Shown piece after piece: positions 1 to 32,932 of a DNA stretch of 32,932 bases. The DNA comes from Fidelibacterota bacterium (GTDB lineage: Bacteria > Fidelibacterota > Fidelibacteria > Fidelibacterales > DSDE01), in the NCBI GenBank assembly GCA_011049095.1, contig DSDE01000470.1, positions 1 through 32,932 of the forward strand, read 5' to 3'. Both the position numbers and the translations under genes were made by a program. Positions within the stretch are counted from its first letter, which is position 1. Each line of letters opens with the position of its first letter. The notes below the pieces were generated by a model. That model was not told the origin of the DNA, did no database searches, and saw only the letters and a list, made by a program, of their open reading frames with translations.

Positions 1-322
1 AGCGGAGTCGAAGTGGTGCTTAATTTGGACCTGTCCGTCCTCTGACGGATCAAGCCAAATTAAGAAGAAAACGAATTATGAAATACAGGCATATTTTGGG
101 GATTAAACGGAGAATTCTTGAATCTAATCTGTTAACTCATTATAAACAATGTGCTGATATTTGCTTTTTAGATTATTTAGGACAGCAGTGGCTCAAAATT
201 TAAAATGACACAATTTTAGAATTGTCCACTTTGGGGATTTTTCCAAAAATATGAAAAGTGCAAAACCGGCGAAGAATATTCTAATTAACCATTGATATTA
301 TTGAGCTTGCGCCGTCTTTCTC

Positions 323-398
323 TGGTGGACCTGAGGGGATTCGAACCCCTGACCTCCTGGGTGCGATCCAGGCGCGCTCCCAACTGCGCCACAGGCCC
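323..398 (-). tRNA. tRNA-Ala (anticodon CGC), 76 nt, CCA encoded
   Basis: The reverse complement folds as GGGCCTG-TG-GCGC-AGTTGGGA-GCGC-G-CCTGG-ATCGCAC-CCAGG-AGGTC-AGGGG-TTCGAAT-CCCCT-CAGGTCC-A-CCA. This is a clean cloverleaf with the G3:U70 alanine identity pair, anticodon CGC in a 7-nt loop and a canonical T-loop. Confidence 0.92.
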
Positions 399-655
399 TG
401 GTCGGCGGCAAATATAGCATAATTTCCCCAGAAGCTGAAAACTAAAATTTACCAAAGCTAAGGAAAGCTTCCTCTCAAGTAAAGAAAGTTTCCAGCTTTC
501 CATGTGATTTATTATTCACAGTTCAATTTAGCACAGTGTTTTCAAAAGCTCGGGAAGATATATAGCCATAGAAAGATATCATCAAAGCGTCAAAAATTTC
601 TGTATAAATTCAAAAATATTCTTTCTGCCCTTATATCCTGTTAACTTGTGAAAGC

Positions 656-1723
656 TTACGGAATTAGAGCTTGCAACAACTGTGGTCTCCAAGATTCGGT
701 ATTGGCATTATAAGCCCCGAATCCACTGCAAAATTCCCAATAAGCCCAGCTCATATTCATCGATTCTGCTGTGTGGCGGACATATTGAGTCCACAATGCG
801 CGGCTCTCCATAGGAGCCCGATGATAAGCGCCAAATTCTCCCAAAAAGACGGGCAGATTTTGTTGGGCGGCCCAGTTTTTTACTTGAGAAAGGTCAGCGA
901 TGATGTTTTGTTGCTGCTGTGGTGTACCGCTCCAGGTAGTTCCCAGCCACGCTTCAGAACCTTCATTCCATCCTGCGCCCTGATGGGTAAATTGAAATGG
1001 CTCATAATAGTGAAAAGTGAAGATTATATTGTCTTCATCGTCTGGAATTTTGAGCTTATTCATCGCTGCAATGCCTCCCCATTCTGCCGTGCCAATGATG
1101 AGGGTGTGCACCGAATCAATGGCGCGAATGGTGTCAATGGCTTCTGCCAAAAGCTCATTCCAAAGCTCCGCCGTCAGATTATCATGGGGTTCATTGAGCA
1201 CTTCATAAAAAAGAGCAGTATCGCCATATTGAAATACTGTGGCAATTTGCTTCCAAATTTCCAGAAAGCGCTTCCGATGGGCTTCCGGCTCACTGAATAT
1301 TTCCACGTAATGATGAAAATCAATGATGGGAGCAAGACCGACTCTTTCAGACTGAGCCACTACCCATTGAACTCGGGTGAGAAATGATGGCTCGATGGTG
1401 TGTGGCGCAACGGGAAGCGCGTGGGCGCTCCAGCGAATGGGAACCCGTACCGCAGTGAAGCCGGCAGCAGCGATGCTATCGAAATAGTGGCTATGCAAAG
1501 TAACGCCCCATTCTCCCTCAGCAGGCGCTTCCAAGGCGTTACCCAAATTCATCGTGCGGCCTAAAAGCTCATTCCTGGCAAAGGGGTCTGCCTCTAGAAA
1601 TTGCTTATTTTCAGCAGGTTTTTTCTCATCAGGACAGGCCGCCGCCCAAAAAAGCGTCATTATTAGCAAGCAAAGAATTTTAACTGGTGATATTTGATTA
1701 AAAAATTTTGATTTAAGATTCAT
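656..1723 (-). CDS. GH5 family endoglucanase-like glycoside hydrolase, probable lipoprotein
   Basis: ORF 656..1795 trimmed to the ATG at 1721-1723, which is preceded by a GGAGAA SD. The N-terminus MNLKSKFFNQISPVKILCLLIMTLFWAAAC is a signal peptide plus lipobox-like Cys. GH5 hallmarks are VRVPIRW, the NEP acid/base in FYEVLNEPHD and the nucleophile context FLGEFGAY. Confidence 0.85.
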   Translation of the reverse strand: MNLKSKFFNQISPVKILCLLIMTLFWAAACPDEKKPAENKQFLEADPFARNELLGRTMNLGNALEAPAEGEWGVTLHSHYFDSIAAAGFTAVRVPIRWSAHALPVAPHTIEPSFLTRVQWVVAQSERVGLAPIIDFHHYVEIFSEPEAHRKRFLEIWKQIATVFQYGDTALFYEVLNEPHDNLTAELWNELLAEAIDTIRAIDSVHTLIIGTAEWGGIAAMNKLKIPDDEDNIIFTFHYYEPFQFTHQGAGWNEGSEAWLGTTWSGTPQQQQNIIADLSQVKNWAAQQNLPVFLGEFGAYHRAPMESRALWTQYVRHTAESMNMSWAYWEFCSGFGAYNANTESWRPQLLQALIP

Positions 1724-1803
1724 CTTTTCTCCATTTTCTATTCCCAAAGCCCAGCGATATGGGCTCCTTCGTCGCATTTCACAGGGTAACCTCAACCTTA
1801 ACC

Positions 1804-3654
1804 TTATTGCAAAAGCACCAATTTTTGGCTTGCACTTTTATTGTTGAGGGTGATTTTCAGGAGGTAGATACCTGATGCTATCCGCTGTCCTTTATTATTT
1901 TGTCCCTGCCACTCTAAATCGTAGCGTCCACTGTCGCGTTTTTCATTTGCTAATGTGGCAATTTTTTTCCCAGAGAGGTCAGTGATGAAGGCTTTAACTT
2001 GATGTTTGCCCTGAAGCACAATGGGTATTTTGATGATATTATTGAAAGGATTGGGATAGGCATCACCGATAAAGGCCGTGGGGAGGAGAGGCTTGAGAAT
2101 TTTCGTGCTGCTGACTGAAAAGTTGAGGCGATTAAAGTTAAAACCATTTTGGAGTATTCTCAGGGTAAGAATTTGTTCACCTTCACTGAGGCTGAGGTTT
2201 TCAATGCTGATAGTGTTCCAGTTTTGCCAGCCGCCGGTGGAAGGCAAAGATATTTCTCCCCCCAGAGGCTGATTATTAATGAGGAGCTGAATTTTTCCGT
2301 TATTACCCGGGGCTGCGAAGCGAAATTCGAGGCGATAGATACCAGAAATCTGCACATCTGCAGTGTAGTTTAGCCATTCGCCGGGTTCTGTCCAACCCAC
2401 ATTAAATGCAGCGCCGTTGGTATCGTTGCTTGCCTGAATATCTACACCATCGTTGCGATAGCTGTAGCCCAGATTCCAGGGCATATCCACATCCCACCGG
2501 GTCTTTTTGTATTCATTATCGCTGTAGGTCTGTTCATAAATACCCATATCATAATCCACCGCGTCAATGATTCCGGGGATAAGATGCTCTTTAAAGGGAA
2601 TGGGCTTATTGCCATATTCGGGATGGATCTGGGCATAGAGAATATCGGGGTGGAAGCTGCAATTTTCGGTTTTCAAGTTTTCGGCAAACTGAAAGAGCAG
2701 AGCTGTGGCCAGGTTTTCGTTGGGTTTTTGCCCTGTACCGTTCCAGTAATTGGTGAGCACATCAAATCCCTGGGGAAGGTTTGCTGACCAAGGTGAACTA
2801 ATGCTTTCAAATTTTTTGTGCGTCCAGGTGCACCAGCCAATATTGAGCTGCTCAGACATTCTCAAGGCCTCAAAATGCCAGTCATTGGAATTTTCGCCAG
2901 TTTCACCCAGCCAGAGGGGAATATTCCAGTCTTTACGAAGATTGACATACTGGCCAAAACTGCCTTCATTGGTTTCATTCCAATATTTATGAAATGAATA
3001 AACCATATTGGCATCAAAAGGCGGCGTGAGCTGATCAAAGTCTGTGGCGTACCAATTGCCTTCCACAAAAACAATGTGATTTTGGTCCACCTGCCGAATA
3101 GCGTTGGTGATATCCATCATCAGGCCTTTCAGATCAAGATTGCTGATACCTTCCGGCAGTACCGGCTCATTGATGAAATCATAGCCGATGATGAGGGTAT
3201 CCTGGGCATAATATGCAGCGATGGCTTGCCAGATTTCGATGGTAAACTGCTTGTATTTATTTTCCAGCCAGAGCCGTGCCGTGCCGTCGCTGTCGCTGAT
3301 AACGTCGAGAATCTGATTGCGAATTGAGCTGGGTGAACCAAAGCCGGGGAATTTAAGCATATAGCCCTCTGGCACCAGCCAGCCTCCCAGCCCGATTCCT
3401 CTGAGAAGGATGGGATTGTCCTGATTATCAAGAATCTCTTGACCTGATGTGCGGAAAAAGGCATTGAGGGCGCTGATAGTCAGAAAAAGAAGGATCGCGC
3501 TTCGGAGAAGAAGCGCTTTCACCTTTGGGGATAGGACACCAGACAAGGAGTGGGACTGGTGAGCTTTTTGATTTTGAAGCCGGTAAGATATGCCGACAGG
3601 TCTTTTTCGGGTACAGAGATTCTGCGCTTTTTCAATATTCGTATTAGAGCTCAT
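1804..3654 (-). CDS. GH5 glycoside hydrolase + CBM6-like carbohydrate-binding module + T9SS type-A C-terminal sorting domain
   Basis: GH5 motifs: LLRGIGLGGWLVPEGYM, acid/base in YDFINEPV, nucleophile in LWLGETGENS. The CBM6-like segment is DAVDYDMG...GWTEPGEWLNYTADVQISGIYRLEFRFAAPG...GGWQNWNT. The C-terminus AYPNPFNNIIKIPI...ITDLSGKKIA...IASGIYLLKITLNN...KLVLLQ matches the Por/T9SS sorting-tail pattern. The start is placed at the ATG at 3652-3654, which has an AGGAG SD 5 nt upstream. ATG 3679-3681 and an internal GTG just before the hydrophobic signal region are alternatives. Confidence 0.8.
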   Translation of the reverse strand: MSSNTNIEKAQNLCTRKRPVGISYRLQNQKAHQSHSLSGVLSPKVKALLLRSAILLFLTISALNAFFRTSGQEILDNQDNPILLRGIGLGGWLVPEGYMLKFPGFGSPSSIRNQILDVISDSDGTARLWLENKYKQFTIEIWQAIAAYYAQDTLIIGYDFINEPVLPEGISNLDLKGLMMDITNAIRQVDQNHIVFVEGNWYATDFDQLTPPFDANMVYSFHKYWNETNEGSFGQYVNLRKDWNIPLWLGETGENSNDWHFEALRMSEQLNIGWCTWTHKKFESISSPWSANLPQGFDVLTNYWNGTGQKPNENLATALLFQFAENLKTENCSFHPDILYAQIHPEYGNKPIPFKEHLIPGIIDAVDYDMGIYEQTYSDNEYKKTRWDVDMPWNLGYSYRNDGVDIQASNDTNGAAFNVGWTEPGEWLNYTADVQISGIYRLEFRFAAPGNNGKIQLLINNQPLGGEISLPSTGGWQNWNTISIENLSLSEGEQILTLRILQNGFNFNRLNFSVSSTKILKPLLPTAFIGDAYPNPFNNIIKIPIVLQGKHQVKAFITDLSGKKIATLANEKRDSGRYDLEWQGQNNKGQRIASGIYLLKITLNNKSASQKLVLLQ

Positions 3655-3689
3655 TAATACTCCTGACGCTTTTCTCTGCATATCTTAGA

Positions 3690-5927
3690 TTATTTTACGA
3701 TGAAGCCTTTGCTCAATTCGCCTATCATCACAGTAAAGTCTCCCGGCTCAGTGACTCGTTTCAGATCTCGGTTGATAAAGCTCAAATCTTCACTGTTTAG
3801 TGTAAATGTGACATCTTTGCTTTCGCCGGGCTGAAGCTCGATTTTTTTAAAGCCCTTGAGTTTACGAACTGATGGGGTTATGGAGGCCACCTCATCCCGG
3901 GTGTAGAGCTCTACGCTTTCTTTGCCGGCTTTCTTGCCGCTGTTTTTTATGGTCACTGTGATAGTAAGTGGTGTTTTTGGGGAAAGAATATCACTACTGA
4001 GGCGCAGATTGTCGTATTTAAAAGTGGTGTAGCTGAGGCCAAAGCCAAAGGGCCATTGTGGATTATACTGATTGGGTGGCGTGGCTTCACTGGTTTTGTG
4101 GTCATAGGTCATCAGGTCATTGACAAAGCGCGGATAAGTGAAAGGCAGTTTGCCACTGGGGTTCACATCGCCAAAAAGCACATCGGCTATGGCTATTGCA
4201 CCTTCCATTCCTGGCAGATAGGCCATGAGGATGGCATTGGCTTTCTCTTCGATGGGTCTTACGATGCGGGGACGGCCTTCTATCAGAACCATCACAATGG
4301 GTTTGCCTGTGGCAGCCAGTGCTTTAAAAAGTTCATACTGTACATCGGGAAGGCTCAGATCGTTGATATTGCCCGGTGTTTCACAGTAGGGCTCTTCACC
4401 GAGACAGACAACAATGGCATCAGCGTCTTTGGCTGCCTGTACAGCTTGTCTTATGTTGCCATTTTGATCAAAATCAGAACCCGGTGCATAAATAACATTC
4501 TTTTTGCCGATCTTTTTCTGAATGGCTTCCAGGACGGTGTATTTTTCCCGCGGGTAAAGTGCCTCTTGATCACCCTGCCAGGTAATAGTCCAGCCGCCGT
4601 TAAGAACCGAGATCTTGTTGGCTGTGGGACCTGTCACCAGCACTTTTTTGTCTTTTTTCAGCGGCAGTGTATTATTTTCATTTTTTAGAAGGGTCATCAC
4701 ATCCCGGGCTGCTTCCAGATTCACTTTCTGAGATTCTGTGGTGGCGATGCGGGCAATTAGTTTTGGGTCGGGAACGGCGCTTTTAAAAAGACCCAAACGG
4801 TATTTTACCTTTAGAATACGGGTAACGGCATCGTCAATGCGGCTCATAGGCACTTCACCGCTTTTTACCAAATCGATTAAATGGATGAAAAAGCTGTAAT
4901 CATAGGGCACCATACTCATGTCATTTCCTGCCAGTACGGCCATCTTGACCGCTTCACGCTGGTCTTTGGCCACCTTTTCCCGCTCGTAGAGATTATTGAT
5001 GTCATTCCAGTCCGTGACGATAAATCCTTCAAAACCCAGCTCATTTTTTAGCAGCTCAGTCAGATAAAAATAGCTGGCGTGAACGGGCTCGCCATTGATT
5101 TCGCTGCTATTGACCATTACCGTCAGTGCACCGGCATCAACAGCCGCAGCAAATGTTGGCAGAAATGTTTCCCTCAGCTCACGAATCGGAATCAAAGCCG
5201 GCGTGCGGTCTTTACCTGTGGTGGGGACGCTGTAGCCCAGATAATGTTTGGCGCAGGCAGCGACCCGGTTATCGGCTGAAACATCTTCGCCTTGCATATG
5301 TTCTACATAGATTCTGCCCATAGTTTTCGCCAAATAAGTGTCTTCGCCAAAGGTTTCCCACAGGCGGGGCCAGAGTGGATTGCGCCCCATTCCTAAAACT
5401 GGATTAAAATTCCAGGGAATGCCGGAAGCCCTGGTCTCCATAGCTGTGATGTCAGCGCTTTTTCGCAACAGATCAAGATTTCGGGAAGCTGCAATGGCAA
5501 TAGACTGGGGAAATAGTGTGGCGCCTGCAGTATAAGTCGCCCCATGAATAGCATCAATGCCATAAATAACGGGGATTTTGTTCTGAGTTTTCTGCACATT
5601 TGCATCAATAGCGCCAATAATTTCATGCCAATATTCAGGTGTGTGGGCCTTATCCCATACATTAAGGATGGATCCTACGTGATACTTTAAGATAGCTTCT
5701 TCCAGCTTTTCCGGGTCCAGTTGGTGATCTTGATGCGCGTTGCCGGTTTGCTTGCTTACCACCTGTATGGTCACCTGAGTCATCTGTCCGACCTTCTCTT
5801 CCAGGGTCATTTTTGATAAAAGCTCACGAACAAATTGGTCTTCTTCGCTTTTCTCTGCTTTATGGCCACACGCAAGGGATAGCAGCGTCACAGAAATTAG
5901 TACAGCAATTCCTTTCTTTCCTTTCAT
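3690..5927 (-). CDS. bglX: GH3 beta-glucosidase (BglX-like), probable lipoprotein
   Basis: ORF trimmed to the ATG at 5925-5927 (MKGKKGIAVLISVTLLSLACGHK, signal peptide + Cys). GH3 motifs are KMTLEEKVGQMTQ and the nucleophile context GFIVTDWND. Length and C-terminal region fit the GH3 N + C + Fn3-like architecture. Confidence 0.9.
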   Translation of the reverse strand: MKGKKGIAVLISVTLLSLACGHKAEKSEEDQFVRELLSKMTLEEKVGQMTQVTIQVVSKQTGNAHQDHQLDPEKLEEAILKYHVGSILNVWDKAHTPEYWHEIIGAIDANVQKTQNKIPVIYGIDAIHGATYTAGATLFPQSIAIAASRNLDLLRKSADITAMETRASGIPWNFNPVLGMGRNPLWPRLWETFGEDTYLAKTMGRIYVEHMQGEDVSADNRVAACAKHYLGYSVPTTGKDRTPALIPIRELRETFLPTFAAAVDAGALTVMVNSSEINGEPVHASYFYLTELLKNELGFEGFIVTDWNDINNLYEREKVAKDQREAVKMAVLAGNDMSMVPYDYSFFIHLIDLVKSGEVPMSRIDDAVTRILKVKYRLGLFKSAVPDPKLIARIATTESQKVNLEAARDVMTLLKNENNTLPLKKDKKVLVTGPTANKISVLNGGWTITWQGDQEALYPREKYTVLEAIQKKIGKKNVIYAPGSDFDQNGNIRQAVQAAKDADAIVVCLGEEPYCETPGNINDLSLPDVQYELFKALAATGKPIVMVLIEGRPRIVRPIEEKANAILMAYLPGMEGAIAIADVLFGDVNPSGKLPFTYPRFVNDLMTYDHKTSEATPPNQYNPQWPFGFGLSYTTFKYDNLRLSSDILSPKTPLTITVTIKNSGKKAGKESVELYTRDEVASITPSVRKLKGFKKIELQPGESKDVTFTLNSEDLSFINRDLKRVTEPGDFTVMIGELSKGFIVK

Positions 5928-6031
5928 CTCTTTCCTTTCCTTCGAATGGTTATTTTGCGTAATCAATTATTCTGAGTCATCCTCACTAGACAATTGCCTT
6001 TTATTCCAAATTCTTTCATTGTATAAATAAA

Positions 6032-6047
6032 GACAAGCGCCGTGCCA
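6032..6047 (-). promoter_or_regulatory. Candidate sigma54 (-24/-12) promoter for the GH3-GH5-GH5 operon
   Basis: The minus strand reads TGGCACG-GCGC-TTGTC against the consensus TGGCACG-N4-TTGCW. The -24 element and spacing are perfect, but the -12 element is TTGT rather than TTGC. It lies about 105 nt upstream of the GH3 start, in the correct orientation, next to a sigma54-activator gene. Confidence 0.35.
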
Positions 6048-6150
6048 TAAATATTTTTGTTTTCTGCCTTTCCCGAATATATATAAAGCAATAAATAGGA
6101 TTCTTTTGCCCAGGAATCGGCAATTATCTGTATATATTTAATAATTATGC

Positions 6151-6165
6151 TTATCAATTTGATAA
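6151..6165. promoter_or_regulatory. Perfect 7-1-7 palindrome TTATCAA-T-TTGATAA in the divergent promoter region (candidate activator or operator site)
   Basis: Read directly from the sequence. It lies about 105-120 bp upstream of the candidate -24 element on the GH3 side, a typical enhancer distance for sigma54 activators. It lies about 55-90 bp upstream of the possible starts of the sensor operon. Confidence 0.3.
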
Positions 6166-6252
6166 TAGTCAGAAAAGAGAAAAAGTTGTATTTTATGGTG
6201 AAAGGAAAACGTCGGAGAAGTGACGGTAAATAAAAAAGAAGAAAAGAATCCA

Positions 6253-7581
6253 ATGGTGCGAGAAGCACTAGAGCCGCTTGGGAATCGCTTCACAATCGTT
6301 TTCATTTTGGTTGTTACCGCGCTGATTATAACGTTTGTGATGTATATTTTGCCTCATCCGGCCAATGTATTTCAAAATGAAAAGCTTGTAAAACTTACCT
6401 ATGTGGACCATATTTCGCCGGCACATCAGCAGATTATAGATGATTTCAACCGGCAGCATAAGGGTAAAATTGAAGTTGTGCCTGTTAACTTGCCATTCTC
6501 AAAATTTACCACCAATGAGAGAAAGGAGCTTATAGCCCGGTCTTTGCGGAGCCACAGCAGCCGCATTGATATTTTTACGGTGGACCTTATCTGGGTGCCC
6601 CGCTTTGCCAAGTGGGCTGAGCCGCTGGACCGCTGGATTGAGCCAGTTCATTCAGGCAAAATTATGTCTCAGGCGCTGCAGAGCTGCTATCATAATAATC
6701 AGTTGGTTGGCTTGCCCCAATATCTGGATGTGGGAGCTATGTTTTTTCGGCGGGACCTTCTGGAAAAAATTCCTGATTCTCCTGAATTGATAAAAACATT
6801 ACGAAAAGGCATCAGTTGGGATGAGCTGCTGGCACTGAAAATCTATTTTCCCCAGAGCTATCTCTATAATTTTCAAGGGAAAGCCTACGAGGGATTGATG
6901 TGCAATTATGTTGAAATTATCCATAGCATGGGTGGCTATCTCCAGGAAGGAAAACACTTGGCGCTGAAGCATCCGATTCAGGAAGAAGCCCTGAGTTTTA
7001 TGAGGCAGCTAATCAAGGATCGTATTGTCCCTAAAGAGATAACAGGTTTTGATGAAAACCGCAGCTATGAATTTGCACTATTAAATGACATACCCTTTTT
7101 CCGGGGCTGGCCCAGTTTTCCAGAAGAATTTTTGAAAGATGCCCGCTTCAGTGCAAAAGTCCCTTTTCTGGAGCTGGCCCCGCTGCCACATTTTGAAGAA
7201 AAGACCTCCACATCAATCTTTGGCGGCTGGAATCTGATGATCAACCGTGATTGTAAAAATAAAGCAGAGGCGGTAACTTTTCTTAAATATATTACTGATT
7301 TGCCGGCTCAGCAGACACTATTTGTGAAGGGACGCTATCTGCCGGTAAATCGTGTTTTTTATGAGCGGGGCGGTGTTTCTATGGATAGCCGAAATGCTGA
7401 TGTGCTACTGCGTATGCTACAAAATGGCAGCTATCGACCCTCGTTGGAGGATTATACAAAAAACTCAGATATCATCAGCTTTTATCTTAATCGGGCGCTA
7501 AAGGGGGAGCTTGAGCCTTCTGAGGCCTTGGAGGGCGCTGAAAGCTTTATAAAAAGCGGGCAGGTGATTCCCTATCAATGA
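6253..7581 (+). CDS. Membrane-anchored extracellular solute-binding protein (sugar-type SBP family 1-like), orphan, likely sensory
   Basis: It has an N-terminal TM helix (FTIVFILVVTALIITFVMYIL) rather than a cleavable signal or lipobox. The SBP-like core is RIDIFTVDLIWVPRFAKWAEPLD ... FGGWNLMINRDCKNKAEAVTFLKY. No ABC permease or ATPase is present in the window. Its stop overlaps the kinase start (ATGA at 7578-7581). The start could be ATG 6253 or GTG 6220. Confidence 0.72.
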   Translation: MVREALEPLGNRFTIVFILVVTALIITFVMYILPHPANVFQNEKLVKLTYVDHISPAHQQIIDDFNRQHKGKIEVVPVNLPFSKFTTNERKELIARSLRSHSSRIDIFTVDLIWVPRFAKWAEPLDRWIEPVHSGKIMSQALQSCYHNNQLVGLPQYLDVGAMFFRRDLLEKIPDSPELIKTLRKGISWDELLALKIYFPQSYLYNFQGKAYEGLMCNYVEIIHSMGGYLQEGKHLALKHPIQEEALSFMRQLIKDRIVPKEITGFDENRSYEFALLNDIPFFRGWPSFPEEFLKDARFSAKVPFLELAPLPHFEEKTSTSIFGGWNLMINRDCKNKAEAVTFLKYITDLPAQQTLFVKGRYLPVNRVFYERGGVSMDSRNADVLLRMLQNGSYRPSLEDYTKNSDIISFYLNRALKGELEPSEALEGAESFIKSGQVIPYQ

Positions 7582-9038
7582 AGCGGCTCAAATCAAAAAT
7601 CGGTCAATATCATTTTGAATTGCGCCACTTGCTTGTGCTGGTGCTGGTTATCATCCTTTTTCAGATAATTCTCAGCTATATACATTCTATATCTGTACAG
7701 AATGTTATCTCTAAAACAATGGAGCTCTACCGGCAGGATTCGGCGGAGCGCATTGCCCATCAGACGGCTACAGCGCTGGAGGTTCTCCTGGACCAAAGTC
7801 TTTCCCAATCGGCGAACCGAACTCAGATTGTGCAGTCAATTAATATTATTCTCAGTCAGCAGCTCTTACAGAAAAATGTGGATGAAGTGGCGATTCTCGT
7901 AGAAAAAGAGCACGCTATACACATTCTCAATGATGGAGATACATTTTTTGATTACATTTTCCATCCGCATAAACCAATGCCCGCTATTCCGTCAGAATAT
8001 AAATCAATCGAGCGCTACTATTTGGAGAAGCGGGATGTGATTGTTCGTGATGAACAGATTATTACTCGTATTCAAGGCAGCCATGAATTTCATGTTCTTG
8101 TGCCTTTTGTGCCCAAGGGTGAATATATCGGCGCCCTATATATTAAAATGACACCTGATATTCGAGGTATTACAGAAGAAATATCCACCGTTTACAGCGA
8201 AAGCGGCGCCCTTTTTACGGCGCTGATTCTATTCGGCCTGCTGGCAATGTATTATATCAGCAGTTTTACTGTAAAAGAGCGGGACTATGCGATGACACTG
8301 CTTTTTCGGGAAAGAGAGGGGCAGATGCGGCAGCGGATTATTCACGAAAAGGAGAGTCAGTTTACCCGCCGTATCTATCATGCCCATCATAAAGCCGAAA
8401 AAATTATGGGTTTTATCAACGAAGAAATCCGAGCCCTCACGCGAGAAAATTTAGAAGCATTTAAATATAAAGTAAGCAAATATGCACGCTTTGTCAGTCG
8501 CGTCATATATGATATGAAAAGTGCAGACCCGCCTATTCACGCGATTCGCGGGCCAATGTTTCAGACGAATATCAATATGCTTATCAGTTTTTTAACAGAG
8601 CATATTTTCATGCGGGTTTTTGAGCAGCGGGCTACTTTTCGCTTTCAATTAGACCTGGATGCAAATTTCCCCATCGTTAATATCAATGAGTTTGTCATCT
8701 GGCAAATCTTGGAGCCGATTATTCAAAACAGTATTGATCATAACCCGCGTACAGAATTGTTAATTTCCATTAAAACTGATGCAGGCGCTGCTTGCGGGGC
8801 TGAGATAAGTATAGCTGATAATGGCCGAGGCATTGCGCCAGAGTTTTTAGAAAATGATCCCCAATCTGGCATTCAAAAACTTTTCAATGAGAATATTTCC
8901 AGCAAACCTAAGCCACAGGAAGCTGGCTATGGCTGTTATATTGCCTATGGGCTGGCTGCAAAACGCTGCGGATGGAAAATTAAGGCGCGAAACCTACCAG
9001 AAGGCGGCTGCCAGTTTATTATTTGTTTGTCTAAATAA
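7578..9038 (+). CDS. Sensor histidine kinase, two TM segments flanking a ~180-aa periplasmic domain, atypical dimerisation/His region
   Basis: TM1 is LLVLVLVIILFQIILSYI and TM2 is ALFTALILFGLLAMYYISSF. The HATPase_c motifs are an N-box (EPIIQNSIDHN), G1 (IADNGRGI) and G2-like (GYGCYIAYGLA). The putative phospho-acceptor region is His-rich (RRIYHAHHKAEKIMGFINEEIR) and does not match the classical HisKA H-box. Confidence 0.78.
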   Translation: MKRLKSKIGQYHFELRHLLVLVLVIILFQIILSYIHSISVQNVISKTMELYRQDSAERIAHQTATALEVLLDQSLSQSANRTQIVQSINIILSQQLLQKNVDEVAILVEKEHAIHILNDGDTFFDYIFHPHKPMPAIPSEYKSIERYYLEKRDVIVRDEQIITRIQGSHEFHVLVPFVPKGEYIGALYIKMTPDIRGITEEISTVYSESGALFTALILFGLLAMYYISSFTVKERDYAMTLLFREREGQMRQRIIHEKESQFTRRIYHAHHKAEKIMGFINEEIRALTRENLEAFKYKVSKYARFVSRVIYDMKSADPPIHAIRGPMFQTNINMLISFLTEHIFMRVFEQRATFRFQLDLDANFPIVNINEFVIWQILEPIIQNSIDHNPRTELLISIKTDAGAACGAEISIADNGRGIAPEFLENDPQSGIQKLFNENISSKPKPQEAGYGCYIAYGLAAKRCGWKIKARNLPEGGCQFIICLSK

Positions 9039-9049
9039 AGGAATTAAGC

Positions 9050-10495
9050 TTGAGCGAAGAAAGAATTATCAATGTGCTGCTTATTGAAGATGAAGTTTTT
9101 GATGTGCAGAGAGTCAAAAATACTGTAAAACAAGCGCCCTATATACATATTTTGCATGTGGTGCCAAACGGGAATGAAAGTCTGGATATTCTTAAAAAAT
9201 GCCCGATTGATGTGGTGATTATGGATTTTCAGATTGCCGGCGGACTGCAAGGTGAGTCATTGATTCAGGCTATCAAAACCATCAACAGCCAGCTTCAGAT
9301 AATTGTTATCACAAAAATGACTATCAACCAGACGGACTTTAAATTTGCCAATTCGCTTATTGAAGCCGGCGCCTATTGGTTTTGCACCAAATATCCCGGC
9401 GACATCGAGGACTATATCTACCAGCCCACCGATTTTGTTCTCAGCATCAAAAATGCCTGGGAAAAAAAGAAGCTGGAGGAGGCACGAAGCCTCTCAGAAA
9501 ATCGTCTCAATAAAAATATTCAGGCTGTTTTGAAGGATAAAAAAATTATTGGCGAATCCCTTGTTATTCAAAAGATGATTCAGCGCATACATAAATTTGC
9601 CGCCACTCAGGCCAGCGTTCTTATCACAGGCGCTTCTGGAACGGGCAAGGAGCTGGTGGCCACACATATCCATTACAAGAGCCCCCGTAAATATGAGCCA
9701 TTTGTGACTGTCAATTGCGGCGGAATTCCGTCAGAGCTCCTCGAGAGTGAACTTTTTGGCTTTGAGAAAGGGAGTTTTACCGGCGCTGGACATAGCCGGG
9801 AAGGACTTTTTGAGCAGGCCGACGGTGGCACGATTTTTCTCGATGAAATCGGCGAGCTGCCACTTAATGCCCAGTCCAAACTGCTGCGAGTGCTGCAGGA
9901 AGGGGAAATTGACAAAATCGGTCGCCGCAAGCAATATAAAGTAGATGTGCGGGTGATAGCTGCGAGCAATAAAAAGCTTGCCGAACAGGTTAAGAAAAAA
10001 GCTTTTCGGGAAGACCTTTTCTATCGTTTAAATGTGCTGCAAATTGAAGTTCCGCCCCTGGCTGAGCGGCTTGATGATATTCCACTGCTGGTCAGCCATT
10101 TTCTAAATATCTTTGCCGGTGACTTTTTGGAGAATCTGCCGGTTTTGACGGAAGAGAGCATCCAAATTCTCAAAAGCTTTCACTGGCCTGGTAATGTTCG
10201 TCAGCTTCAGAATGTGGTGCAGAGGATACTCTTTTCCTATGAAGATGAGATAACGCCGGAGACAGTGCGCATTGCTATCGGTGTACCAGAAAAAGAGAAC
10301 CATATCGCATCCTTTCGGGAACAGTTTAATCCTGCCAATATTCAGATGCTCCGAGATATAGAGTCCCATTTTCGTCGGGAATATATACAGTTTGTCCGTA
10401 GCCATAGTGACACCGATGCCGAGGCAGCTCGTAAGCTGGGTATAGCGCCGCCCAATTTTCACCGAATGTGCAAAGAGCTGGGTATCAAAGGCTGA
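9050..10495 (+). CDS. Sigma54-dependent response regulator (NtrC family: REC + AAA+ + Fis-type HTH)
   Basis: TTG start with an AAGGA SD. The REC domain has INVLLIEDE and DVVIMDFQ. The AAA+ domain has Walker A (GASGTGKE), Walker B (IFLDEIGEL) and the sigma54-contact loop ELFGFEKGSFTGA (GAFTGA variant). The C-terminal HTH is AARKLGIAPPNFHRMCKELGI. Confidence 0.9.
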   Translation: MSEERIINVLLIEDEVFDVQRVKNTVKQAPYIHILHVVPNGNESLDILKKCPIDVVIMDFQIAGGLQGESLIQAIKTINSQLQIIVITKMTINQTDFKFANSLIEAGAYWFCTKYPGDIEDYIYQPTDFVLSIKNAWEKKKLEEARSLSENRLNKNIQAVLKDKKIIGESLVIQKMIQRIHKFAATQASVLITGASGTGKELVATHIHYKSPRKYEPFVTVNCGGIPSELLESELFGFEKGSFTGAGHSREGLFEQADGGTIFLDEIGELPLNAQSKLLRVLQEGEIDKIGRRKQYKVDVRVIAASNKKLAEQVKKKAFREDLFYRLNVLQIEVPPLAERLDDIPLLVSHFLNIFAGDFLENLPVLTEESIQILKSFHWPGNVRQLQNVVQRILFSYEDEITPETVRIAIGVPEKENHIASFREQFNPANIQMLRDIESHFRREYIQFVRSHSDTDAEAARKLGIAPPNFHRMCKELGIKG

Positions 10496-10512
10496 AAAGG
10501 ATAAGAGAGGGA

Positions 10513-10556
10513 AGCAAGCCAAATCACGACGGCAGACCTGGCTTGCTCTTTGTTTA
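10513..10556 (+). terminator. Candidate intrinsic terminator between convergent operons
   Basis: A 9-bp stem AGCAAGCCA (10513-10521) / TGGCTTGCT (10539-10547) is followed by CTTTGTTT. The 17-nt loop is long for a classic terminator. Confidence 0.45.
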
Positions 10557-10569
10557 AAATATTTTTAAA

Positions 10570-11829
10570 TCAAAAATCTGCTCTGATTTTTGCGTAGAGC
10601 ATATCATTATAATCGTACTGGCCAAACATACCATTATCGCCGGTGAAAATATTTGCACCCAGCGTGAAGCCTAGTCCGTTTCCAAAATCATAGCCAATTT
10701 TGGGACGCAGCAGCGCATCACCATCATTTATCCCGATATAAGTGAACAGCTCCAGCGATAAGGTTTCACGAAAGAAAGTTTCCCGCAGCATCAAAGTAGC
10801 CATATATTCGTATTCTTCTTTCATTAGTGATTCATCGTAATCGAGTATGGCTTCCTGTATAATCTGAGTGCTCATGTCGATGCCCAGAAGATTGAGATCG
10901 AAGGCGATAAGGCTGTGAATATAGTTTTTTTCCAAGCTAATGGAGGGAAGCGGCTGGGCTGATTGTACCAGGCTTTGCAATTGGTCAGGGGACATTGCAA
11001 GCTGAAGCCGTTTTCCCATATAAAGGGCGCTTTCTCCACGTAAAACCCATCCGCTTATGGGTTTATTAAAAGCGAAGCCGCCAATAGCGAGTCGGTGATG
11101 CCGCGGTTGAAGGGTTAGCTCAGGCCCATCTTGTGTAAGCTGAAGCGATTTTAGAGCATAAACAGGGTTATCATCCCAGGCATAGCCACCAATTAACTCA
11201 AAGTCTATAGTCGAGCTCATTAAGGCATAGCGTCCAAATATTTCACTATTTTCCAGGGAAGGAGCAATATTTTCCTGGTCATAGTCTATGATTGGCTCCA
11301 CTGGAAAGGGTTTTGTCGGCGCCCAGATGCTGCCGTCTTCCGGAAATTTAGTCGCTGTAAATTGGGGTACCCACACAAGGTCTAATTGCCCGCTGCCGCG
11401 GTAAAAGCTCACTTTGGCAGAGGTTACGCCGGAGCGGATTTCCTCAAAATCACGCAACAGAAATTCTTCCAGATTTTTTGGTGAAATAATATCGGTGATG
11501 AATACACCATCGGCTTTTCCCCAGATGATTTGCTGATGACCAATTCGCAGGTCAAAATTCTCTCGGTAATAGTCAAGATAGAGCTGACGAATTCCTATTT
11601 TCAGACTGTCGCTGCTGTTATACTGGTAGATATAGGGATTGGCTTTCCAGGCAAATTTGCCGTTGCCGTCGCTTAGTTCCAGATTTAGAGTATTCTGCAG
11701 GACGGCCTGGCTGCCGTCGTTGATGAGCCAGCCGCTGTAATGGCGGGCATATCCATTCAGGGATGGCATAGCCCAAAGCGCTGCAAAACTGATAAGGCTA
11801 AGGCTTATTCCCTTTAGAAATTGATTCAT
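10570..11829 (-). CDS. Outer-membrane beta-barrel protein (DUF1302-like), module A
   Basis: Signal peptide MNQFLKGISLSLISFAALWA. The C-terminal ...YAKIRADF ends in an aromatic residue, as OMPs typically do. The motif LRIGHQQIIWGKADG..ITDIISP resembles the GRQ..WG motif of DUF1302 barrels. The start overlaps the upstream stop (ATGA at 11826-11829). Confidence 0.65.
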   Translation of the reverse strand: MNQFLKGISLSLISFAALWAMPSLNGYARHYSGWLINDGSQAVLQNTLNLELSDGNGKFAWKANPYIYQYNSSDSLKIGIRQLYLDYYRENFDLRIGHQQIIWGKADGVFITDIISPKNLEEFLLRDFEEIRSGVTSAKVSFYRGSGQLDLVWVPQFTATKFPEDGSIWAPTKPFPVEPIIDYDQENIAPSLENSEIFGRYALMSSTIDFELIGGYAWDDNPVYALKSLQLTQDGPELTLQPRHHRLAIGGFAFNKPISGWVLRGESALYMGKRLQLAMSPDQLQSLVQSAQPLPSISLEKNYIHSLIAFDLNLLGIDMSTQIIQEAILDYDESLMKEEYEYMATLMLRETFFRETLSLELFTYIGINDGDALLRPKIGYDFGNGLGFTLGANIFTGDNGMFGQYDYNDMLYAKIRADF

Positions 11830-12593
11830 CGCACACCTCGTTGCATCATCCGTTCAGTAAAGATCCCGTCATCTACCGCTTGGTTAATCTTAATATTTTT
11901 CATTTCTATTCGAGTGCGGTGATCTTTTTGAACATTGTGCATTTCCATTATGGGGATAACCCAGTAACCGCTGATCTGTTCATATTTTTGAATATTCAGA
12001 GTTTTAAGATGTTCGCCATCCTCGTCATAAAATTCTTTTTTCAGGCCAATCCATTTATCTTTGATAATCCAGGTGATTGTATGGCTGTACATATTGTCAT
12101 CATCTTTGGGTCTGCTTTCGATGACGTAGCAATTTTCTCCATTCAGAGTTTCTTCCCGAAGGATTTTGTGATCATCTTTATCAGGATGCCGTTCGCCCAG
12201 GTCATCATAGGTAAAGTCACTTCCCATAAAATAATCGCTTTTGCTGTCAGAGGCGATGCGCTTAACTTTTTTTAGCGCCGGAAGATAAATCCACTGATCA
12301 TCATCCTGGCCTGAATCATAGCTCCAGTTCATAAAACTGGTATTACGCACATCGGCTGGCGCTTTGAAAAACATTATTTTTTTCTCATGGTCGCCGAAGT
12401 CTTTAAGAAATTGCTGTATCGTTCTTTCTCGTAGGTCTCCACGGCTATTGGTGAGGCTCATTGTGAGGTCAGATAGAATAGTTTGACCGGTGGGGCGCTC
12501 ATAGACTTTCATCATAATGCTGTGGCCATCGGGATTTTGTGCCCATAGATTGAGGGCTAAAAATATCGTCAGGCCAATGATTCGCTTTTTCAT
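11826..12593 (-). CDS. Secreted LolA-like protein (outer membrane lipoprotein-sorting protein family), module A
   Basis: Signal peptide MKKRIIGLTIFLALNLWA with no Cys, so it is soluble and periplasmic. Family hallmarks are WIYLPALKKVKRI and FMGSDFTYDDLG. Overlaps the MMPL-A stop (ATGA at 12590-12593). Confidence 0.8.
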   Translation of the reverse strand: MKKRIIGLTIFLALNLWAQNPDGHSIMMKVYERPTGQTILSDLTMSLTNSRGDLRERTIQQFLKDFGDHEKKIMFFKAPADVRNTSFMNWSYDSGQDDDQWIYLPALKKVKRIASDSKSDYFMGSDFTYDDLGERHPDKDDHKILREETLNGENCYVIESRPKDDDNMYSHTITWIIKDKWIGLKKEFYDEDGEHLKTLNIQKYEQISGYWVIPIMEMHNVQKDHRTRIEMKNIKINQAVDDGIFTERMMQRGVR

Positions 12594-14929
12594 TTTATCT
12601 CCTTTCTGTTTGTGAGTTCAGCAGATTCTTGTTCTGAAATCTGCTTTGTTTTGTTTTCATAATATTTTCGCAGCAATATATAGAGGACGCTCATTGTCGC
12701 CAGAAAACTCACCAGCATATTCAGTGAAATAAGCGCTCCTAAAGTGCGGTTAGGCGGAAAAACAGAAGCCAGCAGCACCATAAAGCCGGCGATGACCACC
12801 AAAGCATTGAATAAAATAGCGCGTCCGCTGCTGACCATTGTCTGCAGGCTGACCCATGGCAGATTTTTATTTTTTTCAAAAAATTTGCGGTATTTATCAA
12901 TAAAATGTACGGCATAATCAATGCCTATTCCCACAGCTATACTGGAAATCAGTGCGGTGGTGGTGCTAAGCGGTATATTTAAGAAGCCCATGACACCAAA
13001 GCTGATGATGGATGTGATGATGATGGGCAAAGCTCCCAGCAGGCCGATGGCGATGCTGCGAAACATCAGCGCCAGCAGTATAATCACAATTAAAACTGAG
13101 ATTAGCAGAGAGCTGATTTGTCCCTTGAGGATTAAATCGGTAAAAACATAGGCTTTATACCCTGAACCAGCATAATTAAGCTCGATATTCAGCGCGGCAA
13201 AGTCGCTGTGAAAGCTCTCAACACTCTCCATAGCCTGCTCCAGAGCTTTGCTGTTGTCGCTTTTTAGCTGAAATGTGATATTGGCTTTGGCATAATTATA
13301 GTCCACTAGTTTCCAGAGCTTATCCGGATCGCCGCTCATCTCATAAAGCAGCAGATATTGGGCAATCATATCTGATGACTCGGGAATTGTCTCCCAGGCT
13401 GGGTCGTCTGCATGCATGACCTTATTCATCCGTTTAAGATAGTCACTCAGCGAGAAACTGCTGCCTACCAGCGGGTTACGGCTTTCAGTGCTAGTCTGCA
13501 TCTTTTCCATAAGCAGCAGGGTGGCCGGCTGTTTCATAGCCTCAGGGCTTCCCTCAAGAATAACATTCAGGGTGCTGGTGCCTCCAAAGTGCTGGTTAAT
13601 AAAGGCATCTGTCTGAACGATATTGCTGTCTTTTTCAAACTTATCCAGAAAAGAGCTGTCAATCCAGATTCTTGATGCACCGTAAAAAGCAATCAGCAGG
13701 ATAACTGTAATGCTCATCATTATCAAAACCCGGTGAGAGGGCAGCCATTCGGTGAGATTGATAAGCCACGGAGCGCTTTTTTCACTATAGTCTTCGTCTT
13801 TTTTGGAATGTGTCGTTTTCCGGCTTCCAAAAAGCAAAATGCTGGCAGATAAAAAGAGAAGTGAAAGCAAGAGTTCTACAAATACCCCAAATGCCGTGAA
13901 AATCCCAAAATATTTGATGGGATAGACTTGTGAGCTAATGAGGGAGAAAAAACCTACCATCGTCGTAAAGGCCGCCATACTAACCGGGCTGACCATTGCG
14001 GTAATCATTGCGCTTACAGCCTGTTTTTTATCGTAATCAGGCTTATCCCGTCGAATGAGATTATAACTGTTTAACAAGTGGATGCCATAGGCTACACCAA
14101 TGGCGATAAGCATGACAGGTATCATTGTGCTGACTGAATAAAGCGGGATTCCAAGCCAACCCATCAGACCAAAAGTCCACACCGAGCTAAAAACCACGCT
14201 GAGCAAGATGAGCAAAGAGCCGATGAAACTGCGCAACAGCAGCAGTAAAACCACAAAGATGACAGCCACCACCAGCGGAACCATTTTTTTCATATCGGCA
14301 GGCATAAGCTTTGCGAGAGTCCCTTCAACGATTGGCGAGCCAGCTATGTACAACTTCTCGGGGCCTTCAAAGCTTTTTACCAGTGTGAGCAGCTCCTCAT
14401 AAAAAGCCTCGCTGAAAACATCGTCATTGATTTGAGCGATGATGAGCGCAGTGCGGCCATCTTTGCTCACTATGCGACTGTGAACCATTTCATTGGATTC
14501 TACGCTTTGCCGCAATTCCTGAAGCTTGATCTCACTTTTAGGAATCTTTTTGTAAAAAGCATTCACCTCCAGGCTGCCATCATTGCCCACAATATTGTCA
14601 GCCGTGTATAGCGATGTCACATCAGCAGGCTCGATCTGCTCCATCTTCTGCAGTGCACGGGTCAAATCTTTGATTTTTTCCAATGTTACACTGTTGTAAA
14701 TATTTTCCGGCGCTTCTATAGCGATAATAATTCCGTCCTTGATATTAAACCAGCTTTCGGCTTCTTCACTATACATAAAAGCCGGATGGGATTTGGGCAT
14801 GTACTCATCCAGGTCGGTCTCCATCCGAATATTTTCCTTCATTTGATAAAAGAAAAATGCGCTCACCGCCAAGGTCACAATGAGAATGCTCATCGGATAC
14901 TTTAGCAGGCCATTTAAATACTTGTTCAT
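12590..14929 (-). CDS. MMPL / RND-superfamily inner-membrane transporter (HpnN/MmpL-like), module A, 779 aa
   Basis: Two repeats, each of one TM helix, a large periplasmic loop and a five-TM bundle. The second-half motif is GIGIDYAVH and the first-half counterpart is AIGVAYGIH. An AGGAGA SD precedes the ATG at 14927-14929. Confidence 0.9.
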   Translation of the reverse strand: MNKYLNGLLKYPMSILIVTLAVSAFFFYQMKENIRMETDLDEYMPKSHPAFMYSEEAESWFNIKDGIIIAIEAPENIYNSVTLEKIKDLTRALQKMEQIEPADVTSLYTADNIVGNDGSLEVNAFYKKIPKSEIKLQELRQSVESNEMVHSRIVSKDGRTALIIAQINDDVFSEAFYEELLTLVKSFEGPEKLYIAGSPIVEGTLAKLMPADMKKMVPLVVAVIFVVLLLLLRSFIGSLLILLSVVFSSVWTFGLMGWLGIPLYSVSTMIPVMLIAIGVAYGIHLLNSYNLIRRDKPDYDKKQAVSAMITAMVSPVSMAAFTTMVGFFSLISSQVYPIKYFGIFTAFGVFVELLLSLLFLSASILLFGSRKTTHSKKDEDYSEKSAPWLINLTEWLPSHRVLIMMSITVILLIAFYGASRIWIDSSFLDKFEKDSNIVQTDAFINQHFGGTSTLNVILEGSPEAMKQPATLLLMEKMQTSTESRNPLVGSSFSLSDYLKRMNKVMHADDPAWETIPESSDMIAQYLLLYEMSGDPDKLWKLVDYNYAKANITFQLKSDNSKALEQAMESVESFHSDFAALNIELNYAGSGYKAYVFTDLILKGQISSLLISVLIVIILLALMFRSIAIGLLGALPIIITSIISFGVMGFLNIPLSTTTALISSIAVGIGIDYAVHFIDKYRKFFEKNKNLPWVSLQTMVSSGRAILFNALVVIAGFMVLLASVFPPNRTLGALISLNMLVSFLATMSVLYILLRKYYENKTKQISEQESAELTNRKEIK

Positions 14930-14945
14930 TTTGTCTCCTATATTT

Positions 14946-14961
14946 GTTATCGTTAGCTAAC
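14946..14961. promoter_or_regulatory. Operator-like palindrome GTTATCGTTAGCTAAC (GTTA-N8-TAAC) between tetR-A and MMPL-A
   Basis: Contains the perfect 10-bp palindrome GTTAGCTAAC. It matches the inverted reading of the site at 15575-15590 (GTTATCGGTCGTTAAC) at 13 of 16 positions. Confidence 0.4.
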
Positions 14962-14980
14962 ATATTCATGGTAAAAAATT

Positions 14981-15562
14981 TTACTTAATCATCTGTTTTA
15001 GGGTGAGGATAATTGCCCGTACGCGGCTGATCATGTCAAAGCGAAAGCCAAGCCGCCGCCATTCGGAAACGATTTTGTGAATCAGTCCAACGATGATTAA
15101 AACCAAATCTGCTGCCGGAAGCTCTTGGCGAATCTGAGCTTCTGCCTGGGCCGCTTCAATAAGTCCTTGCAGATAGTTTTGACGCCGCAGAATAATCTCC
15201 TGCAGTTTTGCTGCGGCTGCTGAATCCGGCGGAAAGATTTCATCGTTGAAAAGAACGGCTGTCATCTCTTGATTTTTTTCTAGATATTGAACCATTCGAA
15301 TGATGAATTGATAGAGCCGCTCATCTGCCCTGGCAATCTTGTCCAGCTCCTGTTTCATATTTAAAAATTGATCGGATAAAGTGTCGAGAATGGCAAATAT
15401 AATAGCTTCTTTATTCTGAAAATGGCGGTAGATGGCCGGTTCGCTGATACCCACATTTTTTGCTAGCTCCCGAATCGAAAGATTGCTGTAGCCGCGAAAA
15501 TGAATGATGCGTAGCGCCTCCTGCCTTATCTGTTTCTGCCGTTCTTCACTTGTTCGTCGCAT
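14981..15562 (-). CDS. TetR/AcrR family transcriptional regulator, module A
   Basis: ORF trimmed to the ATG at 15560-15562, which has a GGAGG SD. The TetR_N HTH is GYSNLSIRELAKNVGISEPAIYRHFQNKEAI. Confidence 0.9.
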   Translation of the reverse strand: MRRTSEERQKQIRQEALRIIHFRGYSNLSIRELAKNVGISEPAIYRHFQNKEAIIFAILDTLSDQFLNMKQELDKIARADERLYQFIIRMVQYLEKNQEMTAVLFNDEIFPPDSAAAAKLQEIILRRQNYLQGLIEAAQAEAQIRQELPAADLVLIIVGLIHKIVSEWRRLGFRFDMISRVRAIILTLKQMIK

Positions 15563-15574
15563 TTTACCTCCACA

Positions 15575-15619
15575 GTTAACGACCGATAACATAATACGAA
15601 ATTTATTTTCTCTTTGCAA
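15575..15619 (-). promoter_or_regulatory. tetR-A sigma70-type promoter with overlapping operator-like palindrome
   Basis: The minus strand reads TTGCAA (15614-15619), a 17-nt spacer, TATTAT (15591-15596), then immediately GTTATCGGTCGTTAAC (15575-15590). The imperfect palindrome GTTA-N8-TAAC therefore covers the expected transcription start. Confidence 0.5.
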
Positions 15620-15680
15620 ATATTATTTTGCTTCTTTTTTAAAAAAAAATTCATAAACTGTACTTAGAAAGGGAAAAATA

Positions 15681-16151
15681 ATGAAGCGAGAAAAATTTCT
15701 GGAGATTTTGAGCTGGGAGCATCATGATGGCCTGGTGATTGCGCTGCGTCTGGAAAAAGGGCTGGAGAATGGCACCGAGTTGTGGCTTCTCAAAGATTAT
15801 TTGCTGGATAAATGGAATCATGCGCTGAAAGACCATTTTCAAAGTGAAGAGCGCTATCTCATTCAACCGGCGCAATATTATGAGCCCGATTCTGCGCCCA
15901 TTCAGAAGATGATGCAGCAGCATGAAGTGATAACAAAGCTGGTGGAAACGATTTTAGATAAGGCAAACAAAGCGAACATTGAGAAATTCATAGCCGCCCT
16001 GCGGCAGCATATTCAGTTTGAGGAAAAAGAGCTCTTTCCCTATCTTGAATCGCTCCTGGAACCCGAGCTAAAGGATAAAATCGCCCAATGCCTCAGCATT
16101 CATTATGTAAAAGGTGATAAGGGTTGGGACCCTGAGTTCTGGAAAACGTAA
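15681..16151 (+). CDS. Hemerythrin-like (HHE cation-binding domain-like) protein
   Basis: Helical His/Glu pattern: WEHHDG, DHFQSEERYL, QQHEVI, RQHIQFEEKELFPYLE. No signal peptide. SD-like AAAGGGAAA upstream. Confidence 0.55.
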   Translation: MKREKFLEILSWEHHDGLVIALRLEKGLENGTELWLLKDYLLDKWNHALKDHFQSEERYLIQPAQYYEPDSAPIQKMMQQHEVITKLVETILDKANKANIEKFIAALRQHIQFEEKELFPYLESLLEPELKDKIAQCLSIHYVKGDKGWDPEFWKT

Positions 16152-16241
16152 TTAATTCCCGGCTTATCAGATCAATTCTAATTCTAAAAATTTCTGAAAT
16201 AATCGTAAGGATCATCGGCGTTTTATATATTTCCGCTGGAA

Positions 16242-16298
16242 ATTGATTTTGTTATAATCAATAAGCTGAATCATAATAAACAGTTAGACGACTGTTTA
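16242..16298 (+). promoter_or_regulatory. Extended -10-like element inside an inverted repeat, followed by a second inverted repeat
   Basis: TGTTATAAT (16250-16258) lies inside the IR ATTGATT (16242-16248) / AATCAAT (16256-16262). It is followed by an 8-bp IR TAAACAGT (16277-16284) / ACTGTTTA (16291-16298) with a 6-nt spacer. Confidence 0.3.
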
Positions 16299-16324
16299 GA
16301 AAAATAAATATTTTATGCATAATG

Positions 16325-16371
16325 TTGAAAAGGCTGAAGATAATCTATATATTATGACTGACCAGTCGGTC
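16325..16371 (+). promoter_or_regulatory. tetR-B sigma70-type promoter with overlapping palindromes
   Basis: TTGAAA (16325-16330), a 17-nt spacer, TATATT (16348-16353). These are followed by GACTG-AC-CAGTC (16356-16367) overlapping GACC-AGTC-GGTC (16360-16371), just upstream of the GAGGAGGAG SD. Confidence 0.5.
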
Positions 16372-16391
16372 GGAAAGAAAGAGGAGGAGAA

Positions 16392-17015
16392 ATGACACCC
16401 ATAGCAAAAGATGCACAGAAACGGGAGCGGATCATTGCGGCAGCGATGGAGGTTTTTGCCGCTGAGGGTCTGAGCAAAGGAACCATTGCCTCGGTGGCTT
16501 CCCGGGCCGGCATTGGCAAAGGGACCGTTTATGAGTATTTCCGCAGCAAGGATGAGCTTTTTCAGGCTATGCTGGAATACTTTTTCGCTGGAATGATAGC
16601 GCAGTGGGAAGCGCTTATTCAGAGTCCATTGGCCTATAAAGATAAGCTGAATCTTCTCATAGACAGTACTTTCGACTTTATGGATTTTGACAACCTCCAA
16701 GCCATGAGTACCTGGCGAATGGTTTTTGAGATTATTCTCTATGCACTGCGGCAGCCGGAAGGGGGAGAGAGCGCCATTAACCTGGCAGAAAGTTTCCGGT
16801 CGCTCATCAGCGCCTTTGAGCCGCTGCTGGCTGAAGGAGTGGAGCGGGGACTCATTAAGCCTATGGAGACCCGCGATCTGGCTTTTCTCCTTTTTGCGGC
16901 GCTGGATGGGGTGGGACTCCATTTTTTCCTGCAAAAGGGAAATTATGATGCTGGCAGACTGAAGTCGTTGCTGAGGCAAATATTGGTTACCGGAATCTTT
17001 AAGGAGGCTTTGTAA
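16392..17015 (+). CDS. TetR/AcrR family transcriptional regulator, module B
   Basis: The TetR_N HTH is GLSKGTIASVASRAGIGKGTVYEYFRSKDELF. Strong SD. The stop overlaps the next start (TAATG at 17013-17017). Confidence 0.9.
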   Translation: MTPIAKDAQKRERIIAAAMEVFAAEGLSKGTIASVASRAGIGKGTVYEYFRSKDELFQAMLEYFFAGMIAQWEALIQSPLAYKDKLNLLIDSTFDFMDFDNLQAMSTWRMVFEIILYALRQPEGGESAINLAESFRSLISAFEPLLAEGVERGLIKPMETRDLAFLLFAALDGVGLHFFLQKGNYDAGRLKSLLRQILVTGIFKEAL

Positions 17016-17818
17016 TGAAAACAAACTGTATCAACAGAGAAAAACTTGTGGGCATTCCTTTGGGCAGAATAATATTACTCCTTTTTTTTGTTTGGGCAGC
17101 GATTCCGGGACAGCTTCAAGGCGCTGAACCAGATGCAGCGGCTCTTTTAGACCATGTGATATTCACAATGAATCCGGAAAATGTCAAGGCCATCATGACC
17201 CAGACCATTACGAGCAGCTCCGGCGACGAGCGGACATTTCGCTACGAAAGTGAGAGCGGCGGCGCGGGGGAGTTTTCGCTGATGCGCTATTTGGAGCCAA
17301 GCCGGGTGAAAGGGAATGCCCTGCTGCTGACCGATTTTACAGATAATATCTGGAGCTACAATGCTCGCACAAACCGTGTGCGGCGACTGGCCAGCAATGC
17401 CAAAAAGATGAAATTTGAAGGAAGCGATTTCACCTATGAAGATATGGGCAGCGCTAAAGTCTGGAAAGAAGATTTTACGGTCTCGATGGGTGAAAAAGAC
17501 AGACTTCAGTCTGAACTCTGTCAGCAGCTCATTTTGCAGCCCAAAGCCCGTGCCAATTCCAGCTATTCAAAAATTATTCTATGGCTTCGGGAAACTGATC
17601 ATTTTCCTATCCAACTCGATTATTATGACAAAAATGAGACTTTCCTCAAAAGCCTATATCTTGAAGATATTCGCTTGGTAGAAGGTGTTTTAACGCCATT
17701 TACTATGAGAATGCATCATCATCTGGAAAACAGTGAGACAGTGATGGGCTATGAGTCGGTGACCTATGATGTGAATTTCCCCAAAAATTATTTCAGAGAG
17801 GGGAATCTGAAAAAATGA
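17015..17818 (+). CDS. Secreted LolA-like protein, module B
   Basis: AAGGAGG SD. Signal peptide ...IILLLFFVWAAIPGQLQGA with no Cys. Family hallmark FEGSDFTYEDMG. Confidence 0.8.
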   Translation: MKTNCINREKLVGIPLGRIILLLFFVWAAIPGQLQGAEPDAAALLDHVIFTMNPENVKAIMTQTITSSSGDERTFRYESESGGAGEFSLMRYLEPSRVKGNALLLTDFTDNIWSYNARTNRVRRLASNAKKMKFEGSDFTYEDMGSAKVWKEDFTVSMGEKDRLQSELCQQLILQPKARANSSYSKIILWLRETDHFPIQLDYYDKNETFLKSLYLEDIRLVEGVLTPFTMRMHHHLENSETVMGYESVTYDVNFPKNYFREGNLKK

Positions 17819-19194
17819 AGAAAGTCAAAATGAGACATAAAATACCAACCGGTGAAAAGAGGAGCCTTTTAAGGAAGGAGCAGATTTTGTCTGCTGTAAA
17901 AGTATTCCTCCGTTTTCACTATTTTGCTAAAAATCCCGCCGCAGCCACCCTGCCCATCTTCTTGCTATTCATAAATACTCTGCTTTTCCCAACGCTGCTC
18001 AAAGCTGATTGCTTTGGCTATTTTGAAAGTGAAGGCGACGGTCTGCAGTCAAAATCGAGTGAATATCTCTTTGGTTACCATAAGCTGCGTCTCGATTTTC
18101 AGACTCAGCCTGAAGCAAACCTAAAAATAAGCGCCAACCTGACAGCCAAAAAATATTGGGGCAAGCGCACCATGAATCTAATGGATTTTTTGCCTGATAA
18201 ACTGCTTGAGCCTTTTCTTAACAGTTCATTTATGTATCCTGGCGAGCCTTTATCTTTTACTATGGCTGATACGATTTATCTGGATAACTTTTATCTCGAC
18301 GCCTATGCGGGAAATCTTCATTTAACTTTGGGAAGGCAGCAAATTTCTCCCGGTGTGGGCTATGCCTGGAATCCAACAGACATTTTTAACCGCAAGGACC
18401 CGATGGACCCCACCTATGAGCAGTCCGGCGCAGATGCCATCGCTTTGGAATTGCCTGTTGGAGCGTATCTGACGCTTAGTGCGATACTCCAGCCAAAAGA
18501 GAGCTGGGATACGACAGTTCGATATGGAAAAGGAAAATTCAGTTTTAGCGCTTTTGATTTTAGTTTGGTCTATGGCTATTTTCAGCGTTTATTTACCCAT
18601 CTGGAATGGCCGCTCATTTTTATGGGAATGACGGAATCAGTTCAAAACCGCGAATTGCTGGGTTTTTCATTTTTCACGGACCTTGCCGGACTGGGGTTTT
18701 GGCTTGAAGCAGCCCGCTGCTATAATCGTCTTGCTGGGTATCAATATTTTGATTTTTCCGACGCCAATCGGTTTTATGAAGACCCATATCTGGCAAATGA
18801 CGGCCACTATTGGCAGCTCCTTATTGGCGCTGATTATACCAGCAATTCCTCCTTGCATATCCTGGCCGAGTATTTTTACAATGGATTTGGCAGTAAGAAA
18901 GACCAAGTTAATTTCAATCACTACCTGGACTATCTTGACGGCAAAACACTTACTTTGAACCAGAATTATCTATTTTTGTCGTTGCTTTATCCATGGGGCG
19001 ATTCTGTGACGGCTGGAATTTTTACTTTGGCGAATCTGGATGATCAAAGCTTTTTGCTAAATCCTCAATTGATATTTCAATCTGGAAACAATCTGGAGCT
19101 GAGTTTGATGCTATCCGCCGGATTGGGTAATGCTGAAAGCGAAATGGGGCTGCAAAAATACGGCGGCAGACTAAGGCTAAGAGCATGGTTTTGA
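17815..19194 (+). CDS. Outer-membrane beta-barrel protein (DUF1302-like), module B
   Basis: ATGA overlap with the upstream gene. Hydrophobic signal region LPIFLLFINTLLFPTLLKA. Motif LTLGRQQISPGVGYAWNPTDIFN. The C-terminal ...RLRLRAWF ends in an aromatic residue. The exact start is uncertain because the N-terminal region is long. Confidence 0.65.
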   Translation: MKKVKMRHKIPTGEKRSLLRKEQILSAVKVFLRFHYFAKNPAAATLPIFLLFINTLLFPTLLKADCFGYFESEGDGLQSKSSEYLFGYHKLRLDFQTQPEANLKISANLTAKKYWGKRTMNLMDFLPDKLLEPFLNSSFMYPGEPLSFTMADTIYLDNFYLDAYAGNLHLTLGRQQISPGVGYAWNPTDIFNRKDPMDPTYEQSGADAIALELPVGAYLTLSAILQPKESWDTTVRYGKGKFSFSAFDFSLVYGYFQRLFTHLEWPLIFMGMTESVQNRELLGFSFFTDLAGLGFWLEAARCYNRLAGYQYFDFSDANRFYEDPYLANDGHYWQLLIGADYTSNSSLHILAEYFYNGFGSKKDQVNFNHYLDYLDGKTLTLNQNYLFLSLLYPWGDSVTAGIFTLANLDDQSFLLNPQLIFQSGNNLELSLMLSAGLGNAESEMGLQKYGGRLRLRAWF

Positions 19195-19244
19195 CGGAGT
19201 GATGGGAATCATTAAAATTCTTCAATAAAAAAAAGGAGGCGCTA

Positions 19245-21992
19245 ATGCGTGAAAAATTTTTACGGACTATTGGCAAAATAGCAGCAGAGCATACCTGGAA
19301 ACTAAGTGGACTGATTTTGATGCTGACAATATTTTTTGGTGCAATGGCTGGGCAACTAAAAATGAATATGAATTTGACGGGACTGCTGCCCCAGGATGAT
19401 CCTATGGTTGAGGAATTCAATAAAATTTACCATCATTTTGATGGCGCAAATACGGTATTCATCGTGGTGAAGGGCGATACTAAGAAAATGATTGCCTATG
19501 CCGAGCGTATTTCTCCGATAATTTTGGAGCTGGAATCATGGATCGAATCCAATGGATCCGAGCAGGTGAAAGAGTCGCATTTTAAACTGCAGTCCAGCGC
19601 TGCCGAGAAGGGCAGAAAAGCTTATTATCAGCGGGTTGATTATAAGCAAGCCGTTGATTTTATAAAAAATCATGGCCTGATGCTCATACCTGAGGAAGAA
19701 TTGACGAATATTGAAGAGCTGTTTTATGATTCCAATCTTTTACCTTTTTTAATCAATCTGAATAATAGCTTGGAAAAAGAGTATATTCAATCAAATATCA
19801 AACTCAGTACTATGCAGAAAGAGCGCAATGCCGTGGCTTTTCTTGATGGTATCGAGAGCTTTACTGAAGCTTTGCAGCAAAGCCTTGTTTCGGAGAAAGA
19901 CTTTGAGGACAATGCCATTGCAGCAGCCGATGCTATCACCCTTGGCAGCCCCTATCTGATGTCACCGGACCGTTCGATGCTCCTGGTGATGGCCACACCC
20001 AATTTCAATATCATGAATATGGACTACTATACCCCGGCTATCACCGGGCTTGAGGAACTGGTAAAATCTCTTGCTTCGGATATGGAGCTTGAGGCAGGCT
20101 TAACCGGAAGTATTGTACTGAGTCGGGATGAGATGGCGGCCAGCACAGAAGATTCCATGACTTTGACGCTTCTGGCGCTGCTGGCTGTATTTATTATGTT
20201 TGTCATCACTTTTAGAATGCTATCGGCGCCGCTGCTGGCCATAATCAATCTGATTATCGGTATAGTCTGGGCAATGGGTGTTAGCTGGTTTTTGGTGGAT
20301 AGCCTGAACATGTTTACAGCAATGATGGCGGTGATTCTGGTGGGGCTGGGGATTGATTTTTCCATTCATATCATTTCAGTTTATTCGGAATTACTGTTAA
20401 AGGGTGAATCGCCTCACGATGCCATCATCAATACGCTGGAAAAAGTCGGCACCGGCATAATTACTGGCGCTATTACCACAGCTATGGCTTTTCTCACGCT
20501 GCTTATTGCCCGCTCTGCCGGCATCAAGGAATTTGGTCTAGTCAATGGCGTGGGGCTGATCGTGATTATGATGGCCACACTATTGACGATGCCAACGCTC
20601 CTGATGCTGCGGGAAAAATATCGTCTGTGGCGGGGAAAAGAACAAAATCGCTATCGTGACCTCAGTTTTCAGTCGGTGGGCGCTTTGTCGCTGTGGATTC
20701 ATTCCCACCGAAAATTCAGTTTTCTATTCATTGTTTTGATCACGCTGGGCCTTGGGGCTTTTATTCCCAGCTTGACGATGGATTATAATTATCTCAATAT
20801 GGAGCCGAAAGGACTGGAGTCTATACTTCTCAATGAAGAGATTATTGAGAAATTTAATATGAGCAGCGATATGACTATGATGACAGCTTCATCTCTGGCA
20901 GAAAATGCTGCCCTGACCGAAGCCGCCAAGAAGAAATCCTCCATTTCTTTTGTAGAATCAATTAGCGATTATATTCCCGATGAAAAGAGCCAAGAAAAAC
21001 GGCGGGAGAAAGTTTCTGTTTTGCGTGAAAAGATGGCCTCAGCTCAAACGGGCGCTGAAATGAAGCCAAACGAGCGGATACTTTTTTGGGATGAGCTGAT
21101 TCGCCTGGAAGCCAATATTATCGAGCTGCAAGATATGGCTTTTCTCGGCGGGCAGGATATGGTAGATGAAAAAGCGAGCCGTCTGGTGGGTAATCCGGAC
21201 CGACCCGAGCTGCAAGGCATACTGACTGCCCTTATTGCAAGTCTGGAAGGGGACATTCCCCTTAAAAAAATCAATGCATTTAACAAGGTTTTCAGTGAGC
21301 ACTACCGGAAAAATGTTATCAAAATGGCTAATCCGGAAACGATTAGCCTAGAGATGCTGCCAGAAATCATTCATGATAAATATATCAGTGAAGATGACAA
21401 AAGCTATCTGCTGACCCTCTATCCTAAAGGAAATGTCTGGCATTTTGATTATCTGGAAGCCTTTACCAATGATGTTTTAGATATCAGTCACAGCATCGTG
21501 GGTACGCCGCCTATGTTTTATTTTCTGCTGAAAATCATTGGCGAAGATGGCAAGCGGGCGCTCTTTTTTACAATTTTGGTGGTTTTCCTGACGCTGCTCA
21601 TTGATTTTCGGTCGCTGCGCTTTGCCCTTTTTGCTATGATGCCCCTCTTTTTTGGGTTCATCTGGATGACGGGCTTTATGGCGTTGACTGGCATTCAGCT
21701 AACCCTTTTGAATATCATCGCGCTGCCGCTGATCGTAGGCATTGGCATTGATGATGGAGTCCATATTATCCATCGCTACCGGTTGGAAGGGGAAGCCGCC
21801 ATCGGATCGGTATTTGCTTCTACTGGAAAAGCGGTAATAATCACGTCATTTACTACGATGCTGAGCTTTGGCAGTCTGGTTTTTGCCACCTATCGTGGAT
21901 TTGGCAGCATGGGCCTGGCGCTTTTTATAGGCGTGGGAATGTGTCTGCTGGCCAGCCTGATAGTCTTGCCGGCGCTCTTGAAACGGGTATGA
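19245..21992 (+). CDS. MMPL / RND-superfamily inner-membrane transporter, module B, 915 aa
   Basis: AAGGAGG SD. 12-TM RND-like topology with two large periplasmic loops. The motifs are GLGIDFSIH in the first half and GIGIDDGVH in the second half. Confidence 0.9.
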   Translation: MREKFLRTIGKIAAEHTWKLSGLILMLTIFFGAMAGQLKMNMNLTGLLPQDDPMVEEFNKIYHHFDGANTVFIVVKGDTKKMIAYAERISPIILELESWIESNGSEQVKESHFKLQSSAAEKGRKAYYQRVDYKQAVDFIKNHGLMLIPEEELTNIEELFYDSNLLPFLINLNNSLEKEYIQSNIKLSTMQKERNAVAFLDGIESFTEALQQSLVSEKDFEDNAIAAADAITLGSPYLMSPDRSMLLVMATPNFNIMNMDYYTPAITGLEELVKSLASDMELEAGLTGSIVLSRDEMAASTEDSMTLTLLALLAVFIMFVITFRMLSAPLLAIINLIIGIVWAMGVSWFLVDSLNMFTAMMAVILVGLGIDFSIHIISVYSELLLKGESPHDAIINTLEKVGTGIITGAITTAMAFLTLLIARSAGIKEFGLVNGVGLIVIMMATLLTMPTLLMLREKYRLWRGKEQNRYRDLSFQSVGALSLWIHSHRKFSFLFIVLITLGLGAFIPSLTMDYNYLNMEPKGLESILLNEEIIEKFNMSSDMTMMTASSLAENAALTEAAKKKSSISFVESISDYIPDEKSQEKRREKVSVLREKMASAQTGAEMKPNERILFWDELIRLEANIIELQDMAFLGGQDMVDEKASRLVGNPDRPELQGILTALIASLEGDIPLKKINAFNKVFSEHYRKNVIKMANPETISLEMLPEIIHDKYISEDDKSYLLTLYPKGNVWHFDYLEAFTNDVLDISHSIVGTPPMFYFLLKIIGEDGKRALFFTILVVFLTLLIDFRSLRFALFAMMPLFFGFIWMTGFMALTGIQLTLLNIIALPLIVGIGIDDGVHIIHRYRLEGEAAIGSVFASTGKAVIITSFTTMLSFGSLVFATYRGFGSMGLALFIGVGMCLLASLIVLPALLKRV

Positions 21993-22015
21993 CAGAGAGA
22001 TGATAAGACCCGGCT

Positions 22016-22588
22016 TTATCCGAATGTTTTTTTTGTAATCATTGTCAAAAATTCACTCCTGGTTTCCGGATCGTCGTGAAACTCTCCCAAAACGGCAGAG
22101 GTAGTGGTATAGCTGTTCTTTTTCTCGACGCCCCGCATCTGCATACACATATGCTGTCCTTCTAAAACTACTGCCACACCAATGGGGTTCAGGGCTTGCT
22201 GAATGGCGTCGGCTATCTGCTGGGTGATTCTTTCCTGCACCTGCAGCCGCCTGGCATACATTTCCACAATTCGGGGGATTTTGCTGAGGCCGATGACTTT
22301 TCCATTGGGAATATAGCCAACATGCGCCATGCCAAAAAATGGCAGCATATGGTGCTCACACAAACTGAAGAAATCAATATCCCGAACGACAACCATACCT
22401 TTGGAATTTTCGTTGAAAATAGCATCACCAACCACATCCTCTAAGGTGAGATCATAGCCTCGGGCAAGAAAATCCCAAGCTCGGCTCACGCGTTCAGGTG
22501 TTTTCAGCAGCCCCTCTCGATTGGGGTCTTCGCCAATTTCGGTGAGCAAATCGTAGGTAATTTTTTCCAATTTTTTTTTATTGACCAT
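22016..22588 (-). CDS. folE: GTP cyclohydrolase I (FolE type I)
   Basis: [64 protein letters not shown]. The start is set at the ATG at 22586-22588, which has an AAGGA SD. This gives 190 aa, a typical length. Confidence 0.9.
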
Positions 22589-23009
22589 GCTCATTCCTTT
22601 CATAGATGGCGCCCAGCTCAAAGCTCTCAAAAACTTCCACCCGAAAAAGCTCAACGTCGGGGCCAAATTTATTTTCCAGATTCTTAAACAGGTAGCGTGC
22701 AATATTCTCGGTGGTGGGAATATTTCCGCGAAAAAAAGCTATCTCTTTTTCCAGATGGCAGTAATCCAGGGGGTCTGTAATCATCTCCTGCAGTACTTTT
22801 TCCACATCAAAGAAATTGATCAGCATACCGGTTTGGGGGTCAAATTTTCCCCGCAGACCGATGATGGCTTCAAAATTATGGCCATGAACCTTGGAGCATT
22901 TTCCGTATTTTGCCCAATTTTCTTCAGGAGAAAGGCTGGCCTCATTGAAGCTGTGTGCCGCTGCAAAACGGACTTTGCTAAAGAGCTCGACCTCATGTCT
23001 ATTGGCCAC
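22578..23009 (-). CDS. COG0720 paralogue with QueD-type Cx3HGH motif (6-carboxytetrahydropterin synthase-like), atypical Asp-His region
   Basis: [18 protein letters not shown] (Cys-x3-HGH), TTENIA. The usual LDH motif reads LDYCHL here. GTG start. Overlaps both neighbouring genes by 11 nt. Confidence 0.75.
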
Positions 23010-23406
23010 GATAGACGACCCAATTGTTTTCTGTCTCCCAGAGCTTGATTTCGTAGAGCATATCTTCAGGGAGGAATTTCTGCAGCTCGTCCCAGACTTT
23101 CAGAGCAATGTTTTCTGCGGTGGGTATGACACCCCGAAGAAAGTCCACATCATAGTTCAGGTGTTTATGGTCCAGCTTATCCACTAGCTTTTTATTTACG
23201 GTGGATTTCAGTTCTTTCAAATCTATAATCATACCAGTGGCTTCCGGCACCTCGCCTTTGACCGTGACTTCCAAAGTATAATTGTGGCCATGGCCATTAT
23301 CCCAACTGCATTTCCCGTAGGTTTCCAGATTCTGCTCATTGCTGAAACTGGGATTGCGCAGGACGTGGCTGGCGGCAAAGGTAAAGCGTTTGGTCAAATA
23401 AATCAT
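22999..23406 (-). CDS. 6-pyruvoyltetrahydropterin synthase, eukaryote-like PTPS type (Cx5HGH)
   Basis: Start at the ATG at 23404-23406 with a GAGGA SD. FTFAASHVL, GKCSWDNGHGHNY (Cys-x5-HGH), KLDHKHL, TAENIA and [13 protein letters not shown] closely parallel the mammalian PTPS motifs GKCNNPNGHGHNY / LDHKNL / ETDNNIVVYKGE, quoted from memory. Confidence 0.85.
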   Translation of the reverse strand: MIYLTKRFTFAASHVLRNPSFSNEQNLETYGKCSWDNGHGHNYTLEVTVKGEVPEATGMIIDLKELKSTVNKKLVDKLDHKHLNYDVDFLRGVIPTAENIALKVWDELQKFLPEDMLYEIKLWETENNWVVYRGQ

Positions 23407-23414
23407 AATTTTCC

Positions 23415-23603
23415 TCACTCTATTTCAGGCTGGATTTCCAGTCCCAGCCGTATCATTTTCTCCTGAAGGGCAAAGCGTTCCCGGCAATCTTTACAGACCA
23501 GAAGTCCCGGCGCCACAGGGTCCTCTTTTAAATCTTCAAGCCCGCCACAGTAATTACATTCATTGCCAAACACAAATTCCTCGTTCATATCTTCTTTATT
23601 CAT
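23415..23603 (-). CDS. Small (62 aa) putative zinc-ribbon protein
   Basis: Two CxxC pairs (CNYC ... CKDC). It lies 8 nt upstream of the PTPS gene on the same strand. No strong SD. Coding status rests on ORF position and the Cys pattern only. Confidence 0.4.
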   Translation of the reverse strand: MNKEDMNEEFVFGNECNYCGGLEDLKEDPVAPGLLVCKDCRERFALQEKMIRLGLEIQPEIE

Positions 23604-23647
23604 TGAGCTAATTTAATCCTATTCCACCGTTATGCCAATGGCTTATA

Positions 23648-24385
23648 TCATAGCTCGATATGCCCGAGAAAATAGGGAAGCTGCTGTCGCCACCAGGGCC
23701 AGTCATGATTTACATCATAGCCCCAGAAATCAACCCAGGCCGGTATTTGTTTATTTTCCAGAATGCTTTTCATCTGTTGTGCATCGCGCATCATATCTTC
23801 TTCCCAGGCACCTTGACCGGTGCAGATGATAATTTGCGATTCACGATACTTATCCAGATACCAGGGGTCTTCCAGATTGGGAAGGTAGTGGATTGGCGAA
23901 TTGAGATAGATATTTTCATCAGAATAATCTCCTACAAAGAGCGTCATCTGGAAAAGACCGCTCAGGGCAATGACAGTGTCAAAAATATCAGGATGGCGAA
24001 AGAAGAAATTTCCGGCGTGGCAGCCGCCCATACTGCAGCCCGTGGCAATTAGCTTTTTGCCTGTGCCATTTTTATTAAAAATGAAGGGCGAGACTTCATT
24101 GACGATATAGCGATCGTAATCATTGTGACGCTGCGCCCGGTCTGCCGGATGGGCTATCCAGTTTGCCCAGCTTTGGGCATCTATGCTGTCAACTGTGAAG
24201 ACTTGGACTTTTCCTGATTCGATAAATTCCCGAATGGCGTCTATCATACCAAAATCTTCAAACTCAAAAAAAGTGCCTGCCTGAGCCGGAAAAACCAGTA
24301 GTGGTTTTCCACTGTGACCATAGACTTTTATCGCCATCTCTTGAGTGAGGCTGTGGCTGTACCATTTGTGATATTCTATATTCAT
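23648..24385 (-). CDS. Esterase-family alpha/beta hydrolase (esterase D / putative esterase-like)
   Basis: GxSxG nucleophile elbow in ATGCSMGGCHA. N-terminal pattern YGHSGKPLLVFPAQAG. No signal peptide. Starts 6 nt after the ATP-grasp stop. Confidence 0.72.
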   Translation of the reverse strand: MNIEYHKWYSHSLTQEMAIKVYGHSGKPLLVFPAQAGTFFEFEDFGMIDAIREFIESGKVQVFTVDSIDAQSWANWIAHPADRAQRHNDYDRYIVNEVSPFIFNKNGTGKKLIATGCSMGGCHAGNFFFRHPDIFDTVIALSGLFQMTLFVGDYSDENIYLNSPIHYLPNLEDPWYLDKYRESQIIICTGQGAWEEDMMRDAQQMKSILENKQIPAWVDFWGYDVNHDWPWWRQQLPYFLGHIEL

Positions 24386-24391
24386 ATTTTT

Positions 24392-25552
24392 TTACACCTT
24401 TTCCTGTATGACAGCAGCCATGTGAAGAATCTCTTCCTGGTCGGGAGTCCGGAGCAGGTAGCCGTAATTACCTAAAGCAGGAGCAAATACACCGCTGATG
24501 GATTCGTGGGAGACAATTTTTTCTGCAAACATTTTGAGAATATCAGCATGCTTGTAGCGGTAATTTTTATTATTCTTTCTGCCGACATAGGCCACATGGT
24601 AAGGACGGTTCCATTCTGCGCCAAAGTGATTTTGTGTTACCAACCGGGCCCATTCCCGATAGATATCAAAATCATTGGCGTAATTAAACATATCGGTGGT
24701 GAGTCCACCAGGGGGGCGCATATTGACCTCCAGGCCAACCAGTGAGCCATCTGGCCGGCGGAAAAATTCCAGATGGAAAAAGCGTTCACGTATATCAAAT
24801 GCTTTTAGCAGCGCAGTGCTGGCATTGGTAAGGTCCTCGGGAATATCACGATAAGAGTAGTAATAGATATCGCGGTCGTCGTTGACGGCTTCCATCACGC
24901 CGCCGCTATACTGGTGTGCTGTGTAGAACACAAGATTGCCTTCACGATCGGTGAGGCCGTCAAAGCTGATGATATTGCCTTCAACAAATTGCTCCAGGAA
25001 ATAGTCTGTGCAATTTGATATGCTGACAAAATTTTGCATATCACTGTTATCATTGATTTTGTAGGTTTGATTTGCCCCCACGCCAATATCAGGCTTAGCA
25101 ATGATGGGATAGCCGCTGCGATTGACAAATTCCCACGCCTGCTCAACAGATTGACAGCGTTCTCCTTCGGCCACAGTGATGCCGGCTTCCCGGTATTTTT
25201 CCTTCATCAGCGATTTTCGTTTCATATATTGGATCGCGTTACTTTTTACACCAAAAATATTGAAATCTGTTCGCAGATTGGCCTCTGTTTCCAACCAAAA
25301 TTCGTTAAAGGAATCGAGACGATCAATTTTTCCATAGCGATGGGTAAAAAATCCCAAGGCCCTGACCAGGTCATCATAATTCTGCATATTTTCCACACGA
25401 AAATATTCTGTCAGCGCCCGCTGCAAATCTGGACGCAAATGATAAAATTCCGCATCGCCCAGCCCCAGTACATTGACCCCCATTTCTCTCAAACGTACCG
25501 CAAAGAGAAAATAATTGGGTGGAAAATGAGGTGATAATATTACAATATTCAT
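24392..25552 (-). CDS. ATP-grasp domain ligase of unknown substrate
   Basis: AAGGAGG SD. The layout MNIVILSPHFPP... then GYPIIAKPDIGVGA ... EQFVEG ... LEVNMRPPGG is typical of an ATP-grasp fold (pre-ATP-grasp domain, K-rich nucleotide loop, Mg-binding E/N near LEVN). Confidence 0.78.
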   Translation of the reverse strand: MNIVILSPHFPPNYFLFAVRLREMGVNVLGLGDAEFYHLRPDLQRALTEYFRVENMQNYDDLVRALGFFTHRYGKIDRLDSFNEFWLETEANLRTDFNIFGVKSNAIQYMKRKSLMKEKYREAGITVAEGERCQSVEQAWEFVNRSGYPIIAKPDIGVGANQTYKINDNSDMQNFVSISNCTDYFLEQFVEGNIISFDGLTDREGNLVFYTAHQYSGGVMEAVNDDRDIYYYSYRDIPEDLTNASTALLKAFDIRERFFHLEFFRRPDGSLVGLEVNMRPPGGLTTDMFNYANDFDIYREWARLVTQNHFGAEWNRPYHVAYVGRKNNKNYRYKHADILKMFAEKIVSHESISGVFAPALGNYGYLLRTPDQEEILHMAAVIQEKV

Positions 25553-25597
25553 AACGCCTCCTTTGCTATCTTTGCTTTTTTGTTTTTTTCATCAATA

Positions 25598-25627
25598 AAT
25601 ATTAACTGAAACTGAAAAGAATTGCAA
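25598..25627 (-). promoter_or_regulatory. Candidate sigma70-type promoter for the ATP-grasp operon
   Basis: The minus strand reads TTGCAA (25622-25627), an 18-nt spacer and TAATAT (25598-25603). This leaves a leader of roughly 45 nt ending in AAGGAGG. Confidence 0.4.
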
Positions 25628-25850
25628 GCACACCATTGTAAAAATAAAAAATAGAGGGCTCATTTTTGGAAAAATAGAAAAGGATATGGGTTGCGTTAGA
25701 AAATAGAAAAAATTATAGCCGCGGGAATGAGAGCCAGAGAGCAATTGTGTGCGGTAGATAAATTATGAGCTAATCCACACAGCAAGACTTAAAAATATCT
25801 TGCACATTTTGGCAGCTTATGGAATAATGACTCTCTTAAAAGCGAATTTC

Positions 25851-28346
25851 TTAATTATTTAAGAGATCATCAATTCTGACGAAAGAATAACCTTTTTGTT
25901 TGAGATCGACAATTAGCTCAGCTAATCGATTTGCAAAAAGATCGCTGCGGTCGGGATGAGTACCAATGTGAGAGAGGAGAATAAACCCATTGAGTCCGTG
26001 ACTGTTTTTTGCTTCATAGTTGATGATGCTCTCATATATCTCCTGGCTTCCGCGATAGTTTTTGCTGCCAGGCAAGGTGTAATCGGCATAGCTTAAAGTG
26101 CCAGGGCTATAATTTATCAAGTGAAAACCCATTTCTTGAGTCCAGTCGGCAATCTGCCGGTTATACCATTCGTAGGGTGGCAGGAAATAGGGGGCGTCTT
26201 TTGGCAAAATTCCAAATGGCTGCATAGCCTGATAATTGTGCAGCAGGTCATTTTTAAATTCATCTGCGTCAACCAGCAGTTGCTCTCGATTTGCCCAGGT
26301 ACAGTATAGGAGATGCCTGTCACTATGGGCGCCGAGGTAATGCCCATCATCTTTTAGTTGCTGGATGATATTTTTAAATATTGGGTTGCGATAGAAATTC
26401 CCAGTGAGAAAGAATGATCCGTGAATATCTTCACTTTTTAAGGTTTCTGTAATGTGTGCGGCGCTGTTGGCGTGTTCATCTCCTGTAAAAACAAGGGCAA
26501 TCTTCTTAACATCAGTGCTGCCGCGAATGATGGCGCCATGGGATCGCTGAAAATCGTCGGGAATGACCGAAATTTTCGCCTCGGTCTCCATTCTCGAAAA
26601 GAGATACATCAAAATTGCTGAGCCATCCATTGTGGGTTCATTGGTGCTATAGTCGCCTACATCATCATGATAGACTGCCAGGTCGGACTGGAAGGGTGCC
26701 ATCTCATCTTCATTAAAAAGGCGTATTCCCTTAAGGTTCTTATAAATAGAGCCATAAACAGGGCCGTCTATCAGCCCGCCTTTATTGACATAGCCATGCA
26801 GGTGCCAGAGTGAGCTGTGGTGGTCTTCCGGCCATTCTCCGCCTTCTGGCATACCAATAATCATACTGGTGCCCCAGGGATTGCAGCCCAAAAGCCAGTC
26901 ACGCATTGCAGCTTCATATTCCATATAGCTCTCATCCCCAGACAAGCGCCGATAAAGATTGAGCTGAGTGGCGAAGCTTGCAGTCAGGTTGTTTGAGCAC
27001 CAGATAAAAGGAACGCCCATCCGGAAGGCGTTATGCCTGCCTTTTTGCGCAACTTTTTCGATGCCTTCTTTGTAGTATTTGATAGCTGTTCGCTTTTGTG
27101 CCTCATTTCCCAGGCGGCCCAATTCAAAATGGCCAATATTAAAAAATGGATACCACTGGTAATGACGGGCTGTATCCGCTCCCATCCAGGGTGTGTGGGG
27201 CTCTTCATAGGCATAATTGAGCGCTTCAATGAGGTAGTCTGGCGAGCGATTGATGCGAAATAGCTGGCTGGCTGCCAATTCCATATCGTCAACCCAGTTG
27301 TCTTCTTCGTAAAAGTAGGGCGCTTTGCCTGGTGCGGTCTGAGTATTGCCAGGTTTCTTTAATGCATACTGATAAGCAGATTGTGCTTTCTCCTGGAGAA
27401 GGTAGCTGTATTCGGCGTCAATACCTTCCCAGATTTTTGCGCCAATACTGAAGGCCGAACTGAATTTCCCCCCGGTTGATGATGTGCCCTGGCTTCTATT
27501 TTTATATTGAAAAAGACCTTGCGGCTCACCGGTTACAAAATAGACTGGCCGGCCTTTTGGAAAGTCATAAACAACCGAATCAAGATTGGGCAGGCGAAAA
27601 CCGGCATGATCGCGGTCATCAGCGATTTGGTTAAACAGATAGTCTGGGCGGGGATGCATTTTCAGCAGCCAGTCCAGACCCCAGCGCGCTTCGTCCAGCA
27701 CATCGGGAATACCATTTTTGCCAGGAAGACCGTTGGCCAGATGCTCATCTTTAAAAGCTGTGGGATTCTCTTGCCAGGCAAAGAGGAGATTGAAGGTGGC
27801 ATTGGCAGAGGTGGTGACATATTGCAGATAGTCTGCCGCATCGTGCCAGCCGCCGGTAACGTCTATTGGCGTGCCGTCTGGCTCAGGCCCATACATCATA
27901 TATCCATCATGAAGATGACAGCTATCCTTGAGAAAAGGATTGAAGCCGCATCGCTGCTGCCGCATATATTTAAGCAGATAATCCGCGATGCCATCGTAAA
28001 CATCAGGCGCTATTTTAAATACCGGCGACTTGATTTTTCCTGCCTGTAAATAGTATTCGCCAGGCTCTATAATTTTAGTAAAATTTAATCGCCATGTATG
28101 GGTGAATGGGCCATATTCTCCAAGAGAGGCAGGCAGTTTCTCATGGATTACCGGTTTGCTGCTGGCATTGTCTATAAGCTGCCAGCTTTTTGCAGCAATT
28201 TTGTCCTTTGCTCCTAAAACAGCAATTTTTGGACTGTTTGGAGGATAGCCGAGCTGATTAATGCGAATCCACGCCTCTTCCGCTCTTTCTGTGCAGCCAA
28301 GTATCATTAGTGCCAGCATCATCACCGGTATAAAGCACAGTTTCAT
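25851..28346 (-). CDS. Fusion protein: N-terminal Ig-like (CelD_N-like) + GH9 glycoside hydrolase + C-terminal CE4-type polysaccharide deacetylase; probable lipoprotein
   Basis: Start at the ATG at 28344-28346 with a GAGGAGA SD (MKLCFIPVMMLALMILGC). The Ig-like region is IRINQLGYPPNSPKIAV...PGEYYLQAGKIKSPVFKI. GH9 motifs are TGGWHDAADYLQY, DDRDHAGF and the signature YHDDVGDYSTNEPTMDGS, which carries the catalytic Glu. CE4 motifs are ALVFTGDE, GAHSDRH, LPPYEWY and ILLSHIG. Confidence 0.85.
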   Translation of the reverse strand: MKLCFIPVMMLALMILGCTERAEEAWIRINQLGYPPNSPKIAVLGAKDKIAAKSWQLIDNASSKPVIHEKLPASLGEYGPFTHTWRLNFTKIIEPGEYYLQAGKIKSPVFKIAPDVYDGIADYLLKYMRQQRCGFNPFLKDSCHLHDGYMMYGPEPDGTPIDVTGGWHDAADYLQYVTTSANATFNLLFAWQENPTAFKDEHLANGLPGKNGIPDVLDEARWGLDWLLKMHPRPDYLFNQIADDRDHAGFRLPNLDSVVYDFPKGRPVYFVTGEPQGLFQYKNRSQGTSSTGGKFSSAFSIGAKIWEGIDAEYSYLLQEKAQSAYQYALKKPGNTQTAPGKAPYFYEEDNWVDDMELAASQLFRINRSPDYLIEALNYAYEEPHTPWMGADTARHYQWYPFFNIGHFELGRLGNEAQKRTAIKYYKEGIEKVAQKGRHNAFRMGVPFIWCSNNLTASFATQLNLYRRLSGDESYMEYEAAMRDWLLGCNPWGTSMIIGMPEGGEWPEDHHSSLWHLHGYVNKGGLIDGPVYGSIYKNLKGIRLFNEDEMAPFQSDLAVYHDDVGDYSTNEPTMDGSAILMYLFSRMETEAKISVIPDDFQRSHGAIIRGSTDVKKIALVFTGDEHANSAAHITETLKSEDIHGSFFLTGNFYRNPIFKNIIQQLKDDGHYLGAHSDRHLLYCTWANREQLLVDADEFKNDLLHNYQAMQPFGILPKDAPYFLPPYEWYNRQIADWTQEMGFHLINYSPGTLSYADYTLPGSKNYRGSQEIYESIINYEAKNSHGLNGFILLSHIGTHPDRSDLFANRLAELIVDLKQKGYSFVRIDDLLNN

Positions 28347-28440
28347 CTTTTGTCTCCTCATCATCGTTCCAAGATAAGTGCTTTTTCTAAATTTTCCCAA
28401 TAAAATTGAATTCCTTGCAGGCTTTTCTCGTTTGTGACGC

Positions 28441-28469
28441 TTGGAAATATTCTTTTTTCTTTGTAATAT
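28441..28469 (+). promoter_or_regulatory. Candidate sigma70-type promoter for nagA
   Basis: TTGGAA (28441-28446), a 17-nt spacer and TAATAT (28464-28469). An AAAGGAG SD lies 6 nt before the ATG at 28511. Confidence 0.45.
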
Positions 28470-28510
28470 GGGTATATGGTTAGCTTTAGCAAAAATGGAA
28501 AGGAGTTTAT

Positions 28511-29680
28511 ATGAGTCAGATTTGGCTTCACAAAGGGACAGTTTTTACAGGGGTAGCGCTCCTGCCTGATACGACGGTGGTGATCGAGGATGGAAAAATC
28601 AGAGATGTGTTAAGTGAATATCGTGTAAAGCAAAAAGGTATTCCAAAGGATGCTATTGTTTATGAAGCGGAGGGCGCTTTTATCTCACCGGGCTTTATCG
28701 ATACGCATATTCATGGTATCCATGGCTTTGATACTTCAGATGGCACAGTTGAGGCTGTTTTAGAAATGTCCAAGGCCTTGGTTAAATACGGGGTGACCGG
28801 TTTTTGCCCCACAATGTATCCTCAGGCTGATGAGGTTTTTGATCGCTGCATTCGGAATGTGGTGGAGGCAATTCCCATTGCTGAAGGGGCAAAGATTTAC
28901 GGTTTAAATCTGGAAGGTCCCTTTATCAGCAGAGATAAAACCGGTGTTCTGAATCCCCAGTATATGAAAGCTGTGGATGTCAATTTAATGAAGCATTACT
29001 GTGAAATATCTGAAGGTAATATTGCGATTATGACTGTAGCGCCGGAGCTGAAAAATATGCACGACCTGGCGCTTTTTTGCACCCAGCAGGGAATTGTGCT
29101 TTCGGCAGGCCACTCAAACGCAACTTATGAAAATATGCTGGAAGGGATTCAGGCAGGCATTTTACACAGCACACACTTTTTTAATGCAATGCGGCGTCTG
29201 CACCACCGTGATCCAGGTGTGGTGGGTGCGATTATGATTCATCCCAATGTCTCAGCAGAGATTATCGGCGATGGCCACCATTTGCATCCTTCCATTATTA
29301 AGCTCCTGATGCGGGTGAAGCCTATTCATAAAATTGTTTTGGTTACTGATGCGCTTAAGCCTACTGAGCAGCAGGATGGCGTTATGATCGCCAATAATGA
29401 AGAGGTATATGTGAAAGATGGCGTTTTCCATCGCGCCAGCGACGGAACTATTGCCGGCTCTTCACTGACGATGATTCGTGGTGTGCAAACCTTGGTTGAG
29501 ATGGGTGTGCCTGTTGATGATGCCATGCGGATGGCAAGCTGCAATCCGGCGACGGTGATTTCCAAGCATATTGAAACGGGCTACTTGCTTCCAGGCCGGA
29601 AAGCAGACCTCGTAGTGTTTTCAAAAGATTATCAGGTGAGACTGACTATTGTGGATGGCATAGTAAAATTCCAGTCCTGA
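28511..29680 (+). CDS. nagA: N-acetylglucosamine-6-phosphate deacetylase
   Basis: PGFIDTHIHG, LEGPFIS, SAGHSNAT, THFFNAM, VTDA and ADLVVF are characteristic NagA amidohydrolase motifs. Confidence 0.9.
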   Translation: MSQIWLHKGTVFTGVALLPDTTVVIEDGKIRDVLSEYRVKQKGIPKDAIVYEAEGAFISPGFIDTHIHGIHGFDTSDGTVEAVLEMSKALVKYGVTGFCPTMYPQADEVFDRCIRNVVEAIPIAEGAKIYGLNLEGPFISRDKTGVLNPQYMKAVDVNLMKHYCEISEGNIAIMTVAPELKNMHDLALFCTQQGIVLSAGHSNATYENMLEGIQAGILHSTHFFNAMRRLHHRDPGVVGAIMIHPNVSAEIIGDGHHLHPSIIKLLMRVKPIHKIVLVTDALKPTEQQDGVMIANNEEVYVKDGVFHRASDGTIAGSSLTMIRGVQTLVEMGVPVDDAMRMASCNPATVISKHIETGYLLPGRKADLVVFSKDYQVRLTIVDGIVKFQS

Positions 29681-29683
29681 GCT

Positions 29684-30370
29684 TTATCGTGCTTGCTGAA
29701 TCGAGGCGTCAATGTAGATTTCAACCCGCCGGTTTAAAGCTCTTGATTCGTTTGTATCATTTGGCGCAGATGGTTGAAATTCTCCAAATCCGGCAACAGC
29801 AAAGATTAACTCTGGCAGGCCTGTCATTTCCTGAAGCATTTTCATAACAGTCTGGGCTCTGGCTGCGCTTAGTTGCCAGTTGTCTCTGAATTTGGAGCGG
29901 CTTCCCAGGGGCACATTGTCGGTATGACCTTCAACGCGTATTTCCACAGTCCATTTTAAATTGTTTTTTTCTAATTCGTGGAGCATAGTCCGCTGTTCTG
30001 ATTCTGCTAAATTTAAAATGGATAAGTTGCCAATTGCTTCTGATATTTGCTGCAATTGTGATGCAAGCTCCGGCAGAGGTGTGGCTTCTCCGGTATTAAA
30101 AATGCTCTGTCCTCTTAGGGTGATTTGCACGCCTTTGGAATGGTGCGCAACGGTAATATTCTCAAAGCGGTTTGCGTCTACGACTTCTTGAATTTCCCGT
30201 GCAGTACGGTTTAATTGATCACTGACCCAGGCATTCATCCGACTGATGTCTCCGCTCTGTTTTGAAATCATCATAATAAAAAAGGTGATGAGCAGCGTAA
30301 CTACATCACCATAGCTGAGGAGCCAGCCGGTGCGAGCTTTTTTTTCATAATATGGTTTATCTTGTGCCAT
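29684..30370 (-). CDS. motB: MotB-family stator protein (canonical channel Asp present) with OmpA-like peptidoglycan-binding domain
   Basis: The TM segment WLLSYGDVVTLLITFFIMM contains the conserved Asp (residue 22). The C-terminal OmpA-like motifs are GHTDNVPL, NWQLSAARAQTV and NRRVEIYI. Confidence 0.8.
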   Translation of the reverse strand: MAQDKPYYEKKARTGWLLSYGDVVTLLITFFIMMISKQSGDISRMNAWVSDQLNRTAREIQEVVDANRFENITVAHHSKGVQITLRGQSIFNTGEATPLPELASQLQQISEAIGNLSILNLAESEQRTMLHELEKNNLKWTVEIRVEGHTDNVPLGSRSKFRDNWQLSAARAQTVMKMLQEMTGLPELIFAVAGFGEFQPSAPNDTNESRALNRRVEIYIDASIQQAR

Positions 30371-30371
30371 A

Positions 30372-31073
30372 TTATTGCCGTTTATCCACCATATTGACTT
30401 TAATGTAGAGTTCTACCCTTCTGTTTTCATCATAGTTTTCCAGCGTTTTGAGTGGATGGAAATAGGCATATCCCCCAAGAGAGAAATAGTTTTCCGGCAG
30501 CTTGGTAATTTTCTGAATAAGCTGCATTACCGTATAGGCTCTGGCTGTGGAAAGCTCCCAATTATCTCTAAAATTAGCCGTGCTGATACCACGAAGGTCG
30601 GTGTGTCCTTCTACTTTTATGGAAATTTCGATATCTTTTCCTGCATAGTGGAGGCGCTCTATTTGCTTTTGGTAAAGTTTGTCAATCTGCCCCAAATCAG
30701 TCTTGAGAAGGAGGCCGCCGATACCCTCAATGAAAGGCTTGAAGTCTTCTGTTAGTTCTGCTTGACCTGTTGCGAAGCTGGGGCGGTCGCCGACACTGGC
30801 GGGAATAAGCAATTTGATTCCCTTGTTGCCGGTGTCTTCGATATAGAGCCACGGGTAATCTGCTTCATTTTTTAATGCAGAAAGTTGCTGACCGATGCGT
30901 TGTGTCAGATTGTCGGTAAATTTGAAAAGGGATTCGGCTTCACTGGTTGTTCTGCCAACGAGCAGCAGAAAAAAGGCCAGAACACCTGTCAGCAAGGATC
31001 CATAGGTAACCATCCATGCATCGCGGTCATATTTAATATCTGAGCGTAATTGTTGGTTTTTATTGCTGTCCAT
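30372..31073 (-). CDS. MotB/OmpA-like paralogue lacking the conserved channel Asp (Ser instead)
   Basis: The TM segment WMVTYGSLLTGVLAFFLLLV has Ser (codon 30996-30998) where MotB/PomB/ExbD/TolR proteins have Asp. The OmpA-like motifs are GHTDLRG, NWELSTARAYTV and NRRVELYI. The start could be ATG 31073 or 31112, and either overlaps the end of motA. Confidence 0.7.
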   Translation of the reverse strand: MDSNKNQQLRSDIKYDRDAWMVTYGSLLTGVLAFFLLLVGRTTSEAESLFKFTDNLTQRIGQQLSALKNEADYPWLYIEDTGNKGIKLLIPASVGDRPSFATGQAELTEDFKPFIEGIGGLLLKTDLGQIDKLYQKQIERLHYAGKDIEISIKVEGHTDLRGISTANFRDNWELSTARAYTVMQLIQKITKLPENYFSLGGYAYFHPLKTLENYDENRRVELYIKVNMVDKRQ

Positions 31074-31887
31074 TGCGGTTTTTGCGCAGGTCTTTCTCTT
31101 GTTTTGAGACAAATGTGAGGAGTTTTTCTTCCATAATCAGGGGATGTTCCTTGCTGTGAATGCTGAGTATTCCCGAGATTATAATCTCATTGATAAAAAC
31201 TTCATCATCAGAGCGGGTTTTGAGCTTTCCGGCAATAGGCACAAAAAGGAGATTGGCTAAAAGCACGCCGTAAAATGTAGTTACCAAGGCTCTGCCCATA
31301 CCGCTGAGGAGGCTGGACATCATATTTTGAGTCTGGGTGGCAAAATCTGCTGAAGCACCGCCGCCCATTTGAGAAGTCATCATCAAAATCAGTCCCATCA
31401 CCGTACCTAAGAGGCCAAATGCAGGTGCATAACTGCCCATGTTGTAAAACATTTCTTGGCCGTTTCGATGTCGGATAATCATATTGGTCAGCTCATTTCG
31501 AAGGAAAATCTCCAGTTTTTTGCCGTCTTTTTCAATCTGGGCCATTTCTAGGCCGTTGCGCATAAATTTATTTTCCACATTTTCCATGTGTTTTTCCAGC
31601 TCCATCAGACCTTTGTCGCGGACTATTTTATTATATGCTACTAAATCATCAATCACAGCGATCGGATTAAATCGGCTGCGACTGAAAGCTTGCCCAGAAA
31701 CGCGAATAATACCCAAAATCTGGGAAAGGGGATAATTGATGACAGTGGCGGCGAATGTGCCTCCCAGCACCACAGCCATTGCCTTGATATTAAAAAAGGT
31801 TTCGGGTATGGACCCTGTGTCGTCCATCATTCCAAAAGCGACTAAAAAAAGTCCGATTATGAGACCAAATAGCGTTCCAATATCCAT
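31060..31887 (-). CDS. motA: MotA/PomA-family proton-channel (stator) protein
   Basis: 275 aa with four TM segments. MDIGTLFGLIIGLFLVAFGMM, YAPAFGLLGTVMGLILMM and ALVTTFYGVLLANLLFVPIAGKLK are typical MotA TM3/TM4 motifs. Confidence 0.85.
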   Translation of the reverse strand: MDIGTLFGLIIGLFLVAFGMMDDTGSIPETFFNIKAMAVVLGGTFAATVINYPLSQILGIIRVSGQAFSRSRFNPIAVIDDLVAYNKIVRDKGLMELEKHMENVENKFMRNGLEMAQIEKDGKKLEIFLRNELTNMIIRHRNGQEMFYNMGSYAPAFGLLGTVMGLILMMTSQMGGGASADFATQTQNMMSSLLSGMGRALVTTFYGVLLANLLFVPIAGKLKTRSDDEVFINEIIISGILSIHSKEHPLIMEEKLLTFVSKQEKDLRKNRNGQQ

Positions 31888-31909
31888 TATTATTTCCCTG
31901 TTTTACATT

Positions 31910-32932
31910 TTATCTGCTTTTTAAACTGCCCTGCTTTTCAATATGCTCAGCACGCTGGAATTTAGTCCAATTTGGGACAGGAATCCACTGATATTTAAAA
32001 ATTTGGTGCTGAAATTTCTCGGGCAACGCGCCATCAAAAAGGCTGTGTCCCCGTATCTCTATTTGATTGTCAGACAGCTTGAGTTCGCTGGCAGGGATTT
32101 CTAAGATTTTGCCTTGGGAATCTATCAGCGGGCCAACGCCAGCCATAGAATCCAAAGGAGAAATAAATTTAAAATCTTTTTTTATTCCTCTTGCAAAATC
32201 CTGATAGTCTTTGATATTAAGCAGGAGGGTGGCATCCCGCAATGGCTGGCAGCCTGACAGTTCACATAATTCTGCCGCATCAAATCTATGCAGATAGCAA
32301 TAATGGATTTCACCGTGGCAGATTTTTTTTTGAATATTAAAAAAGGAAATATCGGGTTCTATCCAAATTGTTTTACCAAAATATATGGGCGCCAGCAGAT
32401 TCAGTGAAAGCTCACTTAATGTCAGCGCTAAGCTGGGCATTAAGGCATCGCCGGGCCGGAAAAGATAAAGAGCTTTGCCCAGTGACTGAGCTGCGTTTAA
32501 TAGATTGTATTGGCTAAAAATCACCTCGCTTCCATCATCCAGTTTGCTGATTAATGCAGGATTTGAAAGTTTGATATCAGGGGTAAATTTCGCTTTAGCC
32601 AGAGCTTCAGAGATAGGAGCGGGAATTTCATTTTTTAAATTGCAAAGAGGATTTTCCGGTGTAAGGAGAAAATCCGCTTCTGCGGCAGGCCGAGCTTTTT
32701 CTGGAGCAAAGAGCACAACGGCGCCAAAAGCAAAAAGCGAAATCAGCAGGAGCTGATCATTAAGATTTCCTTGCCAATGCCAGCTTATTTTATCTCCTTT
32801 GCGGATTTTCTGCTGAGTCAATAGCTGCGCAGCTCTTTCCACCAGACCAAAAAGCCGTGCATAATCAATGGCGTTTTTTTCATCCTTTAATGCAGTTTTA
32901 GCCCCCTGAGCATCAAAGTGTTGCCGCAAAAC
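31910..32932 (-). CDS. ANL-superfamily-like (AMP-binding N-domain-like) protein with degenerate motifs; 5' end probably outside the window
   Basis: The order of segments resembles acyl-CoA synthetase N-domains (YARLFGLVERAAQLL..KGDKI.., ..GSEVIFSQYNLLNAAQSLG.., IEIRGHSLFDGAL). The Ser/Thr/Gly-rich phosphate loop is replaced by ISKLDDGSEV, and no C-terminal subdomain follows. The ORF is open to the window edge. Confidence 0.45.
   Translation of the reverse strand, partial: VLRQHFDAQGAKTALKDEKNAIDYARLFGLVERAAQLLTQQKIRKGDKISWHWQGNLNDQLLLISLFAFGAVVLFAPEKARPAAEADFLLTPENPLCNLKNEIPAPISEALAKAKFTPDIKLSNPALISKLDDGSEVIFSQYNLLNAAQSLGKALYLFRPGDALMPSLALTLSELSLNLLAPIYFGKTIWIEPDISFFNIQKKICHGEIHYCYLHRFDAAELCELSGCQPLRDATLLLNIKDYQDFARGIKKDFKFISPLDSMAGVGPLIDSQGKILEIPASELKLSDNQIEIRGHSLFDGALPEKFQHQIFKYQWIPVPNWTKFQRAEHIEKQGSLKSR

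Follow-up and report, generated by a model that had tools for sequence, protein, structure and literature searches.

The centre of the window (the whole 32,932-nt stretch of Fidelibacterota DNA analysed here) holds two four-gene modules, A and B, transcribed away from each other and each encoding a TetR-family regulator, an MMPL-type RND pump, a LolA-like carrier and a beta-barrel. This layout raises the question of whether the modules arose by local duplication or are distinct systems that have come to lie together, and of what they might transport. We favour, with a probability of roughly 0.6, the reading that they are distinct cassettes belonging to a single architectural class of envelope-spanning transport systems, juxtaposed by a fairly recent rearrangement and working as a proposed export route. 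The eight module genes, the intervening hemerythrin gene, the quoted motifs and four start/stop overlaps were all located where the initial annotation had put them (Table 1), and domain calls and ORF coordinates agree in showing that both modules comprise one gene of each of four kinds, tightly spaced but in a different order.

Table 1. Genes and candidate regulatory sites of modules A and B
Feature	Position	Strand	Description
barrel-A	10570-11829	-	419 aa; DUF1302-family outer-membrane beta-barrel; SPI signal peptide; C-terminal Phe
LolA-like-A	11826-12593	-	255 aa; periplasmic LolA3-type carrier, PF17131; SPI signal, no lipobox
MMPL-A	12590-14929	-	779 aa; HAE3-like RND inner-membrane transporter
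Palindrome GTTAGCTAAC between tetR-A and MMPL-A	14952-14961		Weak candidate A-type TetR site
tetR-A	ORF 14981-15619, likely gene 14981-15562	-	TetR-family regulator, YsiA/FadR-like C-terminal domain
Hemerythrin-domain gene between modules	15681-16151	+	PF01814 4e-12
Candidate sigma-70-like promoter, module B	16325-16353	+	TTGAAA-17-TATATT; by consensus match alone
Predicted B-type TetR operator palindrome GACTGACCAGTCGGTC	16356-16371		Conserved motif upstream of tetR in B-type loci
tetR-B	16392-17015	+	TetR-family regulator
LolA-like-B	17015-17818	+	267 aa; periplasmic PF17131 carrier, SPI signal
barrel-B	17815-19194	+	459 aa; remote DUF1302 relative without Pfam hit; start codon uncertain
MMPL-B	19245-21992	+	915 aa; HpnN-like RND inner-membrane transporter

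Read directly from the sequence, the ATGA or TAATG overlaps lie at 12590-12593, 11826-11829, 17013-17017 and 17815-17818, and suggest that the gene products may form stoichiometric complexes. The last overlap is genuine only with the longest barrel-B ORF, since the start of this gene is ambiguous (17815, 17830 or 17887); the first 45-60 residues are missing in more distant homologues. The start of tetR-A is most likely ATG 15562 rather than TTG 15619, judging from the GGAGG ribosome-binding site that precedes the ATG and the length of its homologues (193 aa). The divergent layout around the hemerythrin gene stands, but with this start the two tetR starts lie ~830 bp apart, vs. the earlier 750 bp between promoters. 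The hemerythrin gene probably belongs to neither cassette: it is missing from nearly all other A-type and B-type loci surveyed, and is 69% identical to the hemerythrin gene within the Rrf2-DUF1858-hemerythrin-NorB cluster of L161. In the window, both modules are flanked by cellulases, regulators and pterin genes.

To what extent are the two modules alike? Both carriers match PF17131 LolA_like in Pfam domain searches (1.1e-67 and 1.5e-44, respectively, for LolA-like-A and LolA-like-B). LolA-like-A matches PDB 9TP6, LolA3 of P. gingivalis, with an E value of 2.6e-62 and ~42% identity, while the PDB matches of LolA-like-B (4Z48, 3BK5 and 9TP6) range from about 1e-16 to 1e-18. Both pumps match PF03176 MMPL (1e-48, with two matches, for MMPL-A and 6e-43 for MMPL-B), and each has an Asp-containing GxGxD proton-relay motif in one or more of its TM bundles: GIGIDY in the second bundle of MMPL-A, and GLGIDF and GIGIDD in MMPL-B. 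In the first-bundle motif of MMPL-A, Ala replaces Asp (AIGVAYGIH), a substitution that counts against the favoured reading. MMPL-A scores 266 bits against the HAE3 model TIGR00921, under its cutoff of 352. The whole of MMPL-B can be aligned to the HpnN model TIGR03480 (365 bits, under the cutoff of 752) and to the BstA model (226 bits), and its closest solved structure is that of HpnN (5KHN, 127 bits). The 136-aa difference in length between the pumps reflects their RND subfamilies, HAE3-like for A and HpnN-like for B.

These full-length alignments and the HpnN structural match would also be in line with module B moving hopanoids or sterols (polycyclic triterpenoids), as HpnN/BstABC systems do, together with periplasmic and outer-membrane components of its own. 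We consider this very unlikely: MMPL-B scores far under the equivalog cutoffs (752, 1100 and 1400), its partners are LolA-like and DUF1302-like proteins instead of BstB or BstC, and neither the window nor four annotated B contexts showed squalene, hopene or sterol genes close to this module.

Both barrels are outer-membrane proteins of the DUF1302 type, with roughly 18 strands, barrel-B being a remote relative. Barrel-A matches DUF1302 weakly (18.4 bits, cutoff 23.2), all its homologues carry PF06980, and both its N-terminal signal peptide and its terminal ...RADF can be read from the sequence. No match to barrel-B was found in Pfam or NCBIfam; its family comprises 233 representatives at E<=1e-30, and hhalign aligns it with the barrel-A family over 317 columns (98.2%, E 5e-14). 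The AF2 models of barrel-A (pLDDT 80) and barrel-B (pLDDT 78.6) are both all-beta barrels. The best Foldseek matches are MOMP, AlgE and Occ for the barrel-A model, and AlgE for the barrel-B model (TM 0.5-0.58 across both).

Direct comparison of the modules shows how far they have diverged. The LolA-like pair is 26% identical and the RND pair 22-26% identical in the TM bundles, which excludes a recent copy or an assembly artefact. The barrels have one motif in common by BLASTP and are homologous by profile (98%), and similarity between the TetRs is confined to the HTH (14 bits). The motif-level likenesses reported at the outset (GSDFTYDD/GSDFTYED and LRIGHQQIIWG/LTLGRQQISPG) were recovered in the alignments.

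Each version of the cassette is conserved separately in many other bacteria. The four genes of type A occur in order in 50/54 informative genome loci from about 10 phyla, MMPL-LolA-barrel being present in all 54; for type B, 46 complete metagenome loci, most of them from Marinimicrobia, show the order tetR-LolA-barrel-MMPL, the remaining B-type loci being cut by contig ends. In A loci, median scores were far higher against the own type than against the other (LolA 337 vs. 70, MMPL 903 vs. 67, barrel 397 vs. 0 and TetR 88 vs. 22 bits, respectively), and B loci showed the reverse pattern. Each part scores 4-13 times higher against its counterparts in other phyla than against its neighbour in the window, and MMPL-B scores more highly against HpnN (127 bits) than against MMPL-A (about 95 bits). 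As judged from sequence, the A and B cassettes belong to distinct lineages that diverged long ago, each passed on as a whole together with its own TetR and operator. Type A, with a HAE3-like pump and a canonical short DUF1302 barrel, occurs widely in the FCB group and in phyla close to it, while type B, with a HpnN-like pump and a divergent barrel, is found mainly in Marinimicrobia.

The regulators follow the same division. In Pfam searches, tetR-A matches TetR_N (1.8e-13) and TetR_C_4 (1.3e-6), and tetR-B matches TetR_N (2e-16) and TetR_C_6 (9e-7); tetR-B is co-inherited with B cassettes in 48/48 loci. Allowing up to 2 substitutions, the palindrome GACCGAC-NN-GTCGGTC was found upstream of tetR in 44/48 B-type loci, vs. 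8 occurrences in 620 kb elsewhere. Its single copy in the window lies directly 3′ of a -10-like box, 21 nt before tetR-B. A different palindrome, GTTAGT-N4-8-ACTAAC, is found near tetR in 34/47 A-type loci, vs. 15 matches in 684 kb elsewhere. No clear A-type operator was found in the window; the copy present there, GTTAGCTAAC, has zero spacing vs. N4-8 in the family, and its assignment as an A-type TetR site is therefore tentative. Each cassette type thus appears to have its own operator palindrome, by conservation for B and tentatively for A.

The initial annotation had viewed the modules as products of one ancient local duplication that have stayed adjacent as variants of differing specificity. 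The identical part types, the homology demonstrable for 3/4 pairs and a KSB1 genome (L019) that also holds A and B cassettes adjacent to each other, in tandem, would agree with this idea. However, no A cassette lies within 10 kb in any of 80 B-type loci, and the KSB1 case is the only one among 80 A-type loci with an adjoining B-like cassette. The mirror layout is also present in L164, ~85% identical to the window in nucleotide sequence, but in a relative at 70% identity the tetR side of module A lacks module B and has a Rrf2-hemerythrin-NorB cluster instead, so adjacency would already have been lost at this distance. Together with the closer kinship of every part to counterparts in other phyla, the proximity of MMPL-B to HpnN, TetRs alike in the HTH only and differing operators, these data largely refute duplication as a local event, which we regard as highly improbable. 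The best explanation is that A and B became neighbours through a fairly recent rearrangement, since their pairing is confined to L164 and, in tandem, to one KSB1 genome.

We propose that the two juxtaposed cassettes act as follows. The TetR repressor would bind a palindromic operator at its own promoter (type B by conservation, type A tentatively), and binding of a hydrophobic ligand would release it, switching on the operon. The proton-driven MMPL/HAE3-type RND pump would pick up a molecule of hydrophobic or amphiphilic character, in the inner membrane or in the periplasm, and pass it to the soluble LolA3-type carrier with its hydrophobic groove; the carrier would bring it to the DUF1302-type barrel, for insertion into or passage through the outer membrane. 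On this view, each cassette probably exports a hydrophobic or lipid substrate as far as the outer membrane or across it, under inducible control and powered by protons; we infer the direction of transport, the hand-over between parts, TetR derepression and the substrate class. The substrates of types A and B most likely differ, and are probably lipids, fatty-acyl compounds or other hydrophobes.

The opposite direction is conceivable, with the barrel admitting hydrophobic growth substrates (long-chain alkanes, fatty esters, terpenes) and the LolA-like protein ferrying them inward, but we think it unlikely. Characterised RND/MMPL pumps (MmpL3, HpnN, AcrB) move substrates outward, and hydrophobe catabolic genes were not found flanking the modules in the window or in eight annotated contexts. 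Uptake would account for the defects of P. putida DUF1302/DUF1329 mutants on Tween 20 and butyl stearate (bioRxiv 10.1101/2020.07.04.188060), for the induction on n-C28 alkane of a T. oleivorans MMPL-LolA-like fusion and its adjacent porin-like gene (PMC6304351), and for the presence of relatives in aromatic and terpene catabolic islands (10.1101/072470; PMC6394551). However, deletion of AmeABCD lowered monoterpene tolerance and raised Nile Red accumulation, fitting export (PMC6394551). The growth-substrate phenotypes of some relatives (Tween 20, fatty esters, alkanes) are as compatible with uptake as with export.

The LolA fold of the carrier, and its source annotation as an 'outer membrane lipoprotein-sorting protein', bring to mind an alternative lipoprotein sorting route, in which the RND pump would stand in for LolCDE, LolA3 would act as chaperone and the barrel would receive or insert the lipoproteins at the outer membrane. 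F. johnsoniae is viable without all its LolA and LolB proteins, and other routes therefore exist; however, deletion of its lolA3 gave no phenotype in the assays used, leaving gliding, T9SS and surface lipoprotein display unaffected (PMC11885536). If Fjoh_0605 belongs to a cassette of this type, the missing phenotype also weighs against the export reading. LolA3 has a hydrophobic groove; it has neither the arginine of LolA nor the leucine of LolB, binds LolB only weakly and does not pair with it (PMC13103446). A cassette carrier scores only 17.7 bits against NCBIfam LolA1 (cutoff 100), and a TetR-repressed, patchily distributed system is unlike a housekeeping sorting pathway. This role seems very doubtful, and export remains our preferred reading.

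The cassette of repressor, RND pump, LolA-like carrier and barrel is little studied, but not wholly uncharacterised as first thought. Its closest characterised relatives are AmeABCD of Castellaniella defragrans (DUF1302 AmeA, DUF1329 AmeB, Ycf48/BNR-like AmeC and HAE3 RND AmeD; PMC6394551) and the DUF1302-DUF1329-BNR-RND sets of Shewanella, Kangiella and Pseudomonas, whose genes cofit (bioRxiv 10.1101/072470); a DUF1302-DUF1329 complex is predicted with an ipTM of 0.84 (PMC13499233). In all of these, genes for a HAE3/MMPL-type RND pump, a LolA-superfamily periplasmic protein and a DUF1302 barrel occur together, without MFP or TolC-type partner, and are tied to hydrophobic compounds. The window cassettes are compact versions minus the BNR protein, no BNR/Ycf48-like fourth protein being found in the window or eight annotated contexts. 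They have a short PF17131 carrier (255-267 aa vs. a roughly 450-aa DUF1329), smaller barrels (about 390-420 vs. about 600 aa), a cassette-specific TetR vs. LuxR or AraC, and FCB-group and Marinimicrobia hosts vs. Proteobacteria; type B further differs in its HpnN-like pump and a barrel unrecognised by Pfam.

Of the LolA3 proteins of P. gingivalis (PGN0947, PDB 9TP6) and Flavobacterium johnsoniae (Fjoh_0605), LolA-like-A is, by sequence, a clear homologue. The P. gingivalis gene directly follows an MMPL gene (contig L170), and that of P. macacae lies inside a TetR-MMPL-...-LolA3-DUF1302 cassette with two extra genes; this Porphyromonas cassette is divergent from module A (MMPL and barrel each about 26% identical). 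The cassette context suggests a likely job for LolA3, an orphan protein with a recently determined structure. In the published work on LolA3 it is regarded as a Lol paralogue, and this genomic setting goes unmentioned.

HpnN of Burkholderia multivorans and Rhodopseudomonas palustris shares with MMPL-B a roughly 880-915-aa architecture and full-length alignment, but MMPL-B scores under the family cutoffs and has no hopanoid gene context nearby; HpnN is described as operating without dedicated periplasmic or outer-membrane partners (PMC6394551). As in HAE1 pumps of the AcrAB-TolC type, a TetR-repressed, proton-driven RND pump is combined with an outer-membrane partner in a proposed envelope-spanning system. 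A soluble LolA-fold carrier and a porin-like barrel replace the membrane-fusion protein and TolC-family channel, however, which suggests shuttle-type transport rather than a continuous duct. Finally, TOL_3187/TOL_3188 of Thalassolituus oleivorans, known by proteomics only (n-C28 induction), likewise combine MMPL and LolA-like domains followed by a porin-like outer-membrane protein. The MMPL and LolA-like domains, split here, are there fused in one polypeptide, which argues by analogy that pump and carrier would act together.

Every gene coordinate of the initial annotation was recovered in a six-frame ORF list, and the four start/stop overlaps and the motifs it quoted were all found in the window sequence. 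Its part list for each module (a TetR regulator, an MMPL pump, a LolA-like protein and a barrel) also proved coherent and is kept elsewhere as a unit. Pfam and NCBIfam domains identify two TetR regulators, two MMPL-type RND pumps and two LolA_like (PF17131) proteins, with a hemerythrin-domain gene between the modules; the compartments of the parts are predicted from signal peptides and the transmembrane domains of the pumps. The start codons of tetR-A and barrel-B have probably been mis-set by the longest-ORF rule (see the table).

The expectation that the four genes would be associated in other genomes was borne out, for the A and B types separately. Type A cassettes, i.e. those matching module A, were surveyed at 80 genome loci collected with a barrel-A profile, 54 of which had enough upstream DNA to be judged. 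In all 54, the MMPL, LolA-like and barrel genes lie on one strand in the order seen in the window, preceded by a tetR gene in 50 cases. Among their hosts are Bacteroidales, Calditrichota, KSB1, Cloacimonadota, Aminicenantes, Latescibacterota, Zixibacteria, Neomarinimicrobiota, Spirochaetota, Chitinivibrionales and Chlorobiota. Type A also occurs in Roseimarinus sediminis, which is in culture, and in a MAG that has been assigned to Caldithrix abyssi. Type B was surveyed at 80 metagenome loci obtained with a barrel-B profile; the complete tetR-LolA-barrel-MMPL order of module B was present in 46, and most others end at a contig edge. Three divergent type B loci have an A-like gene order.

Many Bacteroidales type A operons contain an additional gene for an outer-membrane protein of about 300 aa with an HHSNGQ motif, which we call OMPLA-like because of a weak match to phospholipase A1 (PF02253; 18-20 bits, cutoff 27). 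This gene separates the LolA-like gene from the DUF1302 gene, or at two loci (L015 and L037) the MMPL gene from the LolA-like gene, and is accompanied by a metallophosphoesterase gene in L004, L006 and L012. Its presence within these operons may point to a lipid substrate. A patatin-like phospholipase gene lies directly downstream of one type A cassette (L162) and close to one type B cassette (L169). At a further locus, L167, a reverse transcriptase (RVT_1) gene and an HTH gene are found just upstream of the type B cassette; this pair may be a retron-like or defence element.

The initial annotation had read the two modules as an old duplication retained in place. This view was not supported, as the A and B parts are each better matched by their own type in other phyla than by one another. 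Within the window, the LolA-like proteins are 26% identical, the barrels share a single BLASTP motif and the TetRs score 14 bits; since the pairs are at most 26% identical, a recent duplication or an assembly artefact is ruled out. The parts of type A loci in other phyla gave median scores of 337, 903, 397 and 88 bits against the A proteins of the window (LolA-like, MMPL, barrel and TetR, respectively), vs. 70, 67, 0 and 22 bits against the B proteins. Type B loci gave the converse pattern, the sole exception being the second cassette of L019, from a KSB1 MAG. No A cassette was found within 10 kb of the B loci (0/80), and only L019 has a B-like cassette in tandem after its A cassette, directly downstream and on the same strand. 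At this locus, an Hcp gene and two ArsP-like permease genes are inserted between MMPL-A and LolA-A.

Three loci related to the window bear on how the two modules came to be neighbors. One (L164) is collinear with window positions 6131-16530 at about 85% nucleotide identity; it includes the hemerythrin gene and the first 46 codons of tetR-B, and the mirror layout is thus common to L164 and the window. At another (L161, barrel-A 70% identical), an Rrf2-DUF1858-hemerythrin-NorB cluster lies opposite tetR-A, and the 6 kb on that side contain no module B. Module A was likewise not found in the 8.5 kb on the tetR side of the third (L163, barrel-B 51% identical). We conclude from these sequence comparisons that A and B would represent two anciently distinct cassette lineages, recently placed back to back. 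The mirror arrangement would then be a local accident of genome rearrangement, of little significance in itself.

We rejected the hemerythrin gene as a module part, because other A and B loci lack it and its homologue in L161 belongs to the Rrf2-NorB cluster. The window protein is 69% identical to the hemerythrin of that Rrf2-DUF1858/DUF2249-hemerythrin-NorB (nitric oxide reductase) cluster, and its gene was probably left over from a nitric-oxide-stress cluster when module B arrived.

Both LolA-like proteins match PF17131 (227.7 bits, 1e-67 for A and 152.3 bits, 1.5e-44 for B; cutoff 30) and have a type-I (SPI) signal peptide without a lipobox. They are 255-267 aa long, and of the 368 profile positions of DUF1329 (PF07044) they match only about 70; neither is a full-length DUF1329 protein (about 450 aa). 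No canonical LolA or LolB signal was detected in the window carriers by NCBIfam and Pfam (no match to PF03548, and 17.7 bits against NCBIfam LolA1, cutoff 100), and no LolCDE or LolB genes were found within the modules. LolA-like-A is a clear homologue of the orphan protein LolA3 of Porphyromonas gingivalis (PDB 9TP6; E 2.6e-62), scoring 214, 138 and 120 bits against the Porphyromonas, 3BK5 and 4Z48 proteins, respectively, vs. 68 bits against LolA-like-B. In LolA3 of P. gingivalis, a hydrophobic groove is present, the LolA arginine and the LolB leucine are both missing, and binding to LolB is weak (PMC13103446). Deletion of lolA3 in Flavobacterium johnsoniae has no gliding or T9SS phenotype (PMC11885536), and neither paper mentions the genomic context of LolA3. 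We recovered P. gingivalis LolA3 at 100% identity, with an MMPL gene directly upstream that was missed by tblastn and confirmed by Pfam. In Porphyromonas macacae, the order is TetR-MMPL-two small genes-LolA3-DUF1302. Together, these two contexts indicate that LolA3 belongs to this cassette class. In P. macacae, a methyltransferase gene and a 136-aa ORF separate MMPL from LolA3, and two ABC exporter genes follow the DUF1302 gene.

The two pumps resemble different RND subfamilies. The best NCBIfam match of MMPL-A is HAE3 (TIGR00921, COG1033; 266 bits, under the cutoff of 351.9). MMPL-B scores 211 bits against this model and is best matched by the HpnN-like TIGR03480 instead (365 bits across the full length, under the cutoff of 752), with 207 bits against NF052374 (cutoff 1100); the corresponding scores of MMPL-A are 116 and 56 bits. 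With both pumps under these cutoffs and no hopanoid genes found in the window, neither can be assigned to the HpnN hopanoid transporters. Nor does MMPL-B qualify as part of a BstABC sterol transporter (226 bits against the BstA equivalog, cutoff 1400). MMPL-B is nearer to the solved HpnN than to MMPL-A (127 vs. about 95 bits), and the GxGxD motif is present in both of its bundles; MMPL-A has this motif in the second bundle and an Ala in the first. The two are 22-26% identical, in the transmembrane bundles only, and the 136-aa difference in their length matches that between subfamilies (about 780 aa for HAE3/AmeD-like vs. about 880-915 aa for HpnN-like pumps). No HlyD/MFP or OEP domain, expected of HAE1 tripartite (AcrAB-TolC type) partners, was found in the window ORFs scanned, whose ACR_tran matches were below cutoff (20-27 vs. 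28 bits).

Both barrels have a signal peptide and the C-terminal Phe that is usual in outer-membrane barrels. Barrel-A scores 18.4 bits against DUF1302 (PF06980, cutoff 23.2) and can be placed in this family through its homologues, which number more than 1,100 (Bacteroidota, KSB1, Marinimicrobia, Cloacimonadota, Calditrichota and Krumholzibacteriota); among the matches listed, nearly all are annotated as PF06980. Barrel-B has no Pfam domain and belongs to a much narrower family that Pfam does not cover, chiefly from Marinimicrobia (when 1.84 billion representatives were scanned in full with an HMM, 233 reached E<=1e-30 and 4,246 reached E<=1e-3). The two families are nevertheless homologous by profile-profile comparison (hhalign 98.2%, E 5e-14, 317 columns). 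AF2 models built from alignments are all-beta and confident (pLDDT 80.4 and 78.6 for barrel-A and barrel-B, respectively); in Foldseek, both fall with the 16-18-stranded outer-membrane barrels and score best (TM 0.5-0.58) against AlgE and OprD/Occ channels. The same AlgE/Occ-like fold has been published for a Pseudomonas DUF1302 protein (PMC13499233); a profile search of the PDB returned no solved DUF1302 structure.

The window TetRs match TetR_N (PF00440) with 50.5 and 59.9 bits, and their binding to palindromic operators at the operon promoters is predicted from sequence. The candidate operators were found by cross-locus comparison; in the divergent region, a generic inverted-repeat tool returned only A/T-rich palindromes. 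Of 48 B loci, 44 carry the candidate B-type operator, GACCGAC-NN-GTCGGTC, no more than 150 nt upstream of tetR, vs. 8 matches in 620 kb elsewhere. For type A, a palindrome GTTAGT-N4-8-ACTAAC is present in 34/47 loci; the window has no match to it at up to one substitution, and we list a degenerate form as a tentative site. The best model match of both TetRs is Bacillus FadR, far under the cutoff; Bacillus FadR is acyl-CoA-responsive. An identical perfect hairpin, CCCCTCAGAATTCAATCTGAGGGG, lies 110-166 nt upstream of tetR-B homologues in at least nine type B loci and is absent from the window. It could terminate transcription of the gene upstream, or else be a conserved element, either regulatory or a repeat.

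As for the surroundings, a pterin/queuosine-precursor cluster of folE (GTP cyclohydrolase I) and tandem PTPS/QueD-family paralogues directly follows MMPL-B on the opposite strand. Next to barrel-A are genes for a solute-binding protein, a histidine kinase and a sigma-54 response regulator, which hold the same position in L164 and are adjoined by GH3/GH5/GH9 cellulase genes, one with a T9SS sorting tail. These cellulases and the T9SS tail, along with the best genome match for type A and the taxonomy of the type B matches, suggest that the window probably derives from a member of Marinimicrobia (Marinisomatota). A MotA/ExbB-family gene followed by two consecutive MotB/OmpA-like genes lies further along.

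Positions of features in the window and, where an L-number precedes them, in the compared loci.
Feature	Position	Remarks
tetR-A	14981-15619 as longest ORF; likely start ATG 15562	GGAGG ribosome-binding site; homologues 193 aa
barrel-B start	17815, 17830 or TTG 17887 (region 17815-17890)	ambiguous; first 45-60 residues missing in more distant homologues
B-type candidate operator	16356-16371	single window copy, directly after -10-like box
Candidate TetR-B target sequence GACTGACCAGTCGGTC		
Tentative A-type site GTTAGCTAAC	14952-14961	degenerate form, sole one in window
Hairpin CCCCTCAGAATTCAATCTGAGGGG	L102, L103, L108, L109, L111, L117, L121, L127, L130	
Hemerythrin gene	15681-16151	
Rrf2-hemerythrin-NorB cluster	L161:1269-6113	
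folE-PTPS/QueD cluster	22016-23418	paralogues 22578-23009 and 22999-23418, 11-nt overlap
Solute-binding protein, histidine kinase, response regulator	6220-10495	
Cellulase genes	656-5966, 25851-28400	
MotA/ExbB- and MotB/OmpA-like genes	29684-31887	
OMPLA-like gene	L012:8660-9559, L015:8153-9073, L005:9015-9914, L006:5050-5952, L037:8209-9096, L054:8942-9898, L074:5752-6654	
Patatin-like phospholipase gene	L162:10040-12214, L169:5409-6395	
RVT_1 and HTH genes	L167:4214-5325	
B-like cassette after A cassette	L019:11782-15394	
P. macacae cassette	L171:6954-7990, 10076-13556	

Part identity and fold, cassette-level inheritance and a conserved candidate operator at the B promoter can be regarded as established for these cassettes. 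In the mechanism we propose, a hydrophobic ligand would derepress the operon through TetR, the pump would use the proton gradient to extract the substrate and hand it over to the soluble carrier, and the carrier would deliver it to the barrel. The neighbors of B cassettes gave no common hint of the substrate, differing from locus to locus. Phospholipase-like neighbors (the OMPLA-like and patatin genes) do recur, a weak signal, and together with the FadR-model match they hint only weakly at the substrate. Our tentative reading, to which we give a probability of about 0.3, is that TetR-MMPL-LolA3-DUF1302 cassettes are a distinct and widespread group of shuttle-type trans-envelope lipid exporters in the FCB group and related bacteria, in which LolA3 would carry lipid, rather than lipoprotein, and so connect an RND pump with a porin-like barrel whose task would be to insert or release the lipid.

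DUF1302 and LolA3-type proteins are widespread and without demonstrated biochemical function, the role of LolA3 having been left open by papers of 2025 and 2026. The main value of the data is a functional context for both, and a B-type barrel family new to Pfam. This context turns RND-driven, carrier-mediated delivery of hydrophobes to an outer-membrane barrel into a testable hypothesis, for which a candidate operator sequence is defined and carriers exist in culture (Porphyromonas, Caldithrix abyssi and Roseimarinus sediminis). If the lipid-exporter reading is true, LolA3 and DUF1302 gain a function, the cassettes become a third RND-driven export architecture beside the MFP/TolC duct and stand-alone MmpL/HpnN, and type B adds a second barrel family, hitherto unrecognised, with the same task.

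Among the nearest described systems is AmeABCD of Castellaniella, which consists of DUF1302, DUF1329, Ycf48/BNR-like and HAE3 RND proteins. Uptake of hydrophobic nutrients by the cassettes is a live alternative; we favor export because characterised RND/MMPL pumps are exporters and because of the AmeABCD mutant phenotype. When AmeABCD is deleted, monoterpenes are tolerated less well and more Nile Red accumulates (PMC6394551). Also close are the cofit sets of DUF1302, DUF1329, BNR and RND genes in Shewanella, Kangiella and Pseudomonas, for which export of an envelope component has been proposed (bioRxiv 10.1101/072470), and the genes that P. putida requires with Tween 20 and with fatty esters (bioRxiv 10.1101/2020.07.04.188060). 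In Thalassolituus oleivorans, an MMPL-LolA-like fusion is followed by a porin-like protein, both induced on a C28 alkane (PMC6304351), and the fusion lends support to a joint action of pump and carrier. The window cassettes differ from the AmeABCD type in four respects: they have a short PF17131 carrier instead of a DUF1329 protein of about 450 aa, their barrels are shorter, they have a dedicated TetR, and they lack the BNR protein, no BNR/PSII_BNR/Ycf48-like (COG4447) match being found among the scanned window ORFs (120 aa or longer) or in eight Pfam-annotated contexts. We therefore regard the system as probably a TetR-controlled variant, compact and BNR-less, of the DUF1302/LolA-superfamily/HAE3-RND class; as such it could help to define the minimal part set of AmeABCD-type systems.

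Follow-up and report, generated by a model that had tools for sequence, protein, structure and literature searches.

Two gene clusters in a contig of a Fidelibacterota bacterium raise the question of what an RND pump may do when it is encoded beside a soluble LolA-fold protein and an outer-membrane (OM) β-barrel. The earlier note on this DNA had read them as a non-canonical envelope transporter, in which a hydrophobic compound would be handed from the inner membrane to a periplasmic carrier and on to the barrel. The parts list of this proposal stands, whereas its novelty was overstated: related sets were already known from the unit of Price et al., AmeABCD and PG1178-81. The window referred to below is the whole stretch of 32,932 nucleotides that was analysed.

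Two diverged copies of one cassette

Open reading frames were found exactly where the genes of both modules had been placed (Table 1). Each of the three components is ~25% identical between the modules in pairwise comparison (26% for the LolA-like proteins), so that the partners diverged together, as sets; module 2 is an ancient paralogue of module 1, and the window thus holds two old, diverged cassette copies. At most junctions within the modules, partner genes overlap by 1-4 nt, which suggests operons and co-translated partners.

Table 1. Features of the two cassettes and the region between them
Feature	Position	Strand	Description	Support
Module 1	10570-14929	minus	RND pump, LolA_like, 419-aa barrel	
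barrel1	10570-11829	minus	OM β-barrel, short DUF1302-like, 419 aa	signal peptide, C-terminal Phe
LolA-like 1	11826-12593	minus	LolA_like / TP_0789-like secreted protein, 255 aa	PF17131, 1.1e-67
RND1	12590-14929	minus	MMPL/HAE3-like inner-membrane pump, 779 aa	PF03176, TIGR00921
Candidate TetR operator	14946-14961		GTTATCGTTAGCTAAC	17-32 nt upstream of RND1 start codon
TetR1	14981-15619	minus	module-1 regulator	TetR_N, 1.8e-13
Candidate operator, second copy	15575-15590		GTTAACGACCGATAAC	tetR1-hemerythrin divergent intergenic region
Hemerythrin-domain protein	15681-16151	plus	between the modules	PF01814, 4.2e-12
Module 2	16392-21992		TetR, LolA_like, barrel, RND pump	
TetR2	16392-17015	plus	module-2 regulator	TetR_N, 2.1e-16
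LolA-like 2	17015-17818	plus	LolA_like protein, 267 aa	PF17131, 1.5e-44
barrel2	17815-19194	plus	second OM barrel, distant DUF1302-like, 459-aa ORF	AF2, Foldseek, hhalign
RND2	19245-21992	plus	HpnN-like MMPL RND pump, 915 aa	PF03176, TIGR03480

The three components

Both pumps are of the MMPL type, as had been claimed, and match the Pfam profile PF03176 (1.3e-48 for RND1, 6e-43 for RND2). The top NCBIfam family for RND1 is HAE3 (TIGR00921, 5e-79), at 266 bits and hence below the curated cut-off of 352; its hydropathy profile runs from TM1 through a large loop to a TM cluster, and this whole pattern is present twice. RND1 carries a single GxGIDxxxH motif (GIGIDYAVH, at 667) and a degenerate copy in its N-terminal half (AIGVAYGIH), while RND2 has two (GLGIDFSIH and GIGIDDGVH). 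Against the HpnN family TIGR03480, RND2 reaches 365 bits (cut-off 752), against BstA 226 bits, and the HpnN structure 5KHN is matched at 6e-36.

The soluble partners likewise turned out as described: both belong to PF17131 and carry a signal-peptidase-I type leader, and a lipobox was found in none of 70 orthologue N-termini. LolA-like 1 matches LolA3 of Porphyromonas gingivalis (PDB 9TP6) at 2.6e-62, with 45% identity over 232 residues, as well as PDB entries 3BK5 and 4Z48; LolA-like 2 matches 4Z48, 3BK5 and 9TP6 at about 1e-16 to 1e-18. Over a short stretch, both score above threshold for DUF1329, and neither matches the canonical LolA family in Pfam or NCBIfam.

Structure prediction bore out the β-barrel assignment of the third component in both modules. 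The AF2 model of barrel1 (pLDDT 89, pTM 0.83) has about 20 strands, and its top Foldseek matches are MOMP, OccD/OprD, AlgE and chitoporin, with a TM-score of about 0.5 for MOMP, OprD and AlgE. The protein itself scores 18.4 bits against DUF1302, just under the gathering threshold of 23.2; more than 1100 homologues were found, and 61 of 62 match PF06980, so that the resemblance to DUF1302 is closer than had been claimed. From its model, barrel1 is confidently predicted to be an AlgE/OprD-like β-barrel at the edge of this family. No Pfam match was obtained for barrel2; its AF2 model (pLDDT 84, pTM 0.78) has AlgE as top Foldseek match, profile comparison by hhalign links it to the barrel1 family (98.5%, E 1.6e-15), and its relatives amount to 4458 cluster representatives at E<=1e-3. 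As homologues are about 390 aa long, the true start of barrel2 probably lies downstream of the ORF start; alternative start codons are present. Both barrels have a terminal Phe, and neither family shows variation in the GxQQI motif.

The assertion that MFP and TolC-type partners are missing in cis also holds. HlyD and OEP Pfam models found no match among the scanned window ORFs of at least 120 aa, and phmmer searches with E. coli AcrA, CusB, TolC and CusC, of limited single-seed reach, returned nothing among window ORFs of at least 80 aa. Across 86 homologous loci (1.17 Mb of neighbourhoods), OEP was absent throughout and MFP was represented by one fragment at a locus edge. As the window covers 33 kb, an MFP/OMF pair may be encoded elsewhere in the genome.

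Conservation and regulation

Among 80 independent genome loci, the order TetR-RND-LolA_like-barrel occurs in almost every one with enough upstream DNA, in Bacteroidales, Calditrichota, KSB1, Marinimicrobia, Cloacimonadota, Aminicenantes, Latescibacterota, Zixibacteria and Krumholzibacteria; since it recurs so consistently, the four-gene order exceeds chance. The gene order of module 2 is kept in Marinimicrobia contigs. These data uphold the tight co-inheritance of pump, LolA-like protein and barrel. They also bear on the very improbable, already disfavoured reading that the three genes are neighbours without a joint function, the LolA-like protein and the barrel serving, for example, lipoprotein sorting or a general porin function: the order is conserved across the recovered phyla, and between the two paralogous modules all three components have diverged in parallel. 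The missing match to canonical LolA families argues in the same direction, as do the failure of LolA3-PG to bind LolB and a natural fusion of MMPL and LolA-like protein in Thalassolituus, which has a porin-like neighbour.

In most homologous loci, the pump gene is preceded by a TetR gene, and the position of TetR2 is repeated in seven of them (L081-L086 and L026). The real start of TetR1 is probably the ATG at 15562, which is preceded by GGAGG. The pattern GTTANCGNNNNNTAAC occurs in the window only at the two candidate operator sites, the second of which adjoins a promoter-like site (15619-15591); as the pattern was picked after the sequence had been seen, the operator reading is no more than suggestive. 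Hemerythrin genes are present in 9 of the 80 homologous loci and also close to module-2 relatives, and the hemerythrin-domain protein is a possible regulon partner of the cassette; in P. gingivalis, PG1181 has been reported to influence the hemerythrin-domain gene PG1236. Several relatives have hemerythrin, Hcp and ABC-ATPase genes linked to the cassette, echoing the P. gingivalis locus and regulon.

Relation to known systems

A close counterpart is the PG1178-PG1181 operon of P. gingivalis, an iron/haem/NO-responsive "uncharacterized transport system" that is strongly induced under iron or haem limitation. Judging from its annotation, its gene order and the similarity to LolA3, it probably corresponds to module 1: TetR, MMPL and LolA-like genes are followed by a downstream hypothetical or "porin" gene, and, as here, neither MFP nor OMF has been described. 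Differences are that the window locus has no adjacent ABC ATPases and that its organism is apparently a cellulolytic environmental bacterium of the FCB group rather than an oral pathogen. The crystal structure of LolA3, published in 2026, displays a hydrophobic groove; the hallmark residues Arg and Leu are missing from the protein, which does not pair with LolB.

A more distant likeness is to the proteobacterial cassette for which Price (2016) proposed, from DUF1302, DUF1329, BNR and COG1033 RND proteins, export of an envelope component, and to AmeABCD of Castellaniella defragrans, for which deletion phenotypes were reported in 2018. Here too, HlyD and TolC are absent, and an HAE3-type RND protein has been proposed to form a single exporter with a periplasmic protein of the LolA superfamily and a DUF1302 OM barrel. 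In the window cassettes, the LolA-fold protein has about 255 aa and belongs to the short PF17131 type, in contrast to the DUF1329 type of roughly 450 aa; the barrel measures about 415 rather than about 600 aa, the BNR/Ycf48-like fourth protein (COG4447) is absent, and TetR takes the place of LuxR.

The hopanoid transporter HpnN and MmpL3/4/5, which are MMPL/HAE-type RND exporters of lipids and siderophores, have superfamily and overall topology in common with the window pumps, and RND2 aligns full-length with HpnN, although the scores stay far under the HpnN equivalog cut-offs. HpnN has been reported to function without co-transcribed periplasmic or OM partners, and mycobacterial MmpLs have MmpS or other partners, not LolA-fold proteins. 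With the Lol pathway (LolCDE-LolA-LolB) the cassette would share a soluble LolA fold that shields hydrophobic groups during hand-over between membranes; the energy would come from a PMF-driven RND pump instead of an ABC transporter, and the acceptor would be a β-barrel instead of the lipoprotein LolB. AcrAB-TolC and CusCBA (HAE1) resemble it in coupling an RND pump to an OM exit protein and in a local TetR-type repressor; unlike in these systems, the window has no membrane-fusion protein, and a porin-like barrel of the monomeric type stands in the place of a TolC-type trimeric channel.

A proposed export route and its alternatives

The three proteins are established in identity and fold class, carry secretion signals and are strictly inherited together, and MFP and OMF genes are lacking in cis; transport direction, physical contacts between the parts and cargo are inferred. 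On balance, we favour the reading that each module is a self-contained, TetR-controlled envelope export route whose cargo is a lipid or small molecule of hydrophobic or amphipathic character. Driven by the proton gradient, the MMPL-type pump would lift this cargo out of the inner membrane to its periplasmic domains, from where it would pass into the hydrophobic half-barrel of the secreted LolA-fold protein, which may be bound to the periplasmic opening of the barrel at transfer; the 18-20-stranded DUF1302-like barrel would then pass it into or across the outer membrane. Each operon is probably derepressed by its own TetR protein in response to the cargo or a related signal. The characterised MMPL/HAE-type RND proteins HpnN, MmpL3 and MmpL4/5 move lipids or lipophilic molecules outward. 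When the distantly related AmeABCD is deleted, cells tolerate monoterpenes less well and accumulate more Nile Red, which supports export, and a DUF1302-DUF1329 pair reached an ipTM of 0.84 in AF-multimer. Deletion of lolA3 in F. johnsoniae gave no phenotype in the assays used, which counts against export.

Uptake, which we regard as unlikely, would have the barrel and the LolA-like protein bring in a hydrophobic nutrient or cofactor, such as a long-chain hydrocarbon or ester or, in Bacteroidota, a molecule resembling haem or porphyrin, and the RND protein insert it into or remove it from the inner membrane. To our knowledge, there is no importer among the RND-superfamily proteins matched here, the characterised relatives being exporters. 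Proteobacterial relatives are often associated with the use of hydrophobic compounds for growth (alkanes, fatty esters, phenanthrene, benzene), a linkage that fits uptake as well as efflux; growth on C28 alkane, fatty esters, monoterpenes, phenanthrene and benzene induces relatives or depends on them. Under haem/iron limitation and in a hemH mutant, expression of PG1178-80 rises together with that of the Hmu haem uptake system, and such induction alongside uptake systems is unlike that of a simple detoxifying efflux pump. Acetate, however, partly rescues the AmeABCD deletion phenotype, and the mutant also takes on more dye; both observations point towards efflux or tolerance.

Envelope building or remodelling is doubtful as well: the trio would supply the outer membrane with one of the cell's own OM lipids or a component derived from lipid, as housekeeping or stress-responsive lipid trafficking of the kind proposed by Price et al. 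for DUF1302/DUF1329/BNR/RND. It draws on the pleiotropic cofitness of the four proteobacterial genes, the HpnN-like similarity of RND2, and a phospholipase-A1-like OM protein in Bacteroidales cassettes (17 of 80 loci), five of which have a metallophosphoesterase gene between the LolA-like and barrel genes; the PLA1 match, however, is weak (4.4e-4) and below the Pfam threshold. TetR control and strong stress induction oppose a constitutive biogenesis role; the many diderm lineages without the gene set and the two diverged copies found here also count against this reading.

Hand-over from the inner membrane via the LolA-fold carrier to the barrel is the most reasonable inference, and the statement that substrate and mechanism of the trio had not been established still holds in the literature on related systems. 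The cassette of TetR, MMPL-type pump, soluble LolA-fold protein and porin-like OM barrel is real, conserved and widespread; having been noticed previously in other bacteria, it presents an open problem rather than a new kind of system. By analogy with the Bacteroidota operon, which is induced by iron/haem starvation and NO stress, its cargo may be tied to that physiology.

Gene organization of the two modules

The two modules are arranged divergently around a hemerythrin-domain gene, and each comprises a TetR regulator, an RND pump, a LolA-like protein and a barrel protein (see the table). An ORF call returned the gene positions of the earlier note exactly, and its observation as a whole, the pairing of MMPL-type pumps with a secreted LolA-like protein and a dedicated barrel, was confirmed. 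In module 1, the successive genes for pump, LolA-like protein and barrel share 4 nt with one another, and the first two junctions of module 2 are overlaps of 1 and 4 nt. Two of the mechanical gene starts probably need revision: that of tetR1 is most likely mis-set, the true start being the ATG at 15562, which is preceded by GGAGG, and that of barrel2 probably lies well downstream of 17815, because its homologues, mostly from Marinimicrobia, measure ~390 aa. A TTG at 17887 with AAGGAG upstream is an alternative start for barrel2.

Features of the two modules and of their surroundings in the window, with stress-gene sites in four related loci
Feature	Position	Strand	Remark
GH5 cellulases, GH3 beta-glucosidase, GH9 cellulase fused to polysaccharide deacetylase	656-5966 and 25851-28400		plant-polysaccharide degradation genes
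Solute-binding protein, histidine kinase, sigma-54-dependent response regulator	6220-10495		row convergent with the end of module 1
barrel1	10570-11829	-	419 aa
LolA-like protein, module 1	11826-12593	-	255 aa
RND1	12590-14929	-	779 aa
Palindromic site, first copy	14946-14961		17-32 nt upstream of the RND1 start codon
tetR1	14981-15619	-	TetR regulator, module 1
Palindromic site, second copy	15575-15590		between tetR1 and the divergent hemerythrin gene
Hemerythrin-domain gene	15681-16151	+	domain match; between the divergent modules
Palindrome AAACAGT-N6-ACTGTTT	16278-16297		upstream of tetR2
Palindrome GACTG-AC-CAGTC	16356-16367		upstream of tetR2
tetR2	16392-17015	+	TetR regulator, module 2
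LolA-like protein, module 2	17015-17818	+	267 aa
barrel2	17815-19194	+	459-aa ORF
RND2	19245-21992	+	915 aa
GTP cyclohydrolase I, two 6-pyruvoyl-tetrahydropterin synthase paralogues	22016-23418		paralogues in tandem, slightly overlapping; pterin or queuosine precursor cluster convergent with RND2
MotA/ExbB-type proton channel gene, two MotB/OmpA-like genes	29684-31887		
Stress-gene site inside or beside the cassette, L030	1367-6145		related locus
Stress-gene site inside or beside the cassette, L026	5660-7324		related locus
Stress-gene site inside or beside the cassette, L043	13493-15100		related locus
Stress-gene site inside or beside the cassette, L051	643-2034		related locus

The remainder of the window includes a plant-polysaccharide degradation set, in which one of the GH5 cellulases carries CBM6/CBM35 and a T9SS C-terminal sorting domain; this gene content suggests a cellulolytic organism of the FCB group.

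A 16-bp palindromic site, GTTAnCGnnnnnTAAC, a pattern chosen after reading the sequence, is found in the window in two copies only, one just ahead of the RND1 gene and the other in the intergenic region that tetR1 shares with the hemerythrin gene. It is a candidate TetR1 operator and could tie the hemerythrin gene to module 1. Two other palindromes upstream of tetR2, the second of which adjoins a promoter-like TTGAAA/TATATT site, are possible TetR2 operators. A promoter and terminator scan of the window returned nothing reliable above the shuffled background.

The pumps and the search for canonical partners

Both pumps belong to the MMPL family by Pfam score and by their hydropathy repeats. 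RND1 matches PF03176 with 166 bits (E 1e-48) and RND2 with 147.5 bits (E 6e-43), each over two stretches and at a gathering threshold of 20.5, and a crude hydropathy analysis places in both proteins, twice in succession, one transmembrane helix, a periplasmic loop of 190-260 residues and a transmembrane bundle. The top-scoring NCBIfam family for RND1 is HAE3 (TIGR00921), with 266 bits for RND1 and 211.5 bits for RND2, both below the curated cut-off of 351.9. HpnN (TIGR03480) and BstA both align with RND2 over its whole length, at scores well below the curated cut-offs; for HpnN these are 364.6 bits against 751.85 (TIGR03480) and 207.5 bits against 1100 (NF052374). Judged by these profiles, RND1 and RND2 are HAE3/HpnN-like and not certified members of either family. 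The closest solved structures are those of MmpL4/5, HpnN, Dispatched and NPC1; no hopanoid biosynthesis genes were seen among the window ORFs.

The GxGIDxxxH motif, which had been ascribed to each pump, is present in two copies in RND2 and in one copy in RND1 (GIGIDYAVH, ~667); the other RND1 copy, in the N-terminal half (~277), has degenerated to AIGVAYGIH, with Ala in place of Asp. This loss may indicate that pumps of the module-1 family relay protons asymmetrically.

The reported absence of an HlyD-type membrane-fusion adaptor (MFP) and a TolC-type channel (OEP) from both modules was borne out within the window, where no substantial ORF matches the HlyD or OEP families; the linked HlyD and OEP/TolC genes of an HAE1-type tripartite pump do not occur there. 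A phmmer search of linked genes, based on single seeds and of limited sensitivity, covered ORFs of >=80 aa in the window and in 86 related loci (1.17 Mb): no OEP was detected with E. coli TolC and CusC as seeds, and E. coli AcrA and CusB retrieved one MFP fragment, located at the outer end of a single locus. AcrB, used in the same run, detected distant MMPL pumps.

LolA-fold proteins

Both LolA-like proteins are members of PF17131 (currently named TP_0789-like in Pfam; gathering threshold 30 bits), as judged from full-profile matches and from the solved relatives 3BK5, 4Z48 and 9TP6. The module-1 protein scores 227.7 bits (E 1e-67, profile positions 2-184 of 184) and the module-2 protein 152.3 bits (E 1.5e-44, positions 5-184 of 184). 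A short match of ~65 residues to DUF1329, a family of the LolA superfamily, is found in both. The leaders are of the signal-peptidase-I type and a lipobox occurs in 0 of 70 orthologue N-termini, so that the protein should be soluble in the periplasm. For TP0789, the namesake of the family, the literature search yielded a proteomics study that contains no functional information.

A canonical Lol function was considered and rejected. Neither protein matches the canonical LolA Pfam family at E<=0.01, and LolA3 of Porphyromonas gingivalis (PDB 9TP6), which shares 45% identity over 232 residues with the module-1 protein, possesses in its published structure a hydrophobic groove without the hallmark Arg of LolA and Leu of LolB, and binds LolB very weakly. 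With the NCBIfam model LolA1_Flavo, the score is 17.7 bits, where the cut-off is 100.

Outer-membrane barrels

Both barrel proteins combine a signal peptide, a closed antiparallel barrel in the model and a C-terminal aromatic residue, a Phe that is conserved or invariant in their families; no lipobox was found in any of the 79 barrel N-termini examined. barrel1 has >1100 homologues, nearly all previously annotated as DUF1302. Its own match to DUF1302 (PF06980) stays at 18.4 bits (E 1.2e-3; gathering score 23.2), and among 62 close homologues 61 match at E<=1e-3 (best E 3.6e-16). barrel2 matches no Pfam family; in hhalign, it aligns over nearly its full length with the barrel1 family (98.5%, E 1.6e-15), and its own family counts 4458 cluster representatives at E<=1e-3. 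By these profile comparisons the two appear to be peripheral or divergent members of DUF1302.

The prediction of the earlier note that the 419- and 459-aa proteins are barrels agrees with AlphaFold2 models of both: barrel1, modelled from a 62-sequence alignment, has ~20 strands following an N-terminal helix (pLDDT 89, pTM 0.83), and barrel2 is also a barrel (pLDDT 84, pTM 0.78). Foldseek groups both with 16-18-stranded porins and AlgE, the latter being closest to barrel2; MOMP, OccD/OprD, AlgE and chitoporin are retrieved with barrel1 at TM ~0.5. The models confirm the fold class, and the matches, at TM ~0.5 and to generic barrels, do not indicate a specific functional analogue. A sequence search of the PDB with the barrel profile gave nothing meaningful, placement being by fold comparison only. 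The most conserved segment of barrel1, GxQQIxWGKADGVFITDIxSPxDLxEFLL (residues 97-125), lies between strands 5 and 6; on strand order alone and the usual OMP topology, it would be the inward-folding extracellular loop 3. In porins, loop 3 folds into the lumen.

Conservation and joint divergence

Relatives of barrel1 occur at no fewer than 554 loci among ~185,000 species-representative genomes, at least 554 being a lower bound, and the best 80 of these were taken for neighbourhood analysis. The order TetR, RND, LolA-like, barrel is found in nearly all of the 80 whose upstream DNA is long enough. These loci span Bacteroidales, Calditrichota (including Caldithrix abyssi), KSB1, Marinimicrobia, Cloacimonadota, Aminicenantes, Latescibacterota, Zixibacteria, Krumholzibacteria and others. 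Roseimarinus sediminis is another carrier of the cassette. In L026, a KSB1 locus, both modules are adjacent, like in the window, and the gene order of module 2 is kept in Marinimicrobia contigs. These results show what the parts of the cassette are, where they are located and that they are inherited together.

Pump, LolA-like protein and barrel are each only ~25% identical between modules 1 and 2, and a recent tandem duplication was rejected for that reason. The two modules are old paralogues whose components diverged jointly, set by set, as is expected for proteins that must recognise one another. Adjacent diverged modules, each with its own regulator, are useful evidence for partner-specific sets and form a natural pair for specificity swaps.

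Related systems

The novelty claimed for the gene set in the earlier note was overstated, as the architecture has already been described. In the work of Price et al., cofitness connects DUF1302, DUF1329, a BNR/COG4447 protein and a COG1033 RND protein, and the authors proposed export of an envelope component. In Castellaniella defragrans, deletion of AmeABCD, a DUF1302/DUF1329/BNR/RND cassette, lowers monoterpene tolerance and increases Nile Red accumulation (Puentes-Cala and Harder); according to the same authors, this lineage has periplasmic and outer-membrane partners, unlike other HAE3 pumps. Compared with this four-gene type, the window has no BNR/Ycf48-like (COG4447) protein among its ORFs and, in place of a long DUF1329 protein, LolA-fold proteins with the short DUF1329 match; it is, by gene content, a reduced variant of the DUF1302/DUF1329/BNR/RND architecture.

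This compact type seems to have a close counterpart in oral Bacteroidota, the P. gingivalis operon PG1178-81, as judged from gene order (TetR, MMPL, PF17131 protein, downstream barrel), annotation and the LolA3 similarity. Iron depletion raises the expression of PG1178-81 13-136-fold, and under excess haemin the unit is one of those most strongly repressed; it is also up-regulated in a hemH mutant and forms part of the NO-stress/CdhR network; the P. gingivalis papers call it an uncharacterised transport system. According to PMC11018363, a PG1178-81 mutant is described by Boutrin et al. 2016.

Neighbouring genes

Outside the core, the neighbourhoods differ greatly, the 571 neighbour ORFs falling into 427 clusters. 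A Cupin_2 protein of ~112 aa is encoded between TetR and pump in 12-18 of the 80 loci (L005, L010, L019, L020, L028, L051, L061, L063, L075, L076, L078 and others) and is absent from the window. A ~300-aa outer-membrane protein with a weak, below-threshold match to phospholipase A1 (E 4.4e-4) occurs in 17 loci. Bacteroidales cassettes have as extras this PLA1-like protein, a calcineurin-like metallophosphoesterase and a 211-aa protein without family; extra genes lie between the LolA-like and barrel genes in L004, L006, L009, L012 and L022, and the PLA1-like gene is found in 12 further loci. ABC ATPases and DUF2147 recur in 8 loci each, a hybrid-cluster protein (Hcp) in 4 and a flavodiiron-type protein in 2.

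Hemerythrin-domain genes were found with an HMM from three seeds in 9 of the 80 loci, in addition to the window, a raw count that is no more than suggestive of enrichment; tblastn with the window hemerythrin found one locus only. In L030, the stretch from TetR to pump encodes a 4Fe-4S protein, Hcp, a cupin, a hemerythrin and a flavodiiron-like protein. P. gingivalis PG1181 is reported to affect hcp and the hemerythrin-domain gene PG1236, a regulon echoed by the Hcp and hemerythrin genes near related cassettes. These raw counts hint, as a lead only, that the cassette may be part of an iron/haem/nitrosative-stress programme in several lineages.

A possible transport route

The transport interpretation of the earlier note is a reasonable hypothesis. 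The reading with the best support, somewhat more probable than not, is that each cassette serves TetR-controlled, PMF-driven export, in which the RND pump would pass a hydrophobic or amphipathic cargo to the LolA-fold acceptor and from there to the DUF1302-like barrel. The TetR inducer would probably be this cargo or a closely related compound. Direction, contacts and cargo would be those suggested by related RND proteins, the AmeABCD phenotypes, a natural fusion and a published multimer prediction. The fusion, in Thalassolituus, joins an MMPL protein and a LolA-like domain and adjoins a porin-like gene; the multimer prediction, from a 2026 paper, is an AF-multimer DUF1302-DUF1329 complex with ipTM 0.84, and the same paper states that no structure or direct functional characterisation of a DUF1302 protein exists. 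Translational coupling, together with the fusion and the multimer prediction, mildly favours the LolA-fold protein being a docked barrel adaptor rather than a free shuttle.

Related clusters are induced on or required for growth on alkanes, fatty esters, phenanthrene and benzene. There are two main rivals to the export reading. A route of uptake through the same parts, to be set beside these growth phenotypes on the one side and the tolerance and Nile Red phenotypes of the AmeABCD deletion on the other, appears unlikely. Trafficking of endogenous outer-membrane lipids, beside which stands the HpnN-like alignment of RND2, is about equally improbable.

A more specific and rather doubtful suggestion is that the cassette constitutes a separate pathway for trafficking to the outer membrane, alongside Lol, Lpt and Mla, and belongs to a conserved FCB iron/haem/nitrosative-stress programme. 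The LolA-fold protein would then carry a non-lipoprotein cargo from the PMF-driven pump to its dedicated barrel, and a lipophilic molecule required under iron, haem or nitrosative stress would be exported or repositioned. This is suggested by the hemerythrin, Hcp, flavodiiron and cupin genes in or beside some related loci of several lineages, and by the strong induction of PG1178-81 under iron or haem limitation.

Few routes are known for hydrophobic molecules across the diderm periplasm, namely Lol, Lpt, Mla and TolC-based efflux. The two modules belong to a known, widespread and unexplained kind of envelope transporter and do not represent a new kind of system, module 2 being a more divergent member; in the periodontal pathogen P. 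gingivalis, the cassette counts among the operons that iron or haem regulates most strongly. The co-diverged module pair and the cross-phylum association with stress genes are usable leads towards cargo and mechanism.
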